A DNA stretch of 64,000 nt, from assembly GCA_963664875.1 (NCBI GenBank), contig OY761611.1, forward strand, positions 3,424,001 through 3,488,000, given 5' to 3'. Under the pieces are notes generated by a model that saw only the letters and a program-made list of their open reading frames with translations, was not told the DNA's origin and did not search any database. Shown here one piece after another: positions 1-64,000 of the stretch. Each line of letters begins with the position of its first letter. The stretch's first letter is position 1. Both the position numbers and the translations under genes were made by a program. Source of the DNA: Candidatus Kapaibacterium sp. GTDB taxonomy: Bacteria > Bacteroidota > Ignavibacteria > Kapaibacteriales > UBA2268.

Positions 1-299
1 TGTGCATAAGCAGAGATAGATTTGAAATCAGCACCGAATTTTATATCTTTTAGTGACACTCTGCCAAAAACCAACCAAGACAGGGCATGTACAATTTCAT
101 GTAGCAGATTGCCCAAAACAAAAGCCGGAATTCCAAAAATTGCAATGGTGAGTAGTGTAGGCACTTCCTGTGCATCTCCTATCCCATGTAAAAAGAAATA
201 ACCGGGAACAAAAAAGAGCAAAGTAAGAAAAATAAACGGCAATGAATAGCGATTGAGCTTGTTTGTTTCTATTATATATGCTTGTGTATTTGAATCCAT
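1..299 (-). CDS. Membrane zincin-like metalloprotease, DUF3267-like (runs off the window edge)
   Basis: Hand translation from ATG at 299: MDSNTQAY...two hydrophobic segments...LLHEIVHAL...KFG...AYAH. HEXXH motif. Not in the ORF track because no stop lies in the window. Confidence 0.75.
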   Translation of the reverse strand, partial: MDSNTQAYIIETNKLNRYSLPFIFLTLLFFVPGYFFLHGIGDAQEVPTLLTIAIFGIPAFVLGNLLHEIVHALSWLVFGRVSLKDIKFGADFKSISAYA

Positions 300-513
300 A
301 TTGAAATAGTGGCGTAATTTGTAAGAAATAAATCAGTTTTTGTTGAACGATGAGCCCAAATAAGACTCTCTGCAAAATACTAAAATTATAGGCATACAGC
401 TAAAATATTTTGGAGCTATGTTTTTGTATTGCAAAAAAATAAACTCAAAATTTTGCTTCTTATTTATTCGTCTCCTAATTCTTGATTGATACTTATGTTA
501 AAGTGGGGAAAAT

Positions 514-1413
514 ATGATAAATAAAATGATTACTGCTGTTCTGCCTTTGATGCCGAAATCATTGGTGCACGTATTTGCAAAAAAATACATTGCGGGAGAG
601 CATTTGAAAGATGCAGTAGAGACGACAAGAAGTTTTGAGGCTCTGGGAGGAAAGACTACTATCGACGTTTTGGGCGAATTTGTTACAAATAAAGATGCAG
701 CCAATCACGAAAAGGATATGTGTTTACAGGTAATCGATGCTATCGAAGAACATCGACTTCCTACCTATTTATCTATTAAGCCTACATCTGTGGGACTCGG
801 TATAGACTACAAATTTGGTTTTGAAAACATCAAATCTCTTGTTTCACATGCACATTCAAAAGGTATCTTTGTAAGGCTGGATATGGAAAATTCTCCGTAC
901 ACAGATGACACACTTAATGCCTACAAAGCACTCCGTGACTTAGGATTTGACAATGTAGGGTTTGTTATTCAGGCTTATATGAAGCGATCCTATGATGATT
1001 TAGTAGCACTTAAGGACTACAAACCTAACGTAAGACTGTGCAAAGGGATATACAATGAAGCTCCTGAGATAGCTTATAAAGATTTCCATGAAATTAGGAA
1101 TAATTACAAAAAATTATTTCATTATATGGCAGATAATAGCTTTTTTGTCGGCGTTGCAACTCACGACGATTATCTAATCGATTTTGCAGAATCCGAGATA
1201 AAGAAAAGAGCCATGACAGAAAAAGACTATGAGTTTCAGATGTTGCTTGGTGTCAAAGAAAATAAGAGGAATGAGTTGCTTACGAAAGGTCATAATGTAA
1301 GAATTTACGTTCCGTTTGGAGAAGATTGGTATGGATATTCAATCCGCAGGCTCAAAGAAAATCCTAAAATGGCAGGGCATATTGCTAAATCTATTTTTTC
1401 GTTCAATGGTTAA
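514..1413 (+). CDS. Proline dehydrogenase (monofunctional)
   Basis: Motifs YIAGE, RLDME, VRLCKGIY, ATHD, EFQMLLG, YVPFGEDWYGYSIRRLKE. Confidence 0.93.
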   Translation: MINKMITAVLPLMPKSLVHVFAKKYIAGEHLKDAVETTRSFEALGGKTTIDVLGEFVTNKDAANHEKDMCLQVIDAIEEHRLPTYLSIKPTSVGLGIDYKFGFENIKSLVSHAHSKGIFVRLDMENSPYTDDTLNAYKALRDLGFDNVGFVIQAYMKRSYDDLVALKDYKPNVRLCKGIYNEAPEIAYKDFHEIRNNYKKLFHYMADNSFFVGVATHDDYLIDFAESEIKKRAMTEKDYEFQMLLGVKENKRNELLTKGHNVRIYVPFGEDWYGYSIRRLKENPKMAGHIAKSIFSFNG

Positions 1414-2332
1414 TAATATCAGCATCCTAATCCTTATTCTTTTTTTTGTGGCATGTCAGAGACCTGAGCAGCCCAAACAGGCTGAGAGTAAGGCAACAAA
1501 ATCTGAGCAGGCTAATCAGGAGATTACTTTCGATGATGACGATATTTGTGTAGCTACTTTTAATATTGCATGGCTTGGCGACGGTAAAAATGACAGGTTA
1601 GACAGAGAGGAAGAAGATTACAAAAATATTGCTGATGTTATTGGTCAGGTAGAAGCTGATTTTATTGCTTTACAAGAAATTGAAAATGATGAAGCTATCA
1701 AAAGAGTTCTGGCGTATTTGCCTCAATATGATTACTTTATCGATGACTCCGGCTCGCAAAATGTCGGAATAATTTTCAGCAAAGAGTTGGAAGTAGAAGT
1801 CCTTGATATATATACTCCTCTACTTACAGGCAATAAAAGATTACGTCCAGGGCTCTGGGCAAGAGTAAAAAAAGGCAATTTTGACTTTTATGCAATGGTT
1901 GTACATTTCAAATCTACTTCAAGGTTTGACGAAGGAGAGGAAGGCAAAGAAAGGAGTAGAGGCATTCGCAAAAAGCAGGCTGAGATAATAAATAAGTGGG
2001 CTGATTCCTTATTGACTAACGGAAAAGAGCAGGATTTGATAATACTTGGTGATTTTAATGATTCTCCTTTGAAAAAGCGATATAACACATTAAACAGGAT
2101 AAATTCCAAGAAACTTGAATTTATCACTGCTGACTTACAAAGTTGCAAATTCGAAAAATTAAAAGGTATTGACCACTTACTCGTTACTGCGAGTGCCAAG
2201 CAAAGACTAATTCCGAAAAGCATTGGAATTTATAATTTGCATAAAGCATACAAAAAAAAGATAGCCCCTCAAATATCTGACCATTGCCCTGTTTTTGCAA
2301 GGTTTGATATAAAAAAAGAGGATAATGATTAG
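1406..2332 (+). CDS. Endonuclease/exonuclease/phosphatase family lipoprotein
   Basis: ATFNIAWL, ALQEIE, VVHFKS, ILGDFND, IDH, SDHCP. Lipobox FVAC after ATG at 1406, which overlaps the end of the upstream gene. Confidence 0.85.
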   Translation: MVNNISILILILFFVACQRPEQPKQAESKATKSEQANQEITFDDDDICVATFNIAWLGDGKNDRLDREEEDYKNIADVIGQVEADFIALQEIENDEAIKRVLAYLPQYDYFIDDSGSQNVGIIFSKELEVEVLDIYTPLLTGNKRLRPGLWARVKKGNFDFYAMVVHFKSTSRFDEGEEGKERSRGIRKKQAEIINKWADSLLTNGKEQDLIILGDFNDSPLKKRYNTLNRINSKKLEFITADLQSCKFEKLKGIDHLLVTASAKQRLIPKSIGIYNLHKAYKKKIAPQISDHCPVFARFDIKKEDND

Positions 2333-2414
2333 GCTTTGGAAAAAATTTTGCTTATATTTTCTATTTTTTTGTTAATTTCACATTATTGGATTCAAAAGAA
2401 ACAGAAGGTTACTC

Positions 2415-2780
2415 ATGAAAGGGAAAGGTAGAATCGTAAAAGAAGTAAAAGAGAAATATATTCTCTTAAAACTTGAAGGTTCTTTCAATAGTTACGAACA
2501 CGACGAAGAAATCAGAGAAACGTTCAGAGAAATTTCGAAAGAAGAGCCCGTCAATGTGATTGTGGATTTCAAAGAAGTATTTTACTTCAACTCCACAGCT
2601 ATACGTGGTTTGCTTTCCGGAAATGCTTTTATTAAAAGAGCAGAGGGCAGAATCATATTCTGCAATCTGAGCGATTATATTGCAAATATTTTCAAGATTA
2701 CAAACCTGCATCTTACTTTCAAAATTTTGGACAGTTTGGAAGACGCAGAATTTGAACTTGAAAATCCGACAGAAGACTAA
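2415..2780 (+). CDS. STAS domain anti-sigma factor antagonist
   Basis: VIVDFKEVFYFNSTAIRGLL and IFKITNL pattern; 121 aa. Confidence 0.85.
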   Translation: MKGKGRIVKEVKEKYILLKLEGSFNSYEHDEEIRETFREISKEEPVNVIVDFKEVFYFNSTAIRGLLSGNAFIKRAEGRIIFCNLSDYIANIFKITNLHLTFKILDSLEDAEFELENPTED

Positions 2781-2797
2781 CTATATTTGACATTTAT

Positions 2798-2827
2798 AAA
2801 AAAGCTACCCCAAAGGTAGCTTTTTTT
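2798..2827. terminator. Bidirectional intrinsic terminator
   Basis: AAAAAAGCTACC-CCAAA-GGTAGCTTTTTTT between convergent genes. Confidence 0.8.
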
Positions 2828-2868
2828 ACTTAGTAGTTGTAATAGTTCGGCTGATTTCAGGCGCATAT

Positions 2869-2907
2869 AAAAAAAGCTCCGATACTTCATTGCTTAAATA
2901 TCGGAGC
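2869..2907 (-). terminator. Probable intrinsic terminator of the lipoprotein gene
   Basis: A-run then GCTCCGATA...TATCGGAGC stem (T-tract on the minus strand). Confidence 0.55.
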
Positions 2908-2935
2908 AAACATCATATAAGGAAATATTGAAACG

Positions 2936-3700
2936 CTATTTGAAATATGTATAATAAAAATCATATCGTTTTTGAATGGCACCTTTAGAATCCGAAATAA
3001 TTTCGGCTTTGAGTTTTCCGGTGGTGTCATAAATGTATGAGTATATTTTGTTTACATTGCCATTCTGATCTATTTTATAAAACTTTATAGATTGATCTGC
3101 AGAATAAACAATACTGTCTTTTAGTACATTTGCATTAGGAATGTTGTCGCCTGTGACTATAATATCATAAGATATCCCTGTCAAATTGCCCGAAGTATTA
3201 TATTCGTTGTTGTAGTTTTTGATAGTAGATACACCTTTCTTCAAGTCTTCCTGTACGGTTTTGATTAAATCACCCTTTTGGTTGTAATCGAAACTCCAGC
3301 TTTCTTCAAGCTCACCATCGCTGTCGTATTGCTTTTTCTCAACTATCTTCGAATTAGTGTATCGATACTTGATCTTGAAATTTTCAGATACAAAGCCGTT
3401 GTTGTCATATTTAAAGTGAATTTCAGTAGATTGGTCGTCTTGGTATGTGTAAACAGATTTTGTAGCTGTGTCTGCATCTTTGTTAAACTCTACAAAAAGC
3501 AGGATATTGCCGGCTTTGTCAAATTCTTTGTAATATACTTTGTGTTCTTTAGATAAAGTGAGCAAATCAGATTCCCACTTCTCTTCACTTTGTATAACAT
3601 CCGGAGTGTACGCAGGATTTATCGGATTGTCCGGCATATTACATGCTGCTAATAAACACACAGCACACACAAAAATACTATTTAATATTTGTTTACTCAT
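2936..3700 (-). CDS. Hypothetical lipoprotein with YD-like repeats
   Basis: Lipobox LAAC; repeated YDxxG/YNxxG motifs. Confidence 0.65.
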   Translation of the reverse strand: MSKQILNSIFVCAVCLLAACNMPDNPINPAYTPDVIQSEEKWESDLLTLSKEHKVYYKEFDKAGNILLFVEFNKDADTATKSVYTYQDDQSTEIHFKYDNNGFVSENFKIKYRYTNSKIVEKKQYDSDGELEESWSFDYNQKGDLIKTVQEDLKKGVSTIKNYNNEYNTSGNLTGISYDIIVTGDNIPNANVLKDSIVYSADQSIKFYKIDQNGNVNKIYSYIYDTTGKLKAEIISDSKGAIQKRYDFYYTYFK

Positions 3701-3804
3701 AACTGTTCCCGGCTTGAAACATTTGATAAGAAATTACGTAAAATCTTTATAAATGTCAAGTTAAATATACATACGAGTCAAATATTTTTATATTTCCTGC
3801 AATC

Positions 3805-4932
3805 TTATATATTAATGTCGAAATCATCTGCATTGAAACCGTAATTTTCTATCCAGTATTCTTTAGTAAAAGTTATTTTCCCGGAATTTAATAAATCAAG
3901 ATCGCGTTTCCAAATACTCGCCATATTGCTGTTTAACCTGATAATTGAAAAAATAGGCTGAGCAATATCTCCAAAATTTAGATGTATTAGCATTACTATC
4001 AAGTCGTTTAATATCTTTTCTACTAAGCTGATGTCCGAATGAATTATTTCTTCTCTCACTTTATAATGTGTTTCTGCTGCTGCTAACGAACCACCATCTA
4101 ATTCTGTGGTAAGTGTTTGAGACAATAGTGCTTTTGATATTTCCGAATTACAATGCCTGATTAGCAGGTGAAAGAGCTCCGCCGAATTTGCTTTATTCGT
4201 ATCGTGTATTGTGATTGTTATATCCTCAGGGGTTACTGCAACGCTTTCGTCAGCCATCTCGCTCAGTAACTCGGCAAGATTCATTATTTCTTCCTGTGAG
4301 GCACCTCTCTGATACTGTGCCACCACAAAAGGCATCCCAAATTTTTCAATATAATTTACCCAAAAACGCATACTACCGGATTTGAAAGTAACAGGCCAAA
4401 AGCATTTTGCAAGTAGCGATTCTCCATAATGCCTTGCTGCACTTTGTTCATATATCGCTGCAAGGAATTTATACTCGGGCAAGGATTGAGCCTCGCCACC
4501 GCCGGGACTTCTGAAATACATATTTCCATCGCCTCCAATGTCGAAATATTCCTGCGGTCGGGCTTCAATCTTCTTAGGAATATATTTTCCTTCTTTCTTT
4601 TCCCACATAATTTCTAAAACCTGAAATCCATAAAGAGGTGCGTCGAGTATGTTTCTTATTATAGCCTGCAAATCTAACTTTGCAAAAACATCTTTCACAA
4701 ATGCGAATACATCTTTGTCTGAATTTTCCTGCCTTATTTGAGTTTCTAAAGCAAGAACGCCTGCTTTTCTGGATTGGATGCAGCTACGGACGTGCGGATC
4801 ATTTGTAAGATTTCGTACAGCTTCATAGCCTTTGTTTCTTAGTATTTTATCGGGATTAGGCAGCATTCCGAGATGCTTAAAGAAGCTGAGCGAGCCACTC
4901 CTGCTTACAAGTTCTTTGGTTAGTGATTTCAT
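3805..4932 (-). CDS. Mu gp29-like phage portal protein (DUF935)
   Basis: LPNPDKIL, DPHVRSCIQSRK, LDAPLYGFQVLEIMW, FWVNYIEKFGMP, EISKALLSQTLTT, GSLAAAETH. Confidence 0.9.
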   Translation of the reverse strand: MKSLTKELVSRSGSLSFFKHLGMLPNPDKILRNKGYEAVRNLTNDPHVRSCIQSRKAGVLALETQIRQENSDKDVFAFVKDVFAKLDLQAIIRNILDAPLYGFQVLEIMWEKKEGKYIPKKIEARPQEYFDIGGDGNMYFRSPGGGEAQSLPEYKFLAAIYEQSAARHYGESLLAKCFWPVTFKSGSMRFWVNYIEKFGMPFVVAQYQRGASQEEIMNLAELLSEMADESVAVTPEDITITIHDTNKANSAELFHLLIRHCNSEISKALLSQTLTTELDGGSLAAAETHYKVREEIIHSDISLVEKILNDLIVMLIHLNFGDIAQPIFSIIRLNSNMASIWKRDLDLLNSGKITFTKEYWIENYGFNADDFDINI

Positions 4933-5367
4933 TTATTTCTCCATAGATTTGATTGCATAACCTGATATTATTCCACCCAAAATTATTAGCGGATCCTGCC
5001 ACCAAGGGCGTTTGGCTATTGATGATTGATTAAAATTGATGTGATGAGTAATTATAGTGTCCTGCTGTCTGGCTATATGCATTGATAAAATATTATCGGG
5101 GAAAGTATAATAACAGCGGACAGTGTCTCGTTTGATTATAGTATCTATTGTCGCAACGAAAGGTCTTGTTTGTATGATAGTATCTCTAATATAGCGGATT
5201 TCAGTTTTTACATTTTCTAGGATGATTGGCTCGGGAGTTACAATTTCAATAATGGTGTCTCTTATTATTCTTACATCACCTTGGTTCCCGGGCGGCTCAT
5301 TTGCAAATATGTAAAACAAAAGCAGACCTATTATTACACCGGCAAAAGCAATTGTTACCTCTTTCAT
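4933..5367 (-). CDS. Phage-associated membrane protein with DT(I/V) repeats (possible spanin-like lysis accessory)
   Basis: N- and C-terminal hydrophobic segments; repeated RDTI/IDTI; position in the phage operon. Function is inference. Confidence 0.5.
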   Translation of the reverse strand: MKEVTIAFAGVIIGLLLFYIFANEPPGNQGDVRIIRDTIIEIVTPEPIILENVKTEIRYIRDTIIQTRPFVATIDTIIKRDTVRCYYTFPDNILSMHIARQQDTIITHHINFNQSSIAKRPWWQDPLIILGGIISGYAIKSMEK

Positions 5368-6116
5368 ATTTTAACTCCATAATCTATAACTATTCCAAGA
5401 GTAAGGTAGTGAGCCGGCAATTCGTTATCTTTAATAAGAAGTGAGAGTGTATCACCAGAATTCAACGGCATCTCTGTTACCGAAATCTCGCCACGACCAC
5501 GCAGGATATGCAAATCTTCATAAAGCATGGAATCATTCAAAAGCAAATCACAATAAAGACTATTTCCTTCTTTCAAAGAATAGTAGATAGATACAATCTT
5601 AGGTGAAATATCATTTGGCAGACAAGGGAATATATCCGGCAGACGTAACCTCTCACCGGACTGCAGATTTATTACTCCGTCATAAGTAAAATGACAAATC
5701 CTCTGCAAACGCACTTTCTTTTCAGACGGCATTAAAGCCTGAGCAGGAACATACTTCTTAGAATAACTATCGCTACTGTCTTCAATAAGTAAAACATCCT
5801 CCGGCTCAATCTCCGGCTTACTCTCAAAAGTAATAAAGTCGCCGGACAACCTGTTTAGCTGCCTAAGATTGTCAACATTGGTGAGTCCGATCTGCTCTTT
5901 AGTAACATTATGTAGATTGTTTGTATCAGTCAAATGTAGAGTAAGATTCGGATTTTTATACTCGTAAACCATATCATGGTGATGTTCCACATCTGCTTTT
6001 GAATCAAGTGCGTCTGCAAGGTCGCTTTGGCTAGACAAAACGCCTGTTATTTCGCCCCATTTCGAGATTATTTCCACTTCCTCGGATTGTGGATAAGGTA
6101 TGTATCTGATTGGCAT
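5364..6116 (-). CDS. Phage fibre-like structural protein
   Basis: WGEITGVLSSQSDLADALDSKADVEHHHD and HNVTKEQIGLTNVDN resemble phage fibre repeat motifs. Confidence 0.55.
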   Translation of the reverse strand: MPIRYIPYPQSEEVEIISKWGEITGVLSSQSDLADALDSKADVEHHHDMVYEYKNPNLTLHLTDTNNLHNVTKEQIGLTNVDNLRQLNRLSGDFITFESKPEIEPEDVLLIEDSSDSYSKKYVPAQALMPSEKKVRLQRICHFTYDGVINLQSGERLRLPDIFPCLPNDISPKIVSIYYSLKEGNSLYCDLLLNDSMLYEDLHILRGRGEISVTEMPLNSGDTLSLLIKDNELPAHYLTLGIVIDYGVKI

Positions 6117-6117
6117 T

Positions 6118-6468
6118 TTATCGCTCCTCTAAGTATAAAACTGCATCTAAATTTCCGTTAGTAATACTGTTATTTATATATCGGATGCGGAAGAATTTAC
6201 TAACGCTGTTCAGTATTGCTATTTCTGCATTGCTACGGTTATTCGTGTTGTCCACATCAATCAATGCTCCCACAGAGAAAGAGAGGCGGTCATTGGAAAA
6301 CTCAATGGAAACTATACCATCAGGTGTGCCTTTTACTTCGCTCCAGCTAAGTTGAAGTGAAACAGCTATATATTTAGATTTACCACTGATATTTTTATCA
6401 GCTGTTTCAAACCACTTAGTCTCAAAAGATTCCGCCATTGAAGCATTTTTGCACATATATTTAAGCAT
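6118..6468 (-). CDS. Hypothetical beta-rich phage protein (116 aa)
   Basis: ATG at 6468 follows GAGGTGG and overlaps the upstream stop; ends FFRIRY...LYLEER one base before the next gene. Confidence 0.6.
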   Translation of the reverse strand: MLKYMCKNASMAESFETKWFETADKNISGKSKYIAVSLQLSWSEVKGTPDGIVSIEFSNDRLSFSVGALIDVDNTNNRSNAEIAILNSVSKFFRIRYINNSITNGNLDAVLYLEER

Positions 6469-7030
6469 TATCCACCTCTGTGGAAAAGCCAACAAGCCCA
6501 AGCAACCGCAATCTCCCGAATATATGATACAAATTCCTTCTTTGCCTGAATACACCTTCTTTATTGCCTTTCTTTGTATTGAAAGCGATTGTGCGAACCC
6601 AGCCGGATCTTTCAGTTTTATATATCCTCTCAACATGACCTCGCCAGGAGCCGGGCAGTCGCCATATTATTAAATCATGTTTCTGTGGGGCAGCTCTTGT
6701 TCGCTTCCCATGTTTCTTTGCATAAGTAAAGAGTTTTGTAGCAACGCCTGTTTTAGGAATTGGAATATCACTTTTATCTTGCGCAGCTCGAGCAAAGCAA
6801 TAATATACTCCTGCTGCACAGTAAGCACTGCCCCTCGGCAAACCCATATAATCAGTGTATTTCTCAACTGCCCCGAGATTCTGGCCGCTTTCGAGCGTTC
6901 CTGCCTGTAACATTGCAGTATCAAGAGATGCTTCGAGTAGATATTGTTTACATGGAATTGTGTATCTCTCAAATGCAAAAGCGCTTGCAGAAAGCGTTAG
7001 CATTAATATTATTTTGAATAAGATTTTCAT
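6461..7030 (-). CDS. CHAP-domain peptidoglycan hydrolase (endolysin-like) with signal peptide
   Basis: N..GAVEKY, AYCAAGVYYC (Cys) and GHVE (His); signal peptide ending ASAFA. Confidence 0.75.
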   Translation of the reverse strand: MKILFKIILMLTLSASAFAFERYTIPCKQYLLEASLDTAMLQAGTLESGQNLGAVEKYTDYMGLPRGSAYCAAGVYYCFARAAQDKSDIPIPKTGVATKLFTYAKKHGKRTRAAPQKHDLIIWRLPGSWRGHVERIYKTERSGWVRTIAFNTKKGNKEGVFRQRRNLYHIFGRLRLLGLVGFSTEVDNA

Positions 7031-7129
7031 AGTGTTTGTTCCTTCTTTGAATAGTAAAATTTTATTTGATAGACCTAATTAGGAAAAAGGTTTCGATTGT
7101 TTACTTTCTTCCATAGATATTATTTCAAT

Positions 7130-7283
7130 TTCCCCTCCTGAGCGATGTGCTGAGCGAGCAACGCGAGTCGAAGTAGGGTGCGTGAGCGAAGCGAGGGCGG
7201 GGTGGAAAAACACGAAGCACAATATTTAGTGCAAGTAGTCTGTTTTTCTATTTACTTAACTTTGTCGATTGTTTTTTTCAGGT
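7130..7283. repeat. REP/MITE-like palindromic element (half element with nested insert)
   Basis: TTCCCCTCCTGAG[CGATGTGCTGAGCGAGCAACGCGAGTCGAAGTA]GGGTGCGTGAGCGAAGCGAGGGCGGGGTGG; related to the copies at 10528, 12770 and 14484. Confidence 0.8.
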
Positions 7284-7317
7284 CAGAGATATAAAAAACA
7301 TTATCATTTTTCTCTCC

Positions 7318-7641
7318 TTACTGCACAAAATAAACTCCCAATATTATCATGCCCACAGAGAGATGCACCCCCAGAGCCATTTGACCGAAATTTAAATCAG
7401 GAAGAAGTGCTTTGAGTAAGGATGCAGAGCGGTATATTAGCCAAAGGCAGAAAAGTTCTGCGAGTAGGACTATCAGCATGGTTTTTAGCTCTGCAAGACT
7501 TGGGAATGCAAAAAGTAGTAGCATTAGCCCAACGATAAGTAATAATATTTCTATCAGATATTCTCTGATTTTGCCCCAAAGAGACCGGGCGAGTTGCCCG
7601 ATCCCTACGGAGATGCTATTCAAGATATTTTTTAAATTCAT
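7318..7641 (-). CDS. Small multi-pass membrane protein, putative holin
   Basis: Three hydrophobic segments; immediately upstream of the CHAP hydrolase. Confidence 0.5.
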   Translation of the reverse strand: MNLKNILNSISVGIGQLARSLWGKIREYLIEILLLIVGLMLLLFAFPSLAELKTMLIVLLAELFCLWLIYRSASLLKALLPDLNFGQMALGVHLSVGMIILGVYFVQ

Positions 7642-8065
7642 CGAGAGTCTCCTTGTCAAATGTGATTGTTTTGTTGTCTTTATTGCTGAGTATCAGGGAG
7701 GTTTCAGTTTCTTCTTCTATAATTATTTCTTTCTGTTTTGGCAAATCTACCTTGCATGCCTTAATGTCTCTAAGGAGCTGGAGTGCATTTAGCTTTCGCC
7801 ACACTACGGCATTGGGAACACCTGCGTCTGAATAGGCATAATCATATAAATATGCTATGGTCAGGTCAACCGAGAGCTTCTTTACAAGCATATCCGGGAG
7901 AGTCAGTGGCAACTCATAGCGAGAACCAATCATGCTATCAATGATGGAATCTGCATAGTCCCTATGTCTTTGGAGTTGTGCCTGATCGAAACCTCCACCG
8001 CAAAGTGTCGCAAGCTCCTGATAGGAATATTCGAGCAACAAATCATTTTCGTCTGAGTAAGGCAT
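7616..8065 (-). CDS. Mu gp36-like head-completion protein (DUF1320)
   Basis: MPY..DL, ADSIIDSMIGSRYELPL, LSVDLTIAYLY, ALQLLRDI...VDL. Confidence 0.85.
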   Translation of the reverse strand: MPYSDENDLLLEYSYQELATLCGGGFDQAQLQRHRDYADSIIDSMIGSRYELPLTLPDMLVKKLSVDLTIAYLYDYAYSDAGVPNAVVWRKLNALQLLRDIKACKVDLPKQKEIIIEEETETSLILSNKDNKTITFDKETLDEFKKYLE

Positions 8066-8075
8066 ATTAGCTCCT

Positions 8076-8417
8076 CTATATTGCTAAGCGAACTTTGATT
8101 ATTGCTGCGCCTGTACACGTACTAAGTGCATAAGCGTTCACAATCTCGCCTGCGTCTGCTACCTTTGCCTTTCCGGTTGCGTCGCTGCTTAGTGCATCGC
8201 CTCTTGCTATTGCTTCGCTTGATTCTACGAGCATTGTGCCGAGAGTTTCTATAGTTGCCTGCCTGTCTATGGTAGCAGCAAGTGATGTAACACCTAAAGC
8301 TCTTTCGCCAAGTCCGCAGATTCCACTTAAATAATTTACAAATCTAAACTGTGGTATGTCTTCTGCTGCCTTAATGCTGATAGTCAAAGCTGAGTGATAT
8401 GTTTCTGTACTAATCAT
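8076..8417 (-). CDS. Capsid cement/decoration protein (DUF2190-like)
   Basis: AAEDIPQFRFV, ALGV, VESSEAIARGDALSSDATGKA; follows the major capsid gene. Confidence 0.8.
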   Translation of the reverse strand: MISTETYHSALTISIKAAEDIPQFRFVNYLSGICGLGERALGVTSLAATIDRQATIETLGTMLVESSEAIARGDALSSDATGKAKVADAGEIVNAYALSTCTGAAIIKVRLAI

Positions 8418-8429
8418 TTGTCTGCCTCC

Positions 8430-9374
8430 CTATGCGTGGAAATTAGTGTTTGCGATTAAAAAGCCGGCATCTTTGCCTGTTACCTGTACTGAGTAGTTGT
8501 CTGTAGCACGAATTACTTTCACTTTGCCACCGTTTTCGTAGTAAGTATCTACTTCCGGCATTCCTTTTCTTCGGAATGTGTATCCAAACGAAGGGTTGTA
8601 TTCTGAGCGGCGAGGGGACTGATCTACATACGCGAATATTATATTATCGCCCCAAATGTCTTCCATACTTACTCCATCGGGTGAGTAAACTGAGGTGCCG
8701 ACTATAATATTTTCGATATTATAAACCTCTTTGACAAGCTCGGCATTTACTGTAAAATTATTTGTATAACGGATTTTGTTTGTCATACTATTGTGGTTCA
8801 GTATTTTTCTCAGAGTAACATCGCCCATAATCATAACATTCGGATATTTTCCTATTTTGCTGCGTATGGCATCTTTTGCTATATTGACCCATGTTTCAGT
8901 GTCCGCATTGCTTGTTGGAGCATATATCGAATCTGCCTCTGAGCTGATTACCAGTTTCATATCATCATCGTAGTTGGCAGGGTTTTGTACTAAATCTGCC
9001 GCCGCCTTTTCTCTGCCGGTTAGAAGTATATCGAGAAGTTCCTTTGTGCTGCGCTGTTCATAGCGGAAAAACTCGCTGCTTTCTTCTTCTTCGAGATAGT
9101 CCAAAGCTATCTCTACATCTCTTTCGTGTGTCTCGAAATCCATTAATACAATTTCTTCAGGAGGTATGCGGTTGGAGGCAGCTCTCAAAGCTCGCTCTGT
9201 GTCTCGCATTACAAAAGAGTTTTTAGAAAAAACAGGGATTTTGCCTTTCATTTTATTTACATCGACAGTAGGGAAGAGCTTATGAGCTATGAAAGCATTA
9301 TTTGTATAGCCCTGAGCTATTGTGGTCAAAACGGGATCGACCATGCGAAGAGAATCTAATCTTGTGTTGGACAT
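8430..9374 (-). CDS. Major capsid protein (Mu-like head module)
   Basis: RMVDPVLTTIAQGYTN..FIA..LFP.V.V, DIWGDN, PSFGYTF; 314 aa between the protease and cement genes. Confidence 0.85.
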   Translation of the reverse strand: MSNTRLDSLRMVDPVLTTIAQGYTNNAFIAHKLFPTVDVNKMKGKIPVFSKNSFVMRDTERALRAASNRIPPEEIVLMDFETHERDVEIALDYLEEEESSEFFRYEQRSTKELLDILLTGREKAAADLVQNPANYDDDMKLVISSEADSIYAPTSNADTETWVNIAKDAIRSKIGKYPNVMIMGDVTLRKILNHNSMTNKIRYTNNFTVNAELVKEVYNIENIIVGTSVYSPDGVSMEDIWGDNIIFAYVDQSPRRSEYNPSFGYTFRRKGMPEVDTYYENGGKVKVIRATDNYSVQVTGKDAGFLIANTNFHA

Positions 9375-9389
9375 TATTTTGTTTCCTTG

Positions 9390-10235
9390 TTAAAATGTGT
9401 AATTTGTTGCGGAAAGGATTACTGCCTCCTCGTAGCTGAGAGAAGCGTCTTGCGTTTGTAGAGCTTTTGCCTGTCTGTGCAAATCGAGCCTTTCGGGAAG
9501 AACATCTGCATCGTCAAATTCATCGTTATATGATTTAGTAAAGTCAAATTGTATATCAACTTTATCCGGTTTGATAGAGCTGAACATATTTCGGGTGTGT
9601 TCGAGCAAATCTGTTTCGTTCTTTTTGTCATATTGAAAAACAAGCTCGAGCAAGTCCTCGACAACAGTACGATGAGCCGGATTAATCTTAAGCCCCTGAT
9701 TAATATCAGTAAGCGACTCGGCAAAAGCTGCGAACTCACGTCTTCGCATATTAAGCTCTAAGCCTTCGATTTGCTCACGCAATTCCATATTTTCGCGCTC
9801 TGCCTCAGAAAATTGGCTACCCTCAAGCTCCACTTCCGAATATTCAGTTATATCAGAAAACTGCACAGGTTGCAAACCCTTCACCGCCGGAGAGGCAGCT
9901 CCCAAAAAGCCCACATGACGCAAAAGCATATCAGGGTAAAGAGCGATAGACACCTTTTTGTATCTACCACGCCTGATTTCTTCGGCAAACTCCGCATTCA
10001 TATCTTTAACTTTAGCGAGAAGAGTATCATTTCTGCGAGCAAGTCGCGCTACCCAGCCATAAGCCGGTGAGTCAGTTTTGGGATGTCCTTTGACTATCGG
10101 AGCAAGAAAAGCATCGCTACTTTCCGTCCGTGAATTGTAAGCATAAGCGATAGCATCTAAGCTGCCTGCGTTATACTCTTTAGTGTTGCCGGCAGAGTCA
10201 GTATGCCGACCGGTTTTAAAAACTTCTATCCACAT
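9390..10235 (-). CDS. Mu I-like prohead protease/scaffold
   Basis: WIEVFKTGRHTDSAG, APIVKGHP, PAYGWV, YKKVS, LRHVGFLGA.SPAVKGL; C-terminal coiled coil ending SYEEAV. Confidence 0.88.
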   Translation of the reverse strand: MWIEVFKTGRHTDSAGNTKEYNAGSLDAIAYAYNSRTESSDAFLAPIVKGHPKTDSPAYGWVARLARRNDTLLAKVKDMNAEFAEEIRRGRYKKVSIALYPDMLLRHVGFLGAASPAVKGLQPVQFSDITEYSEVELEGSQFSEAERENMELREQIEGLELNMRRREFAAFAESLTDINQGLKINPAHRTVVEDLLELVFQYDKKNETDLLEHTRNMFSSIKPDKVDIQFDFTKSYNDEFDDADVLPERLDLHRQAKALQTQDASLSYEEAVILSATNYTF

Positions 10236-10470
10236 AAATATGTACCTTGTAAATGATAAAAAATGAGCTGCAGCTTTTATTTCAAATACAAAGTACATTT
10301 TACTCAGACTATAAAAAGAAAAGCATTTTTAAAATATTTTATAAACCATTTAAAAAATAAATAGTGAGCAAATCAAAATATTAAGTATAATATTTAATAC
10401 AATACGAACACAAGAGTTGTAAATTTGTACTATAGAAGATAGATAATCACTTAGTAATTTGTTGCAAAAA

Positions 10471-10860
10471 AGAGCCTGAAAGGCTCAAAGCAAATAGCAA
10501 AAGTCTTATTGCAAAGAATAAAAAAAATTCCCCTCTTGAGCGATGTGCTGAGCGAGCACAGCGAGTCGAAGTAGGGTGCCCTGAAAGGGCGGGGTGGAAA
10601 AGAACCTTATATCTACCACTACTCTAAAAAATATATCGCCGAAGTTATTTATATAGAAAACATACTGCATACTCTGAAAATTTGTGCTTCGTGTGTTTCC
10701 ACCCCGCCTCACCTTCGGTGAGCCACCCCTCAAGAGGGGAATGGTGAGGGTTTTGGCTCAAAATATTAGAGAAAGAGCCTGAAAGGCTCAAAACAATTAG
10801 CCCGGGGCAGCGCCCCGGGAAAAGAAACGTCCACACCCTCGTTTTCTATACCGAGCTAAG
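10471..10860. repeat. Cluster of palindromic repeats, including a MITE-like element 10528-10741 with terminal inverted repeats
   Basis: GAGCCTGAAAGGCTC at 10472 and 10775; TTCCCCTCTTGAG...CCCCTCAAGAGGGGAA; TTAGCCCGGGGCAGCGCCCCGGG. Confidence 0.85.
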
Positions 10861-10918
10861 CGAGGTGAGTGGCGAAAACAAAAACTAAAACTAAAACTAA
10901 ACATAGGAAATCTAAACC

Positions 10919-12766
10919 ATGAAACAACTTATACTATTTATCTTACTCGTGCCGGTGCTGCTAAATGCCGAACTCTATGAAGGCTCTGACTCATTAAAGC
11001 CTAAAAAGGAATATACATATAAAGCAAAAGGTGGTTTAGATATTGACCCTAATCTACTTGAGGACTTAATTCCTGACGACCCTCGAATAAAGTTTGCTAC
11101 TTATTTCTGTGGTTCAGGTGGAGATGCTGTTATGGATTTACAAATTGACTCTGAAGGAAATATATTAGCTATTGGAAATACTATGAGTGACGATTTGCCA
11201 ATGGTTGGTAACTCTTTTGCCACTGATAAAGGAATTTGGATAGATGCTTTTATTGTCAAATTTGACACGTTGGGTTTCCCTATTTGGAGTACATATTTTG
11301 GAGGCAAAGGAGAAGACAGAGGTATTAGATTAGAAGTAGATTCGAAGGATAATATTATTATTGCAGGCGCTACTAATTCTGCAAATTTTCCTCTAAAAGG
11401 AGAATTTGACCAAGACAGTATAAAAGGCGAAGCTGATATTTACATAGCAAAATTTGATAAAGACGGAAACTTGCTTTGGAGTAGATTGTTTGGTGGCAGT
11501 GGATTAGATCAGTCTTTTGGTCTTGCAATTGATGCTGATGATAACATATATGTTGCCGGTAATACTATGAGTACAGATATTGTCAGAAGCGACTGGACTT
11601 ACCAGCCTGAATATGCTTATTATTATAAAAATTTTGCAACATATTCTGATGGAGTGTTTGCAAAATTCAGTCCAAGTGGCAAACATATTTGGTCAAGTTA
11701 TTTGGGTGCTGGAGAAACAGAACACTTAGAAGACATCGATGTTTATAATGATGAAATTACTGTTGTAGGCAGAGTTTCTGCAAATTTTGCACATCCTAAA
11801 ATTAATCCAAGATATATTCGCGGAACTGAAGACGCTATTCAACAAGTACCTTGTGATACATTTTATTATGAAAACTACACACCTTACGATCCATTTATAG
11901 CAAAATTTTCAACCGACAGTTGTAAGCTTAAATACTTTACGTATTACTGTACTGAGGCTAAAAGATTTAATCCAAGTGATAATTATTATTATTTTTCCGA
12001 TTATGATGCAAGAGGCAACTATATATTAGTAATTAATGCTGACAACTTCATGCAAGTCAAAGGTTCTCCTTTTAAGACATATAACGAAAAAGAAATTGGA
12101 GGGGTTATGATGCTTTCTCTTAGTCAAGAAAATATAGCCAATTGGGATTGGGACATTTGTGCTGGACGTGGATTTACAGATGTAGCTTTTCATATTGATA
12201 ATAATATTTTTTGGGGGGATGTCACAGCATACAAAGATCTCTTTCCGGAAGATGATAGACATATTAATAATAGAGAAAGTGCTATTCAAAGATCACCTTT
12301 GTTTATGAGATTTGACTTAAAAAACTACACTCAATGGTATTCTTACCATCCTCACTTTAATGCAGATTCTAAACTTATATCAAAAGATAATATTGTTTAC
12401 CTTATGGCGAGATCCCATGATTACCATATTCTTAAAAATGCTTATTCAGAACAATATTATCCTTATTCTTTATATTTTATGAATTTTGATATGAGAGAAG
12501 ATTTTGGTTACTCAAGTATTGAGACAGGGACTAATTATAGCTCAAATATCTATGTTTATCCTACAATAGCTATGGAATCTATCACTATATCCTCAGAGGA
12601 TTCCATAAATCAAATTCAAATCTATGATTTACTCGGTAAGCAATTATATTCACAAGATTTGAAACTCCCATTAAACGAGTTAGAAATAAATGTAGAGAAC
12701 TATGCAGACGGAATGTACTTCATTCTGTTAAATAATAAATACTTTTTTAAATTTATTAAGGAGTAA
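10919..12766 (+). CDS. T9SS type A sorting domain protein with SBBP beta-propeller repeats
   Basis: Signal peptide; repeated TYFGG.G.D...IDS.GNI..AG.T.S.DFP-type units; C-terminal VYP...IYDLLGK...GMYF...KFIK. Confidence 0.88.
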   Translation: MKQLILFILLVPVLLNAELYEGSDSLKPKKEYTYKAKGGLDIDPNLLEDLIPDDPRIKFATYFCGSGGDAVMDLQIDSEGNILAIGNTMSDDLPMVGNSFATDKGIWIDAFIVKFDTLGFPIWSTYFGGKGEDRGIRLEVDSKDNIIIAGATNSANFPLKGEFDQDSIKGEADIYIAKFDKDGNLLWSRLFGGSGLDQSFGLAIDADDNIYVAGNTMSTDIVRSDWTYQPEYAYYYKNFATYSDGVFAKFSPSGKHIWSSYLGAGETEHLEDIDVYNDEITVVGRVSANFAHPKINPRYIRGTEDAIQQVPCDTFYYENYTPYDPFIAKFSTDSCKLKYFTYYCTEAKRFNPSDNYYYFSDYDARGNYILVINADNFMQVKGSPFKTYNEKEIGGVMMLSLSQENIANWDWDICAGRGFTDVAFHIDNNIFWGDVTAYKDLFPEDDRHINNRESAIQRSPLFMRFDLKNYTQWYSYHPHFNADSKLISKDNIVYLMARSHDYHILKNAYSEQYYPYSLYFMNFDMREDFGYSSIETGTNYSSNIYVYPTIAMESITISSEDSINQIQIYDLLGKQLYSQDLKLPLNELEINVENYADGMYFILLNNKYFFKFIKE

Positions 12767-12769
12767 AAC

Positions 12770-13029
12770 TTCCCCTCTTGAGGGGTGCGTGAGCGAAGCG
12801 AGGGCGGGGTGGAAAAGAACCTTATATCTACCACTACTCTAAAAAATATATCGCCGAAGTTATTTATATAGAAAACATACTGCATACTCTGAAAATTTGT
12901 GCTTCGTGTGTTTCCACCCCGCCTCACCTTCGGTGAGCCATAGCTCGAGAGGGGAATGATCAGCTAAGGTCACTGCATCTCGACTCATTTTATTCGCTCG
13001 ATAACCGCGAGTGTAACGAGTCGAAGTGC
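12770..13029. repeat. Second copy of the MITE-like element (12770-12957) plus a 58-bp hairpin repeat (12972-13029)
   Basis: Interior matches 10585-10725; the hairpin ACTGCATCTCGACTC...GAGTCGAAGTGC recurs at 14690 and 16189. Confidence 0.88.
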
Positions 13030-13072
13030 GGGCTGAAAAAACAAAAAAACACAAACACAAGGATAAATAATT

Positions 13073-14404
13073 ATGCAAAAAATTCTAATACTAATATTTC
13101 TAACACTTGTATTTCCCGACAAGGAAGCATATAGCCAAACAGAAGATGTTGTGTGGCTAAAAGAAAATTTCTATTTGGAAGAGTTTAAATTCCATCCTAC
13201 TCAGGATATTTTTACTTCTTTCAATCAGTATTGGAAGGGTTTAAAAATATTTGATAAAATGACAGGTGATTCGATTGGTATGTTTCCTATGGGCGACTCG
13301 GTAAGAGGGCTGCAATATACTTTTAATACGGACGGCTCTTTGCTGGCTAGTTTCAGTTGTCCTGGTGTCATTCGTTTATGGAATTTTGAAACGAAGGAAC
13401 AAATGATTGAGTCAAGCATTGAATATTTACTTGATGCAGATTTAAAGAAGAATTTCTATGTTGGCTCTATCGATATATCTAATGATAATAAATATATTGC
13501 ACTTGGACTTTTTGGAGCTGGTTTTGTAGTATTTGATATTGAAAAAAATAAAGTTATAAAACATCAGTATTGGGAATATGATCATCCCAAATGGGGAAAA
13601 TCATTTATGGGAAGTGACTACGTAGAAATTAGTCCGGATAATAATTTAGTATTAGTTATTAGAAACCCGGCAGACAATATGCCTCAAATGATATTTTTAT
13701 ATAATATCAAAAAAAACAAAACAGAATATTTTGATATGGGATCGCATGCGATATTTTCTCCTACAGATAATGTCATGTATTATTTTAGAGATGCTTATGA
13801 TGATCAAACAGGAGAAGTGAAAAGTCTTGGTAGGTATTACGTAAATTTTGATATCAGTGATGAACCTATCAAAAGCCCTGCTAGTTTGTCAGATTGTGTT
13901 TTCTCCTTTGATGGAAAATTTATTGTTGTAAGATCAAAAATGTATTATGAAAGCATATTCTATCAACCTTACATATATAAAACTGATGATTTGTATAACT
14001 TTGCTTACAAAAGACCTTTTAATGATGTGTTCAAAATTGGAAGATGTATTTTAGATTACTCAAACAATTTTATATTGGGTGGTTCAAATCAAGGATTAGC
14101 TTTGTTAGATTTAAAAGGTGTGTTAACTTCAGCCAAAGAGGATATTAATGATAGCATAAAAATATTCCCAAATCCTGCAAATAAAACCATAACAATAAAA
14201 ACATATATAGAACATACCGGTTTACTCAAAATTGAAATTCAGAATATAGATGCTTCCATAAATCAGACTTTAAAAAAAGAAATTGTAGAAGTAGGTGAAT
14301 ATTCAGAAGAATTTGATATTAGTGCGATGCCACAAGGTACTTACTTCATTACTCTTGAGTTTTCAGGTCAAACAGAGAGTAGAAAAATTGTGGTGGTGAG
14401 GTAG
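13073..14404 (+). CDS. WD40-like beta-propeller protein with T9SS type A sorting domain (copy 1)
   Basis: Signal peptide; FHP/FNTDG/ISND/ISPD/FSP blades; C-terminal IFPNPA...GTYF...KIVVVR. Confidence 0.85.
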   Translation: MQKILILIFLTLVFPDKEAYSQTEDVVWLKENFYLEEFKFHPTQDIFTSFNQYWKGLKIFDKMTGDSIGMFPMGDSVRGLQYTFNTDGSLLASFSCPGVIRLWNFETKEQMIESSIEYLLDADLKKNFYVGSIDISNDNKYIALGLFGAGFVVFDIEKNKVIKHQYWEYDHPKWGKSFMGSDYVEISPDNNLVLVIRNPADNMPQMIFLYNIKKNKTEYFDMGSHAIFSPTDNVMYYFRDAYDDQTGEVKSLGRYYVNFDISDEPIKSPASLSDCVFSFDGKFIVVRSKMYYESIFYQPYIYKTDDLYNFAYKRPFNDVFKIGRCILDYSNNFILGGSNQGLALLDLKGVLTSAKEDINDSIKIFPNPANKTITIKTYIEHTGLLKIEIQNIDASINQTLKKEIVEVGEYSEEFDISAMPQGTYFITLEFSGQTESRKIVVVR

Positions 14405-14427
14405 AAATCAATTACGAATTTTAGTGG

Positions 14428-14747
14428 GAGCCTGAAAGGCTCGAAGCAAATAGCAAAAGTCTTATTGCAAAGAATAAAAAAACTTCCCCTCTTGAGCGAT
14501 GTGCTGAGCGAGCATAGCGAGTCGAAGTAGGGTGGAAACAAACGAAGCACAAATTTAAACAACATAAAAAATATAAATTAAATAGATAAGTTTAGCGATA
14601 CTATTTTCTGGGGCAGTGATTTGGATAAGATATTTATCCACCTCGTCTTACCTTCGGTGAGCCATCGCTCGAGAGAGGGGAATGGGCAGACTGCATCTCG
14701 ACTCATTTTATTCGCTCGATAACCGCGAGTGTAACGAGTCGAAGTGC
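14428..14747. repeat. Palindromic repeat cluster between the duplicated genes
   Basis: 14428-14534 nearly matches 10472-10578; inverted ends at 14484 and 14682; 58-bp hairpin at 14690-14747. Confidence 0.85.
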
Positions 14748-14789
14748 GGGCTGAAAAAACAAAAAACACAAACACAAGGATAAATAATT

Positions 14790-16121
14790 ATGCAAAAAAT
14801 TCTAATACTAATATTTCTAACACTTGTATTTCCCGCCAAGGAAGCATATAGCCAAACTGAAGATGTTGTGTGGCTTAAAGAGGGAGTTAATTTGAATGAG
14901 TTTAAATTCCATCCTACTCAGGATATTTTTACTTCCTTCAATGAGTATTGGAAGGGGTTAAAAATATTTGATAAAATGACTGGGGATTCTATAGGAATGT
15001 TTCCTATGGGCGACTCGGTAAGAGGGCTGCAATATACTTTTAATACGGACGGCTCTTTGCTGGCTAGTTTCAGTTGTCCTGGTGTCATTCGTTTATGGAA
15101 TTTTGAAACGAAGGAACAAATGATTGAGTCAAGCATTGAATATTTACTTGATGCAGATTTAAAGAAGAATTTCTATGTTGGCTCTATCGATATATCTAAT
15201 GATAATAAATATATTGCACTTGGACTTTTTGGAGCTGGTTTTGTAGTATTTGATATTGAAAAAAATAAAGTTATAAAACATCAGTATTGGGAATATGATC
15301 ATCCCAAATGGGGAAAATCATTTATGGGAAGTGACTACGTAGAAATTAGTCCGGATAATAATTTAGTATTAGTTATTAGAAACCCGGCAGACAATATGCC
15401 TCAAATGATATTTTTATATAATATCAAAAAAAACAAAACAGAATATTTTGATATGGGATCGCATGCGATATTTTCTCCTACAGATAATGTCATGTATTAT
15501 TTTAGAGATGCTTATGATGATCAAACAGGAGAAGTGAAAAGTCTTGGTAGGTATTACGTAAATTTTGATATCAGTGATGAACCTATCAAAAGCCCTGCTA
15601 GTTTGTCAGATTGTGTTTTCTCCTTTGATGGAAAATTTATTGTTGTAAGATCAAAAATGTATTATGAAAACATATTCTATCGACCTTACATATACAAAAC
15701 TGATGATTTGCATCACTTTGCATACAAAAGACCTTATAATGATGTTTTTACAATCGGAAGATGTATTTTAGATTACTCAAACAATTTTATATTAGGTGGT
15801 TCAAATCAAGGATTAGCATTATTAGATTTAAAAGGTGTTTTAACTTCAGCCAAAGAAGATGCTAATGATAGCATAAAAGTATTCCCAAATCCTGCAAATA
15901 AAACCATAACAATAAAAACAGATATAGAACATACCGGTTTACTCAAAATTGAAATTCAGAATATAGATGCTTCCATAAATCAGACTTTAAAAAAAGAAAT
16001 TGTAGAAGCAGGTGAATATTCAGAAGAATTTGATATTAGTGCGCTGCCACAAGGTACTTACTTCATTACTATTGAGTTTTCAGGTCAAACAGAAAGTAGA
16101 AAAATTGTGGTGGTGAGGTAG
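14790..16121 (+). CDS. WD40-like beta-propeller T9SS protein (copy 2, tandem duplicate)
   Basis: 443 aa, same length and nearly identical to 13073-14404. Confidence 0.85.
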   Translation: MQKILILIFLTLVFPAKEAYSQTEDVVWLKEGVNLNEFKFHPTQDIFTSFNEYWKGLKIFDKMTGDSIGMFPMGDSVRGLQYTFNTDGSLLASFSCPGVIRLWNFETKEQMIESSIEYLLDADLKKNFYVGSIDISNDNKYIALGLFGAGFVVFDIEKNKVIKHQYWEYDHPKWGKSFMGSDYVEISPDNNLVLVIRNPADNMPQMIFLYNIKKNKTEYFDMGSHAIFSPTDNVMYYFRDAYDDQTGEVKSLGRYYVNFDISDEPIKSPASLSDCVFSFDGKFIVVRSKMYYENIFYRPYIYKTDDLHHFAYKRPYNDVFTIGRCILDYSNNFILGGSNQGLALLDLKGVLTSAKEDANDSIKVFPNPANKTITIKTDIEHTGLLKIEIQNIDASINQTLKKEIVEAGEYSEEFDISALPQGTYFITIEFSGQTESRKIVVVR

Positions 16122-16144
16122 AAATCAATTACGAATTTTAGTGG

Positions 16145-16291
16145 GAGACTGAAAGGCTCGAAGCTATTAGCCCTAGGCAGCAAAGGTGACTGCATCTCGA
16201 CTCATTTTATTCGCTCGATAACCGCGAGTGTAACGAGTCGAAGTGCAGGAGAAAGGCACCCCCACACCACCGTTTTTTGAAAACCGAGCTC
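16145..16291. repeat. Palindromic repeat cluster with the third 58-bp hairpin (16189-16246)
   Basis: GAGACTGAAAGGCTC, TTAGCCCTAGG, the 58-bp hairpin, and a CCACACC..CGTTTT..ACCGAGCT motif also seen at about 10831-10857. Confidence 0.8.
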
Positions 16292-16415
16292 GATGTAAAG
16301 TATCGCAGTAAAGCTTGCGGAAAAGCTCGCTAAAGTTAAGAATATAATGCAATTTGAGACTTACGAGACTGCCTACCAATAAACAAGATTATGACCTAGC
16401 TCACTCTCCGCTTTT

Positions 16416-17723
16416 CTACTTCCCGTCATTATACACTCTGCCGTATATCAGCAGCGAAATAGCAGAAAGCAAGCCTATCCCTGCGAACACATACCATAAA
16501 TAATGTGCATTAGCATATAACTGCTCATGCGGAATGCCTGCATATTGCGGAAGTTTCGGATTCGGACAGAAAGTATCTAATAAAAAACCGGATAAAATAA
16601 AGCCTAAAAGATTTGAAATAAACGAATCTAAATGGCTAAATCCCATATACAAGCCTTCTTGGCCCTTCGGCGCCTGCAACGAGAAATATTCCAAATATCT
16701 CGGAGAAATAAAACTTTCTGCTAATCCCTGAAATACTATGCCGATAATCATCATTAGAGTAATAGGGTGCATTGAAAAACCAATAATGCTGATAGAATTC
16801 CCTGTGATTTCGCCCAATATATGACCGGTTGCCATTGTAAAAGCTGACAAAGGCATTAGCAGCATACCAATGCTCATTGCCGTGATTGCTTTGAAGCGTT
16901 TCATTAGCTCTGTAACAAGATACACCATTGTTACCACTACCAGCGGGTTAACGTTTGCTATCCATTCCGGTTTGGCTTCTTCGCCGATTAGCCTGATTAC
17001 GTATTTAGGCATCGATGCGTAAAGTTGCTGCTGGATTATCCAAAATCCCGAAACTATCACTATCAAAATCATCAGCCTGCGGTTTGTAAGCAACATCTTT
17101 AAGCCATTGATAATTTCGTCGAGTGTTTTGTTTGTTTCATTTGCATCTACATTCCTATAAAAAAGCAGAACCATGATAAAAGCGACAAGTGACAAACCGC
17201 CTGCATAAATATTGATCCACTGCACACCAAAATCGAGGCGGATAGGGTAGGCAAAGGTTTTACCAAGAAACGAACCCACATTGACCAACATATAAAATAT
17301 TGAAAACGCTTTAGCTCTGTTTTCTGCTGTAGATGATTTGGCTACAGTCCCTGCAATTATTGATTTAATGAACGAGCCGCCAAACATCAAAATTGCGAGC
17401 GACAAAAGCACTGTCAGCTTGGTGGGGACAAATGCAAGTGTGAAATAACCAACAGTAAGCATCGCAAATGCAAGAATAATAGCCTTGCGAAAGCCTATTT
17501 TATCAGAATATGTGCCGGTAAACATCGGCAGCAGGTATAAACCCGAAGAAAATACGCCAACAATAATGCCTGTTTCAATGTCTGTGAAGCCCACAACATC
17601 AGTAAGGTATAAAGTAATTGAAATAAACATTGCGTAAAAAGCGGAACGTTCGAGCAGTTCTACAAAATTTGCATTCCAAAATGTGCCGGAATATCCAAAG
17701 TAAGTTTTCAGTTTGCCTTCCAA
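16416..17723 (-). CDS. MFS transporter, POT/PTR peptide-transporter-like
   Basis: ELLERSAFYAM (ExxERFxYY-like), SDKIGFRK, AFSIFYMLVNVG; many TM segments; TTG start after GGAG. Confidence 0.85.
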   Translation of the reverse strand: MEGKLKTYFGYSGTFWNANFVELLERSAFYAMFISITLYLTDVVGFTDIETGIIVGVFSSGLYLLPMFTGTYSDKIGFRKAIILAFAMLTVGYFTLAFVPTKLTVLLSLAILMFGGSFIKSIIAGTVAKSSTAENRAKAFSIFYMLVNVGSFLGKTFAYPIRLDFGVQWINIYAGGLSLVAFIMVLLFYRNVDANETNKTLDEIINGLKMLLTNRRLMILIVIVSGFWIIQQQLYASMPKYVIRLIGEEAKPEWIANVNPLVVVTMVYLVTELMKRFKAITAMSIGMLLMPLSAFTMATGHILGEITGNSISIIGFSMHPITLMMIIGIVFQGLAESFISPRYLEYFSLQAPKGQEGLYMGFSHLDSFISNLLGFILSGFLLDTFCPNPKLPQYAGIPHEQLYANAHYLWYVFAGIGLLSAISLLIYGRVYNDGK

Positions 17724-17972
17724 GTTGTCTGTACTCCATTATGATTGTAGTTTGTGAATAGTAATCAGATTTATCGGAAAACAATTTAAAAAATATTTAC
17801 AATTTTGGGCTATTAAAAATGTAAATCAACTAAAATCAGATATTTAAGAATATGTTGGCAAAAGAAAAATAATAAGAATTATGCAGTTCTATTATGATAT
17901 GTAAATGGTGAATATAACGTGATATAGGAGAAAGTTGGAAAAAACAGAGTAGGGGAGAGCATAAGGTATAAT

Positions 17973-18009
17973 AAAAAAAAGTTGCTTCTCGGATAGAAAG
18001 AAGCAACTT
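17973..18009 (-). terminator. Intrinsic terminator downstream of tRNA-Arg
   Basis: A8-GTTGCTTCT...AGAAGCAACT stem; T-tract on the minus strand. Confidence 0.7.
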
Positions 18010-18045
18010 GCAGCTTTTTGAAAATCTTAGATTTTCTTACATTAG

Positions 18046-18119
18046 TACGCCAGAAAGGATTCGAACCTTTGGCCTACAGCTTAGAAGGCTGTTGCTCTAT
18101 CCAGCTGAGCTACTGGCGC
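18046..18119 (-). tRNA. tRNA-Arg(TCT)
   Basis: Reverse complement GCGCCAGTAGCTCAGCTGGATAGAGCAACAGCCTTCTAAGCTGTAGGCCAAAGGTTCGAATCCTTTCTGGCGTA; anticodon loop CTTCTAA; CCA not encoded. Confidence 0.96.
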
Positions 18120-18202
18120 GTCATTTAATGTGATACAAACTTACGGCTTTTTTGAATTACATGCAAGAAAAAAAATATTTTTTTTATACGTTATTTTTTG
18201 CT

Positions 18203-18232
18203 TGCATTGTATCGATTATTGCCGTATATTTG
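18203..18232 (+). promoter_or_regulatory. Putative promoter of the SRP RNA
   Basis: TTGCAT-16 nt-TATATT(TG) just upstream of ffs. Confidence 0.45.
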
Positions 18233-18247
18233 TATCATAAATTTTTG

Positions 18248-18340
18248 GTCAAGCCCTTTGTGGTTAAGTCAAACCCAATCCCGCCAGGTCCGGAAGGAAG
18301 CAACGGTAAGTTTCGTCTTAAGGCACAAAGTAAGCTTGGC
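18248..18340 (+). ncRNA. ffs: Signal recognition particle RNA (4.5S)
   Basis: Domain IV motif CAGGTCCGGAAGGAAGCAAC; closing stem GTCAAGC/GCTTGGC followed by a T-tract. Confidence 0.92.
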
Positions 18341-18517
18341 TTTTTTTTTATATTTACAAACCTAACAAATAAATCCCCAATTTAATAAAGTAAATCCCCA
18401 ACTTTATCAAGCAAATTCCTCAAAATATCATCGGCAATAATAGCACAGATAAAAAATTTGCTATATTGCAAACAAATCTCAACTTGAAAGATTATTTGGA
18501 AAAGATAAGAAAATCAG

Positions 18518-18722
18518 TCGGCAAGGAACTCGATCGAGAAAGCGAACTGGGCGACCACGGCGTACGTAAAGTAGATTACGGGCTGGGCAGGTTTACTACT
18601 ATAGATCTAAGGTCACTGAGCGAGCGCAGCGAGTCGAAGTGTGGGAGAAATACTACGCATGGTCTCCGTACCAGTATAGTATGAATAATCCGGTGAGTTT
18701 GGCGGATTGGAATGGGAAGGAT
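18518..18722 (+). repeat. Rhs core remnant 1 (frameshifted by a palindromic insert at 18607-18641)
   Basis: Translates GKELDRESELGDHGVRKVDYGLGRFTTID / WEKYYAWSPYQYSMNNPVSLADWNG, the conserved end of an Rhs core. Confidence 0.9.
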
Positions 18723-19304
18723 TTTAAATTGCTTCCTAACTCTACTACCAATATGCTACTTGCACAAAACAATAATACCACTATTGCAACTTTTACGCAT
18801 TTTAATGGGATTCAACAAACTAATTGGAATACAATTATGAATAACCAAATTACTAAATGGCAAAGTTACGCTCCAAAAGTTGCAAAATTTGCTACTGAAA
18901 ATGATATTAGTGTGATGTCAGCTGCTAGTTTTAAAAAAGAATATTCCAATCAAGTTGCTGCTCTAAATCCAAATACTGGAATGCTGGAAGTTAAGTTTCC
19001 TGAAGAAAATGAAGACAATACATTGGAGCAAGATTTACTCCATGAAACTGTTCATGTTATGGGGTATAGTGAATATGCTGCATGGTCAGTTGATTTAGCT
19101 TTGGGGAATGTAGACAAAGATACTTTTCTATATAATTTGAAAAAGAATGAAAGTTTTAGGAATGATTATATTTTTGGAAATCATGAAGCATACAAAGATA
19201 ATAGTATAGTTACCTCACAAAGAAATAATCTAAAAAATGGTAAAATAACTTATGAACAGCTTGTTCAACAAATGGTTGAATATGGGAACAGTATAATAAA
19301 ATGA
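18639..19304 (+). CDS. Orphan Rhs C-terminal toxin, HEXXH metallopeptidase-like
   Basis: Follows the Rhs core end; LLHETVHVMG..EY.AW. Confidence 0.72.
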   Translation: MWEKYYAWSPYQYSMNNPVSLADWNGKDFKLLPNSTTNMLLAQNNNTTIATFTHFNGIQQTNWNTIMNNQITKWQSYAPKVAKFATENDISVMSAASFKKEYSNQVAALNPNTGMLEVKFPEENEDNTLEQDLLHETVHVMGYSEYAAWSVDLALGNVDKDTFLYNLKKNESFRNDYIFGNHEAYKDNSIVTSQRNNLKNGKITYEQLVQQMVEYGNSIIK

Positions 19305-19981
19305 GAAAGTTAATCATTATATTATGTAGTGTAATCATTTTTGTTGCATGTACTTATGAGCAGCATGTATTACAATTACCTGCATATAGATCTTCTGTTA
19401 CTATAGAAAGATATGTAGCTAAGATGAGAGGGTATAAACCTTTTAATACATTGAATGATTCTGTAGGTATGAAAATGGTGTTTGAAAATGTAGGAGCTTC
19501 GAACAAAGCCTACTTTGGAATAACCCTAGAACCAAATGAATTTAAAGTAAAGTCTTCAGATTTAGAAATCAGACTAACTCGATATGTCAGTTTACAAACA
19601 GATAAACCAAATCTTGGACCCCAAAATATTTTTATAAGCCTTAAACAGACAGATACATTATTCAATGCTTTTTTTATTATTTGGGAGCCTGAGCTGGATA
19701 CTGCTTCACCTTACTTTATAGATAATCCTGAATGGCTCAATAGAAAATCACAAAATATTATTACAAATCTAACCAAAGAAGAATTGTTAAAGATAATTCC
19801 TGACATAACAATAGAGAATGTCAAAATGGTATCTTCCAATATCTTTATCAATGACAATATTTCCAGATTAAGGTTGGATTTCTATGAAAATATTCGATTT
19901 GATAATCTTGAACTTGGAATGACTTATGAGTATTGGAATCAGTATAAACGAAATGAAGATATCGGTATAAAATACAGATAG
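19301..19981 (+). CDS. Putative immunity lipoprotein
   Basis: Start overlaps the toxin stop; lipobox FVAC. Confidence 0.65.
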   Translation: MRKLIIILCSVIIFVACTYEQHVLQLPAYRSSVTIERYVAKMRGYKPFNTLNDSVGMKMVFENVGASNKAYFGITLEPNEFKVKSSDLEIRLTRYVSLQTDKPNLGPQNIFISLKQTDTLFNAFFIIWEPELDTASPYFIDNPEWLNRKSQNIITNLTKEELLKIIPDITIENVKMVSSNIFINDNISRLRLDFYENIRFDNLELGMTYEYWNQYKRNEDIGIKYR

Positions 19982-19983
19982 CC

Positions 19984-20424
19984 ACGACCAATGCACCGCC
20001 TACATCGGCAAGGAACTGGACAGAGAAAGCGAACTTGGTGACCACGGAGTGCGTAAAGTAGATTACGGGCTGGGCAGGTTTACTACTATAGATCTAAGGT
20101 CACTGAGCGAGCGCAGCGAGTCGAAGTGTGGGAAAAATACTACGCATGGTCACCGTACCAGTATAGTATGAATAATCCGGTGAGTTTGGTTGATTATTAC
20201 TCAATTTTTCCTTGTTATCAACTATTGCCCTCCTGCATTTGAAGTCAAGGTTAAGAAGGATTAGTCAGCAAATGGTGTGACATTTTCGGTGAAAATTGAG
20301 AATCAGGTATCTCCTAAGTCTGGGAACAAATCCAAATTAGCAAAAAAACAAGAAGAATTAACTAGTAAAGTACAACAAGCTGCAAGTGAGATGACAGAGC
20401 ATGGAAAAGCATTTATTAGCCAAT
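19984..20424 (+). pseudogene. Rhs core remnant 2 plus decayed toxin fragment
   Basis: Core at 19984-20196 with insert 20094-20128; short remnant PPAFEVKVKKD*SANGVTF...EMTEHGKAFISQ*. Confidence 0.7.
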
Positions 20425-21222
20425 AAGAATTCTGTTTGGTTGTGTATATTTTTAATTTGGATAACTATTGTAAATAGTTGCTCTAATATAGATAAACCTG
20501 ACAAAAAAAAGTTTGAAATACCTCTAACCGAGTATAAGATTCCTGTTGTTGATAGCCTTAAGCTGTCTGGATATAATATAAGAGGAACAAATTTTGAAGC
20601 AAATTATCGTCACTGGCAAGTATTAACAATTGATTCATATTTAAAAATTAGGCACTATTTTTCCGCCGACAGCATTGCATTTACAAATTGTGACCAAGTC
20701 ATATGCTATCCTACAATTTCTTATTTAATGCAAGAACATCATAATATAAACGAGAAATTAGAAAGTCTTTTGGAATTTAAAGTTCAAAACTTAATTGCTA
20801 TAAAAGAAGAAGACAGTGCTTCATTCAACAAAGCATTTTATATATCATGGCTTAATGAACCACAATTGATTCCTTCGGGCAAGCAAGGTCACCACAGTTG
20901 GTTTACAACCATTTATAGCGATGAAATAGATTCAACAACTTTTGCAGTATTTACAACTTTAGATTCCTTGATATTGAGAAGGATTTATCCCAAATATAAA
21001 GGTCTTATTACTCAAATACATATCGATACTATATTTTTGCCTTTTGTTCAAAGAAATTCTATTGATTACTATCCTGAGATAAAAATTGATTCGTTTTACT
21101 ACAGCAATTGTGTATTACCGCACGAATACTCGAGCAAGTTAAATTGGTTTTCAAAAGAGGCAAGAGATTCACTCAAACTAGAATTAGATTCCATGATGAA
21201 AATAAAATCTATTCATTTTTAG
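20401..21222 (+). CDS. Putative immunity lipoprotein (its toxin is lost)
   Basis: Overlaps the end of the toxin remnant; hydrophobic N-terminus ending VNSC. Confidence 0.6.
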   Translation: MEKHLLANKNSVWLCIFLIWITIVNSCSNIDKPDKKKFEIPLTEYKIPVVDSLKLSGYNIRGTNFEANYRHWQVLTIDSYLKIRHYFSADSIAFTNCDQVICYPTISYLMQEHHNINEKLESLLEFKVQNLIAIKEEDSASFNKAFYISWLNEPQLIPSGKQGHHSWFTTIYSDEIDSTTFAVFTTLDSLILRRIYPKYKGLITQIHIDTIFLPFVQRNSIDYYPEIKIDSFYYSNCVLPHEYSSKLNWFSKEARDSLKLELDSMMKIKSIHF

Positions 21223-21286
21223 GAATATGAGATGTATTGTTTGTCTCTATGCTGAATCAAACCCCAAAAAGCTTGAGTCAATATAT

Positions 21287-21506
21287 AAAAATTTGATTAT
21301 CTTCCATTTGGGAAGCTTGCTCCTGCCATTGGTGGAGACCACGGCGTACGTAAAGTAGATTACGGGCTGGGCAGGTTTACTACGTGTGATCTAAGGTCAC
21401 TGAGCGAGCGCAGCGAGTCGAAGTGTGGGGAAAATACTACGCTTGGTCTCCGTACCAGTATAGTCTGAATAATCCGGTGAGTTTTTTGGATGAGAATGGG
21501 AAGGAT
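21287..21506 (+). repeat. Rhs core remnant 3 (internal deletion plus insert 21391-21425)
   Basis: FDYLPFGKLAPAIG-GDHGVRKVDYGLGRFTTCD / WGKYYAWSPYQYSLNNP. Confidence 0.9.
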
Positions 21507-22088
21507 TTTGGTTTTGTAGTTAAGCCAACTGAAGGAGCAAATTTTGGACATACGTATTTATATTTTCAAGACAAACAGGGACAATGGTATAGATATGATC
21601 AGGGCAATTATGAAAACAGAGCTCCGTCAGGTGGTCGGGCAACTGTTACAGGCAAGGACTATGATGCAACTGTAAAAATTGATCCTGTAGATGGAGTGCC
21701 TGATGATGCAATATTATTTAAGACAACTGAAAATCAAGATAAGGCAATTAGTGAAAGTGCGTTTATGTCTCAATATTTGCACAATAATGATTACTTACCT
21801 TATAATCTGTATCACAATAATTGCACAGATGCAGCCGTAGATGTTATATTGGATGCTATATACAACGGTACTAGTGTCAATATTTTTAATCCTTGGGATA
21901 TGCCTGCTCCTAATACATGGTTCAAATATTTGAAAGAAGAAATCAAAAAAGGAACTCAAAAGACAGATTTTAGGGATTTGGATAAAACAGTAGATTCTCT
22001 TGAAGAAATGGAAGAGCAGTTACCACAACAAAAGAGCGTTGCCCCTCAAGACAATACAGCAGTAAAAAAGCAGGAGATTAAACAATGA
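21423..22088 (+). CDS. Orphan Rhs C-terminal toxin, permuted papain-like (His...Asn-Cys)
   Basis: FGHTY ... YNLYHNNCTD. Confidence 0.7.
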   Translation: MWGKYYAWSPYQYSLNNPVSFLDENGKDFGFVVKPTEGANFGHTYLYFQDKQGQWYRYDQGNYENRAPSGGRATVTGKDYDATVKIDPVDGVPDDAILFKTTENQDKAISESAFMSQYLHNNDYLPYNLYHNNCTDAAVDVILDAIYNGTSVNIFNPWDMPAPNTWFKYLKEEIKKGTQKTDFRDLDKTVDSLEEMEEQLPQQKSVAPQDNTAVKKQEIKQ

Positions 22089-22579
22089 TTAGTTATACTA
22101 AAATAGTATTTTGTTTTGGCATTATTGTTTTTCTCTTATCAACGTCTTGCCAATCAGACAGACAAAAAGCTGATATTAATATAGATACTATTTTTGATTA
22201 TAGTAATTACTTGATTCAATATAGTTTAGAAGCTAATGAAATAGAACAACTGAAAGATAAATTTTATAATGATTTAGGTTATAAATCAAGAATAAGAGGT
22301 AAATTAAAGTTGTTATTGTTGAATGATTCACTTGTTACAATAGATAAAAATGATATCGTAATAAAACTCGATAGTCATAGATTTTCTATAAATACTGACT
22401 ATGCAGATATATTTAAAGGACCTGGAAGCATAGATTTAAAGAAAGATATCAATTATTCTATAGAATGTTTCTGGTATTTCGATGATACATTATTATTGAA
22501 TGATATTAAAAAGATTAGACTCGGAGATGTAAAATATGGAGAGTCACATATTAGAATTAAAGAGAAACTAACAAAATAA
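22085..22579 (+). CDS. Putative immunity lipoprotein
   Basis: ATGA overlap with the toxin stop; lipobox-like STSC. Confidence 0.65.
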   Translation: MISYTKIVFCFGIIVFLLSTSCQSDRQKADINIDTIFDYSNYLIQYSLEANEIEQLKDKFYNDLGYKSRIRGKLKLLLLNDSLVTIDKNDIVIKLDSHRFSINTDYADIFKGPGSIDLKKDINYSIECFWYFDDTLLLNDIKKIRLGDVKYGESHIRIKEKLTK

Positions 22580-22650
22580 TCTATCAGTAAGATTATGGAT
22601 GATTATTATAATCAAACCCCAAAAAGCTTGAGTCTTACTATTAGAAAATC

Positions 22651-22842
22651 GAAAAATTTGATTATCTTCCATTTGGAAAGCTTGCTCCTGCCATTGGTGG
22701 CGACCACGGCGTCCGTAAAGTAGATTACGGGCTGGGCAGGTTTACTACTATAGATCCACTGTGGGAGAAATATTATGCGTGGTCACCGTACCAGTATAGT
22801 ATGAATAATCCGGTGAGTTTGGCGGATAGGAATGGGAAGGAT
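22651..22842 (+). repeat. Rhs core remnant 4 (no insert; in frame with its toxin)
   Basis: KFDYLPFGKLAPAIGGDHGVRKVDYGLGRFTTIDPLWEKYYAWSPYQYSMNNP is open in one frame, preceded by TAG at 22642. Confidence 0.9.
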
Positions 22843-23442
22843 ATTTATTTAGTAATGTGGAAGACAGATTCAGATAACTGGGGACATGCGGGACTAGCGT
22901 ATGATATCAAAGATGCGAATGGAAATCCAACGGGGACATATGCATACATGGATCTTTGGCCAACGGAAAGTATAGGTATGTTCAATTACGATGAAGACGT
23001 TACTCCATATTACCAAGGCGTAGGACTGAATGACTTGACAAAAATAGATAAAAATGATTTTGATAATTCTAGTAATGATGATATTCAAGAGCACAAGCCA
23101 TCTTATCCTGATGGAATTATAAAAATTCCTACAAATACAGAAGATGAAAAGAAAATTTTGCAAAAAGCTGCTTCTTTTCAAAACGACAACAAGTCTTACA
23201 ATAGTGAAAGTTGGAATTGCAGTTCTTTTGTGTCAACTTTAATTCAGCAAGCTTATCCAAATTTTTTAGCAATAGAGTACATTAAGTGGTCGAAAATGTT
23301 TGTATCTACCCCTCATAAATTATTTCAGAGTGCAAAAAAAATTGAAGGGGCTGAGGTCATTAAAGATCCTTGTGAAGATGTGCAAGAAGGATTTGAAAAT
23401 GCTACGTCAGCAAAATCAAAAAAATCGAAAAAGAAAGAATAG
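22801..23442 (+). CDS. Orphan Rhs C-terminal toxin, permuted papain-like (His...Asn-Cys)
   Basis: WGHAG ... YNSESWNCSSFV ... STPHKL. Confidence 0.7.
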   Translation: MNNPVSLADRNGKDIYLVMWKTDSDNWGHAGLAYDIKDANGNPTGTYAYMDLWPTESIGMFNYDEDVTPYYQGVGLNDLTKIDKNDFDNSSNDDIQEHKPSYPDGIIKIPTNTEDEKKILQKAASFQNDNKSYNSESWNCSSFVSTLIQQAYPNFLAIEYIKWSKMFVSTPHKLFQSAKKIEGAEVIKDPCEDVQEGFENATSAKSKKSKKKE

Positions 23443-23468
23443 CATACTTAAAATAATTAGGATAAAAT

Positions 23469-23927
23469 ATGAAAATAGTAGCAATAGTTATAACATTAAT
23501 AGCTTTAATTATTTTGTGTTTGTTATGTTACAAATCAAGGTATTCTAATATTTTTGATATAATACCTTTGAAAAGAAATGAGATTGTAAAAATTGAAATT
23601 AAATACATTATACGTCAGAAAATTGATAGTATGATGTATAAAAGTCAATACCAATTTTATGAAAAAAAGAAGTTTAGTTTAGTTGTATATGAGCAAAGTT
23701 TGCAGGATAGTATATATTACAATGCCAATATCAAACAAGATATAAAGAGATCTATGTTTAATATACGTTCTATAATTGTAATTAATGATAGTATTTCTAT
23801 AAATCTAGCTCCACAAGGCTGGAGTTTATGCAGAATAAATGGTAATCAATATAAAATAGATAATAATATTTACAATGTATTGCAAAAAATAGTTACATCA
23901 AATACTGAACACATTCCTTTCTTTTAG
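23469..23927 (+). CDS. Putative immunity protein (N-terminal membrane anchor)
   Basis: Directly follows the toxin; very AT-rich; hydrophobic N-terminus. Confidence 0.6.
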   Translation: MKIVAIVITLIALIILCLLCYKSRYSNIFDIIPLKRNEIVKIEIKYIIRQKIDSMMYKSQYQFYEKKKFSLVVYEQSLQDSIYYNANIKQDIKRSMFNIRSIIVINDSISINLAPQGWSLCRINGNQYKIDNNIYNVLQKIVTSNTEHIPFF

Positions 23928-24135
23928 GGACTAAAAAAATAGTAGATCATGTTAATCTTAGTTAGATTTAAAAGGTCGAATATAATAAATATCATAACAA
24001 GACTCATGCTATAACCCAGCTTGAGTTTTTTTAGTAGGTAGCAAACCGAAAAATTTGATTATCTTCCATTCACCTAAAAAAATATCACAAAACTTCGGAG
24101 CTCACCTCTCAGATAACTCAAATACGACTTAAGAT

Positions 24136-25353
24136 TTAAAAGAGTCTGATGCCTAATGCCATGCCAAACCAGTCTCTGGTCCAATGATGATCGTTCCTGT
24201 AAACGGGGTTGCCTTTGTCGGTAAAGTTCGAACCGTCGTTGATGATTGAATAGTAAAAATTGAAGGTTGGGCCGGCAAAAACTTTTATACCGTTTGTCAG
24301 CTTGAAACCTGCCACTACGTGAGTTCGGGTGATAAAGTGCAGTTCATTTGTCCAAAAGCCTTTGTCCGGTTCGTTGATGTGCTCGGCACTCTGCCCGGCT
24401 TCTATATAAAACCTGTCGCTCAGCTCAGCGTTTACTGCCCAAGTAAAACCAAGCAGCCATCTGTCTTTATCTTCCTGATCTATACCAAAATAAGCTATAT
24501 TTACAAATTTGTCGTTACCGGAAACGATGCCGACTCGTGCTATTTTATTCTCATCTGTCCAAATTGACAAATCAACTCCGGTTTCGCCGACAAAAGAGAA
24601 AATTCCAAGCGAAGCACCATCGTTTGAAGCGGCTATGTTGATAGGAGCTACCTGCACTCCCGACATATCTTCTGCTACATTGACAATACCGGAAATCTGC
24701 ATACCTGTAAAGTCAGCAGCAGAGCTTGCTATACCGGAAATCTGCATACCTATGCCGTCGGATGCGGAGCTGTTAATTCCCGATATTTGAATTCCGTTCA
24801 TTCCGTCCGCCACAGTGTTGCTTATGCCTGCCACCTGTATCCCGTTCAAATTTGATTCTATATTATTTGCAACAGATGCAATCTGCACTCCTTGGGTAAA
24901 GCCGGTACTCAAATTGAAAATACCTGCCACCTGAATACCGAGCATTTCCGCATGATTAACATTAGTAATGCCTGCTATCTGAATGCCGTTGAGCCCAAGG
25001 TGGCTGATGTTTACTATGCTGGCATTCTGGATGCCACGCACAAATCCCTCAGCTCTATTGCCTATTCCCGAGATCTGAATACCTGTAACATCTTCGCGAT
25101 AGTGATTCCAGATGAGACCATACTCTATGCCTTCCAGCTTGTAAGCCGAACCTACGATATTCAGCGATATATGATTGACTATTCTGCCGTATGGGTAAAC
25201 GATTTCGCCCACGGAAAGGCCGGGCATGATAGAAAAATTGACAGGCATATATTTGTATCTTGCAGGCGTGGCAGTGTTGAGCTTTATTTCATGATCCTGA
25301 GCCTGCGAGGCGATGCCTATCATTACTAAAAATATGAGAATGTATTTTACCAT
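24136..25353 (-). CDS. Surface protein with GxQ repeats (LA_2272-like) and a C-terminal beta-barrel-like region
   Basis: Signal peptide; about ten G(I/V/M)Q(I/V)(S/A)G..N repeats; ends GIRLF. Confidence 0.78.
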   Translation of the reverse strand: MVKYILIFLVMIGIASQAQDHEIKLNTATPARYKYMPVNFSIMPGLSVGEIVYPYGRIVNHISLNIVGSAYKLEGIEYGLIWNHYREDVTGIQISGIGNRAEGFVRGIQNASIVNISHLGLNGIQIAGITNVNHAEMLGIQVAGIFNLSTGFTQGVQIASVANNIESNLNGIQVAGISNTVADGMNGIQISGINSSASDGIGMQISGIASSAADFTGMQISGIVNVAEDMSGVQVAPINIAASNDGASLGIFSFVGETGVDLSIWTDENKIARVGIVSGNDKFVNIAYFGIDQEDKDRWLLGFTWAVNAELSDRFYIEAGQSAEHINEPDKGFWTNELHFITRTHVVAGFKLTNGIKVFAGPTFNFYYSIINDGSNFTDKGNPVYRNDHHWTRDWFGMALGIRLF

Positions 25354-25556
25354 TTGGTCTTAGAGCATTTCCGTATAAAAAAATTGAAAAAATAGAAAAA
25401 ACCGAGCCAATTTTCAAATAGATTTGGTTTTTAATTCCATTTCAAGTAATTTTTGATTTCTTGGGTTTAATATGGTCAAAACGGTTTTTCAAATTCCGTT
25501 CAATCTGCACCATAAGGGAAATATTTTTTGTTAAATAAATAGAAAGACAAATACTA

Positions 25557-27566
25557 ATGGAATTTGGTATTAGAAACGTTATTTTTATCGTTTTGTTTCT
25601 TGCTGCTATGGGTTTTCTCGGAGAAAATATCCATAGACTAATCTCATATCTCAAAACAGCCAAGCAGGAAAACAAAACTGACAGAATTTTAGACAGAATC
25701 AAAAAGACATTGAACGTAGCACTTTTTCAGTCTAAAATCATGCGCGACCCCGTAGCCGGGCCTATTCACGCCGGCATATTTTGGGGTTTCCTTGTGCTGA
25801 TGTTTTCTGCGGCAAGCTCCATCATGGAAGGCTTCGGCGTCAGACATTTCTTTGATTTTATGGGACCGGTCTGGACTCTGATTACTCTATCTACCGATAT
25901 TTTTATCCCTGTGGTCATTGTGGCAGTAATTTGGGCTGCCCAGAGAAGATTTATTCTTAAAGAAAAGAGATTGCAGGTAGAAGGAGAAGCAGGCGAGGCA
26001 GCTCTAATATTGGCTATGATTTTTACTATCGTTACTTCTCTGATGCTCGAAAATGCTGCTAACATCAAAATGGGCATAGACGCTCAGCATGCCTTGAGAC
26101 CTTTTGCGGGCATTATCGCAGGATTCCTTTCTGCTGATATAGCTCCCTATATTCATGAAGTTGGTTTCTGGCTGCATATCGGTGTGATTATGGCATTTAT
26201 GAACTTTTTGCCTTACTCAAAACACCTTCACGTTTATACCTCAATTCCGAATGTATTTATATCGTCTATAGAGTACCCTAATAAACTCGAAAAGATGAAT
26301 TTCGAAGATGAAAATCTAACTAAATATGGTATAGTTGATATCGACGATTTGAATTGGAAATCGATGATGGACGGCTATTCATGTACCCACTGCGGTAGAT
26401 GTACCAGCGTTTGCCCGGCTAATCTTACAGGTAAGCAGCTCGATCCGAGAGAAATAATTGTTCAGGTTAGGGAGCGTACTTTCGACATTGGTGACATACT
26501 TGTCAAAAAACAAAAATTCGGCGAAGATGTTGAGCTTTCTGATATAGAGCAGCAAAAACTTGCTAAAACATTTGTAGGCGAATATCAAAATATCGACGCC
26601 ATTTGGCAATGCACTACTTGTGGTGCTTGTATGCAGGAATGTCCGGTTTCTATCGAGCATGTACCTGTTATAGTTGGTATGCGAAGAAATCTTGCAATGA
26701 TGGAAGCGAATTTTTCGCCTGAGCTTCAAACCACTTTTGGCAATTTGGAAACAAATTCTACTCCTTGGGCTTTTTCCTCAGCCGAACGTGCTGACTGGGC
26801 TGAAGGCTTGGAAATACCGACAGCAGCAGACACTCCTGATTTCGATATACTCTTTTGGGTAGGCTGTGCTGGTAGCTATGACGACAGAGCAAAAAAAATC
26901 TCTGTTGCCTTTTCTAAACTGATGCAAAAAGCAGGAGTCAACTTTGCTATATTAGGCACAGAAGAAGCCTGCAACGGCGATGTCGCACGCAGAGCCGGCA
27001 ATGAGTACCTTGCTAATATGCTGATAACAATGAACATGGAAACTCTCACACGCTACAATGTCAAAAAAATAGTAACTATATGCCCTCACTGCTTCAATAC
27101 ATTCAGAAATGAATATAAGGACTTTGGTGGCGAGTTCGAGGTAGTGCATCATACAGAATTTTTGAATCAGCTGATAAAAGACGGTAAACTCACAATCAAA
27201 GCCGGTAGCAAAATGGAAATAGCATACCATGACTCTTGCTATCTCGGCAGATATAATGACGTTTACGAAGCACCTCGCAACGTAATCGAAAGCGTGCCCG
27301 GGCTAAACATACTCGAAGCCGACAGACACCACGACAGAGGTCTTTGCTGCGGTGCCGGTGGTGGCCAGATGTTTATGGAAGAAACAGAAGGCAAGCGTGT
27401 AAATATTGAAAGAACCGAAGAACTTTTAGCTACCGGAGCAACTACAATAGCTGCTAACTGCCCATTCTGCATGACAATGATCAGCGATGGTGTAAAATCG
27501 AAAGACAAAGATGAAGAAGTAAAAGTTTTGGATATCGCAGAAATACTATTAGAACAAGTAGAGTAG
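25557..27566 (+). CDS. Membrane Fe-S oxidoreductase (HdrD/FadF-like, CCG domains)
   Basis: N-terminal TM region; CTHCGRCTSVCP; CTTCGACMQECP; YHDSCYLGR; CCGAGGG; CPFC. Confidence 0.9.
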   Translation: MEFGIRNVIFIVLFLAAMGFLGENIHRLISYLKTAKQENKTDRILDRIKKTLNVALFQSKIMRDPVAGPIHAGIFWGFLVLMFSAASSIMEGFGVRHFFDFMGPVWTLITLSTDIFIPVVIVAVIWAAQRRFILKEKRLQVEGEAGEAALILAMIFTIVTSLMLENAANIKMGIDAQHALRPFAGIIAGFLSADIAPYIHEVGFWLHIGVIMAFMNFLPYSKHLHVYTSIPNVFISSIEYPNKLEKMNFEDENLTKYGIVDIDDLNWKSMMDGYSCTHCGRCTSVCPANLTGKQLDPREIIVQVRERTFDIGDILVKKQKFGEDVELSDIEQQKLAKTFVGEYQNIDAIWQCTTCGACMQECPVSIEHVPVIVGMRRNLAMMEANFSPELQTTFGNLETNSTPWAFSSAERADWAEGLEIPTAADTPDFDILFWVGCAGSYDDRAKKISVAFSKLMQKAGVNFAILGTEEACNGDVARRAGNEYLANMLITMNMETLTRYNVKKIVTICPHCFNTFRNEYKDFGGEFEVVHHTEFLNQLIKDGKLTIKAGSKMEIAYHDSCYLGRYNDVYEAPRNVIESVPGLNILEADRHHDRGLCCGAGGGQMFMEETEGKRVNIERTEELLATGATTIAANCPFCMTMISDGVKSKDKDEEVKVLDIAEILLEQVE

Positions 27567-27682
27567 AAATAGTATTTCACTTACATAATCCGGTACTTAT
27601 GTTTATAGCATAATATCTTCTGATAAAGAAGTAAACACCGTCAAATATATTATTGCAAAATAGCAAAAATATGTTTATTTTT

Positions 27683-27718
27683 TAAGCACTGAGTAGTTAA
27701 TTCTACTCAGTGCTTTTT
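27683..27718 (+). terminator. Intrinsic terminator
   Basis: AAGCACTGAGTAG-TTAATT-CTACTCAGTGCTTTTT. Confidence 0.8.
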
Positions 27719-27738
27719 ATAATTTGGAGAACCAACCA

Positions 27739-29006
27739 ATGCGAAATATTTTTCAATTTAACTATTTATCTACACTGCTACTTAAAAGGAATTTATAATT
27801 TTATAAAAATATATAGTTTGACGAATTGACAAAAAAGAGAGGCTGAAAGCCTCAAAATAGATTAGCCCATGGCAACGCCATGGGTATAAGGCATCAAAAA
27901 AATTAGAGCCCTGAAAGGGCGGGAAGAAATGGCATGGCACACTCTTTAGGGTGTCCCGGGGCGATGCCCCTAGCTAATATCTTTCAGCCTTACAGACTGT
28001 ATGCAGAGTCCTTTTCAATTTGACAATTTATCCGCTCTGCTACTTAAATTGAATTTATAATTTTATAAAAAAATATATAGTTTGACGAATTGACAAAAAA
28101 GAGAGGCTGAAAGCCTCAAAAGAGATTAGCCCATGGCAACGCCATGGGTATAAGGCATCAAAAAAAATTAGAGCCCTGAAAGGGCGGGAAGAAATGGCAT
28201 GGCACACTCTTTAGGGTGTCCCGGGGCGATGCCCCTAGCTAATATCTTTCAGCCTTTCAGGCTGTATGCACAGTCCTTTTCAATTTGACAATTTATCCGC
28301 TCTGCTACTTAAATTGAATTTATAATTTTATAAAAAAATATATAGTTTGACGAATTGACAAAAAAGAGAGGCTGAAAGCCTCAAAAGAGATTAGCCCATG
28401 GCAACGCCATGGGTATAAGGCATCAAAAAAATTAGAGCCCTGAAAGGGCGGGAAGAAATGGCATGTCACACTCTTTAGGTGTCCCGGGGCGATGCCCCTA
28501 GCTAATATCTTTCAGCCTTTCAGGCTGTATGCAGAGTCCTTTTCAATTTAACTATTTATCTGCTCTGCTAGTAAAAGGAATTTATAATTTTATAAAAAAA
28601 TATATAGTTTGACGAATTGACAAAAAAGAGAGGCTGAAAGCCTCAAAAGAGATTAGCCCATGGCAACGCCATGGGTATAAGGCATTAAAATAAATTAGAG
28701 TCCTGAAAGGGCGGGAAGAAATGGCATGGCACACTCTTTAGGGTGTCCCGGGGCGATACCCCTAGCTAATATCTTTCAGCCTTTCAGGCTGTATGCAGAG
28801 TCCTTTTCAATTTAACTATTTATCTGCTCTGCTATTTAAAAGGAATTTATAATTTTATAAAAAAATATATAGTTTGACGAATTGACAAAAAAGAGAGGCT
28901 GAAAGCCTCAAAAGAGATTAGCCCATGGCAACGCCATGGGTATAAGGCATCAAAAAAAATTAGAGCCCTGAAAGGGCGGGAAGAAATGGCATGGCACACT
29001 CTTTAG
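27739..29006 (+). repeat. Tandem array of ~264-bp units (starts 27739, 28001, 28266, 28529, 28793); the fifth unit runs into tnpA
   Basis: Each unit has an AT-rich linker, AGGCTGAAAGCCT, CCCATGGCAACGCCATGGG, GCCCTGAAAGGGC and the first codons of tnpA (ATGGCACACTCTTTAG). In units 1-4 this is followed by the element's right end. Confidence 0.95.
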
Positions 29007-29534
29007 CCGAAGTATATATTCACATTGTTTTCAGTACAAAAGACAGAGCACAAATAATAAAAAATGATTTAAGTGCCAGATTGCATTCCTACCTGGGAGG
29101 AATTTGCAATGGATTAAATTGTACCCCTCTCTCAATTGGAGGTTATGAGGATCATATTCATATACTTTGTGTTTTATCAAAAAAGACTAGCATTGTTGAA
29201 CTTGTTGAAAATCTCAAAAAACAATCTTCACGATGGATAAAAGAGCAGGACGCAAAATATTCATCTTTTTATTGGCAGGCCGGATATGGAGTATTCTCAG
29301 TAAATAAATCTCAAATATCTGATATTCGAAACTATATCGAAAATCAAGTCGAACATCACAAACGTGTAGATTTCAAACAGGAATACAAAGCCATCTTAGA
29401 CAAATTAGGAGTAAAATATGATGAAAGATATTTGTGGATATGACCATCTTGCCGCCCTTTCAGGGCTCTGGTAGTTTGGTTTGGGGTGTCCCGGGGCGAT
29501 GCCCCGGGCTAAGATCTCTCAGCCTTTCAGGCTG
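28895..29534 (+). mobile_element. tnpA element bounded by inverted palindrome clusters
   Basis: Left AGGCTGAAAGCCT...TTAGCCCATGG...AGAGCCCTGAAAGGGCGG; right CCGCCCTTTCAGGGCTCT...CCCGGGGCGATGCCCCGGGCTAA...AGCCTTTCAGGCT. Confidence 0.8.
28991..29443 (+). CDS. tnpA: IS200/IS605-family Y1 (HUH) transposase, REP-flanked
   Basis: HIVFSTKDR, GGYEDHIHIL (HUH), LK..SS.W, FYWQAGYGVFSV, YIENQ.EHH (catalytic Tyr). Confidence 0.93.
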   Translation: MAHSLAEVYIHIVFSTKDRAQIIKNDLSARLHSYLGGICNGLNCTPLSIGGYEDHIHILCVLSKKTSIVELVENLKKQSSRWIKEQDAKYSSFYWQAGYGVFSVNKSQISDIRNYIENQVEHHKRVDFKQEYKAILDKLGVKYDERYLWI

Positions 29535-29567
29535 TATATTTAATTGAAATTTTGGACTTTACAGTCC

Positions 29568-29742
29568 CTCAGTGACCTTAGATCACACGTAGTAAACCTG
29601 CCCAGCCCGTAATCTACTTTGCGCACGCCGTGGTCGCCCAGTTCGCTTTCTCTGTCAAGTTCCTTGCCGAGGTAGGCTGTGCGCTGGTCGTCGTTACCAC
29701 TTATGGCAGGAGCAAGCTTTCCAAATGGAAGATAATCAAAAA
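29568..29742 (-). repeat. Rhs core remnant 6 (longest upstream part; truncated inside the insert; no toxin)
   Basis: Reverse complement translates FDYLPFGKLAPAISGNDDQRTAYLGKELDRESELGDHGVRKVDYGLGRFTTCD, followed by CTAAGGTCACTGAG. Confidence 0.9.
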
Positions 29743-29816
29743 TTATTTTTTAAGAAAGACTCAAGCCTGAAAAAGTGTAAGTCTTTCTATGAGTTATACT
29801 AGTACAGGGAATATTA

Positions 29817-30233
29817 TTAATTTCCTAGGCTTAAAATATAATTTCTTTGCTTTTTAGGCAAAAAATTAGCGATAAACATTAATAATATGTTTTGATTTTT
29901 AACTACTCTGTAATTACCACATTGAATTTCACCATTCTCAAACACTTTCACAGTTGCAAAGCTACTATCAATATCATCCAGATCGTCATATAGTAATATA
30001 GTTAAAAGAATTTTACTGTGAATTGTTCCAGCATAAAGTTCATAGTTTGTAGAATCTTTAAGATAAATATTCAAACCATTAATAGATGCACTTGATCGAT
30101 CATAGATGCTATCTAGTGCTAAATCCATATTTACTTTTATACCTACAAAACTTATATTCTCAATATTCTGAGATTTTGCCAAATAGATAGATACCGACGA
30201 TAGTAAACAAAAATATACAAATATATATTTCAT
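29817..30233 (-). CDS. Putative secreted immunity-type protein
   Basis: Signal peptide; abuts the upstream toxin-immunity ORF; AT-rich. Confidence 0.55.
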   Translation of the reverse strand: MKYIFVYFCLLSSVSIYLAKSQNIENISFVGIKVNMDLALDSIYDRSSASINGLNIYLKDSTNYELYAGTIHSKILLTILLYDDLDDIDSSFATVKVFENGEIQCGNYRVVKNQNILLMFIANFLPKKQRNYILSLGN

Positions 30234-31418
30234 TTATTTCATCTCCTCTAATAGATATGCATCTATCATGAAATAGTAGCAAGGAAGCATGTCAAATAAT
30301 GTGTTTTTTGAATCTTTTGGAATCGAGTAATATTTAGATCTGTATAAACAATAATCTAAAGTCACATTAAAACCAAATGTATCTCTTTGATGTTCAAATT
30401 CTTTAATAAAAACATGTTGGATAGTATAAAGCGGAGGCATTTGTTTAACTATATTTTTTTCAACAATAATAGAGTCTGTAATTTGAGTGAAACAAGAATA
30501 TATATCAATTCCTTTATACAATAGATAATTATCATAATGCAATTGACATATCTCTTCATTACTATGAATATACAAGCCCACTCCACTGTCAAAAGTATAA
30601 ATATGTATTTTATATCTATCACAATTAGCATGTCCAACTAATACTGAAAGAATAGCAAAAAGTAATAATGTTGATATTTTCTTATCCATTCGTTTTTTCC
30701 TTTTTTTTTTGGGTACTTCTGTTGGAGAAGAAACATTTTTAGGTTTACCTTTGTGATCTTCTCTGCTTGATTCATCTGGGATAGCATCGCATGCTCTTTT
30801 CTCAGGTCCAGCAATAACTCTTTCTTCTTCATCATTGTCGTACTGTGGATTATAAGTTTTTATGGTTTTGATATATTCAAGTATAATATCATTGACAGAT
30901 TGTTTGAATTCCTTACTTGGAGGGAATCCATTGTTCTGCCAAAACTCCATATCGGATATATTTAATTGTTCAAAAGCATCGAAAATTGGAACAGCATGCA
31001 TTATTTCATGATATAAATTCATAGCAGGAGATTGCCCACTACCGTTTTCAAAAATAAGTCCTAATAAAGGAGACCACTCAACACGAAAAGCATTATTGCC
31101 AGTTCTAAATCTTTGTATATGAGAAGAATGTATGTCAATATCAAGTCTAACATGTGAATTATACATATCAATTAACTTAATTGCATCATCTTCTGGTAGA
31201 TTATCAATGAGATAATCTAAAGCCTAATTGAAATACATTTTATCCTGTTCAGTAGCATTAACTAATCTAAACTCTTTCCCATCATAATCAGCCAAACTCA
31301 CCGGATTGTTCATACTATACTGGTACGGAGACCATGCATAATATTTTTCCCACAGAGGGTCACACGTAGTAAACCTGCCTAGCTCGTAGTCCACTTTGCG
31401 GACGCCGTGGTCTCCCAT
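30234..31418 (-). pseudogene. Rhs core remnant 7 plus HEXXH toxin (single in-frame TAG at 31224-31226), fused in frame to a signal-peptide immunity protein starting at 30689
   Basis: ORF 31224-31418 reads on past TAG (ALDYLIDNLPEDDAIKLID) into ORF 30234-31166; LYHEIMHA, EEERVI.GPE; second half starts MDKKISTLLLFAILSVLVGHANC. Confidence 0.75.
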
Positions 31419-31485
31419 AGGGTTATAAGCATATCTCCATTCTATTCGGGCTTGGTCGTTGATATCTAACTAAAAAAGTGTCTTT

Positions 31486-32724
31486 TTATTCGTACAATAG
31501 ATATTTTTTACGCTTTTCTTTGAATTCCTTAACATCTTTATCAATAAACGCTTTGAAATCAAAAGAGGGATTATCCAAAATTGCGGCAATAATCTTTGCT
31601 GTTCCGGTTACCTTTTTGAACATAGGGATTTTGCTCTTTATTTCGGAATATTTGAAAAGATCGGGACTCTTCTTGCGTAGTTTGAAAAGCAGTTCGACAA
31701 CCGCTGTAAAAGGTTTGAAATCGCCCTCTCGCTCGAAAAAAATGATATACCCGAGGCAGGGTTTGCTCAGACCGGAATACATCCCGAAAAGAGGAGAAAA
31801 TTCGACAGGCTCTGCCCTAATAATCGAATTGGAGGGTTGCTCATCTAAAATACCTACACAATTAAGATAAGGATCGCCCAAGTAGCCAAAAGGCCTGTTG
31901 GTACCAATACCAATGCTTACTATACCCAGCTCGCCAAGCACTCCAAGGTATGCAAGCCCCTTAGCAGCATCAACGGTAGGAACAAATGGAGAGGTGGGGA
32001 ACCAGTGCAATCCTGTATCTTCCCAGTAATAACTTCTCTTCCAGTTTTCCATTTTCATAACGCTCATATCACAAAATAGGGGAGAGCCATCAGCTTTTTT
32101 GCCAAGCCAGCCCTCACTGTTAATCATATAAGCCATTTCGCCTATAGTCATACCATGGATATAGGGCACAGGCACGATACTGACAAACGAAGAAAACGCA
32201 TCTTCTACGATATTGCCATCGACATTTTTACCATTGAGAGGATTGGGTCTATCTAAAACAATCATTTGTTTGGAATGCTCCGCACAAGCCTGCATCACAT
32301 AAAACAAAGTGGAGATATAGGTATAAGAGCGAACACCGACATCTTGCATATCAACAAGTAAAATATCGCACTTATCTAATATTTCCTTAGTAGGTTTTTT
32401 GAGTTTTCCGTAAAGAGATACCACCGGAGTATTAAATAGCTTTTCGTTGGACACATCTTTTCCGGCAGCTACAGAGGTATAAAAGCCGTGTTCGGGAGCA
32501 AAAATTACTGAAAGATTGAGTTCGGGATGCGAAGCCAAAATTTCAGCGGTAAGTTTTCCCTTTGAGTTCCTTCCGGAATTATTAGAAAGTAGCCCGATTC
32601 TTTTTCCCTTAAGCATGGAGGTATGATATTTAAGCAAAACATCAATACCGGGAAGAGTGTTTTGAGCAACAGAGTCGATATTGCAACATAAAATAACGAT
32701 TAGTAATGCAAGTAGATGTCTCAT
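31486..32724 (-). CDS. namZ: Exo-beta-N-acetylmuramidase NamZ family (DUF1343)
   Basis: PGIDVL, FAPEHG, SLYG, DMQDVGVRSYTYISTL, LDRPNP, HGMTIGE, W.PTSP. Confidence 0.9.
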   Translation of the reverse strand: MRHLLALLIVILCCNIDSVAQNTLPGIDVLLKYHTSMLKGKRIGLLSNNSGRNSKGKLTAEILASHPELNLSVIFAPEHGFYTSVAAGKDVSNEKLFNTPVVSLYGKLKKPTKEILDKCDILLVDMQDVGVRSYTYISTLFYVMQACAEHSKQMIVLDRPNPLNGKNVDGNIVEDAFSSFVSIVPVPYIHGMTIGEMAYMINSEGWLGKKADGSPLFCDMSVMKMENWKRSYYWEDTGLHWFPTSPFVPTVDAAKGLAYLGVLGELGIVSIGIGTNRPFGYLGDPYLNCVGILDEQPSNSIIRAEPVEFSPLFGMYSGLSKPCLGYIIFFEREGDFKPFTAVVELLFKLRKKSPDLFKYSEIKSKIPMFKKVTGTAKIIAAILDNPSFDFKAFIDKDVKEFKEKRKKYLLYE

Positions 32725-33885
32725 TTATTTCTTTTTCAAAAGATTTTTGATAAATTTAATTTGTTGTTTTGCCTTATCGTGCGAATCAAGATAGTCATCA
32801 AGTTCGAGCACTTCCTCATAGGTTTTTATAGATTCTTTCAGCTTTTTTTGTGCAAGCTGTATTTCCGCAATGTGCATATAAGCCTTGACCGCAAATCCTG
32901 AATCTTCTTCATCTAAGAAGTTAGAGCCTTCGATTGTCTTTCTGAGATATTTTTCTGCAGTAACGTAATCGTTGCTGCGTTTGAGCGAATAACCAACATA
33001 ATAGAATGCTTCTCTTGCTGTCCTATTGTCATATCCTTCAACTTTAGCAATACATTTTTTTGCAATATCTCTCCATTCTTTTTCGAACTCGTCCCACTCG
33101 CCAAGTCTAACGAGAGCACGCGCATAGAATCTATGGAAAAAAGCATTCCTTGGATATCTTTCATGTAATGATTTCGAAGTAACTTTAGCTAACTGCCAAT
33201 CTTCTTCGAACTGATGATAAATTTGCATTAGAATTACTTCCGCTTCGAGCTTAGTGTAGCGAGCATGCAAAGAAGAAGCGCGCAATTGTAACAGCCCGAG
33301 CCTTTTATCTCCACTAGGGAAAAAAAGCAAAGCAGGTTTCAAATAAGGATATTTCTCGGGTATAGCTGCTGCAAAGTAATTGTAAATCCCGGTTCCCAGC
33401 ATAATATCATAATTATTAGGAGCTTTTTCAATGCAGGCAATCAGAAGATTGTAAGCATCTCTGCCATCGGCAGCCGCTTTCAGCCATTCTTTTTCTTGGG
33501 TATAATATTGTGCTCTATAGCCAACAGCACCGCCTTTGAAAAAGAGCGCACGAATATCGGTGGGGTTTTCATCTAATAATTTATCGCAGACTGAAACTAC
33601 TTTGTCAATTTTTTCTAAAAATATTGGGTCGTAGTATTTAGTGCCTCGGTTCAGTTTAAGTTTCCACCAATACACAAGAGATTCAAGGAAATAGCCAGCA
33701 GGGTGTTCCGGGTAAAGCTCAACTACTTTACTAAAAGCAACTTCAGCACTATCAAATTCAACATTATATATATAATCTAATCCCTTAAGCACAAGGCTGT
33801 CAGCGTCCTTTTTGAGTAAAGCCCACTGCGCCTGGGTAAGCGTGGGGATTAACATCAAAAAGAGTATTATCGTGATTTTTTTCAT
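32725..33885 (-). CDS. Secreted tetratricopeptide repeat protein
   Basis: Signal peptide; helical TPR-like repeats (YPEHPAGYF, YPRNAFF). Confidence 0.75.
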   Translation of the reverse strand: MKKITIILFLMLIPTLTQAQWALLKKDADSLVLKGLDYIYNVEFDSAEVAFSKVVELYPEHPAGYFLESLVYWWKLKLNRGTKYYDPIFLEKIDKVVSVCDKLLDENPTDIRALFFKGGAVGYRAQYYTQEKEWLKAAADGRDAYNLLIACIEKAPNNYDIMLGTGIYNYFAAAIPEKYPYLKPALLFFPSGDKRLGLLQLRASSLHARYTKLEAEVILMQIYHQFEEDWQLAKVTSKSLHERYPRNAFFHRFYARALVRLGEWDEFEKEWRDIAKKCIAKVEGYDNRTAREAFYYVGYSLKRSNDYVTAEKYLRKTIEGSNFLDEEDSGFAVKAYMHIAEIQLAQKKLKESIKTYEEVLELDDYLDSHDKAKQQIKFIKNLLKKK

Positions 33886-34002
33886 ATCAAAAGTTTGGAG
33901 TTAATTACTAAGTTTAAGTACCGCAATATAGTAAAAGATAAATGACATTGTTTCGGTTTATTATTACAATTCTAACCAGGAATAGCTAAGCATTTATTGT
34001 TT

Positions 34003-34890
34003 CTATTTTGACAATATATTTTCTACATAACTAATATCAAATCCAAGTATTTCTGCAATTTGAGTTTTCGAAAAACCGGAATTGTGAAGTTTATTTATGG
34101 TATTGATGTTGGCTTCTTTTCTACCTTCTTCAATTCCCTCAACAAAACCTTCCTCATAACCTTCATCATGAGCGGTATCGAGAGAATTTTTCAAATCACG
34201 ATAATGTTTCAAACTTTCTTCGTATGATTTGGCTTGTTCAGGAGTAAATCGAGCAATTTCAGCTGTTTCAAATAGCTTAAGGAATATTTTCTCTCTGAGT
34301 TTCTCCGGAATATTGTCCAATCTGGTCATGTTTTTCAAAACATAAAGCCATTTATCAAAGCGAGTTTCTAACTCATCTACTGACTTATTGAATTTAGGCA
34401 TTTCTAAATATATAAATGTCAATTTATCGTAGAAAACTTTATGTGTTTCTATGTCAGATAACTTCACATCGTATCTGAATTTATCAGGTTGGTCTTTGTC
34501 TTCATCAAAAACAAAATCTAAAATTGCAATCGTGTAAACCGCCTTTAGTTCAAAATTCCAATCATTCCTTTTTGCCTGCTCGGTGATAGGGAAGGTGGAA
34601 TAGTAAACAGTTCTGTCTTTAAAGAAATTCTGCTTTGTTTTTTGGAGCTCTACTATAAACTTTTCACCTTTTTCATTTTCGCAGTAAAGATCAAAAATAG
34701 CTTTTCTGTCCATATCCGTCGAACCAAGATGCTCATTTTTTAAATAAGTGAGTTCCTTGATTTCTCCCTGCTCTTCACGCAAAAGTTCGCTAAGGAAGTC
34801 TTTAAGCAAATCCTTATTAGGCTCTTCACCGAAAAGCTTTTTGAAACCATAATCCGTAAACGGGTTTATATATTTTTCTGTTAGGTACAT
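34003..34890 (-). CDS. Rpn family PD-(D/E)XK nuclease (last copy, most divergent tail)
   Basis: YINPFTDYGFKKLFG, AIFDLYC, FIVELQ, FFKDRTVYY, YLEMPKF, DKWLY. Confidence 0.92.
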   Translation of the reverse strand: MYLTEKYINPFTDYGFKKLFGEEPNKDLLKDFLSELLREEQGEIKELTYLKNEHLGSTDMDRKAIFDLYCENEKGEKFIVELQKTKQNFFKDRTVYYSTFPITEQAKRNDWNFELKAVYTIAILDFVFDEDKDQPDKFRYDVKLSDIETHKVFYDKLTFIYLEMPKFNKSVDELETRFDKWLYVLKNMTRLDNIPEKLREKIFLKLFETAEIARFTPEQAKSYEESLKHYRDLKNSLDTAHDEGYEEGFVEGIEEGRKEANINTINKLHNSGFSKTQIAEILGFDISYVENILSK

Positions 34891-34894
34891 ATTA

Positions 34895-35788
34895 CTACTT
34901 CGCTTTAGATAAAATAATTCGAACAATTTCAAAATCAATTTTAGTGAGCTTAGCTATGTCCTCGATATCCATACCTGAATTATGCAAATTTATTATTATT
35001 TCTTTTCTACCTTCTTCAATTCCTAACTTAATGCCTTCCTCGATTCCTTCCTCATATCCTTCTTCGTGTGCTGTATCGAGAGAATTTTTCAAATCACGGT
35101 AATGCTTCAAGCTTTCTTCGTAGGATTTGGCTTGTTCCGGAGTAAATCGAGCAATCTCTGCTGTTTCAAATAGCTTGAGGAATATTTTTTCTCTGAGTTT
35201 TTCGGGTATATTGTCCAATCTGGTCATATTTTTCAAAACATAAAGCCATTTATCAAAGCGAGTTTCTAACTCATCAACTGATTTATTGAACTTAGGCATC
35301 TCTAAATATATAAATGTTAATTTATCGTAGAAAACTTTATGCGTTTCTATATCTGATAACTTCACATCGTATCTAAATTTATCAGGTTGGTCTTTGTCTT
35401 CATCAAAAACAAAATCTAAAATTGCAATCGTGTAAACCGCCTTAAGTTCAAAATTCCAATCGTTTCTTTTTGCCTGCTCGGTGATAGGGAAGGTGGAGTA
35501 GTAAACAGTTCTGTCTTTAAAAAAATTCTGCTTTGTTTTTTGGAGCTCTACTATAAACTTTTCACCTTTTTCATTTTCACAGTAAAGATCAAAAATAGCT
35601 TTTCTGTCCATATCAGTCGAACCAAGATGCTCATTTTTCAAATAAGTGAGTTCCTTGATTTCTCCCTGCTCTTCACGCAAAAGCTCGCTAAGAAAATCTT
35701 TAAGCAAATCCTTATTAGGCTCTTCGCCAAATAGCTTTTTGAAACCATAATCCGTAAACGGGTTTATATATTTTTCTGTTAAGTACAT
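34895..35788 (-). CDS. Rpn family PD-(D/E)XK nuclease
   Basis: Same core; starts MYLTEK at 35788. Confidence 0.92.
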   Translation of the reverse strand: MYLTEKYINPFTDYGFKKLFGEEPNKDLLKDFLSELLREEQGEIKELTYLKNEHLGSTDMDRKAIFDLYCENEKGEKFIVELQKTKQNFFKDRTVYYSTFPITEQAKRNDWNFELKAVYTIAILDFVFDEDKDQPDKFRYDVKLSDIETHKVFYDKLTFIYLEMPKFNKSVDELETRFDKWLYVLKNMTRLDNIPEKLREKIFLKLFETAEIARFTPEQAKSYEESLKHYRDLKNSLDTAHEEGYEEGIEEGIKLGIEEGRKEIIINLHNSGMDIEDIAKLTKIDFEIVRIILSKAK

Positions 35789-35792
35789 ATTA

Positions 35793-36674
35793 CTACTTCG
35801 CATTAGATAATATATTTTGAACAGTTTCGATATCAATTTTAGTGAGCTTAGCTATGTCCTCGATATCCATACCTGAATTATGCAAATTTATTATTATTTC
35901 TTTTCTACCTTCTTCAATTCCCTCAACAAAACCTTCCTCATATCCTTCATCATGAGCGGTATCGAGAGAATTTTTCAAATCACGATAATGTTTCAAACTT
36001 TCTTCGTAGGATTTGGCTTGTTCCGGAGTAAATCGAGCAATCTCAGCTGTTTCAAATAGCTTAAGGAATATTTTCTCTCTGAGTTTTTCGGGTATATTGT
36101 CCAATCTGGTCATATTTTTCAAAACATAAAGCCATTTATCAAAGCGAGTTTCTAACTCATCAACTGATTTATTGAACTTAGGCATCTCTAAATATATAAA
36201 TGTTAATTTATCGTAGAAAACTTTATGCGTTTCTATATCTGATAACTTCACATCGTATCTAAATTTATCAGGTTGGTCTTTGTCTTCATCAAAAACAAAA
36301 TCTAAAATTGCAATCGTGTAAACCGCCTTTAGTTCAAAATTCCAATCATTCTTTTTTGCCTGCTCGGTGATAGGGAATGTGGAATAGTAAACTGTTCTGT
36401 CTTTAAAGAAATTCTGCTTTGTTTTTTGAAGCTCGACAATAAACTTTTCACCTTTTTCATTTTCACAGTAAAGATCAAAAATAGCTTTTCTGTCCATATC
36501 AGTCGAACCAAGATGCTCATTTTTCAAATAAGTGAGTTCCTTGATTTCACCCTGCTCTTCACGCAAAAGCTCGCTAAGGAAGTCTTTCAGCAAATCCTTA
36601 TTAGGCTCTTCACCGAAAAGCTTTTTGAAACCATAATCCGTAAACGGGTTTATATATTTTTCTGTTAGGTACAT
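35793..36674 (-). CDS. Rpn family PD-(D/E)XK nuclease
   Basis: Same core; starts MYLTEK at 36674. Confidence 0.92.
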   Translation of the reverse strand: MYLTEKYINPFTDYGFKKLFGEEPNKDLLKDFLSELLREEQGEIKELTYLKNEHLGSTDMDRKAIFDLYCENEKGEKFIVELQKTKQNFFKDRTVYYSTFPITEQAKKNDWNFELKAVYTIAILDFVFDEDKDQPDKFRYDVKLSDIETHKVFYDKLTFIYLEMPKFNKSVDELETRFDKWLYVLKNMTRLDNIPEKLREKIFLKLFETAEIARFTPEQAKSYEESLKHYRDLKNSLDTAHDEGYEEGFVEGIEEGRKEIIINLHNSGMDIEDIAKLTKIDIETVQNILSNAK

Positions 36675-36678
36675 ATTA

Positions 36679-37005
36679 CTACTTCGCATTAGATAATATA
36701 TTTTGAACAGTTTCGATATCAATTTTAGTGAGCTTAGCTATGTCCTCGATATCCATACCTGAATTATGCAAATTTATTATTATTTCTTTTCTACCTTCTT
36801 CAATTCCCTCTTTTCTTCCCTCTTCAATTCCCTCTTTTCTACCTTCTTCAATTCCCTCAACAAATCCCTCTTCATATCCTTCCTCATGTGCGGTATCGAG
36901 AGAATTTTTTAGATCACGGTAATGCTTCAAGCTCTCTTCGCTGGATTTGGCCTGTTCAGGAGTAAATCGAGCAATTTCAGCTGTTTCTTTTTCTGTTAGA
37001 TACAT
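36679..37005 (-). CDS. Internally deleted Rpn: MYLTEK joined in frame to the C-terminal tail only
   Basis: MYLTEK|ETAEIARF...; lacks the nuclease domain. Confidence 0.8.
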   Translation of the reverse strand: MYLTEKETAEIARFTPEQAKSSEESLKHYRDLKNSLDTAHEEGYEEGFVEGIEEGRKEGIEEGRKEGIEEGRKEIIINLHNSGMDIEDIAKLTKIDIETVQNILSNAK

Positions 37006-37008
37006 TTA

Positions 37009-37950
37009 CTACTTCGCTTTAGATAATATATTTTGAACAGTTTCGATATCAATTTTAGTGAAATTAGATATGTTCTCAATATCCATACCTGAATTATGTA
37101 AATTAATTATTATTTCTTTTCTTCCTTCTTCAATCCCTTCTTTCCTTCCCTCTTCAATTCCCTCTTTTCTTCCTTCTTCAATTCCTAACTTAATGCCTTC
37201 CTCGATTCCCTCTTCATATCCTTCATCATGAGCGGTATCGAGCGAATTTTTCAAATCACGGTAATGCTTCAAACTTTCTTCGTAGGATTTGGCTTGTTCC
37301 GGAGTAAACCGAGCTATCTCAGCTGTTTCAAATAGCTTAAGGAATATTTTTTCTCTTAGTTTTTCGGGAATATTGTCCAATCTGGTCATGTTTTTCAAAA
37401 CATAAAGCCATTTATCAAAGCGAGTTTCTAACTCATCTACTGACTTATTGAATTTAGGCATTTCTAAATATATAAATGTCAATTTATCGTAGAAAACTTT
37501 ATGCGTTTCTATATCTGATAACTTCACATCGTATCTGAATTTATCAGGCTGGTCTTTGTCTTCATCAAAAACAAAATCTAAAATTGCAATTGTGTAAACT
37601 GCCTTTAGTTCAAAATTCCAATCATTTCTTTTTGCCTGCTCTGTGATAGGGAAGGTGGAATAGTAAACAGTTCTGTCTTTAAAGAAATTCTGCTTTGTTT
37701 TTTGGAGCTCAACAATAAACTTTTCACCCTTTTCATTTTCGCAATAAAGATCAAAAATAGCTTTTCTGTCCATATCCGTCGAACCAAGATGCTCATTTTT
37801 CAAATAAGTGAGTTCCTTGATTTCACCCTGCTCTTCACGCAAAAGCTCACTAAGGAAGTCTTTAAGCAAATCCTTATTGGGCTCTTCACCAAATAGCTTT
37901 TTGAAACCATAATCCGTAAACGGATTTATATATTTTTCTGTTAGGTACAT
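37009..37950 (-). CDS. Rpn family PD-(D/E)XK nuclease (first copy, longest tail)
   Basis: Same core; three GIEEGRKE repeats. Confidence 0.92.
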   Translation of the reverse strand: MYLTEKYINPFTDYGFKKLFGEEPNKDLLKDFLSELLREEQGEIKELTYLKNEHLGSTDMDRKAIFDLYCENEKGEKFIVELQKTKQNFFKDRTVYYSTFPITEQAKRNDWNFELKAVYTIAILDFVFDEDKDQPDKFRYDVKLSDIETHKVFYDKLTFIYLEMPKFNKSVDELETRFDKWLYVLKNMTRLDNIPEKLREKIFLKLFETAEIARFTPEQAKSYEESLKHYRDLKNSLDTAHDEGYEEGIEEGIKLGIEEGRKEGIEEGRKEGIEEGRKEIIINLHNSGMDIENISNFTKIDIETVQNILSKAK

Positions 37951-38047
37951 AAGCCAAAGCTCCCTAAGACACTATTGCAGTTCTTTACTTTATCAAAAAT
38001 ACGATAGAATATCAATACTTATTTTAATTTATTTGTCTCTATCTTAC

Positions 38048-38082
38048 AATACAACCGCAAAGCAATGCCTTACGGTTGTATT
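38048..38082 (-). terminator. Hairpin downstream of ftsK
   Basis: AATACAACCG...CGGTTGTATT stem; no clear T-tract. Confidence 0.4.
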
Positions 38083-38121
38083 ATGTATTTATATAATATG
38101 TACGTATTTCAAATTTAGAAG

Positions 38122-41100
38122 TTATAAAATTGCTTCCAAATCAGATTCGCTTTCCATTAGTACATCTCTGGCTTTACTTCCTGTAAATGGACCAACAACT
38201 CCGGCTGCCTCTAATTCGTCAACTATCCTACCTGCTCTTGCATAACCAACTTTCAACCTTCTCTGTACCAAAGAGACAGAACCCTGTTGATGTCTTATAA
38301 TCAATCGTGCTGCATCTTCAAAAAGCGGATCTCTCCCTGACATATCAAATGCCTGTGTCTCGCCGATTTCTTCATTAAGTGTTGGTAAATAGTATGGCTC
38401 GGAGTACCCTCTCTGATTGCCGATATATTCGCAGATATCATCTACTTCATCTGTATCTATAAAAGAGTTTTGCACTCTTATAGGTTTGATTGTACCCGGA
38501 GGTAAACAAAGCATATCGCCGTTTCCGAGTAGTTTTTCTGCACCAGAGAAGTCAAGGATTGTTCGGGAGTCAATTTTTGTTGCCACCAAATATGCCATAC
38601 GTGCAGGGAAGTTTGCTTTGATTAAACCGGTTATTACATCTACAGATGGACGCTGCGTTGCAATTACCATGTGAATTCCAACGGCTCTCGCCATTTGTGC
38701 TAATCTCGTGATTGGTTCTTCTACTTCCTTGCCTGCAGTAAGCATTAGATCTGCTAACTCGTCTATAACGACAACGATATAAGGTAACGGGCGGTGATCT
38801 ATATCTGTCCGGTCTTTATATTTCCCGTCCAATACCTTTTTGTTGTAATCTTTTATATTTCTGTCTCCGGCTGAAGCGAGTAAATCATACCTTTTTTCCA
38901 TCTCGACAACTGCAGCCTTCAAGATGATTATTGCTTCTTTTGGATCTGTAATTATGGTTGAATTCAAATCAGGAGAAACTGCCATAAAGTGATCTTTCAG
39001 GTGAGAATATTGTTGCAATTCCACCTTTTTCGGGTCAATTATTACAAATTTCAATTCGTGTGGCAATCGTTTATAGAGCAATGAGCAGATAAGCGTATTT
39101 ATACCTACTGATTTACCTGCACCTGTGCTGCCGGCGATTAATACGTGAGGCATTTTTGCTAAATCTACAATATATACTTCACCGGAAATTTGCTTCCCTA
39201 ATGCTAAAGGGAGCTGCATATTATTGTTTTTGAATTTTTCTGATTTTATAACATCTCCAAATCTCACCAGCTGAGGCTCTTGATTCGGGATTTCTATGCC
39301 AACAGTTCCTTTGCCGGGAATAGGTGCTATCACCCTAATACCTCGTGCTTTTAAAGCCATAGCCAGGTCATCTGCAAGCCCTTCTATACGGCTTATTTTG
39401 ATCCCTGCTGCAGGCACAAATTCATATTGTGTTACTACCGGACCTGGAGTTACGCTTAGATTTTCTATAAAGATTTTGAAAGTCTCTAATTTTTCCTGCA
39501 GTATTCTTGCATTGTCTTTTAGTTCCTGCTCGTTTATAGTGTTTGTTCCGTCACCCATTTTGACCAATTCTAATGTCGGTGGAGTGTAGTTTATCTTTTC
39601 GTCGTGGATGTAAGTACTAAGCTTTAGTTTTGGAGCTAATGTCTCTTTCTTCTTTACAGGTCTATATTCTTCATCATCTTCAAACTCATGCACAGTAACA
39701 GTCAAGGCGGGTTTGATTGGAGGTATAGAGCTTTCAGTTTTTTCATATTCAAAGCCTTCTTCTTCCGATGTTTCTTCTTCGTAACTTTGCCAATTCTCTC
39801 CTGTCACAGAATTCGTATCATCTTGATCTGTACCGAATTCGTTTTCATAACGGGTTGATTGAATATTTATATCTAATGGCTTTGCTGTAGATGATTCGTA
39901 TGGAGTTTCTGTTTCTTCAATTTCTTCATTTGCAAAGTCAGCATCATATTTGAATTCGAAACTTTCTGCTCTTTGGTTATTTGAATTTGATTTTGTCTGT
40001 AAATTTTGCAAGATATCTCTTGCTGATAATTTTAGTTTTTTCTGTTGAGAAGTTGCTTCCCGGTTAGCTTGCGGTGCCGCTGTTTCTTCGTCTCTAACTG
40101 CTTGCCCTCTTGGTTGTAATGGTTCGCGCTGTTGTTCTTCGCTGAAGCTATCCACAACGGGCTTGTTGATTGTTGTTCTGATTAGCCTTGCCGGTTCTAC
40201 ACTTTGATTGCTAATGATAGACTCTCTTTGTTGCTCTTTTGTTTTTTGAGCTACACTTTTTGCTTCATTTTTTTCTGGCTCTGCGCTTTTATTGATGATG
40301 TAGTTAGTTTCTTTTCTTTCTTCAGTAACCGGACTTTCGGTTTCAGATTCCTCGTATTCATCATCTATATCGTCTATATAGTCATCATCTAATCTTGTTA
40401 TGTTCACTTCTTCTTTTGATTTTTTTGCAGCGCTTGCATTGTTAAGTTTTTCTCGTAATATTTCTTTGCCGCTGCCTACTATTTCTTCCGTTTTCGAAAG
40501 AAATATACTTATTACTTTATCAATTTTGATATCTGTTCCAAGTATTACAGTTACTACAATCGCAGCTAAATATATCAATATAGAGCCAATAATTCCTACT
40601 ATGCTGATAGTTATCGAAGACAGAAACTCCCCGATAAAACCATACCACTCATGGCTTAAATCTACAAACAAGGATGTATTTTGCAAAGTTGCAAAAAATG
40701 CTGAAAAGAGTAAGCCAAGTATCAGATAAACTGTAGTGTGTTTGATCCATTTATCCTCAATTTCTTCGCCCTGAAACATAAACTTTGCAAATATGACTAT
40801 AAAAAAAGGAATGCCAAAGCTCGGATAGCCAAATGTTGAATTAAAAAAGAAATCTGAAAGCCAAGCTCCTACTATACCTAACCAGTTATGAATAAGCACA
40901 GGAGCACCTCCGCCAAATGCCATATCCATAAATCCGGAAAAGCCTAATGTCAAATATCTTTGGTCTATTTTCGAATGAGACAGCATTGATAGTATTATAA
41001 ACACTGATATTAGCATCAGCATTATAGATATTACTTTTGTTTGAGTGCTTACTTCGCTCTTTTTGCGTTTAGGTGCAGAAGAGTTGTTCTTTTTCGGATT

Positions 41101-41145
41101 TTTCTTTTTTATTCGATTTAGAACAATGTCGTCGTTATTAGGCAT
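38122..41145 (-). CDS. ftsK: DNA translocase FtsK
   Basis: N-terminal TM domain, acidic linker, MPHVLIAGSTGAGKS, VVVIDELADLM, ATQRPSVDV, gamma domain GYARAGR. Confidence 0.97.
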   Translation of the reverse strand: MPNNDDIVLNRIKKKNPKKNNSSAPKRKKSEVSTQTKVISIMLMLISVFIILSMLSHSKIDQRYLTLGFSGFMDMAFGGGAPVLIHNWLGIVGAWLSDFFFNSTFGYPSFGIPFFIVIFAKFMFQGEEIEDKWIKHTTVYLILGLLFSAFFATLQNTSLFVDLSHEWYGFIGEFLSSITISIVGIIGSILIYLAAIVVTVILGTDIKIDKVISIFLSKTEEIVGSGKEILREKLNNASAAKKSKEEVNITRLDDDYIDDIDDEYEESETESPVTEERKETNYIINKSAEPEKNEAKSVAQKTKEQQRESIISNQSVEPARLIRTTINKPVVDSFSEEQQREPLQPRGQAVRDEETAAPQANREATSQQKKLKLSARDILQNLQTKSNSNNQRAESFEFKYDADFANEEIEETETPYESSTAKPLDINIQSTRYENEFGTDQDDTNSVTGENWQSYEEETSEEEGFEYEKTESSIPPIKPALTVTVHEFEDDEEYRPVKKKETLAPKLKLSTYIHDEKINYTPPTLELVKMGDGTNTINEQELKDNARILQEKLETFKIFIENLSVTPGPVVTQYEFVPAAGIKISRIEGLADDLAMALKARGIRVIAPIPGKGTVGIEIPNQEPQLVRFGDVIKSEKFKNNNMQLPLALGKQISGEVYIVDLAKMPHVLIAGSTGAGKSVGINTLICSLLYKRLPHELKFVIIDPKKVELQQYSHLKDHFMAVSPDLNSTIITDPKEAIIILKAAVVEMEKRYDLLASAGDRNIKDYNKKVLDGKYKDRTDIDHRPLPYIVVVIDELADLMLTAGKEVEEPITRLAQMARAVGIHMVIATQRPSVDVITGLIKANFPARMAYLVATKIDSRTILDFSGAEKLLGNGDMLCLPPGTIKPIRVQNSFIDTDEVDDICEYIGNQRGYSEPYYLPTLNEEIGETQAFDMSGRDPLFEDAARLIIRHQQGSVSLVQRRLKVGYARAGRIVDELEAAGVVGPFTGSKARDVLMESESDLEAIL

Positions 41146-41249
41146 TTTTTCCCCCCAGAATAAAATGCTTGTGCAACAATGTATTTAATATATTATGTCA
41201 ATATATAAATAATAACAAAATTAGTCAAAAGATTATATGATTTATATCA

Positions 41250-41999
41250 CTAAGCTTTTTTAATGCTATTGCCTTCAATGACTGGTACTACAGGAAAAGC
41301 ATTTCTTGTTAGGCACAAATCTATGTCAGATTCCATACCGTTTGCTTTTAGTGTTTTTGCATGCTCCCTTGTTTTTATAAAATCGAGCAAATCGAAAGAA
41401 TGCAAATTGTATAAGTTTTTGGCTGCATCTGCGGCATCTGTAAGTAATACATTATCAAATGTTTTGTAAAAATAGTTTATAAATGCTCCGGCACATAAAG
41501 TGTCCTCGTAGGACAGTCTGCCGTTAGTGCCCGCACACATGATACAAATGTCTGCAGTTGTGATAGATTCTTCGTCTGTCAGATAGTTGCTTTTGATGTA
41601 GTCTATAATGCTGTCAATATTTACAAATCCACCAACTACTCGCAATCTCGCATTTTTCCCCTTTTGGAATATTTTTGAACCATTTGTCGTAGAAAGGATT
41701 ACAGATTTGCCTTGAACTGCTTCTTCTGTATATTCTGTTGGGGAATTACCTGCATCAAATCCGCTTGGTTTCTGGCAGTTTCTTTCACCTCCGAGAAAAC
41801 GACTTTCTTTGCTTAGTGAGCTATATACTGATACAGCTTTGTCTAAACTCTCATAAGCCAATACTTCTTTTGCTCCGTTATGCAACGAGGCACAAACTGA
41901 AGAGCCGGCTCTGAGAACGTCAATCATGATTAGTATTTTGTTGTCAAACTGATTGACTGATTCAGGAAAATATGGTGTCAAAAAAGCATCGACTGTCAT
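41250..41999 (-). CDS. comB: 2-phosphosulfolactate phosphatase family protein
   Basis: IDVLRA.S, GGER, GFDAGNSP, STTNG, EDTLCAG. Confidence 0.9.
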   Translation of the reverse strand: MTVDAFLTPYFPESVNQFDNKILIMIDVLRAGSSVCASLHNGAKEVLAYESLDKAVSVYSSLSKESRFLGGERNCQKPSGFDAGNSPTEYTEEAVQGKSVILSTTNGSKIFQKGKNARLRVVGGFVNIDSIIDYIKSNYLTDEESITTADICIMCAGTNGRLSYEDTLCAGAFINYFYKTFDNVLLTDAADAAKNLYNLHSFDLLDFIKTREHAKTLKANGMESDIDLCLTRNAFPVVPVIEGNSIKKA

Positions 42000-42207
42000 T
42001 CTTTACCTATTTTAGCAGTTGTACATAATAAATACGACACTATCGCATTATAGAAGCAAAATAACTAAAAAAATCAAAAATTTTTATTTTGATTTTTGAA
42101 ATTTCCTTTTGCAGGCTAAATAATCTATATTTGGCAACTGTATTTCCTAATTTAGTCTTATATTGCAGAAATATAATATTTCAATTTCTAATTCTTATAC
42201 TTATATT

Positions 42208-42984
42208 ATGAATAAACCTTTTGTGATTGCAGGCCCTTGTCTTGCTGAATCTTTTAGTATGCTTGACGAAAGTGCTGCTCTTTTATCTGAACTTAGCCAA
42301 AAATTAAAATTTAAGTTGTATTTTAAAGCGTCTTATCGCAAAGCTAATAGAACAAGCGTTTCTTCTTTCGAAGGAGTAGGCGATGAAATTGCTCTTGGAT
42401 GGATAAAAGAAATTGGTCAAAAATACAATCTCGAAACTATTACTGATATACACGAGTCACAAGATGCCGCCTTTGTTGCAGAATTTGTAGATGTATTGCA
42501 AATACCTGCGTTTTTAGCAAGGCAAACTGCTTTACTAATAGCTGCAGGTGAGACAGGCAAAATTGTTAATATCAAAAAAGCTCAGTTTATGGCTCCGGCT
42601 GACGTAATCAAGGCAGCCGATAAAGTCAAATCTACCGGTAATAACAATATTTGGCTTACAGAACGTGGTACTTTTTTTGGCTATAACAATTTAGTAGTCG
42701 ATTACAGAGGTTTAGTGCAAATGAGACAAAGCGGTTACCCAACAGTCTTTGATGCTACTCATTCTGTGCAGCAACCTTCAATCGGCGAGCAGTCGGGTGG
42801 ATCCCCTGAGTTTATACCTGCTCTTGCTCGTGCTGCTGCTGCTGTTGGGATTGATGGTCTCTTTTTAGAAACACATCCTGACCCTGCTAATGCTAAAAGC
42901 GATGCTGCTACTCAGTTGCCTTTAGGTAAAGTTGAAAACTTTTTGACAGAAATTTTTAGAATACATGAAATTGTTAATCCTTAA
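42208..42984 (+). CDS. kdsA: KDO 8-phosphate synthase
   Basis: IAGPC, KASYRKANRTS, QIPAFLARQT, ERGTFFGYNNLVVD, DATHSVQQP. Confidence 0.96.
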   Translation: MNKPFVIAGPCLAESFSMLDESAALLSELSQKLKFKLYFKASYRKANRTSVSSFEGVGDEIALGWIKEIGQKYNLETITDIHESQDAAFVAEFVDVLQIPAFLARQTALLIAAGETGKIVNIKKAQFMAPADVIKAADKVKSTGNNNIWLTERGTFFGYNNLVVDYRGLVQMRQSGYPTVFDATHSVQQPSIGEQSGGSPEFIPALARAAAAVGIDGLFLETHPDPANAKSDAATQLPLGKVENFLTEIFRIHEIVNP

Positions 42985-43528
42985 TATTGTTGCTTGGCTT
43001 TTTTTAGCTTCTTGTTCCACCGAATATGATAAAAAACTTGTGGAGGAGGAGACACATGTCCTTCAGGGCGATGTTCCTGATCAGACAAGCCGCAATATTG
43101 AAGTGCTGTTTACTGATTCTAATGTTACTAAAGCTATATTAAAAGCCGGAAGGGCTCGCATCTATTCAAACAGCAGAGAAACTATTTTGGACAGCAGCGT
43201 CTATATAGATTTTTTTGACAGAAAAACCGGCAAAAAAGATAGCTATCTCATTGCTGATTCTGCGAGAATAGATGATGAAACTCAAAATATGGTTGCTGTC
43301 GGAAATGTCTTTTTCAAATCAGACAGTCAGCAATCAAGTTTGAAGACTAATAAGCTTTATTGGAATAATCAGACAAGAAAATTTTATACTGATGAATTTG
43401 TAGTATATGATAACCCTCGAGAGCATTTCGAAGGTTACGGGTTCGAGTCAGATGAGAACCTGACTAATTCTACTATTTACAAAATTTCCAATTCTACCAT
43501 TAACAAAGTATCCGGAGAGCAAAAATGA
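42965..43528 (+). CDS. lptC: LPS export ABC transporter periplasmic protein LptC
   Basis: Lipobox LASC; FFD, ADSA, AVGNV, LKTNKLYW, G.GFESDE; follows kdsA. Confidence 0.85.
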   Translation: MKLLILNIVAWLFLASCSTEYDKKLVEEETHVLQGDVPDQTSRNIEVLFTDSNVTKAILKAGRARIYSNSRETILDSSVYIDFFDRKTGKKDSYLIADSARIDDETQNMVAVGNVFFKSDSQQSSLKTNKLYWNNQTRKFYTDEFVVYDNPREHFEGYGFESDENLTNSTIYKISNSTINKVSGEQK

Positions 43529-44298
43529 AGAAAATGATGATTGCCGGTAACTGGAAGATGAATACCAATATTTTTGAGGCTCAAGTCTTAGCAGAATATA
43601 TTTTTGGCGGTGTTTTGCAAAAGCCCGATCTAAATGTCGAGGTTGTCCTTTGTCCGCCTTTTGTAAATCTATTGACAGTAGCAAACGTGCTGAAAGACAC
43701 AAAAAAAGTACATCTTGGTGCACAGAATTGCTACCACGAAGTAAAAGGTGCTTTCACAGGTGAAATATCTGTACCTATGCTTACTGAAGTAGGGTGCAAA
43801 TATGTTATAATAGGGCATTCCGAAAGACGTACTATTTTTGGCGAATCTGATGAGCTAATCAATAAAAAAGTAAATGCTATAATGGACTATGGCTACAATG
43901 CTATATTATGTATCGGCGAAACTTTAGAAGAACGCAATGCCGGCAAAACGTTTGAAGTGCTGTTTAGACAGCTCGATAAATGCCTCGCAGGCGTACCTAA
44001 TTATAAATTAAGAAATATAGTTATAGCTTACGAACCTGTCTGGGCTATAGGCACGGGTGTAGCTGCTACTGTAGCTCAGGTGGATGAGGCTCATAACAGA
44101 ATCAGAGAACATTTGTTAGAGTCACAAGGCACAGCTGCCAAAGATATGCTTATCCTTTACGGAGGAAGTATGAAACCTGATAACGCTGCCGAATTGCTGG
44201 GACTCGAAAATGTAAACGGTGGTCTCATTGGTGGTGCTGCTCTTGATCCGGAACAGTTCCTAAGTATTATTGAATCAGCAAGGAAAGTTTCCGAATAA
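43525..44298 (+). CDS. tpiA: Triosephosphate isomerase
   Basis: AGNWKMN, IGHSERR, AYEPVWAIGTG, LYGGS. Confidence 0.98.
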   Translation: MKKMMIAGNWKMNTNIFEAQVLAEYIFGGVLQKPDLNVEVVLCPPFVNLLTVANVLKDTKKVHLGAQNCYHEVKGAFTGEISVPMLTEVGCKYVIIGHSERRTIFGESDELINKKVNAIMDYGYNAILCIGETLEERNAGKTFEVLFRQLDKCLAGVPNYKLRNIVIAYEPVWAIGTGVAATVAQVDEAHNRIREHLLESQGTAAKDMLILYGGSMKPDNAAELLGLENVNGGLIGGAALDPEQFLSIIESARKVSE

Positions 44299-44870
44299 TG
44301 AAGTACAATCTGCCAAATATGGTAAGCCTATCGCGAATTGTGATTTCGCCGTTTTTTCTAATGCTTCTGATAAGCGGCGATAAATTCAAGATAAAATTGT
44401 CTGTGTTGCTTTTTGTAGTGGGAGCTATCACTGACTTTCTGGATGGATGGCTTGCCCGCAAATACCATCAGGTGAGCTCTTGGGGCAAATTTTTTGACCC
44501 GCTCGCAGATAAAGTACTCACAACTTCTGCATTTTTAGCATTTGTAATCATGGAGATTGTCCCTCTTTGGATGGTCTCCGTGATAATTCTTCGCGATTTG
44601 GCAACCACATGGCTCAGAAAAATAGGGGAGAGGAAAGGCTCTCCGCTAAATACTTCGAAATCTGCAAAAACAAAAACTTTTATTCAAATGGCTTTTATTG
44701 CTTATATCCTTGTTTTTCTTGCTCTTGATATGTATTCAGTTGTTGCTTCGGTATTTACTTACTGGTTTATGCTTGCTCTCACAGCTTACACAGTATGGAC
44801 ATTAGTAGAGTATTTGCTGAATAACAAAGAAATATTTTTTGCAGGGGGAAGCAACCAAAGTGAAACATAA
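44298..44870 (+). CDS. pgsA: CDP-diacylglycerol--glycerol-3-phosphate 3-phosphatidyltransferase
   Basis: NLPN, TDFLDGWLARK, GKFFDPLADK. Confidence 0.92.
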   Translation: MKYNLPNMVSLSRIVISPFFLMLLISGDKFKIKLSVLLFVVGAITDFLDGWLARKYHQVSSWGKFFDPLADKVLTTSAFLAFVIMEIVPLWMVSVIILRDLATTWLRKIGERKGSPLNTSKSAKTKTFIQMAFIAYILVFLALDMYSVVASVFTYWFMLALTAYTVWTLVEYLLNNKEIFFAGGSNQSET

Positions 44871-45351
44871 CTTTTCTCCCAAATACCTATTTGTTACTCT
44901 TTTAGGGAGTGGATACCTCCCCAAAGCACCCGGTAGCTGGGGCAGTTTGCTTGCAGTGTTGCCTGCGTGTTTTGATATACCATATATCAGGTATATTTTT
45001 CTACTGTTTTTTCTCTTCAGTTGGCTATCTGTTCCTATAATAAATTCGATTGAAAAAGAAACTCACAACGACCCCGGTTTTATTGTTATTGATGAAGCGA
45101 TGGGGATTTGGTTTATCTTTATTTCGCCTTATATTCCCCATAAAATAATTTACATTTTTATTGGGTTTCTGCTTTTTAGAATTTTTGATATTCTGAAGCC
45201 CTATCCCTGCAGCGTGCTAAATCGGCAAAAAGGCGGAGTGTATGTCATGTTAGACGACTTGTTTGCAGCAATTTACGCTTCTATTGCATTGCATTTGCTA
45301 ATTATGGCAGAAAATATTTTTGGATTTTTTAACTTAATTAAGTTAATATAG
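44860..45351 (+). CDS. pgpA: Phosphatidylglycerophosphatase A
   Basis: PKAPGSWGS, DPGFIVIDE, FRIFDILKP, VMLDD; GTG start assumed. Confidence 0.92.
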   Translation: MKHNFSPKYLFVTLLGSGYLPKAPGSWGSLLAVLPACFDIPYIRYIFLLFFLFSWLSVPIINSIEKETHNDPGFIVIDEAMGIWFIFISPYIPHKIIYIFIGFLLFRIFDILKPYPCSVLNRQKGGVYVMLDDLFAAIYASIALHLLIMAENIFGFFNLIKLI

Positions 45352-45524
45352 TCTTAAAAATTAGAAAAGTAACAGACTAAAATATGCCAAAATAGTTATG
45401 ACATAGCTCTCAAAGCTATACCTTGTGTCCAAATGTTAAGAGAAAAAATAATAACAAATCCCTAACAAAATTTAATACTACCCTAAACCCTTACAAAATA
45501 AAAGAAAAAAAGAAAAAAAAATAC

Positions 45525-45553
45525 TTGCACACTTTGGACAAAACTTATATCTT
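45525..45553 (+). promoter_or_regulatory. Putative promoter of the HU gene
   Basis: TTGCAC-17 nt-TATCTT preceded by an A-rich tract. Confidence 0.4.
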
Positions 45554-45607
45554 GCGGTCATAATAAATCAATAATCAGTTTTCTCATCTTATTAATCAGA
45601 GGTTCTC

Positions 45608-45889
45608 ATGAGTATGAACAAGACCGACTTAATCAATGCAGTAGCTGAAAAAGCTCAAATGACTAAAGTTGATGCAGAAAAAGCAATCAAAGCTACTTTT
45701 GATGCTATTACTAATGAATTGTCTCAAGGTGGTAAAATCACTTTAATCGGTTTCGGTACTTTCGAAGTTCAAGAAAGAAAAGAAAGAACAGGCAAAAACC
45801 CACAAACCGGTGCTACAATGACTATTCCTGCTAAAAAGGTTCCTAAATTCAAACCGGGCAAAGCATTGAAAGATGTTGTAGAAAAATAA
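45608..45889 (+). CDS. hup: DNA-binding protein HU
   Basis: MNKTDLI, GFGTF, RTGKNPQTG, PKFKPGKALK. Confidence 0.96.
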   Translation: MSMNKTDLINAVAEKAQMTKVDAEKAIKATFDAITNELSQGGKITLIGFGTFEVQERKERTGKNPQTGATMTIPAKKVPKFKPGKALKDVVEK

Positions 45890-45901
45890 ATTTTGATGTT
45901 G

Positions 45902-45935
45902 AAAAAAAGCCGCTTATTCTTAAGCGGCTTTTTTT
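45902..45935 (+). terminator. Intrinsic terminator after HU
   Basis: AAAAAAAGCCGCTTA-TTCT-TAAGCGGCTTTTTTT. Confidence 0.85.
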
Positions 45936-45979
45936 TATATTTGAAAGATTTATTTAATGTCAATCTATGGAAAAACGCC

Positions 45980-46906
45980 ATGAGTAAGGAACTGACGCTG
46001 TCCAAACCGTACCTCATTCAGGCAGACGACCTGACCCGTGAAGATATTTACAATGTATTTGAAAAAGCTCAATTCTTCATGGACAATTATAAAAGAGGGG
46101 AAAAATTTGATGACCTCAAGGGCATCACTGTTGCATTAGCATTTTTTGAAAATTCCACTCGTACAAAAATTTCTTTCGAACTCGCTGCAAAAAGACTTTC
46201 CGCAGACACTTTCTCATTTCAATCTTCTTCATCCAGCTTAAAAAAAGGGGAATCCCTTATCGATACTCTCAGAACTATCGAAGCTATGGGTGTGCAGATG
46301 TATGTAGTGCGTCACGGAAATTCAGGCGTTCCGAAATTTTTGCAGGAAAATACTGACGGTGTAGTGCTTAATGCCGGCGACGGCAAACATGAGCACCCGA
46401 CTCAGGCTATCTTAGATACCTTTACTCTTTACAGACATTTCGGCAAATTCGAAGGTCTTAAAGTATGTATTGTTGGCGATATTCTACACAGCCGCGTTGC
46501 AAGATCTAACATCACCACTCTAAAAACTCTTGGTGCTGAAGTTGCTGTTTGTGGCCCTGGTACTTTGCTCCCACGTCATTTGAACATTTGGGATGTACAG
46601 TTTATCGAAAACGTAGATGATGCTGTCGAATGGGCTGATGTTTTGCTCGTGCTTAGACTCCAAAGAGAAAGAATGGAATCTGGTATTCTGCCTTCTCTCA
46701 GAGAGTTCTCTAACTACTACGGTGTCAATTTTGAACATTTCAGCAGAAAGCCTGAGCTTGTGCTTATGCACCCGGGTCCTGTGAATTACGGTGTAGAGCT
46801 CGACTATAAAGTTAGCTCATACCCTAACTGCCTGATTGAAACTCAGGTAACTCACGGTGTTTATACCCGCATGGCTTTATTGTCGCTTCTTGCTAAGAAT
46901 GTTTAA
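45980..46906 (+). CDS. pyrB: Aspartate carbamoyltransferase catalytic subunit
   Basis: FFENSTRT, NAGDGKHEHPTQA, GDILHSRVARS, RLQRER, MHPGP. Confidence 0.96.
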   Translation: MSKELTLSKPYLIQADDLTREDIYNVFEKAQFFMDNYKRGEKFDDLKGITVALAFFENSTRTKISFELAAKRLSADTFSFQSSSSSLKKGESLIDTLRTIEAMGVQMYVVRHGNSGVPKFLQENTDGVVLNAGDGKHEHPTQAILDTFTLYRHFGKFEGLKVCIVGDILHSRVARSNITTLKTLGAEVAVCGPGTLLPRHLNIWDVQFIENVDDAVEWADVLLVLRLQRERMESGILPSLREFSNYYGVNFEHFSRKPELVLMHPGPVNYGVELDYKVSSYPNCLIETQVTHGVYTRMALLSLLAKNV

Positions 46907-46992
46907 ATATTAATGTAACTTTTTTAGTAATTCTGCACTCTTAGAGATATCTTTAAGAGTGCTTTTTTTTGCAAAATGCAAGATTACGTGGA

Positions 46993-47850
46993 TTGGAAAA
47001 TATCTGGACTATACTTGATATTATTAACTGGGGCAAGACTTTTTTTGAATCTAAAAATGTCGATTCGCCCAGATTATCTGTGGAACTTATCCTTTGCCAT
47101 GTATTGGGTAATTCTCGCATGGAGCTATATACTAAGTTCGACAAACCGCTGAACGATGAAGAGCTAAAAAAAATAAAAGAAGCTGCAATCGAAAGAGCAA
47201 AAGGAAAGCCTTTGCAGCATCTTATTGGCAAGACTTCTTTTATTGACTACGAAATCAAATGCTCGGCTGATGCCCTAATCCCGCGTCCCGAAACGGAATT
47301 TTTAGCAGATTGGGCTATCAAAGACTTTAGTGGTTGCGACGTGCATAATATTCTTGACATTGGCACCGGAAGCGGCTGTATTGCTATTGCCATGGCTGAC
47401 AATTTCAAATCAGCAAAAGTTTTTGCTATCGATGTCTCTACTGAGGCGCTCAAACTTGCAAAAGAAAATGCTGAATCAAACAAAATAGATAATATCTATT
47501 TCAAAAATATCGACATTTTGGAACAAACTGCAAAACATAACAAATTTGAGATAATAATTTCCAATCCTCCTTACATCCCTATAGATGAATATCATACGCT
47601 GGAGTCAGTGGTGAAAGACCATGAGCCGAAAATATCTTTGACAGACGGAAAAGATGGCATGACTTTTTATAAAAGATATTCTGAGATATTCGGAGAAATG
47701 CTTACAGATGAGGGTTGCTTTTATCTCGAAATCGGACACAATCAGGCAGAAGCAGTAAATTCTCTTTTTAGCTCCAAAGGTTATAAAACGGAACTGAAAA
47801 AGGATTTAGCAGGAATTTACAGAATGATTAAAGGCAAAAAATGCAGTTAA
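46993..47850 (+). CDS. prmC: Release factor glutamine methyltransferase
   Basis: ALIPRPETE, LDIGTGSGCIA, SNPPY, LEIG; start uncertain. Confidence 0.93.
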   Translation: MENIWTILDIINWGKTFFESKNVDSPRLSVELILCHVLGNSRMELYTKFDKPLNDEELKKIKEAAIERAKGKPLQHLIGKTSFIDYEIKCSADALIPRPETEFLADWAIKDFSGCDVHNILDIGTGSGCIAIAMADNFKSAKVFAIDVSTEALKLAKENAESNKIDNIYFKNIDILEQTAKHNKFEIIISNPPYIPIDEYHTLESVVKDHEPKISLTDGKDGMTFYKRYSEIFGEMLTDEGCFYLEIGHNQAEAVNSLFSSKGYKTELKKDLAGIYRMIKGKKCS

Positions 47851-48017
47851 GATTGTGTAAAGCTGCAGTTAAGCAGCTTGGTATGTGGAAAAAAAAGAGC
47901 CTAAATGCAAGGCTTGCAAAGAAATAATTATGCTTATTTAGAAATTATTTTATAGTTTTGAAAACTGTATTACTTATATATGGCAAATTGTGTTTTTTAC
48001 ACTAAGGTAGTTAACGT

Positions 48018-48362
48018 ATGTCTCAAGTAAAAATTGAACAACAAATCGGCGGCGCCGTCCTTGCACTGAGCGGACAGTTCATTGGCGGAGAAGAAACCGA
48101 TCAGCTAAAAGATGCTTTGAATCAGCTTTCTAATCAGGACACAAAAAAACTTGTGATAGACCTGAAGAATACCAAATACCTCAATTCGACTGCTTTGGGT
48201 ATTCTGATAGCGGCTCACACAAACTTTGTGAAAAGAGACGGAAAAATTGTACTTGCCAACATCAGCAAGTCAATCGAAAATATCTTTATTATCACAAAAT
48301 TGACGGTTGTATTCAATATAGCCGACTCTGTAGAAGAAGCAATTAAATCTTTGTCTAATTAA
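48018..48362 (+). CDS. STAS domain anti-sigma factor antagonist
   Basis: VIDLKNTKYLNSTALGILI, IFIITKL. Confidence 0.88.
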   Translation: MSQVKIEQQIGGAVLALSGQFIGGEETDQLKDALNQLSNQDTKKLVIDLKNTKYLNSTALGILIAAHTNFVKRDGKIVLANISKSIENIFIITKLTVVFNIADSVEEAIKSLSN

Positions 48363-48382
48363 TATAAAAAGTGAGAGGTGTT

Positions 48383-49165
48383 ATGAAAAACCTTTTTAAT
48401 GTTCTAGTGATCGTGTTGTCACTGCTCGCAGCATACTTGTTCTATTACCTTGTAATGGGTAACCCTGCAAACTTTAATGACCCTGAAACTAAACACGAAC
48501 CTAAAGTTGGTAACGTGCTTGGTACTATCTACACAGGCGGTCCGCTTGTAGGTCTTTTGCTTTCTTTCGTTCTTATCTCTATTACTTTTACAATCGAACG
48601 TCAGTTAGTTATGGCTAAAGCTAAAGGTAAAGGCGCTCCTGAAAAATTCATCAAAGAAGTTACTTCTTTGTTGGAACAAGGCAAATTAGATGAAGCTTTA
48701 GATGCTTGCGAAAAACAACGTGGCTCTATGGCTAGTGTACTTCGCTCAGCTATCGCTCGTTTTAAAGAAATCGAAAACGATTCTGAATACTCTACTGAAA
48801 AGAAAATTGCTGAAGTTCAAAGAGCTATAGACGAATCTATGAACTTAGAAACTCCACTTTTGGAAAAAAATCTTGTGTTCCTTTCTACAATCGCATCTAT
48901 CTCTACGATGATCGGTTTGTTGGGTACTACTCTTGGTATGATTCGTGCATTCCAGGCTTTGGCAGAATCAGGTACTGTATCAGCTACTCAGCTTTCTATC
49001 GGTATCTCTGAAGCACTTTACAACACTGCCGGTGGTCTTTTGGGTGCGGTAATTTCTATCATTGCGTATAACTTCTTTACTACTAAAGTAGATAACTTCG
49101 TTTACATGATCGATGAAGCTATCTTGAATGTAACTCAGATATTTACCGTAAGAATCAAAAAATAA
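48383..49165 (+). CDS. exbB: MotA/TolQ/ExbB proton channel protein
   Basis: STIASISTMIGLLGTTLGMIRAF, GISEALYNTA. Confidence 0.92.
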   Translation: MKNLFNVLVIVLSLLAAYLFYYLVMGNPANFNDPETKHEPKVGNVLGTIYTGGPLVGLLLSFVLISITFTIERQLVMAKAKGKGAPEKFIKEVTSLLEQGKLDEALDACEKQRGSMASVLRSAIARFKEIENDSEYSTEKKIAEVQRAIDESMNLETPLLEKNLVFLSTIASISTMIGLLGTTLGMIRAFQALAESGTVSATQLSIGISEALYNTAGGLLGAVISIIAYNFFTTKVDNFVYMIDEAILNVTQIFTVRIKK

Positions 49166-49182
49166 TTTAGAAGGAGTCTTCT

Positions 49183-49701
49183 GTGCCTAAAATTAAGAAG
49201 AAAAGAGTCGGCTTCGTTATCGATATGACTCCATTGGTGGACATCACTTTCCTTCTGCTTACTTTCTTCATGTTTACTGCTAAGTTCAAAACTGAAGCAG
49301 AAAGTGAGCAAAAGTTCGTGGTGCAACGACCACAGGCATCAGCAGATACTTCTAAAGTGCCCGAGCACAATTTGGCTGTAATTTATGTCTCTATCGACTC
49401 GGCTTCTTCTGATACTGTCTATCATTATGCAGTTATCAATGAAGCAGACCGCCAGAGTGTTTACAGCAATATGTCCGAACAGCTGACTCCTGACCAACAG
49501 CAACAAGCTATGCTCAGAGTCGAAAATTTGGACCTCTTGGAAACTTTAATTAAGCAAACTCGTGGGGCTAACCCCAAAACCGAATTTGCAGTTGATGCTG
49601 ATCATAGAATCGAATTCAAATGGGTCGATGATGCCATGGAGCGCCTAAGACGTTCGCAAGCAACAGTGTTTAACTATGTAACTGAGAAAAAAGGCGCTTA
49701 A
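49183..49701 (+). CDS. exbD: ExbD/TolR family protein
   Basis: IDMTPLVDITFLLLTFFM. Confidence 0.9.
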   Translation: MPKIKKKRVGFVIDMTPLVDITFLLLTFFMFTAKFKTEAESEQKFVVQRPQASADTSKVPEHNLAVIYVSIDSASSDTVYHYAVINEADRQSVYSNMSEQLTPDQQQQAMLRVENLDLLETLIKQTRGANPKTEFAVDADHRIEFKWVDDAMERLRRSQATVFNYVTEKKGA

Positions 49702-49800
49702 TTGATTTTTGTGTCTTGGCTCTCTATAGAAAAAAATATGTAACTTTTTTTTGTTGCATAGTGTCTAACTAAAAAAGATAATATTTAAAGGAGAATAATT

Positions 49801-50412
49801 ATGGCTGGTGGCGGTGGTGCCCTCGGTGTAGAAAGATCGAAGAGGGGGAAAGCTTCGAAGCGTAAAAAAATGAAACGCGTCGGTTTTCACCTCGATATGA
49901 CTCCTTTGGTGGATATCACATTCCTGTTGCTGACATTCTTTATGTTTACTACAACTATGGCAGCTCCACAGGTAATGGAAATGTCTATACCGCCTGAAAG
50001 GGAAGAAGAAGTTAAAGTTCGTATGACCGAATTGCTTTCTTTCTTCGTTTTTCACGAAGTAAACCCTACAACAGGCAAAGGTGTTGATAAATTCTACTGG
50101 AGAATCGGTACAGAACCTATGGAACCGATTAAACTTAACGAAGTAAAAGATTTGGCTTTCAGAGAAAATACTTCTAACAGAATAGAACCTAATAAATTGA
50201 TTTTTGCTCTAAAAGTAGATAATAACGCTAACTACGGTGTTGTTGTTAATATTCTTGACGAACTTAATCTGGCTGAAGCTATGATTATGGAAGAATACGC
50301 TAAGAAAACTGACGAAACCGGAAAACCTCTTAAAAGAGAAAGAAGGTTTACTATCGCAAAAATCACTGAAGAAGAAATGGTTGAATTGCAAGCTATGGGA
50401 GGGCAAGAATAA
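49801..50412 (+). CDS. exbD: ExbD/TolR family protein (second)
   Basis: LDMTPLVDITFLLLTFFM; YGVVVNILDEL. Confidence 0.9.
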   Translation: MAGGGGALGVERSKRGKASKRKKMKRVGFHLDMTPLVDITFLLLTFFMFTTTMAAPQVMEMSIPPEREEEVKVRMTELLSFFVFHEVNPTTGKGVDKFYWRIGTEPMEPIKLNEVKDLAFRENTSNRIEPNKLIFALKVDNNANYGVVVNILDELNLAEAMIMEEYAKKTDETGKPLKRERRFTIAKITEEEMVELQAMGGQE

Positions 50413-51194
50413 TGGCTGTTGTTGTAACTATGCCTGAACGTCATACCTATGGTGCGGTTGAGATAAAACAACTGATCAGAAAATACACTATCAGAGGCTT
50501 TATCTATACCATTCTCATTTTTGGTCTTACTATGGGAGCTTACCTTGCGTCGGTTACTATCGAAGCCGGCTCAGGTAAAAAGATGAAACTTGCTCCTATT
50601 CAAAAAATTAAACTCGATCAGTTGCCTCCTCCACAATCTGATGCTCCTGCGGAAGCTCCGCCTCCACAGCAGATCCAGCAGATTGTGCATTCAGGTCCGG
50701 CTGCTCGTGCGGGTACTCCTGTGCCGGTGCCGGATGCTGAGATTACTCCTGATATGCAGGACTTCGCTACTATTGACGTAATGTCCAGAGCTTCTTCCGA
50801 AGGTGGCGATGGCGTGGATCTTGGTGGTTTTGCTGACAATATCGATTTCGATGCAAAAGATATCAAAGTTCAGGCTCCTGTAGAAGAACCGGATCCGGAT
50901 GAATTTATTGCTGTTGAAGAAGAAGCTAACTTAGATCTTCCTTCTTTGCAGAAAGTTGTAAAATATCCTGACTTGGCTCGACGTGCAGGTGTAGAAGGTA
51001 CTGTATATGTGAAAGTTCTTATTGGTAAAGACGGCAAACCTAAGAAAACACTTATTGAGCATAGCGATAACGAATTGCTCAATAAAGCGGCTCAGGAAGC
51101 TGTTATGAAATACCGTGGCTACACTCCGGGTATCCAAAACGGTAACCCTATACAGATGTGGATTTCTATTCCAATCGAGTTTAGATTAAACTAA
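50412..51194 (+). CDS. tonB: TonB energy transducer
   Basis: N-terminal TM, Pro-rich linker, YPDLARRAGVEGTV...IPIEFRL. Confidence 0.92.
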   Translation: MAVVVTMPERHTYGAVEIKQLIRKYTIRGFIYTILIFGLTMGAYLASVTIEAGSGKKMKLAPIQKIKLDQLPPPQSDAPAEAPPPQQIQQIVHSGPAARAGTPVPVPDAEITPDMQDFATIDVMSRASSEGGDGVDLGGFADNIDFDAKDIKVQAPVEEPDPDEFIAVEEEANLDLPSLQKVVKYPDLARRAGVEGTVYVKVLIGKDGKPKKTLIEHSDNELLNKAAQEAVMKYRGYTPGIQNGNPIQMWISIPIEFRLN

Positions 51195-51298
51195 TATGTT
51201 TTTGGCAGCAGCATCGCTTCTCAAATAGAGGCGATGCCTGCCCAAAACATAAAACTTAACATTGGTCAGACAAAAACCAAAAATGTGTATGACAAAAC

Positions 51299-51337
51299 AA
51301 AAAGTATAATATGTTTTTCCAAAGTATTATACTTTTT
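51299..51337 (+). terminator. AT-rich terminator-like hairpin after tonB
   Basis: AAAAAGTATAATA...TATTATACTTTTT. Confidence 0.5.
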
Positions 51338-51390
51338 ATTTTGCCACAACCAAGGCAAACCAATTTTCCAAACTACAAGCTGATTGTTTA

Positions 51391-51672
51391 ATGAAAACTG
51401 CAGATAGCAAAAGAAAAAGTTTTGATTTCGATTTGATTATGAAAGTAATCAATTACTCTCTCAGGTCATTTATTTTGATACTCGGGATAGTTTTTGCTCT
51501 CGGTCTTATCGAAATGCAGAATATGGATCCTACTATGGTCAGAGTCTTTGGCGGTATCATGATTCTTTTCGGTGCTTACAGATTATCTATGTACCACCTG
51601 ATAGTCAAAAGACAGGCTATCGAAGAAAAATATGCGGAATTGGACGAAGAAAGAGACAATCTCGATAACTAA
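51391..51672 (+). CDS. Small two-TM hypothetical protein
   Basis: Two hydrophobic helices; FGAYRL motif. Confidence 0.65.
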   Translation: MKTADSKRKSFDFDLIMKVINYSLRSFILILGIVFALGLIEMQNMDPTMVRVFGGIMILFGAYRLSMYHLIVKRQAIEEKYAELDEERDNLDN

Positions 51673-51687
51673 TTAAACAACTACCTG

Positions 51688-52521
51688 ATGATACTTAAAT
51701 CCCTTATATTTTTAAGTTTATTTTTTACTATGCTTTTCACTTTATCTGCTGAAGACACACCGGCAGATACTACTGTTTTGCAAGAAGTAGAAGAAGTAGC
51801 TACGTTGGATTTAGATAAGTTGAGTTTGTGCGTAAACTATCCGGAAGATGCGCGAAGAGCTGAAATGGAAGGAACTGTTTATTTAAAATGCTTGATAGAT
51901 GAGCAAGCCAATTTAGACAAACTTGTAGTAGAGTATGCAGATCATGATTATCTGATTGAGGAAGCTATTAATGGTCTGAAACAGTTTAAATCTTGGACTG
52001 CTGGCGTGAAGGGTGGAAAAAAAATCAAAATTTGGATATCTATCCCTATTGAATTTAAGTTGCAAAGTAGTTCATTCTTTGCTGACTTAGTTGCCTGGAT
52101 TTTCGGCGGAGCAGACGAAGCAAAGATAAAACTACTTAATGATAATGCAATGTATCATGTTGGTGATGTTGTCGAAATTGCAAGAAACAGTAGATTAGGC
52201 ATAAACAATAAGCTCCCTGTCAGATATTTGAATTTAGACAAGAAACCAAAAGTCCTTGCAAAGCTTCTTGCTGAGCTATTAGTAGGCAATACTTTTCCTC
52301 ATGAAAAACTAATAGATAAAGATACTAAAATCAAAGTTAAGGTGTTGATAGATCAAATCGGAAATCCTATGGACGTGAAGATTCTTGAGTCCAACTACAA
52401 AGAGTTAGAACAGTCAGTGATTGACTTGATAAAGAATCACCAATTTGAGCCGTACCAAAGAAACGGTATAAATTATTACGCAGATTTAGTATTTACAATT
52501 ACTGTTGATCCAAAAATTTGA
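51688..52521 (+). CDS. Protein with two TonB C-terminal domains
   Basis: Signal peptide; YPEDARRAEMEGTV...IPIEFKL; second degenerate TonB_C (VKVLIDQIG...FEP). Confidence 0.8.
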   Translation: MILKSLIFLSLFFTMLFTLSAEDTPADTTVLQEVEEVATLDLDKLSLCVNYPEDARRAEMEGTVYLKCLIDEQANLDKLVVEYADHDYLIEEAINGLKQFKSWTAGVKGGKKIKIWISIPIEFKLQSSSFFADLVAWIFGGADEAKIKLLNDNAMYHVGDVVEIARNSRLGINNKLPVRYLNLDKKPKVLAKLLAELLVGNTFPHEKLIDKDTKIKVKVLIDQIGNPMDVKILESNYKELEQSVIDLIKNHQFEPYQRNGINYYADLVFTITVDPKI

Positions 52522-52541
52522 GATAGTAAAGAATATATATT

Positions 52542-53060
52542 ATGAAAACACTTTACTCAATATTGTTGCTTACATTGTTTGTGTTGCCTTCAGCTTTATT
52601 TGCCGAAGAAACTAAAACAGATACTTTGCGTTTTAACGATAAAGAGATAGTTAAAACTTACGATGGCAAGTTTATCTATGTAAATAAACATCTTTATGAT
52701 TCGACTGATGTAGAGGATATAAAGTTAGAGCCTGATGTATTTGTTCCGTGTCAGGAAGAGGCAAATTTAGATTTGAATAAATTAGCATCTCTTGTTGTCT
52801 ATCCTCCTCTTGCAAGAAGAGCAGGAATTATGGGCACAGCGTATGTAAAATGCTTAATTGGCAGAAACGATAAAGTACTAATAGTGATAATAGAGTTTTC
52901 CGACAACGAATTGCTCAACGAAGCTGCTATCAATGCTGTAATCTCTTGCGATACTTGGACGGCAGCAGTGCAAAAAGGACAAAAAATTCCAATGTGGATT
53001 TCTGTTCCAATAGAATTTAAGTTGAACGAAAGTAAAAAAGAAACTGAAGATAACGATTGA
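52542..53060 (+). CDS. Protein with a TonB C-terminal domain
   Basis: Signal peptide ending ALFA; YPPLARRAGIMGT...VPIEFKL. Confidence 0.82.
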   Translation: MKTLYSILLLTLFVLPSALFAEETKTDTLRFNDKEIVKTYDGKFIYVNKHLYDSTDVEDIKLEPDVFVPCQEEANLDLNKLASLVVYPPLARRAGIMGTAYVKCLIGRNDKVLIVIIEFSDNELLNEAAINAVISCDTWTAAVQKGQKIPMWISVPIEFKLNESKKETEDND

Positions 53061-53146
53061 TATATTAGGTTTGCGATTGAGCTAATCATTCTGAATCATA
53101 ACTTTTGAGATTGACATTAGTATAAATTATATAGAGGTTCTCCGAT

Positions 53147-54046
53147 ATGAAAAATCTAATAATGCTTCTATTCCTTGGGCTAATAGTTTCCTGCGGCAAG
53201 AGTGAGCAAAGCGGAGAAGAACCGGCAGAATCTATGAGCAAAGGCGAAATTACCATAGTTTGTGATGAAGCTATCAAACATGTGATGGATCCGGCTATTG
53301 ATATGTACGACGCTAAATACAAAGATGTTAAGGTTAGCAAAGAGTTTATAAATGCACGCGGAGTGATGCAAAAGTTGCTTTCCGGCGAAGCAAGGTTAGT
53401 AATCAATTCGAGAGATTACCTTCGCGACGAAGACTCTCTTATGAAAGCTTACGGCATGGAACCTCATAAAAAAATGGCTATTGCCTCTGACGGGCTTGTG
53501 TTTTTTACTCAACGCAACTTCCCGACTGATACATTGTCTGTAGAGGAAATTGAAGCAGCTCTTACAAGCGGTTTGCAACTTAAATCAATATACAATATGG
53601 CTCAGGAACCGAAGTTTGCATTCCCTGATGTAAACAGCTCAGTATATTATCATTTATACAAACAGGCAGCAAAAGAAAAAAGCATTACCCGAAGCGCTGA
53701 GTACTTCAAAGATACTGATTCGCTTATACAATATGTAAAAAATAACAACGCTGTGGGCGTAGCGCTAATGTCACAAGTTACCAAAGATACCACTTTGAAG
53801 ATGTTGAGATTGGGTTTCACCAATAAAGACAAGAAACGCATCTATCCACAGACAGTTCACCCGGGCTATATCGTACAGGATATGTACCCGTTCAAAATTA
53901 CATACTATGCTTACCTCAAAGAGCAAAGACGCAATCTGCCTTTCTGGTTTGCAAGGTATTTGGAGCAAGACAGGGAAGCACAAAAATACTTCCTTGATGC
54001 AGGAATTTTACCCGAATATGCAAAATTAGTGTTAAAACAAAATTAG
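53147..54046 (+). CDS. PstS-like substrate-binding lipoprotein
   Basis: Lipobox IVSC; GEITIVCDE, IASDG, YP; usual position after tonB in this cluster. Confidence 0.8.
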   Translation: MKNLIMLLFLGLIVSCGKSEQSGEEPAESMSKGEITIVCDEAIKHVMDPAIDMYDAKYKDVKVSKEFINARGVMQKLLSGEARLVINSRDYLRDEDSLMKAYGMEPHKKMAIASDGLVFFTQRNFPTDTLSVEEIEAALTSGLQLKSIYNMAQEPKFAFPDVNSSVYYHLYKQAAKEKSITRSAEYFKDTDSLIQYVKNNNAVGVALMSQVTKDTTLKMLRLGFTNKDKKRIYPQTVHPGYIVQDMYPFKITYYAYLKEQRRNLPFWFARYLEQDREAQKYFLDAGILPEYAKLVLKQN

Positions 54047-54061
54047 AAGGACTAAGTACTA

Positions 54062-55792
54062 ATGAAATTATTAGCTTCATTATTACTCGCACTCACTTTA
54101 AGCTTTAGTAGCTTATTTGCACAATCAGCAGCAGATCAGGTCAGAAGCTATCTTGCTGACAAGGATTACGAAAAAGCTTCTGAATTTATCGATCAGGCAA
54201 TCAAAGAAAATCGTAAAGATATCGATTTGCATTTGACTTGCGGCGATATTTATTATGAATTGGAACAGTACCAAAAAGCTTTGGAACTTTATGAAAAAGC
54301 TGACGATTTGGACAGCGATGAGCCAAAAATCATGCGTAAAGTTGCTTCTGCATACTCTGCAATCGGCAATCACACTAAAGCTATGAAAGTGCTCGACGAA
54401 GCCATCAAAGAAAATGATAAAGATATCGATACTTGGCTACAATTAGGTAAAGCTCTTATTGCAGCAGATTCTTTGAAAGCAGCAGAAATAAAAATCACAA
54501 AAGCAAAAGCAATGGACGAATCCAACCCGGAAACATACATTGTGCTTGGTGATTTGTATTTCGCTAAAAGAGTTTATCCTTTGGCTTGCTCTAACTACGA
54601 AGAAGCTCTCAAAAAAGACGAACAAAATGTGCAGGCTCGTATCAATCTTGCTATAAGCTATGGCAAAATGGCAAATGTTGAGATGGATGATGATTTGAGA
54701 AACGAATTATTCAAAAAATCTTTGGTAGAATGGAACACTGTAACAAAACAGGATCCTAAAAATGCTAAAGCATTTTTCGAACAAGGTAGAATCTTCTACT
54801 ATGCTAAGCAATACAAAGAATCAGCAGCCTCTCTTTTGAAATTCGTAGAGCTAAGACCTTCCGGCTCTCTTGGCAGATGGATGCTTGCACAGTCTCTTTA
54901 CGAAATCGGTGCCTGCGACTCAGCAAGAACTCACCTCGAAATTTCAGCAGAGCAGATAGATACAGTTAAAACTAAAGCTAAACTCCTATTGGCTCGTTGC
55001 TTCTACGATAAAAAAGAATATGCACAATCATTCGAAGCATATACTGTAGTTGCTGCAAACTCAGAAATGGAAATGAAAGACGTACGTAGCTTTGGTACTG
55101 CAGCTCTTTTTGCAGGCGATACTACAAAAGCTATCGAATTGTGGAACAAAGCAATCGATATGGATCCTGAAGGCAACTGCCAGCTTATGTTCCTTGTGGG
55201 TACTCAGCTAAACAAGATGAAAATGTACGGAGACGCAGTTACAGTCCTAAAAAGAAGACTTGCTACTGCTTCTTGCACAGATAGGCTTTCAGAAACGAAC
55301 TTTACTATTGGTACAGCTATATTCTTCGATGCTTCGCAGGATACTATCGTAGCGAACAGAGCACAAACTGCCTTGCCATATATGCTCAAAGCAGTAGAGC
55401 AAGACACAAATAATCTCTGGGCTTCAATTTACCTTGGAGACGTATATGCGGCTTTGGACTCTATGCCAAAAGCAAAAGAAGCATTCAGATTTGCTATTGA
55501 CGTAGCAGCAGCTGACACATCATCTGCACAAAACAAATCAGTAATGCAGCAGGCATTCTTCAAAATGACAAATATGGCATTGGAAGCAAAAAACTGGGCA
55601 GAAGTAACAAAAGTAGCAAAAGAATGGTCAGATATGAGTCCTGACTCAGAATATGCATTCTTATTCCTTGCATTTGGTAACCAAGGACTTCAAAATACTG
55701 ATGCAGCTTGCATCGCGTATAGAAAAGTGCTTAGAATAAATCCAAAAAATACAACAGCATCTAAAAATTTAAATGCGTTGCAATGCAAATAA
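54062..55792 (+). CDS. Secreted tetratricopeptide repeat protein
   Basis: Signal peptide; many TPR units (LGDLY, YEEALKKD, YRKVLRINPKN). Confidence 0.88.
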   Translation: MKLLASLLLALTLSFSSLFAQSAADQVRSYLADKDYEKASEFIDQAIKENRKDIDLHLTCGDIYYELEQYQKALELYEKADDLDSDEPKIMRKVASAYSAIGNHTKAMKVLDEAIKENDKDIDTWLQLGKALIAADSLKAAEIKITKAKAMDESNPETYIVLGDLYFAKRVYPLACSNYEEALKKDEQNVQARINLAISYGKMANVEMDDDLRNELFKKSLVEWNTVTKQDPKNAKAFFEQGRIFYYAKQYKESAASLLKFVELRPSGSLGRWMLAQSLYEIGACDSARTHLEISAEQIDTVKTKAKLLLARCFYDKKEYAQSFEAYTVVAANSEMEMKDVRSFGTAALFAGDTTKAIELWNKAIDMDPEGNCQLMFLVGTQLNKMKMYGDAVTVLKRRLATASCTDRLSETNFTIGTAIFFDASQDTIVANRAQTALPYMLKAVEQDTNNLWASIYLGDVYAALDSMPKAKEAFRFAIDVAAADTSSAQNKSVMQQAFFKMTNMALEAKNWAEVTKVAKEWSDMSPDSEYAFLFLAFGNQGLQNTDAACIAYRKVLRINPKNTTASKNLNALQCK

Positions 55793-55907
55793 TCGCATAA
55801 TGTTAAGAGAAAATGGAGACTTTGTTGATAAGTCTCCTTTTTTCGTTTTGTATTTTTCGTAAATCATTACTATCTTTGTAAGATACATTTTAGGCGGTAG
55901 TGTAAAA

Positions 55908-56447
55908 ATGTTACAGATAATGATCAAAGGCATAGGCGACGGAACTTATGATATTGATACAGCCTGTGCAGTCGGAAGATTAAAAGGTATATATCCGGAG
56001 TTTTACGGCGAAGTAACACTCAAAGGAACGCTGAAAATACTCGGCAAACGATACACAATAGATGCTCAGGTGAGCAGCATGGCAAAACTTCTTTGTGATG
56101 TATCTCTCGAAGATTACAACGAAGAAATAAGTGCTGATATTTCCGTAGCTTATTTGGCTAATACTGACTTATATTATGCTCGCCAAGACGAGGATAACGA
56201 AGATTTCGAGACAGAAATCGTAATCCATGAGGATGACAAATTCATCGACCTCACAGAAGAGGTAACTCAGCAGCTAAATGTGTCATTGCCTATGAAAAGG
56301 GTAGCTCCTAAATATCGCGATAAAGAGCTTGAAGAGATATACCCTGAGTTTACAGATTCGAGCGATAAAGATAATACAGAAAATAAAGACCAAAATGAAG
56401 ATATAGACGAACGATGGTCTGCATTAAAGAAATTAAAACTTAATTAG
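55908..56447 (+). CDS. YceD/DUF177 family protein
   Basis: CDVSL, IDLTEEV, LPMK, IDERWSALKKL; upstream of rpmF. Confidence 0.9.
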   Translation: MLQIMIKGIGDGTYDIDTACAVGRLKGIYPEFYGEVTLKGTLKILGKRYTIDAQVSSMAKLLCDVSLEDYNEEISADISVAYLANTDLYYARQDEDNEDFETEIVIHEDDKFIDLTEEVTQQLNVSLPMKRVAPKYRDKELEEIYPEFTDSSDKDNTENKDQNEDIDERWSALKKLKLN

Positions 56448-56470
56448 ATAATTACATAAGGGATGGAACA

Positions 56471-56647
56471 ATGCCACAACCTAAAAGAAAAACTTCTAAA
56501 ACCCGTAGAGATAAAAGACGTACTCACTACAAAGCTACGCCTAAGACAGTAAACACTTGTCCTCAGTGTGCGTCTCCAAAATTATCTCATGCAGCTTGTC
56601 CTGAATGCGGATATTACAACGGACGTAAAATACTTGCTGCTGTTTAA
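56471..56647 (+). CDS. rpmF: 50S ribosomal protein L32
   Basis: Hand translation MPQPKRKTSKTRRDKRRTHYKATPKTVNTCPQCASPKLSHAACPECGYYNGRKILAAV (58 aa, below the ORF cutoff). Confidence 0.97.
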   Translation: MPQPKRKTSKTRRDKRRTHYKATPKTVNTCPQCASPKLSHAACPECGYYNGRKILAAV

Positions 56648-56659
56648 TATTCATAGTTT

Positions 56660-56700
56660 AAAAAAGTACCCGCTATTTTGATGTAGCAGGTACTTTTTTT
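56660..56700 (+). terminator. Intrinsic terminator after rpmF
   Basis: AAAAAAGTACCCGCTA...TAGCAGGTACTTTTTT. Confidence 0.75.
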
Positions 56701-56730
56701 ATTAATAATAAACCGAGGTTTATTTTTCAG

Positions 56731-57747
56731 ATGAACTCAAACGACAACAAAGTAATTAAAATAGCCATCGACGCAATGGGAGGGGACTTTGCACCCCTAA
56801 ACGAAGTAATCGGCGGGCTTAATGCTTTAAAAAATAAACCATATTTAGAAGTTATCTTTGTAGGCGACGAAACGCAAATCAAAAAAACAATTTCCGAACA
56901 GGGATATTCCGGAAAAAACTATTCCATACTTCATGCCTCGCAGGTAGTTACTATGAAAGACGACCCTGCTGTAGCTATCAAAACCAAAAAAGATTCCTCT
57001 CTTTACAAAGGTATCGACTTAGTCAAATCAGGTTCTGCTGACGGATTTATTTCCGCAGGCAATACCGGTGCGGTGATGAGCACTTCTACTATTTTGCTCG
57101 GCAGAATAAAAGGAGTAGGCAGGCCGACTATTGGCACATTTATGCCAACAGTCAAAGACCGCCCGTCTTTGCTCTTAGATGTCGGTGCATCAGTAGATCA
57201 AAAAAGTCGTTTCCTTTACGAATATGCCATCATGGGAGCAATTTATGCAGAGCAGATTCTCGGTATAAATAACCCAAAAGTAGGTTTGCTAAGCGTAGGC
57301 GAAGAAGCCTCGAAAGGTACAGAGGAAGTGAAACTTGCCAATAAAATTTTGCAGGAAAGCGAACTTAATTTCATTGGCAACGTAGAAGGAAGAGATATAC
57401 TTGCAGGTACTTCTGACATTGTCGTATGCGATGGTTTCACCGGAAATGTTATATTGAAATTTGCAGAAAGTTTCCTTACTGTACTTAAGAGTAAAATAAA
57501 AGATTTTTCTGAAAGAGGGATTTTTAATAAATTGAAAGTCGCTCTAATGGTACCAACTCTAAAGTTGATACTAAAAGACTTCGATTATCAGACTTATGGC
57601 GGAGTTCCTCTGCTAGGTGTCAATGGTAATATAATAATAGGGCACGGCAAATCGTCCCCTATAGCCATTGAAAACATGATCAACAGAGCCATTGAAATGA
57701 CTCAAAAAGATCTGACCAATAAGCTTTTCGAAGCACTTAATAAGTAA
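56731..57747 (+). CDS. plsX: Phosphate acyltransferase PlsX
   Basis: IAIDAMGGDFAP, SAGNTGA, FIGNVEG, VCDGFTGN, GHGKS. Confidence 0.97.
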   Translation: MNSNDNKVIKIAIDAMGGDFAPLNEVIGGLNALKNKPYLEVIFVGDETQIKKTISEQGYSGKNYSILHASQVVTMKDDPAVAIKTKKDSSLYKGIDLVKSGSADGFISAGNTGAVMSTSTILLGRIKGVGRPTIGTFMPTVKDRPSLLLDVGASVDQKSRFLYEYAIMGAIYAEQILGINNPKVGLLSVGEEASKGTEEVKLANKILQESELNFIGNVEGRDILAGTSDIVVCDGFTGNVILKFAESFLTVLKSKIKDFSERGIFNKLKVALMVPTLKLILKDFDYQTYGGVPLLGVNGNIIIGHGKSSPIAIENMINRAIEMTQKDLTNKLFEALNK

Positions 57748-57777
57748 TAAATTTGCATAACAATAGAAAATTGAATC

Positions 57778-58767
57778 ATGCCAGCAACAATTACTTCTAT
57801 AGCTCACTATTTACCTCCTGATGTTTATACTAATAAATATTTTGAGGACTATTTAGATACAAACCATGATTGGATTATGGCAAGAACAGGCATTGCTGAA
57901 CGTCGCTTTGCTAAAGATGGTGCCACAAGCGATTTGATGGTGCCTGCAGCAGAGGAATGTATCAAACGCAGAGGTATCGCCAAAGAGGATATCGACATGG
58001 TAATCTGCGCTACTGTAACGCCTGACCATTTGTTTCCTAATACAGCTGCAGTTTGCCAGCATAAATTAGGACTTCCAAATGCATGGGGTTATGATATTAG
58101 TGCTGCTTGTTCAGGATTTATTTTTACTTTAATAAATGCTGTTAAAATGGTAGAATCCGGCGTTGCAAGAAACGTACTTCTTCTTGCCGGTGACAAAATG
58201 AGTTCAGTAGTTAATTTCCAGGATAGAACTCAAGCTGTGCTTTTCGGCGATGGTGCTGCTGCCTGCCTTATCGAAATGTCTGACGATCCGGAACTTGGTG
58301 TTTTAGACCAGATACTTCACATAGACGGCAATGGCGGTCAATACCTTAAACAAGTTGCCGGTGGCTCTTTCAAACCCGCTTGCCACGAATCAGTGGATGC
58401 AGGCGAACACTATATCTACCAAGACGGACAAAACGTGTTTAAAGCTGCTGTTAAAGGTATGGCAGACGTTTCTACAGAAATCATGACTAAAAATGGAATG
58501 ACTTCTGAAGATATCGACTGGTTAGTGCCGCATCAGGCTAATATGCGTATTATCACAGCAACAGCTCAGAGGATGGGACTTGCACCTGAAAAAGTGATGA
58601 TCAATATCGAAAAATATGGCAACACTACTGCAGGTACTATTCCGATTTGTCTTTCTGAATGGTTAGAAAACGGTAAGCTCCACAAAGGCGACAAACTTGT
58701 GCTTTCAAGCTTTGGTGCTGGTTTTACATGGGGCACGATTTATATGCGTTGGAATATGAATAAATAA
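57778..58767 (+). CDS. fabH: Beta-ketoacyl-ACP synthase III
   Basis: AACSGF, FGDGA, PHQAN, YGNT, FGAG. Confidence 0.97.
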   Translation: MPATITSIAHYLPPDVYTNKYFEDYLDTNHDWIMARTGIAERRFAKDGATSDLMVPAAEECIKRRGIAKEDIDMVICATVTPDHLFPNTAAVCQHKLGLPNAWGYDISAACSGFIFTLINAVKMVESGVARNVLLLAGDKMSSVVNFQDRTQAVLFGDGAAACLIEMSDDPELGVLDQILHIDGNGGQYLKQVAGGSFKPACHESVDAGEHYIYQDGQNVFKAAVKGMADVSTEIMTKNGMTSEDIDWLVPHQANMRIITATAQRMGLAPEKVMINIEKYGNTTAGTIPICLSEWLENGKLHKGDKLVLSSFGAGFTWGTIYMRWNMNK

Positions 58768-58778
58768 ATTTGAATGAT

Positions 58779-59708
58779 ATGAGCAAAGCATTATTATTTA
58801 CCGGGCAAGGTTCTCAATATGTAGGCATGGTCAAAGACCTGTTTGACAAATATCCTGTTGCTCGTGATTTAGTTGAAAAAGCAGACAAAGCCTTAGGCTT
58901 TTCTATTAGCAATATTTGCTTCGATGGTCCTGCGGAAACATTGAAAGAAACAAGATACACTCAACCTGCATTGTTTTTGCACTCTGCGGTGGCGTTCAAT
59001 CTTGTCAAAGATAATATGGAATTTTCTGTAGTAGCAGGGCACTCCGTAGGCGAATATGCTGCTTTATATGCAGCAGAGGTCATCTCATTTGAAGATGCTA
59101 TAAAACTTGTAGCTCTTAGAGGTCAGCTAATGTTCACTGCCGGCGAAGATGAACCGGGAACAATGATGGCTGTTATGGGTGCCGACGACGAAAAAGTTGA
59201 AGCCGCTTGCGCAGAACTTACCGAAAACGGTAACGGAAACGTAGTGGTAGCTGCTAATTACAACTGCCCCGGGCAGTTAGTAGTCTCCGGCTCTGCAGAG
59301 TACCTCAGAGCAAACGCAGCTGCATTCAAAGCAGCAGGTGCAAAAATAGTAAAAGAATTGCCTGTAAGCGGAGCTTTTCACTCTCCACTTATGAAACCTG
59401 CCAAAGAAAAATTGGCTGAGGCTATCAACAATATTGATTTCAAAGATGCAAAGGTTCCAGTGTATTCTAATGTTTACGCAAAACCAATAAGCAATGCATC
59501 TGAAATAAAAGAAGCTCTTATCGCTCAGCTTACTGCACCTGTCAAATGGACTCAGTCCTTGCAGGCTATGGATGCTGACGGAATTACTGACTTTGTCGAA
59601 TTAGGTCCGGGCAATGTATTGCAAGGTTTGGTAAAACGAACTCTTGCAGGCAAAAACATTGGCGGAATCGACAAGGTAGAAGATGTGGAAAAATATATTG
59701 CAGGTTAA
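58779..59708 (+). CDS. fabD: Malonyl-CoA:ACP transacylase
   Basis: GQGSQ, TQPA, GHSVGEY, SGAFHS. Confidence 0.97.
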   Translation: MSKALLFTGQGSQYVGMVKDLFDKYPVARDLVEKADKALGFSISNICFDGPAETLKETRYTQPALFLHSAVAFNLVKDNMEFSVVAGHSVGEYAALYAAEVISFEDAIKLVALRGQLMFTAGEDEPGTMMAVMGADDEKVEAACAELTENGNGNVVVAANYNCPGQLVVSGSAEYLRANAAAFKAAGAKIVKELPVSGAFHSPLMKPAKEKLAEAINNIDFKDAKVPVYSNVYAKPISNASEIKEALIAQLTAPVKWTQSLQAMDADGITDFVELGPGNVLQGLVKRTLAGKNIGGIDKVEDVEKYIAG

Positions 59709-59758
59709 AAAGATATATTTTTTAACTTTATTTTTTGTCAATTAAAGAAAATACGATA

Positions 59759-60505
59759 ATGGGAAACAGATTTGAAGGGAAAGTTGCTGTCGTTACAGGC
59801 GGTTGCCGCGGTATCGGAAAAGCAATAGTAGAAAGATTTTTGCAGGAAGGAGCTAAGGTTTATTCTTTCGATTATGTTATACCTGCAGAAGGTGATACTT
59901 TTATCGAAGATTCGGCTTTGGCAGTTAATGCTAAATGTGTACAAACTGACGTAACAAGCACAGAATCTGTTGCCGGTGCATTTGACAATGTTGTCAAAGC
60001 AGAAGGCAAAATAGATATACTTGTAAATAACGCAGGCGTAACACGCGATAATTTATTGATGAGAATGTCAGAAACGGAATGGGATCAGGTAATCAATACT
60101 AACTTGAAAGGCACATTTATCTGTACTAAAGCAGTTACCCGACAAATGATGTCCCAAAGAAGTGGTCGTATTATCAATGTTGGTTCTATTATAGGAAGCA
60201 CAGGTAATGCCGGACAGTCTAACTATGCTTCATCAAAAGCAGGGGTAATAGGTTTTACAAAATCGATCGCACAGGAACTTGCTTCCCGTAATATTTTGTC
60301 AAACGTAGTTGCTCCGGGGTACGTAGAAACTCCAATGACTGACAAATTAACTGATGAACAAAAGAAAGCTTATGCAGAAGCAGTGCCGCTCAAAAGAGCT
60401 GCAAAACCGGAAGATATAGCAAACGTTGTAGCTTTCCTTGCCTCTGACGATGCTTCTTATGTTACAGGTCAGGTAATACACGTTGACGGCGGATTAGCAC
60501 TTTAA
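59759..60505 (+). CDS. fabG: 3-oxoacyl-ACP reductase
   Basis: TGGCRGIG, NNAGVTRD, YASSK. Confidence 0.96.
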   Translation: MGNRFEGKVAVVTGGCRGIGKAIVERFLQEGAKVYSFDYVIPAEGDTFIEDSALAVNAKCVQTDVTSTESVAGAFDNVVKAEGKIDILVNNAGVTRDNLLMRMSETEWDQVINTNLKGTFICTKAVTRQMMSQRSGRIINVGSIIGSTGNAGQSNYASSKAGVIGFTKSIAQELASRNILSNVVAPGYVETPMTDKLTDEQKKAYAEAVPLKRAAKPEDIANVVAFLASDDASYVTGQVIHVDGGLAL

Positions 60506-60557
60506 TCATATTATTATAAATCGTTTTTTAAACAACTTATGTTCTTAGGAGTATATC

Positions 60558-60788
60558 ATGGCTATTTTAGCAAGAGTTAAAGAAATCATCGTAAACAAAC
60601 TTGGTGTTGAAGAATCACAAGTTACACTTGAAGCTTCTTTCACAAAAGACTTGGGTGCTGACTCTTTGGATACAGTAGAGCTCATCATGGAATTCGAAAA
60701 AGAATTCGATATCACTATCGAAGATAGCGAAGCTGAAAAAATCCAAACTGTAGGCGATGTTGTTAATTTCTTGGAAGCTAACAAGTAA
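60558..60788 (+). CDS. acpP: Acyl carrier protein
   Basis: [12 protein letters not shown]. Confidence 0.98.
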
Positions 60789-60963
60789 TTAGCTTAGAAA
60801 TTAAAAGCAGAGAAAGAGACTTTTTTTAGAAGTCATCTGATTGATTATCGTAAGGGACAGTCCGGCATATTAAAAAAATATGCAGACTGCCCTAATACGA
60901 TTTATAAAAAAGCCTCTAAAAAATTTAATTGTAATGTGTAAAGTATAACAACGGCGAGAACTT

Positions 60964-62214
60964 ATGCCGAAATACGATTTCCCACGTGTAGTGATTACCG
61001 GTCTCGGAGCAGTAACTCCAATTGGTAATAATATCGATGAATTTTGGAATTCAATGATGGAAGGCAAAAGCGGAGCCGGAATGATTACCGGGTTCGATGC
61101 CTCAGAATATAAAACAAAATTTGCATGCCAGGTAAAAGATTTCGATCCTGAAAAATATATGCATAAAAAAGAAATGCAGCGTATGGATCCTTTTACTCAT
61201 TATGCAATTGCAGCTGCTTCTATGGCTATAGAAGATGCAGCTATTGACTTTGAAACACTCGACAAAGAAAGAGTTGGTGTGATCTTCGGTTCCGGTATCG
61301 GTGGTATGTGGACTTACCATCACCAGCAGGAACAGCTTTACCAACGTGGTAAGCCTGATAGAATTTCACCATTCTTTGTGCCGATGATGATTTCTGACAT
61401 TGCTGCAGGACAGATAGCTATCCGTTGGGGCTTCAAAGGTCCTAATTATGCTACAGTTTCTGCTTGTGCTACTTCATCTCATGCAATCGCAGATGCTCTG
61501 ATGCTTATCCAAAGAGGTAATGCAGACATGATGATTTGCGGCGGCAGCGAAGCAGCAATCTGCCCTATGGGTGTTGGTGGCTTTAATGCTATGCAGGCAC
61601 TTTCTACAAGAAATGATGACCCTGCTACTGCCAGCCGTCCTTTCGATAAAGGCAGAGACGGATTCGTCATGGGCGAAGGCGGTGGTGTGCTTGTTATAGA
61701 AACATTGGAGCACGCACGCAAAAGAGGTGCAAAAATTTATGCAGAATTAGCAGGTTTCGGACTGACAGATGATGCTCATCACATCACTGCTCCTTCTTTG
61801 GATGGTCCTACAAGATCAATGCGTCTTGCTATCGAAGATGCAGGATTGAAACCTGAAGACATAGACTATCTAAATGCTCACGGTACATCTACTCCGCACA
61901 ACGACAGAAATGAAACTGCCGCTGTGAAAGAAGTATTTGGCGAGCATGCTTACAAGATGGCTATCAGCTCTACAAAATCAATGACCGGTCACCTTCTGGG
62001 TGCTGCCGGAGCTATCGAAGCAGTAGCTACAACTCTTGCAATTACAAATGCAATGGTGCCGCCTACTATCAATATTGTAGAGCAGGATCCTGATTGTGAT
62101 TTGAACTATACACCTCACAAACCGGTGAAAAAAGAAATCAAAGCTGCGATAAGCAATACTTTTGGTTTTGGTGGTCATAATGCTACTTTATGTTTCAAAA
62201 AATTTGAAGATTAA
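60964..62214 (+). CDS. fabF: Beta-ketoacyl-ACP synthase II
   Basis: RVVITGLG, SACAT, NAHGTST, GHLLGAAG, FGFGGHN. Confidence 0.97.
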   Translation: MPKYDFPRVVITGLGAVTPIGNNIDEFWNSMMEGKSGAGMITGFDASEYKTKFACQVKDFDPEKYMHKKEMQRMDPFTHYAIAAASMAIEDAAIDFETLDKERVGVIFGSGIGGMWTYHHQQEQLYQRGKPDRISPFFVPMMISDIAAGQIAIRWGFKGPNYATVSACATSSHAIADALMLIQRGNADMMICGGSEAAICPMGVGGFNAMQALSTRNDDPATASRPFDKGRDGFVMGEGGGVLVIETLEHARKRGAKIYAELAGFGLTDDAHHITAPSLDGPTRSMRLAIEDAGLKPEDIDYLNAHGTSTPHNDRNETAAVKEVFGEHAYKMAISSTKSMTGHLLGAAGAIEAVATTLAITNAMVPPTINIVEQDPDCDLNYTPHKPVKKEIKAAISNTFGFGGHNATLCFKKFED

Positions 62215-62222
62215 ATCGATAA

Positions 62223-63035
62223 ATGCAAGATATTTTTCAGCAAATTTACGATGGCATTTTTAAGTTCAAACCGCTTAAAAAGTTTCTTAAAAGCGAATCA
62301 AACCACAGGGAGCTATTCCCTGTGGTTGGTTTTTTAGATGCCAAACGCAAAAAAGAATTAGAAAAAGCTTTAAATATTAAAATCAAAAATACTCAGTATT
62401 TTGAACAAGCTCTAATCCATCGCTCTTATCTGCAGGTACTTGGCAGGGGAGATGTACACTCCAATGAACGAATGGAATTTCTCGGCGATGCCATACTTGG
62501 TATGCTGATAGCCGAATATCTATTTTCTATGGATATGAGCATCCACGAAGGTGATCTTACTAAACTAAGAGCCAGGTTGGTCAATAAAAAATCATTGACT
62601 TATTGTGCATTAGACCTAAGACTCAATGATTTTTTAATGATGAGCTATAGCTGCCGCCATTCTTTGGATCAGGGTAATGACGCTCTGCTCGGAGACGCTA
62701 TGGAGGCTATAATAGCAGCTGTTTATCTCGATTCAGGTCTTCGTGAAACCAATGATTTTATTTTGAATAGATTAATTCCGACTCTATTAAATAAAAGTGT
62801 TTTGGAAGATACAAATTATAAAAGTAAATTGCTTGAGACTGTTCAGGCAAATGGAAAAGAAGCTCCTTCGTATTCGGTACTCGAAGCAAACGGTCCCGAC
62901 CACGACAAAGAGTTCAAAATTGGTGTCTATGTTGGTGGTGAGTTGCTCGCTGTCGGCATTGGCAAAAACAAAAGAGCTGCAGAGCAGAACGCTGCCTTTA
63001 CTGCTCTCGAAAAACTAAGCAATCTATTTTCATAA
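62223..63035 (+). CDS. rnc: Ribonuclease III
   Basis: ALIHRS, NERMEFLGDAIL, DAMEA, dsRBD NYKS..GPDH..AEQNAA. Confidence 0.97.
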   Translation: MQDIFQQIYDGIFKFKPLKKFLKSESNHRELFPVVGFLDAKRKKELEKALNIKIKNTQYFEQALIHRSYLQVLGRGDVHSNERMEFLGDAILGMLIAEYLFSMDMSIHEGDLTKLRARLVNKKSLTYCALDLRLNDFLMMSYSCRHSLDQGNDALLGDAMEAIIAAVYLDSGLRETNDFILNRLIPTLLNKSVLEDTNYKSKLLETVQANGKEAPSYSVLEANGPDHDKEFKIGVYVGGELLAVGIGKNKRAAEQNAAFTALEKLSNLFS

Positions 63036-63057
63036 CTAATATATATAGTGATGCGGT

Positions 63058-64000
63058 ATGGAAAAGTTAATATTTGAAAAATCTCGTCCGGGCCGTAAAG
63101 GATATACGCTCCCACAGTTAGATGTCGATACTGTTGCTGTTGATGCTCATATCCCGCAAGACCTTATCAGAAAAAATGACGCTGAATTACCTGAAATTAG
63201 CGAAAACGAAATCGCAAGACATTTCACAAAATTGTCTAAACTTAATTTCAATATAGAAGAAGGATTGTATCCTCTTGGTTCTTGTACCATGAAATACAAC
63301 CCTAAAGTAAACGAAGTTACGGCTTCTTTGCCGGGCTTTCTAAACGTTCACCCTTGTAGCCAGGAAGAGCACGCACAAGGTGCTTTGCAGTTAATGTACG
63401 AACTTGGTGAATCTTTGAAAGAAATCACAGGTCTCCCTGGTGTTTCTTTGCAGCCGGCTGCAGGTTCTCATGGTGAATTGACAAGTATCTTTATGTTCCG
63501 TGCTTACCATTTGCATAATGGCCAGCCACAAAGAAATAAAATCCTTATTCCTGATGCAGCTCATGGTACTAATCCTGCTTCTGCAGCTATCGGTGGTTTC
63601 CAAATCATCAACATCAACTCTACTGAAGACGGAAGAATTGATATCGCTGATTTGAAATCTAAAGTTGGCGACGATACAGCAGGTTTCATGATTACAAATC
63701 CTAATACTATTGGTTTGTTCGAACCGCAGATTCTTGAAATCAACAAGATTATCAAAGATGCAGGTGGTTTGCTTTACATGGATGGTGCCAATCTAAATGC
63801 TCTTATGGGTATTGCACGTCCGGGAGATATGGAATTTGATGCAGTTCACTTCAACTTGCACAAAACTATGTCAACTCCTCACGGTGGTGGTGGTCCGGGT
63901 GCAGGTCCAATTTGTGTTTCTGAAAGATTAAAACCATTCCTTCCTGTACCTCAAATCGAAAAAGAAGGCGATAAGTACATAATGATTATGGATAATAAAC
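63058..64000 (+). CDS. gcvPB: Glycine dehydrogenase (decarboxylating) subunit 2 (runs off the window edge)
   Basis: Hand translation MEKLIFEKSRPGRKGY...YPLGSCTMKYNPK...QPAAGSHGE...AHGTNPASA...FNLHKTMSTPHGGGGPG. Confidence 0.95.
   Translation, partial: MEKLIFEKSRPGRKGYTLPQLDVDTVAVDAHIPQDLIRKNDAELPEISENEIARHFTKLSKLNFNIEEGLYPLGSCTMKYNPKVNEVTASLPGFLNVHPCSQEEHAQGALQLMYELGESLKEITGLPGVSLQPAAGSHGELTSIFMFRAYHLHNGQPQRNKILIPDAAHGTNPASAAIGGFQIININSTEDGRIDIADLKSKVGDDTAGFMITNPNTIGLFEPQILEINKIIKDAGGLLYMDGANLNALMGIARPGDMEFDAVHFNLHKTMSTPHGGGGPGAGPICVSERLKPFLPVPQIEKEGDKYIMIMDNK

What the first reader, a model, noticed from the sequence alone, without database searches (positions are those of the whole stretch)
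3805..10235. Intact, stand-alone Mu-like head plus lysis operon: candidate domesticated capsid or GTA-like system
Seen: ten tightly packed co-oriented genes (protease/scaffold, major capsid, cement, gp36 adaptor, holin-like, CHAP hydrolase, small protein, fibre-like, membrane protein, portal). None has an obvious frameshift, and both flanks are host-type genes. I recognise no terminase, gp30/F protein, tail tube/sheath/tape measure, transposase, integrase, repressor or replication gene in the window. Known: in Mu the portal precedes the protease and capsid genes and sits beside the terminase; gene transfer agents are domesticated phage modules often split across loci. Inference: keeping head and lysis genes intact while losing the rest fits a host-maintained particle better than random prophage decay. 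It could be a GTA-like, tail-less or helper-dependent capsid.
Basis: partly seen in the sequence, partly recalled or inferred. Interest (0 to 1): 0.8.

Follow-up and report, generated by a model that had tools for sequence, protein, structure and literature searches.

The report
Family-wide domesticated tail-less phage capsid
A ten-gene phage head and cell-lysis operon, working with a DNA-packaging motor gene 318 kb away, has been kept intact across a whole family of uncultured Bacteroidota-group bacteria, so it is probably a host-owned, tail-less capsid particle similar to a gene transfer agent.

Summary
Window 3805-10235 (minus strand) holds ten intact, co-oriented genes: protease/scaffold, major capsid, cement, gp36 adaptor, a 3-TM protein, a secreted CHAP hydrolase, a jelly-roll protein, a fibre-like protein, a 2-TM protein and a C-terminally short Mu-type portal. 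Host genes flank both sides.

New here:
- The complete 3.83-Mb genome has one intact orphan large terminase 318 kb away. I found no tail, tape-measure, Mu F or small-terminase gene.
- The operon, in the same gene order, occurs in about 113 of 130 species genomes of the family (51 of 55 genera). The record titles of relatives read Candidatus Kapaibacterium/Kapabacteria. Outside the family, 3 of 194 sampled genomes of the class have weaker, prophage-grade matches.
- The orphan terminase is present in 116 of 130 genomes and is missing together with the operon in at least three genera.
- All genes show dN/dS below 1.
- The domesticated copies form one clade, apart from complete related siphophage-type prophages in the same hosts.

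Best reading: an anciently domesticated, tail-less, DNA-packaging capsid with its own lysis genes, like a GTA but lacking a tail. Particle formation, cargo and delivery are untested, because every genome is a MAG. I found no published description.

The parts
10289..10295 (-). Promoter-like TACTTTG element about 54 nt upstream of the protease start
   Evidence: The surrounding block TACTTTGTAnTTGA...GCTGCAGC is conserved upstream of the operon in the 4 genus genomes compared. That it matches the Bacteroidota -7 consensus TAnnTTTG is recalled, not tested.
9390..10235 (-). Head maturation protease fused to a scaffold-like C-terminal part (281 aa from the conserved ATG)
   Evidence: phrog_976 E 4.8e-54, matching residues 20-160. 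In 71 of 81 loci. dN/dS 0.11 in the closest pair. Shorter than in related prophages: 395-440 aa there against a median of 304 aa here.
8430..9374 (-). Major capsid protein (314 aa)
   Evidence: phrog_1005 E 3.9e-83. PDB 3bjq E 4.5e-36. Profile match in 116 of 130 family genomes. dN/dS 0.05.
8076..8417 (-). Cement/decoration protein (113 aa)
   Evidence: PF09956 E 6.9e-10. phrog_673 E 4.4e-21. In 69 of 81 loci. dN/dS 0.08.
7616..8065 (-). Mu gp36-type head-tail adaptor (149 aa)
   Evidence: PF07030 E 2.9e-14. phrog_195 E 4.5e-17. In 70 of 81 loci. dN/dS 0.11.
7318..7641 (-). Small membrane protein with three hydrophobic helices; holin-like by size and topology only (107 aa from the conserved Met)
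   Evidence: Sequence. No family match. In 54 of 81 loci. dN/dS 0.37. Missing together with CHAP and TM2 in 2 loci. The holin role is an inference.
7121..7222 (.). Copy of a dispersed GC-rich repeat of about 90 bp, inserted in the spacer between the TM protein and CHAP genes; not part of the system
   Evidence: blastn of spacer 7031-7317 gives 24 further hits in the genome. The spacer is about 35-105 nt in three genus relatives, by the tblastn match ends.
6461..7030 (-). Secreted CHAP-type peptidoglycan hydrolase (189 aa, with an N-terminal signal-like segment)
   Evidence: PF05257 E 2.5e-5, 25.1 bits against a 26-bit cut-off. C71 in 66/66, H132 in 64/66 and E134 in 65/66 relatives. 33% identical to the endolysin-annotated protein of a related prophage. 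dN/dS 0.50.
6118..6468 (-). c7: small eight-stranded jelly-roll protein (116 aa); probable capsid decoration or sugar-binding protein
   Evidence: AF2 model with pLDDT 94.4. Best solved matches are phage capsid accessory chains (8cjz_A TMq 0.66, 9in6_c, 7dou_4) and CBM32 modules, all at E about 1e-3. BFVD top hit E 3.8e-7, TM 0.73. In 56 of 81 loci. dN/dS 0.08.
5364..6116 (-). Fibre-like protein with an HxH-type repeat (250 aa); sits in a hypervariable slot
   Evidence: Short N-terminal matches to tail-fibre PHROGs. Weak match (E 1e-4) to a 369-aa fibre-like protein of a related prophage. The slot between c7 and TM2 is 0-3.4 kb, holds many unrelated ORF clusters and is empty in 11 of 56 loci. 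dN/dS 0.22.
4933..5367 (-). TM2: protein with N- and C-terminal membrane helices around a small beta-sheet with repeated DT(I/V) motifs (144 aa)
   Evidence: Alignment A3. AF2 model with pLDDT 80.6. No convincing fold match and no PDB sequence match. In 57 of 81 loci. dN/dS 0.14. A role in lysis or envelope disruption is an inference.
3805..4932 (-). Mu-type portal protein lacking the C-terminal 110-150 residues (375 aa)
   Evidence: PF06074 E 6.9e-87. The only Portal_Mu match in the genome. Aligns to residues 70-354 of solved portals of 512-526 aa and to residues 1-380 of a 489-aa prophage portal. Median length 375 aa in 61 ORFs of the portal cluster from 60 loci, including fragments. dN/dS 0.04.
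2936..3700 (-). Co-oriented lipoprotein gene directly downstream of the portal; genus-specific neighbour, membership uncertain
   Evidence: Found next to the portal only in the five genomes of this genus. No family match. dN/dS 0.16.

Best explanation
This is an anciently domesticated remnant of a siphophage with Mu-type head genes. The host lineage keeps it as a two-locus system. One locus is the ten-gene operon in the window, which encodes capsid assembly, capsid decoration, the portal vertex and cell lysis. The other is an orphan large terminase at G000:C1:3745611-3747038.

Proposed working (inferred, not shown):
- The protease/scaffold and major capsid protein build a procapsid on the short portal.
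- The terminase pumps DNA into it. That DNA is probably host DNA, because no small terminase or other specificity factor is recognisable.
- The gp36 adaptor closes the portal vertex.
- The cement and jelly-roll proteins decorate the shell.
- Where present, the variable fibre-like proteins give surface binding.
- The 3-TM protein, the secreted CHAP hydrolase and the 2-TM protein lyse the producer cell and release tail-less, DNA-filled capsids.

How the DNA would reach another cell is open. The capsids might dock onto free tails of the related phages that infect this family, as cf-PICI capsids do. There might be a tail-independent route. Or the capsids might serve a purpose other than transfer.

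Shown here: gene content, gene integrity, distribution, purifying selection, a single clade of the domesticated copies, and absence of recognisable tail genes. Inferred: every step of particle formation, cargo, release and delivery.
For: 1. Anatomy. There are ten intact head, portal and lysis-type genes. There is one full-length TerL: Terminase_6N E 2.2e-13 plus Terminase_6C E 1.5e-6 and phrog_38 E 1.1e-99. It has GKS and IIDD motifs in its sequence (the motif meaning is recalled). It lies between host genes.

2. No tail or accessory packaging genes found in the complete genome.
- tblastn with 50 proteins of three related loci (two complete prophages and the linked operon of G007) hit only the operon and TerL, plus two unrelated sites matching the C-terminal part of the prophage lipoprotein/endolysin.
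- HMM searches were negative for Mu F, PhageMin_Tail, sheath, HK97 capsid, phrog_991, phrog_26 and T4 gp19.

3. Distribution.
- MCP in 22/24, TerL in 23/24 and portal in 24/24 family relatives from 21 genera.
- Over all 130 family genomes, the MCP profile matches in 116 (92/100 high-quality genomes; 51/55 genera) and TerL in 118.
- In a class-wide sample, 3 of 194 non-family genomes match, all at 220-317 bits, against 470-530 bits for the 7 family genomes of that sample.

4. Same gene order across the loci of 80 species, and no ORF cluster outside the operon is shared by more than 8 loci.

5. Co-loss of the two unlinked loci. By my count: 109 genomes have both, 9 have neither (6 of these are at least 90% complete, in genera g46, g3 and g58), 7 lack only MCP and 5 lack only TerL.

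6. Purifying selection. dN/dS is 0.04-0.50 for all 10 genes and 0.08 for TerL in the one unsaturated pair. In the other pairs pN is 0.12-0.28 against saturated pS.

7. One origin. The domesticated MCP (support 99), portal (100) and TerL (84) each form a single clade, apart from prophage copies in the same hosts.

8. Linked ancestral form. TerL directly follows the portal in G007, L117 and L182, with nothing co-oriented after it in L117 and L182.

9. The 3-TM, CHAP and 2-TM genes are absent together in 2 of 57 loci that keep the capsid genes. This fits a separate lysis unit.

10. Precedent. Tail-less, DNA-filled cf-PICI capsids become infective on meeting free phage tails (abstract of 10.1101/2025.02.11.637232).
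Against: - There is no evidence of expression, particles or packaged DNA.
- Every genome in the family is a MAG.
- All described GTAs have tails (recalled). A tail-less particle has no known way of its own to inject DNA.
- No small terminase was found. The only TerS model tried rang in no control genome, so that negative is weak.
- Genome-level HMM searches can miss real genes. PF17289 was not found by the genome search, yet it is present in TerL when the protein is scanned. Divergent tail genes elsewhere are therefore not excluded.
- Deep congruence with the host tree is not shown. Spearman correlation of pairwise distances with rpoB is 0.49 for MCP, 0.26 for TerL and 0.12 for portal, and deep branches are unresolved in all trees. 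Transfer within the family cannot be excluded.
- Flanking genes are conserved only within sub-lineages.
- The portal lacks 110-150 C-terminal residues, and it is untested whether it still works.
- One species has an in-frame stop in the portal.
- Three genomes of genus g7 have only the N-terminal half of a domesticated-type TerL.
- The holin and envelope-disruption roles of the two TM proteins rest on topology alone.
Confidence: 0.6

Rival explanations
1. It is a complete, tailed GTA whose tail and small-terminase genes lie at other loci and are too divergent to recognise, as RcGTA is split over several loci.
For: - The system is already split: TerL is unlinked in 76 of 80 loci.
- Genome-level HMM searches missed a real Terminase_6C domain.
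- The gp36 adaptor is kept under selection, and its known role is to join a head to a neck and tail.
- RcGTA's multilocus genome appears as a title and abstract in the listing (PMC5026251).
Against: - tblastn with the tail, tape-measure and neck proteins of two related prophages found nothing in the complete genome.
- Six tail or neck HMMs were negative.
- In L117 and L182, where TerL still follows the portal, nothing co-oriented comes after it.
- No ORF cluster outside the operon recurs in more than 8 of 81 loci.
Confidence: 0.15
2. It is a capsid-based anti-phage or phage-parasitising system. It would be switched on by infection with the related Mu-head siphophages. Its capsids would compete for the phage's tails or its packaging, and its lysis genes would kill the cell early. 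Any gene transfer would be a by-product.
For: - Related complete prophages occur in the same family. Second, prophage-type copies were seen in 4 of the 24 relatives, and a prophage-type copy alone in G006. Further second matches appear.
- The adaptor is homologous to the prophage adaptor.
- No small terminase of its own was found.
- cf-PICIs set the precedent for stealing only tails (abstract).
Against: - No sensor, repressor or recognisable defence gene lies in or beside the operon. PADLOC was not searched.
- The genome with the window holds no recognisable prophage.
- The operon is kept in most species, whether or not a related prophage is seen.
Confidence: 0.12
3. It is a mobile satellite of the cf-PICI kind, or another selfish element, that spreads horizontally within the family rather than a host-owned system.
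For: - It has cf-PICI-like content: capsid, protease, portal, adaptor and TerL, without a tail (abstract).
- Its genomic neighbourhood differs between genera.
- Its distances correlate only weakly with rpoB distances.
Against: - No integrase, replication or excision gene, and no conserved flank.
- TerL is unlinked in most genomes, so the element could not package or move itself as a unit.
- Genomes carry one domesticated-type copy; second matches are prophage-grade.
- Shallow sister pairs match the rpoB tree.
- TerL sits beside the same glycosyltransferase in three genera.
- Only 3 short IMG/VR contigs hold it.
Confidence: 0.06
4. It is a decaying prophage remnant with no function.
For: - The portal and protease are shorter than in related prophages.
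- One species has a stop inside the portal.
- Tail, Mu F, TerS and replication genes are missing.
Against: - Intact in about 113 of 130 species.
- dN/dS is well below 1 for every gene, although synonymous sites are saturated within one genus.
- Gene order is conserved across 51 of 55 genera.
Confidence: 0.02

Closest known systems
Gene transfer agents (RcGTA-type of Alphaproteobacteria; also BaGTA, VSH-1, Dd1, VTA)
   Same: Both are phage-derived structural genes fixed in the host chromosome. Both are conserved across a whole clade under purifying selection, are split over unlinked loci, lack integration and replication genes of their own, and carry lysis genes.
   Different: - No tail, tape-measure, neck or small-terminase gene was found.
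- The head genes are Mu-type (Portal_Mu, gp36), not of the RcGTA family.
- The host is a Bacteroidota/Chlorobi-group lineage. My four searches turned up no GTA report for it.
- DNA transfer is untested.
Capsid-forming PICIs (cf-PICIs)
   Same: Both encode capsid, protease, portal, adaptor and terminase but no tail. cf-PICIs release tail-less DNA-filled capsids that later join free phage tails (abstract of 10.1101/2025.02.11.637232). This gives a precedent for how a tail-less capsid can deliver DNA.
   Different: - cf-PICIs are mobile islands with integration and replication functions, and they package themselves (recalled, plus the abstract).
- Here no integrase or replication gene was found, TerL is unlinked, and the element is fixed in nearly a whole bacterial family.
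Complete siphophage-type prophages with Mu-type head genes in the same bacterial family (second copy in G004, locus L094/L095; G006, locus L106)
   Same: They have homologous protease, MCP, cement, adaptor, CHAP-type hydrolase, c7-like protein, portal and TerL. The stretch from the protease to the CHAP gene is in the same order.
   Different: - The prophages also have TerS, a Mu F-like minor head protein, a full-length portal (489-506 aa), a longer protease/scaffold (395-440 aa), a tape measure and other tail genes. The G004 prophage also has primase and helicase genes.
- Their genes fall outside the clade of the domesticated copies.
Encapsulins (HK97-fold nanocompartments)
   Same: A host-owned HK97-fold shell derived from a phage capsid.
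   Different: Encapsulins have no portal, terminase, maturation protease or adaptor (recalled). The presence of these genes here points to DNA packaging rather than enzyme encapsulation.

Membership tests
Gene transfer agent | Phage-derived particle genes fixed in the host chromosome and inherited with the lineage under selection | tested here: met
   In about 113 of 130 family genomes and 51/55 genera. A single clade apart from prophage copies. dN/dS 0.04-0.50. Deep congruence with the host tree is not resolved.
Gene transfer agent | No means of its own to replicate, integrate or transfer itself | tested here: met
   No integrase or replication gene in the operon or in conserved flanks. TerL is unlinked in 76 of 80 loci.
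Gene transfer agent | Particles package fragments of host DNA with little or no sequence preference | not testable with these tools
   Intact TerL and portal suggest DNA packaging. The cargo is unknown.
Gene transfer agent | Particles deliver DNA to recipient cells | not testable with these tools
   No culture, no expression data and no virome data (one search listed no RNA run).
Gene transfer agent | Tailed particle, as in all described GTAs (recalled) | tested here: not met
   No tail, tape-measure, neck or tube gene was found by tblastn with related prophage proteins or by six HMMs. Divergent genes cannot be excluded.
cf-PICI / phage satellite | Integrase and replication/regulation module, with mobility between genomes | tested here: not met
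   None found in the window or in the flanks of 80 loci. Vertical pattern of inheritance.
cf-PICI / phage satellite | Own capsid, portal, adaptor and terminase, but no tail | tested here: met
Mu-type phage head module | Portal_Mu portal, gp36 adaptor, gpI-type protease/scaffold and Mu-type MCP | tested here: met
   PF06074 E 6.9e-87 and PF07030 E 2.9e-14. phrog_976 and phrog_1005.
Mu-type phage head module | Mu F-like minor head protein next to the portal, and terminase genes upstream of the portal | tested here: not met
   PF04233 has no match in the genome. tblastn with prophage Mu F-like proteins found nothing. The portal is last in the operon and TerL is 318 kb away.
Transposable (Mu-like) prophage | Mu-type transposase and transposition proteins | not tested
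   No dedicated search was made. The Pfam scan of the window shows only IS200-like and PDDEXK_2 transposase genes 19-28 kb away.

The most novel reading that the evidence does not exclude
A whole family of uncultured Bacteroidota-group bacteria maintains a tail-less gene-transfer particle. This would be a host-owned capsid that packages chromosomal DNA without a small terminase and is released by its own lysis cassette. It would reach recipients either by capturing free tails of the phages that infect the family, or by a tail-independent route that uses the hypervariable fibre slot. That would be the first GTA-type system in this phylum and the first one without a tail of its own.
Probability: 0.4. 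Interest if true: 0.9.

Novelty: new variant of a known kind. Interest (0 to 1): 0.78.

Why it matters
Only a handful of GTA families are known, none from the Bacteroidota/Chlorobi group, and all have tails (recalled). This is a capsid-only system kept for the whole history of a bacterial family (55 genera in the collection searched). It would show that hosts can domesticate just the head and packaging half of a phage.

It raises a concrete question: how does a tail-less, chromosomally fixed capsid benefit the host? The candidates are gene transfer through scavenged tails, defence against related phages, or export of DNA.

It is also a compact 11-gene set (ten operon genes plus TerL) that can be expressed in a laboratory host to test capsid assembly and TerS-independent DNA packaging. 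In addition, the hypervariable slot gives a natural series of candidate surface-binding proteins.

Tried and rejected
- RNA evidence: no RNA holder was listed among 21 public runs, so I did not lay reads.
- Shared regulatory motif upstream of the operon and of TerL: a candidate TAAAYGSTTTT-like word was no more frequent in the genome than chance (27 found, 26.7 expected) and did not mark either locus. I dropped it.
- Small terminase: tblastn with two prophage TerS candidates found nothing. phrog_6299 also found nothing, but it rang in no control genome either, so it says little. No conserved small ORF lies next to TerL in 20 loci.
- Profile searches of c7 and TM2 against PDB sequences gave nothing useful.
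- TM2 fold search gave only generic helical-hairpin matches at Z about 6, below the tool's own noise guide, and one weak BFVD row. No function was assigned from these.
- The ESM Atlas search for the fibre-like protein gave only unnamed viral clusters at 0.89-0.90 and an Mtd_N cluster at 0.86, which are leads only.
- The IMG/VR scan gave 3 short contigs (5-6.7 kb) and no complete phage with domesticated-type genes.
- Two weak Terminase_6N matches elsewhere in the genome were not followed up: 21.2 bits in a 1117-aa frame and 17.7 bits in a 670-aa frame.
- The first dN/dS runs were wrong for some genes, because stop characters were dropped during alignment and one frame was mis-set. Only one search is used.
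- Literature: four full-text searches found no paper describing this element or any GTA in Kapabacteria. PMC6563490 (passages read) proposes GTA-like domesticated head-tail elements in Thaumarchaeota, which is a different case.
- Complex prediction, read laying, the search for homologous proteins, the search of protein representatives and the PADLOC library were not used.

Full report
**What is in the window.** On the minus strand between 10235 and 3805 lie ten intact, closely spaced or overlapping ORFs.
- Pfam and PHROGs identify the head maturation protease/scaffold (phrog_976, E 4.8e-54), the major capsid protein (phrog_1005, E 3.9e-83), a cement protein (PF09956, E 6.9e-10), a Mu gp36 adaptor (PF07030, E 2.9e-14) and a Mu-type portal (PF06074, E 6.9e-87).
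- The CHAP domain match is just under its cut-off (25.1 against 26 bits).
- Four ORFs have no family match, or only a short fibre-like match.
The ATG at 10235 is the start conserved in the genus, and a TACTTTG element sits about 54 nt upstream of it.
- The small ORF after CHAP most likely starts at 6468, giving 116 aa, the usual length of its relatives.
- The 287-nt spacer between the 3-TM gene and CHAP holds a copy of a dispersed repeat. The spacer is short in relatives.
- The flanks are host genes, and the rest of the window is housekeeping: FtsK, fatty-acid synthesis, TonB/ExbBD.

**The rest of the genome.** The window lies in a complete 3.83-Mb single-contig genome.
- It has only one Portal_Mu match and no Mu F match.
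- It does have an intact 475-aa large terminase at 3745611-3747038, 318 kb from the operon. The evidence is Terminase_6N E 2.2e-13 and Terminase_6C E 1.5e-6 and phrog_38 E 1.1e-99.
- TerL stands alone between a divergent glycosyltransferase and an aminotransferase.
- tblastn with 50 proteins of three related loci (two complete prophages and the linked operon of G007) hit only the operon and this TerL, plus two unrelated sites matching the C-terminal part of the prophage lipoprotein/endolysin.
- Genome-level searches with PhageMin_Tail, sheath, HK97 capsid, phrog_991 (tape measure), phrog_26 (neck), T4 gp19 and phrog_6299 (TerS) were all negative.
- Two caveats apply. The genome-level search missed the Terminase_6C domain that the protein scan finds. 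The TerS model rang in no control genome.

**Distribution.**
- In 40 relatives, the MCP was found in 22 of 24 genomes of the same family (21 genera). The two misses are 81% and 89% complete. It was found in 0 of 16 genomes from ten other families of the order.
- The portal was found in 24 of 24 family genomes. Two outside genomes gave only very weak matches.
- TerL was found in 23 of 24 family genomes and in one outside genome, at 34% identity.
- Over all 130 species genomes of the family, an MCP profile matched in 116 (92 of 100 high-quality genomes; 51 of 55 genera). TerL matched in 118.
- I set aside matches of prophage grade (G006, G080) and the G129 fragment. That leaves about 113 genomes with a domesticated-type MCP, and 116 with a domesticated-type TerL once the prophage-grade G006 and G080 matches are set aside.
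- By my count from the two tables, 109 genomes have both, 9 have neither, 7 lack only the MCP and 5 lack only TerL. Six of the nine double-negatives are at least 90% complete and belong to genera g46, g3 and g58. So two unlinked loci were lost together at least three times. Related genomes are not independent, and assembly gaps contribute to the single misses.
- In an even sample of the class (201 genomes), all 7 family genomes matched. Only 3 of 194 others did, at 220-317 bits against about 470-530 bits in the 7 family genomes of that sample.
- A scan of one genome per species of the whole collection found 94 relatives, of which 80 were kept. Their record titles read Candidatus Kapaibacterium, Kapabacteria, or mixed labels for MAGs.

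**Conserved architecture.** I called ORFs in those 80 loci plus the window and clustered them.
- The order is PRO-MCP-CEM-G36-TM1-CHAP-c7-[slot]-TM2-POR.
- Cluster counts out of 81 sources: MCP 79, PRO 71, G36 70, CEM 69, CHAP 66, POR 60, TM2 57, c7 56, TM1 54. Many loci are cut by contig ends.
- No ORF cluster outside the operon occurs in more than 8 loci, and I saw no integrase next to the operon.
- The slot between c7 and TM2 ranges from 0 to 3.4 kb and holds many unrelated ORF clusters, including the window's fibre-like protein. It is empty in 11 of 56 loci.
- TerL is adjacent in only 4 of 80 loci: after the portal in L117 and L182, and after c7 in L186 and L188. It also follows the portal in genome G007. 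In L117 and L182 nothing co-oriented follows TerL.
- TerL lies beside the same glycosyltransferase in this genus and in two other genera.
- TM1, CHAP and TM2 are absent together in 2 of 57 loci that span G36 to the portal. tblastn with all TM1, CHAP and TM2 cluster members confirmed this.

**Selection and descent.**
- Within the genus (5 genomes, 10 pairs), synonymous sites are saturated (mean pS 0.63-0.76) while pN is 0.12-0.28.
- In the one unsaturated pair, dN/dS per gene is: portal 0.04, MCP 0.05, cement 0.08, c7 0.08, TerL 0.08, protease 0.11, gp36 0.11, TM2 0.14, fibre 0.22, TM1 0.37, CHAP 0.50.
- One species has an in-frame TAA at portal codon 247.
- The rpoB tree makes the family one clade (support 100).
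- The domesticated MCPs (99), portals (100) and TerLs (84) each form one clade, apart from the prophage copies found in the same hosts.
- Shallow groups agree with rpoB: the genus, G002+G003, G015+G016, G011+G020 (MCP only) and G005+G019.
- Deep branches are unresolved in all trees. Pairwise distances correlate only moderately to weakly with rpoB: Spearman 0.49 for MCP, 0.26 for TerL and 0.12 for portal.
- I therefore hold that a single old origin with mainly vertical descent is well supported. I cannot exclude some exchange within the family.

**Comparison with real relatives.** The second copy in G004 and the copy in G006 are complete prophages.
- They have TerS or a TerS-sized gene, TerL, a 489-506-aa portal, a Mu F-like protein, a 395-440-aa protease/scaffold, MCP, cement, adaptor, small neck-sized genes, a CHAP-type hydrolase and a tape measure. 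The G004 prophage also has primase, helicase and exonuclease genes.
- The domesticated form has lost TerS, Mu F, the neck genes, the tail and replication.
- It has a shorter protease/scaffold (median 304 aa) and a portal cut at about residue 380 of the prophage portal. That cut corresponds to losing everything after about residue 400 of solved 512-526-aa portals.
- The order of portal and TerL is inverted.

**The unknown genes.**
- c7 folds with high confidence (pLDDT 94.4) into an eight-stranded jelly roll. Its nearest solved matches are small accessory chains of phage capsids (8cjz_A TMq 0.66, 9in6_c, 7dou_4 cement) and CBM32 sugar-binding modules, all near E 1e-3. Its nearest predicted viral protein has E 3.8e-7 and TM 0.73. 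I read it as a decoration or sugar-binding protein, without proof.
- CHAP keeps Cys71 (66/66), His132 (64/66) and Glu134 (65/66) and has a signal-like N-terminus.
- TM1 has three hydrophobic helices.
- TM2 has a membrane helix at each end and a four-stranded sheet carrying repeated DT(I/V) motifs. It has no informative fold match.
- The fibre-like protein shares an HxH-containing repeat with a 369-aa prophage protein (E 1e-4).
- The lysis roles of TM1 and TM2 are inferences from topology, position and their joint loss with CHAP.

**Mechanism and rivals.**
- The most economical reading is a host-owned particle: a procapsid built on the short portal, filled by TerL, closed by gp36, decorated by cement and c7, and released by TM1/CHAP/TM2.
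- What it does after release is open.
- cf-PICIs show that tail-less, DNA-filled capsids can be released and later gain infectivity from free phage tails (abstract only). Related tailed phages do live in this family.
- The rivals are hidden tail genes, an anti-phage role, a mobile satellite and neutral decay. They are weighed in their own sections. Only neutral decay is clearly contradicted.

**Literature.** Four full-text searches found no description of this element or of any GTA in Kapabacteria. For those papers I saw only the search listings and abstract starts. I read passages of PMC6563490 and the abstract and outline of 10.1101/2025.02.11.637232. Statements about the known GTA families, encapsulins and TerL motifs are recalled, not taken from a call.

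**Limits.**
- All genomes are MAGs.
- There is no expression, particle or cargo evidence.
- Negative gene searches cannot exclude divergent genes.
- dN/dS rests on one unsaturated pair plus pN/pS in nine saturated pairs.
- ORF calls in relatives are from a simple longest-ORF script, so small genes such as TM1 can be missed.

Noticed in passing
window 7121-7222, 10525-10601 and 10626-10708: A GC-rich dispersed repeat of about 90 bp. One copy lies inside the operon's TM1-CHAP spacer and two lie in the intergenic region upstream of the operon. There are 24 further blastn hits across the genome. It may be a MITE- or REP-like element.
   Followed up: partly
window 34003-37950: Four tandem, near-identically scoring PDDEXK_2 (PD-(D/E)XK transposase family) genes, with a small transposase-like ORF at 36679-37005 between them.
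   Followed up: no
window 18045-23927: tRNA-Arg(TCT) at 18045-18119, followed by seven co-oriented ORFs (152-273 aa) with no Pfam or PHROG match, in the lowest-GC part of the window (0.30-0.36). Possibly an island.
   Followed up: no
window 28991-29443: An IS200-like Y1 transposase gene (PF01797, E 1.3e-28).
   Followed up: no
window 10919-16121: Three T9SS-sorted proteins (Por_Secre_tail) lie beside the operon. Two of them are 443-aa paralogues, at 13073-14404 and 14790-16121.
   Followed up: no
L226/L227 (G187:C1:2601500-2607300): A genome of another family of the same class has a separate head-only locus. TerL (453 aa) and a short portal (384 aa) lie divergent from protease-MCP-cement. No gp36, Mu F or tail was recognised. 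This may be a second, independent head-only element or a remnant.
   Followed up: partly
G010:C30:4195-4809, G085:C6:135563-136129, G084:C3:172721-173290: In three genomes of genus g7, the domesticated-type TerL match covers only the N-terminal (ATPase) half, in ORFs of 205-222 aa that are not at contig ends, while the capsid operon is kept. A fourth genome of the genus has a full-length TerL.
   Followed up: no
L114 (G002:C82), portal codon 247: An in-frame TAA splits the portal into ORFs of 246 and 120 aa in one species of the window's genus. This is either a sequencing error in a MAG or a recent inactivation.
   Followed up: no
L128 and L133: Two species keep PRO-MCP-CEM-G36-c7-POR but lack TM1, CHAP and TM2 altogether.
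   Followed up: partly
window 3805-10298 and G000:C1:3745611-3747038: The operon (GC 0.402) and TerL (GC 0.392) are somewhat richer in G+C than the genome as a whole (0.362).
   Followed up: no

Follow-up and report, generated by a model that had tools for sequence, protein, structure and literature searches.

The window, i.e. the whole stretch of DNA analysed, comprises 64,000 nt from Candidatus Kapaibacterium sp. (assembly GCA_963664875.1, contig OY761611.1, positions 3,424,001-3,488,000 of the forward strand) and contains an array of toxin cassettes (Table 1). The cassettes begin with orphan fragments that carry the 3' part of an Rhs-associated core (partial TIGR03696 matches) without the long N-terminal body. 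The ORFs that follow the cores are unrelated to one another (213-310 aa), and each is followed by an ORF of 138-226 aa. Apart from one weak Peptidase_M91 match, no Pfam family was found for these ORFs, and their putative toxin and immunity roles are assigned by position. An in-frame stop (31224-31226) separates toxin-end ORF 7 from its core.

Table 1. Features of the cassette array (window coordinates)
Feature	Position	Strand	Evidence and remarks
tRNA gene	18046..18119	-	left edge of cassette array; Rfam RF00005, 73.6 bits
SRP RNA gene	18247..18344	+	directly 5' of cassette 1; Rfam RF00169, 62.4 bits
Orphan Rhs core fragment 1 (GKELDRESELGDHGVRKVDYGLGRFTTID / insert / WEKYYAWSPYQYSMNNPVSLADWNGKD)	18520..18722	+	sequence; partial TIGR03696 matches; 64 codons open upstream
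Hairpin repeat copy 1	18607..18641	+	35 nt in place of CCACTG, net +29
Toxin-end ORF 1, 221 aa	18639..19304	+	no Pfam family; in frame with core tail
Putative immunity ORF 1, 226 aa	19301..19981	+	no Pfam family; role inferred from position
Orphan Rhs core fragment 2	19982..20194	+	downstream part paralogous to copy g169 (empty site)
Hairpin repeat copy 2	20094..20128	+	exact 35-mer match
Orphan Rhs core fragment 3	21287..21506	+	CD variant; upstream deletion
Hairpin repeat copy 3	21391..21425	+	exact 35-mer match
Toxin-end ORF 3, 221 aa	21423..22088	+	no Pfam family
Putative immunity ORF 3, 164 aa	22085..22579	+	role inferred from position
Orphan Rhs core fragment 4	22652..22840	+	empty site CCACTG at 22756-22761
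Short 5' core fragment	24018..24070	+	one arm of inversion joint in run X15
Tandem array, ~240-nt units of other hairpin modules	27800..28990	.	each unit repeats the transposase ORF's first bases; sequence
IS200-like Y1 transposase (RAYT-like)	28991..29443	+	Pfam Y1_Tnp 1.3e-28; NCBIfam IS200 7e-22; REP_Tyr_transpos below cut-off
Orphan Rhs core fragment 6	29568..29745	-	CD variant; upstream part full; homology stops within insert
Truncated hairpin repeat in core 6	29568..29581	-	first 14 nt only (CTAAGGTCACTGAG), then different hairpin module
Toxin-end ORF 7	30234..31166	-	weak Peptidase_M91 match, below cut-off
Orphan Rhs core fragment 7	31280..31416	-	CD variant; empty site at 31353-31358

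An earlier note on this DNA had described an insert at one site in four of these cores, and direct reading of the sequence bears this out. The 35-mer is identical in cores 1, 2 and 3 (shuffled sequences gave no match), core 6 keeps part of it followed by other repeats, and cores 4 (GAT-CCACTG-TGGG) and 7 (GAC-CCTCTG-TGGG on the minus strand) are empty. The ID and CD variants of the core are each found with and without the insert, so that all four combinations are present in the window, and the upstream deletion common to cores 3 and 4, which had also been pointed out, recurs in two core copies at other genomic positions, g169 and g1068.

The insert is a dispersed hairpin element

The earlier note had suggested that the repeat may mark toxin cassettes; we found instead a genome-wide family of hairpins. 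The element is ~29-35 nt long and has the form AAGG-TCACT-GA-GC-GA-GC-(GNA-like triloop)-GC-GA-G-(bulged T)-C-GA-AGTG. Allowing up to 3 mismatches, there are 19 copies on the two strands of the genome (a reversed-pattern control gave 0), rising to 33 at up to 6 substitutions and to 58 nhmmer matches at E ≤10 if weak ones are counted; the total is ~40. About two-thirds of the copies are found away from the Rhs cassettes, either within other repeats or between genes, and the 35-mer of the three cores recurs letter for letter at two unrelated sites (2597769 and 2663421), nested in another repeat. Where the element has inserted at the tips of other hairpins, it has replaced few target bases (4 and 7 nt). 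In its exact form it is restricted to the genus, being present in 5/5 genus genomes versus 0/36 other genomes of the family and order.

The description of the insert as a palindrome needs qualification: it is not a canonical Watson-Crick palindrome, and in nearest-neighbour folding it did not outperform shuffled sequences (z +0.7 to +1.4). We aligned 81 distinct copies from 5 genomes and scored a hairpin model with G.A pairs, in which 95.5% of the cells were paired versus 88.3% in shuffled alignments, a level reached by 0 of 500 shuffles; when the partners were slid, pairing fell to 14-39%. Covariation is seen at pair 16-22 (AU 36, GC 32, CG 2) and at pair 17-21 (CG 51, UA 22), and the G.A columns are invariant or nearly so (≥90%). 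The hairpin is thus supported by covariation; its stem contains two tandem G.A motifs and one bulged T.

The local TnpA, which had been named as a candidate nuclease for the hairpin, has hairpins of a different type: the window's Y1 transposase is flanked by inverted AGAGCCCTGAAAGGGCGG hairpins. The only copy of the element near this gene is the truncated one in core 6, 125 nt away, and in the nhmmer list no full copy lies within 1 kb of any of the genome's 4 Y1_Tnp genes. As judged by eye only, the GTAG or CGTC head is absent from the AAGGTCACTG...GAAGTGT type. A sister hairpin type ends in ...GAAGTAGGGTGG.

Occupancy and mosaicism of the Rhs cores

There are 16 copies of the family-A core in the genome. 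Six are empty, among them the core that ends the 2851-aa Rhs ORF; three carry the 35-nt form and one a nested long form; two are truncated inside the element; two stop at the GAT of this site and are followed by unrelated DNA, without the element; and two are cut earlier. Upstream of each filled copy no more than 27-64 codons are open, versus 2640 for the full-length gene. The insert-bearing cores are all orphan fragments and the sole full-length Rhs gene of the core family has an empty site, which agrees with the earlier view of these cores as non-coding junctions. We rejected a programmed frameshift or translational bypass element because the only full-length Rhs of the family is empty at this site. 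Family B, also with 16 cores in the genome, holds a second, independent insertion site at another codon: six cores are empty (ARFGFNGME), three have the 35-nt form, two a 26-nt form and one is truncated in the element. The family-A site (GATC|CACTGT|GGGAG) and the family-B site (CTTC|GGATTC|AATGG) have no sequence in common, and therefore no common target is visible.

The mosaic pattern on which the earlier note had built is real insofar as the cores recombine (by the four-gamete test 50/91 informative site pairs are incompatible, and Rm is at least 6), but it is general across the cores and not peculiar to the insert. The right-flank haplotype TACTAC accompanies all three full inserts in this genome, but only 2/6 empties. 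The inserts are identical in the three cores while their flanks diverge by ~7-10%, which is more readily explained by recent spread or by recurrent insertion than by old shared ancestry alone. The two cores that end at GAT would also be explained by a breakage hot spot or by repeated insertion.

In Logan data, kept as contigs that break at repeats, we saw no circle or cassette joint at the element. A single structural variant is solid: in run X15 an inversion (24070<->29723) has occurred via inverted core fragments and not via the element. Two further joints ('goes back 1853' and 18348) are not unique to this locus, as they correspond to paralogues elsewhere in the genome. Overall, the dedicated cassette-shuffling system that had been suggested is unsupported.

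Three sister species provided 23 distinct core contexts, 14 filled and 9 empty. The 3' junction, ...GTCGAAG(T/A)(G/A)|TGGGA, is fixed in 14/14 filled contexts and is the same in all copies of this genome, i.e. it is shared across the genus. The 5' junction varies: it is GATC| here, ACTA|... in genome G001 and GGGCGA|ACTTCAGCACGCTC... in 11 contexts of G002 and G003, and this difference between copies counts against a single origin. Many cassettes of G002 and G003 open with ~25 nt of core plus the element.

A small GIY-YIG gene lies within arrays of the element

A tandem array of the element (2362975-2364531), 1.06 Mb away from the window, encloses the genome's only small GIY-YIG gene, and such an array surrounds the gene in the 4 sister genomes as well (5/5 of the genus). 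The predicted protein has ~100 aa and a single domain (Pfam PF01541, 1.7e-16); its closest solved structures are UPF0213 proteins (PDB 1zg2, 1.7e-13; 1ywl, 1.7e-11), and its size, single domain and similarity identify this candidate partner as UPF0213/YhbQ-type at the level of sequence. To our knowledge, no role is known for this large and widespread family.

In other genera, related hairpins (xyz-CTGAGC-loop-GTCGAAG-z'y'x') flank homologues of the gene at 14/19 loci under a loose pattern and at 10/26 loci under a strict one, and they are strongly concentrated near the gene relative to the genome background (in G137, 8 of 32 copies lie within 1 kb). Against a link to the nuclease, a close homologue is absent from 9 of the 28 class genomes with at least 10 hairpin copies, and no hairpins were found at 9 loci of more distant small GIY-YIG genes in four of those 9 genomes. 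In G056, which has 27 hairpin copies, no small GIY-YIG gene was found. Full-text searches found no literature tying GIY-YIG genes to such repeats.

The small GIY-YIG (UPF0213) protein is the candidate enzyme that would act on the element. A broader proposal, possible but in our view doubtful, is that a second REP/RAYT-like system exists across the phylum, made up of UPF0213-type genes and the CTGAGC...GTCGAAG G.A-hairpins on either side of them. The hairpin-nuclease-hairpin unit would be autonomous, solitary hairpins would be its non-autonomous offspring, and in this genus fixed-point breaks made by the nuclease at the Rhs-core hairpins would drive toxin-cassette turnover.

Origin and spread of the insert

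We think it probable that the insert is a selfish REP-like hairpin which is tolerated in untranslated orphans, has spread by duplication and gene conversion, and becomes a breakpoint through its fragility. One copy would have entered an Rhs orphan cassette, in the D-P-L-W codons of its 3' core, before the sister species split. The +29 frameshift would cost nothing because orphan cores are not translated from a start of their own. Cassette duplication, together with rampant gene conversion among the ~200-nt core repeats, would then have spread filled and empty sites, as well as the neighbouring ID/CD variant, over the cores in every combination. The element itself evolves under constraint on its fold, and it inserts at the tips of other hairpins, where it replaces few bases. 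It is often the end-point of core homology and may therefore help to remodel cassette arrays by breakage, without being a dedicated recombination site. In this account the single origin, the neutrality and fragility as the cause of breakage are deduced from these patterns.

The fixed 3' junction, combined with at least three different 5' junctions, would also arise if a nuclease cut just 5' of TGGGAG in the Rhs core and repair copied the hairpin in with variable loss of the 5' target, in several independent, homing-like events after which filled paralogues could convert empties. The two cores that stop at GAT, the identity of the inserts among themselves and with two non-Rhs copies although the flanks have diverged, the similarly small replacements at hairpin tips and the GIY-YIG gene within the element's arrays all favour such recurrent insertion. 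We nevertheless regard it as unlikely: the second Rhs site does not resemble the first, the distribution of the TACTAC haplotype is that predicted by one origin, and the small UPF0213 proteins, in which only the catalytic domain was matched, have no evident DNA-binding domain for long sites.

An integron-like arrangement, in which the repeat marks boundaries and cassettes are excised and re-inserted through cleavage of the hairpin by a local enzyme, appears decidedly improbable. The elements of cassettes 1-3 do stand in direct orientation, 1487 and 1297 nt apart, and bracket toxin-immunity pairs; the cassette openings in G002 and G003, the coincidence of 4/12 Rhs-embedded copies with homology end-points, and the bulged base, a feature also of attC sites, point the same way. 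However, most copies sit outside the cassettes, empty orphan cores are just as common (cassettes 4 and 7 have no element), no joint at the element unique to the locus was found, and the neighbouring transposase has hairpins of its own. We give still less credence to the insert as an expression signal, i.e. a start codon (its terminal GTG is in frame with WEKYY...), promoter or RNA structure by which orphan toxins are made alone. The ORF finder does start ORFs 1 and 3 at this GTG, and the toxin ORFs behind filled cores are intact, but the position is GTA, not a start, in 7/14 filled sister contexts, only a minority of the repeat's copies precede an ORF, and none of the runs listed as containing the stretch is an RNA run. 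An artefact of assembly or consensus building, by which one sequence was copied into several cores, could account for three identical copies within a repeated region. This is hardly credible given that independent assemblies of three sister species have same-junction inserts with variants of their own, that truncated and nested forms occur at three other loci of the genome, and that unique cassette parts are identical in Logan contigs of 3-4 runs from 2 studies.

Taken by itself the insert is nothing unusual, since small mobile repeats and silent toxin cassettes that recombine are both of a known kind. It has struck two different codons in two Rhs core families, coincides with many ends of core homology and leaves ~75 nt for a swap, and is therefore a concrete factor in the speed at which this lineage can alter its toxin repertoire. 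The novel lead is the putative nuclease partnership. The genus-wide enclosure of UPF0213 GIY-YIG genes and the related hairpins at homologues in many genera suggest a testable function for the family; if the partnership is true, the REP/RAYT paradigm would be extended to a partner that is not a transposase.

Comparison with known systems

The element is a dispersed, short, imperfect palindrome with a conserved fold, as in REP/REPIN-RAYT systems. Insofar as the excerpted literature describes REP and REPIN elements, the likeness extends to tens of structure-constrained copies as singles, inverted doublets and arrays, to clustering around a single-copy nuclease-type gene, and to nested and intragenic copies; an excerpt of PMC3733652 reports intragenic REPs, including cases in which related species have one at an identical position of a given gene. 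Unlike in REP/RAYT systems, the gene within the arrays encodes a 100-aa GIY-YIG (UPF0213) protein and not a Y1 transposase, the element flanks none of the genome's 4 Y1_Tnp genes, and its stem has tandem G.A motifs and a bulged T in place of G+C-rich Watson-Crick pairing.

The cassettes share the layout of orphan Rhs and CdiA arrays as given in excerpts of PMC3150448, PMC3967940 and PMC7043789, i.e. a core fragment, a variable toxin end and a small ORF, with a full-length paralogue elsewhere and exchange via the shared core. They differ from the usual arrays in that half of the orphans in the window have their shared core interrupted by a mobile hairpin, and therefore only ~75 nt of in-frame homology are available for a productive swap.

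Rickettsia palindromic elements and other intragenic MITEs are likewise small palindromic repeats that enter coding DNA. Those elements stay in frame inside working proteins, whereas this hairpin shifts the frame and was seen only in untranslated orphans. Their in-frame retention is mentioned in the excerpt of PMC3733652. Our element may also resemble integron attC sites, which lie at cassette borders and fold from single strands into hairpins that have unpaired bases and a centre of variable sequence. The element, unlike attC, has no R/L boxes and is dispersed genome-wide, and this dispersal argues against membership among integron cassettes.

Finally, the candidate nuclease shares its catalytic fold with GIY-YIG homing endonuclease genes (I-TevI, Seg proteins). 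Unlike these it has no intron, intein or DNA-binding extension, and its nearest solved relatives are UPF0213 proteins; by analogy, the fixed junction and one-sided target loss would suit a homing-type break.

The insert as a copy of a dispersed hairpin repeat

The earlier note had described an insert in several of the orphan Rhs core fragments that head the toxin cassettes of the window, and this observation was confirmed as real and beyond chance. The window contains three exact copies of the 35-mer CTAAGGTCACTGAGCGAGCGCAGCGAGTCGAAGTG, one in each of cores 1, 2 and 3, and shuffled sequences contain none. All three copies lie inside the 3' part of the Rhs-associated core, between …GKELDRESELGDHGVRKVDYGLGRFTT[I/C]D and WEKYYAWSPYQYSMNNPVSL…, at a site that reads GAT-CCACTG-TGGG in core 4 and GAC-CCTCTG-TGGG in core 7. 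Core 6 retains the first 14 nt of the insert alone, past which it runs into other hairpin repeats and then an IS200-like Y1 transposase gene. The ID and CD core variants occur with both filled (element-bearing) and empty sites, giving all four combinations, and the upstream deletion common to cores 3 and 4 was likewise as described.

The proposal that the insert marks Rhs cassettes was not borne out. A search of the complete 3.83-Mb genome found 19 copies of the element with at most 3 mismatches, on both strands (the reversed-pattern control gave 0), 33 copies with at most 6 substitutions, and 58 profile matches when weak and partial ones were included. Some of these copies are intergenic and some are nested within other repeat modules, and others belong to a tandem array or occupy Rhs cores; the exact core 35-mer recurs twice within another hairpin repeat that has empty copies. 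With up to 3 mismatches allowed, all five genus genomes (this one counted) contained the element, whereas the 36 others from the family and order did not; Rfam gave no family for element, window or array. The insert is therefore not an Rhs feature; it belongs to a hairpin repeat that occurs genus-wide and is constrained in its fold. At the tips of existing hairpins, two other contexts show an exchange of 4 or 7 nt for 34 or 36 nt. At both Rhs sites 6 nt give way to 35 nt, and loss of the whole element would preserve the frame; the idea that this hints at excision or splicing was dropped, given the other context in which 4 nt become 34 nt. A pattern of 24 specified bases also gave one match each in a Microbacterium sp. 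contig and an Eremiobacterota MAG (L064 and L067), far beyond the phylum, and with 24 fixed bases a chance origin of these matches is improbable.

Other hairpin types are also present in the window. A sister type (CCCCTC..TGAGCGATGTGCTGAGCGAGC...GTCGAAGTAGGGTGG) and its nested forms lie behind genes of T9SS-sorted beta-propeller proteins, including two tandem paralogues, each of which is followed by a nested form. The IS200-like transposase gene lies between inverted AGAGCCCTGAAAGGGCGG hairpins and has a near-identical paralogous locus; the adjoining tandem units of other hairpin modules each repeat the first 20 or so bases of its ORF, which lies downstream.

Coordinates of the element and associated features (window positions unless marked G000, the genome that contains the window)
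Feature	Position	Remarks
Element, core 1	18607	exact 35-mer
Element, core 2	20094	exact 35-mer
Element, core 3	21391	exact 35-mer
Element remnant, core 6	29568-29581	minus strand, first 14 nt
Exact 35-mer within another hairpin repeat	G000 2597769, 2663421	
Tandem array of the element	G000:C1:2362975-2364531	loci L008, L106
Sister hairpin type and nested forms	7144-7178, 10542-10576, 14498-14532; also 13007-13030, 14725-14748, 16224-16247	
Tandem paralogues	13073-14404, 14790-16121	443 aa, WD40-like propeller and Por_Secre_tail domains
Units of other hairpin modules plus the transposase gene that follows	27800-29443	five in tandem, ~240 nt each
IS200-like Y1 transposase gene	28991-29443	Pfam 1.3e-28
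Paralogous transposase locus	G000 3603536-3604343	
Toxin end of cassette 3	21423-22088	DENGKDFGFVVKPTEGANFGHTYLYFQ...
Toxin end of full-length Rhs gene	G000 3519298 onward	DWNGKDFGFVVHPDQAAGMGHTTLYYQ...
In-frame TAG, cassette 7	31224-31226	minus strand, 17 codons past core tail

A two-storey hairpin

Under standard energy rules the element folds no better than shuffled sequences (z +0.7 to +1.4), and in this respect the label of palindrome given in the earlier note was not supported. However, a conclusion of no stable fold from nearest-neighbour folding would be misleading, and was overturned by G.A pairs and covariation. With non-canonical pairs included, the element is a two-storey hairpin. 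Its outer stem (CACT/AGTG) leads into a tandem G.A/A.G and a G-C pair; after a bulged T come a C-G pair and the second tandem G.A/A.G, and two Watson-Crick pairs close a three-base loop. Possible parallels to this fold are the very stable mini-hairpins that have a GNA loop and sheared G.A pairs, the bulged T at the ends of IS608, and the anatomy of attC.

The fold was assessed in 81 distinct copies from five genomes, which were chosen by their outer parts with the seven central bases left unconstrained. Across the eight Watson-Crick pairs, 95.5% of cells held a standard pair as against 88.3% after shuffling (0 of 500 shuffles attained the observed value), falling to 14-39% when the partners were slid by 1-3 columns, and the covariation score was 0.259 against 0.123 in the control (0 of 500), all of these figures being inflated by kinship among the copies. 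The central pairs alternate in dozens of copies, one between AU, GC and CG and the other between CG and UA, and the G.A positions are invariant or nearly so (at least 90%). Compensatory change is also seen in copies lodged in Rhs cores, where CACT/AGTG becomes TGCT/AGTA in the sister genomes G002 and G003. The compensatory changes are plain despite this inflation by kinship.

Filled, empty and truncated cores

Two Rhs core families have taken up the element, each at a different codon, family A at the site of the window cores and family B in cores reading …YYQDGSTxARFGFNGMERDDE…, and in both 6 nt of core are exchanged for 35 nt (net +29). Each filled family-A copy has 27-64 open codons upstream, compared with 2640 in the full-length gene; the element is therefore seen in orphan cassettes only. 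Directly after YYQDGS, four family-B cores are cut by the sister hairpin type.

State of the Rhs core copies in the genome
State	Family A (16 copies)	Family B (16 copies)
Empty	6, one of them the core ending a 2851-aa Rhs ORF that lies 31 kb beyond the right edge of the window	6
35-nt form	3 (cores 1-3)	3
Long form, inverted second hairpin nested within	1	
26-nt form without upper storey		2
Homology stops or is truncated inside element	2 (core 6 and g1068, a copy elsewhere in the genome)	1
Homology stops at exact same GAT, then unrelated terminator-like sequence	2	
Cut earlier	2	4 (by other hairpin type)

When core 1 was used to search four genus-mates, many matches started exactly at the insert. 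Three of these genomes gave 23 distinct core contexts, 14 filled and 9 empty, and the 3' junction was identical in all 14 filled contexts (…GTCGAAG(T/A)(G/A) joined to TGGGA…). This fixed junction in sister species indicates that the lodging of the element at the family-A point is older than the species. The 5' junction was variable: GATC followed by a short 24-nt hairpin (two contexts), ACTA or ACTACA followed by CCTTAG…AAAGG (two contexts), or GGGCGA followed by a 14-nt linker with ~58 nt of core replaced (11 contexts in the linker search, one of which is truncated and outside the set of 23). The linker, ACTTCAGCACGCTC in G002 and G003 (L028-L059), also written ACTTCAGCAC(A/G)CTC, precedes the element and looks like a decayed inverted copy of it, in which case the G002 and G003 inserts would be REPIN-like doublets. 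A relationship of the linker to the family-B flank was dropped, as it was supported by one 7-mer. Nested and tandem forms of the element were also present in the sister genomes. In the G002 and G003 loci fetched, all 20 cores that have the upstream anchor are orphans, filled and empty alike, and the open codons ahead of them number 4-56. The three core copies in the sister genome G004 stop within 9 nt of the site, and the site region is a recurrent end of core homology.

Among the cassettes themselves, the toxin end of cassette 7 is cut from its core by an in-frame TAG, and the following 310-aa ORF matches Peptidase_M91 weakly, below the cut-off. The toxin end of cassette 3 looks homologous to the present toxin end of the full-length Rhs gene when the cores are aligned.

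Recombination among cores and variation between samples

The earlier note had read the mosaic as evidence that the cores recombine or that the insert targets this site repeatedly. We applied a four-gamete analysis to the nine genome cores with both flanks, using 14 informative sites including the insert (2 of the 14 being alignment by-products of the insert ends). All four combinations were seen in 50 of 91 site pairs, requiring at least 6 recombination events, and the Rhs cores do recombine freely. The part of the claim that tied the mosaic to the insert did not stand: the insert conflicts with 6 sites, but most other sites likewise conflict among themselves, and the mosaic therefore belongs to the whole core family, as expected of mutually converting tandem paralogues.

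In Logan contigs from four runs in two studies, cassettes 1-4 and 7 showed zero differences over their unique parts; these contigs break at the repeated cores, and the comparison covers the unique cassette parts rather than cassette order or filled/empty state. An assembly artefact is excluded for practical purposes. In a contig of run X15, position 24070 is joined to 29723 on the opposite strand, each side being unique in the genome. This joint is an inversion of a 5.65-kb block between the inverted core fragments 24018-24070 and 29689-29745, made without use of the hairpin, and demonstrates that rearrangement through core homology occurs between samples. Runs X10-X12 held two further joints. 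One (21517 to 24012) is ambiguous, as the full-length gene matches its left side too, at 4 mismatches, and intervening letters are missing; the other goes back 36 nt (21426 to 21391) and may be produced by tandem element copies elsewhere in the genome. An apparent circle or tandem joint in all four runs (29558 to 27706) and a joint at 18348 were discarded, the former being the paralogous transposase locus (3603536-3603587) and the latter a paralogue at 97277.

A candidate nuclease partner

The tandem array surrounds the genome's only small GIY-YIG gene, at G000:C1:2363811-2364113, which encodes a 100-aa protein (Pfam 1.7e-16) whose nearest solved relatives are the UPF0213 proteins 1zg2 and 1ywl. 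Forward element copies alternate in the array with inverted sister-type copies about every 110 nt, and each of the four sister genomes likewise has its orthologue enclosed in an array of the element. Short palindromes TTGTTCCACATGGAACAA also recur in the array next to gene-start-like fragments. The local Y1 transposase was rejected as a partner because none of the genome's four Y1_Tnp genes is flanked by the element.

A homologue of the GIY-YIG gene is present in 48 of 121 sampled class genomes and 95 of 301 phylum genomes. Beyond the genus, hairpins of the form xyz-C(T/C)GAGC-loop-GTCGA(A/G)G-z'y'x', the xyz of which covaries, were found no more than a few hundred bases from the gene at 14 of 19 loci by a loose pattern (three being single weak matches) and at 10 of 26 by a strict one; in all four of the examined loose-pattern misses (five in total) other repeats lie beside the gene. 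Copies within 1 kb of the gene number 8 of 32, 6 of 113 and 3 of 13 in the genomes G137, G124 and G062, a high concentration relative to the genome background, and no such hairpin was found at three loci of long UvrC-like GIY-YIG genes. Among class genomes with at least 10 copies, 19 of 28 have a homologue, and the figure for those below 10 is 29 of 92 (Fisher p ~0.0009, odds ratio 4.6, with 120 of the 121 class genomes entered and kinship uncorrected).

Against a strict link, nine high-copy class genomes have no close homologue, and at the nine loci of more distant small GIY-YIG genes in four of these genomes the hairpin was absent. G149, without a close homologue, has 249 copies; the 100 of these that were listed are scattered, and none of their places falls on the contigs of its small GIY-YIG genes, while in G056, with 27 copies, a small GIY-YIG gene was not found. 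The hairpins are therefore associated with one nuclease subfamily and can persist in its absence, as happens with REPs lacking RAYTs. Distant-subfamily genes also occur in tandem, as five copies with 382-nt spacing (G065:C19:516155-517895) and three with 427-nt spacing (G115:C1:3709346-3710400), with no CTGAGC...GTCGAAG hairpin nearby. A full-text literature search, which most subscription journals lie outside, gave no link of GIY-YIG or UPF0213 genes with dispersed hairpin repeats and no match to the hairpin motif strings. The UPF0213 nuclease may act on the hairpin, and we regard this as a tentative lead rather than a result.

Origin of the insert and comparison with known systems

We consider it probable that an old insertion was spread by cassette duplication and gene conversion, leaving a clean full-length gene and a breakage-prone hairpin. 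A single insertion would have been tolerated because orphan cores are not read, and would then have been carried and exchanged as cassettes duplicated and converted one another; selection would keep the full-length Rhs gene free of the element, and breakage or template switching at the hairpin could make it a frequent border of core fragments. The right-flank haplotype TACTAC, found with 3 of 3 full inserts and 2 of 6 empty sites, points to a single origin, and the identity of the three full inserts over 35 nt, between flanks that differ by ~7% and ~10%, points to recent spread.

In the main rival reading, targeted insertion or homing would have recurred at one fixed cut immediately 5' of TGGGAG. 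This would account for the fixed 3' and variable 5' junctions, and for the two element-free cores that stop at the same base, but the family-A and family-B target sites have no shared sequence. We regard this rival as unlikely. The dedicated, repeat-marked system for shuffling toxin cassettes that the earlier note envisaged is very improbable, its place being mostly taken by a simpler meaning, a selfish hairpin repeat in silent toxin cassettes. We give hardly any credence to the element as an expression signal.

That orphan Rhs cassettes exist and undergo exchange through the core is well established (PMC3150448, PMC3967940, PMC7043789), and intragenic REPs have been described, including some that occupy a single site of the same gene in related species (PMC3733652). 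The interest of the finding lies in a new kind of hairpin, in how it repeatedly lodges and breaks in Rhs cores, and most of all in a nuclease gene of unknown function whose embedding within the element's arrays is conserved. Although the defining link to a Y1 transposase fails, the behaviour of the element is like that of REP and REPIN sequences.
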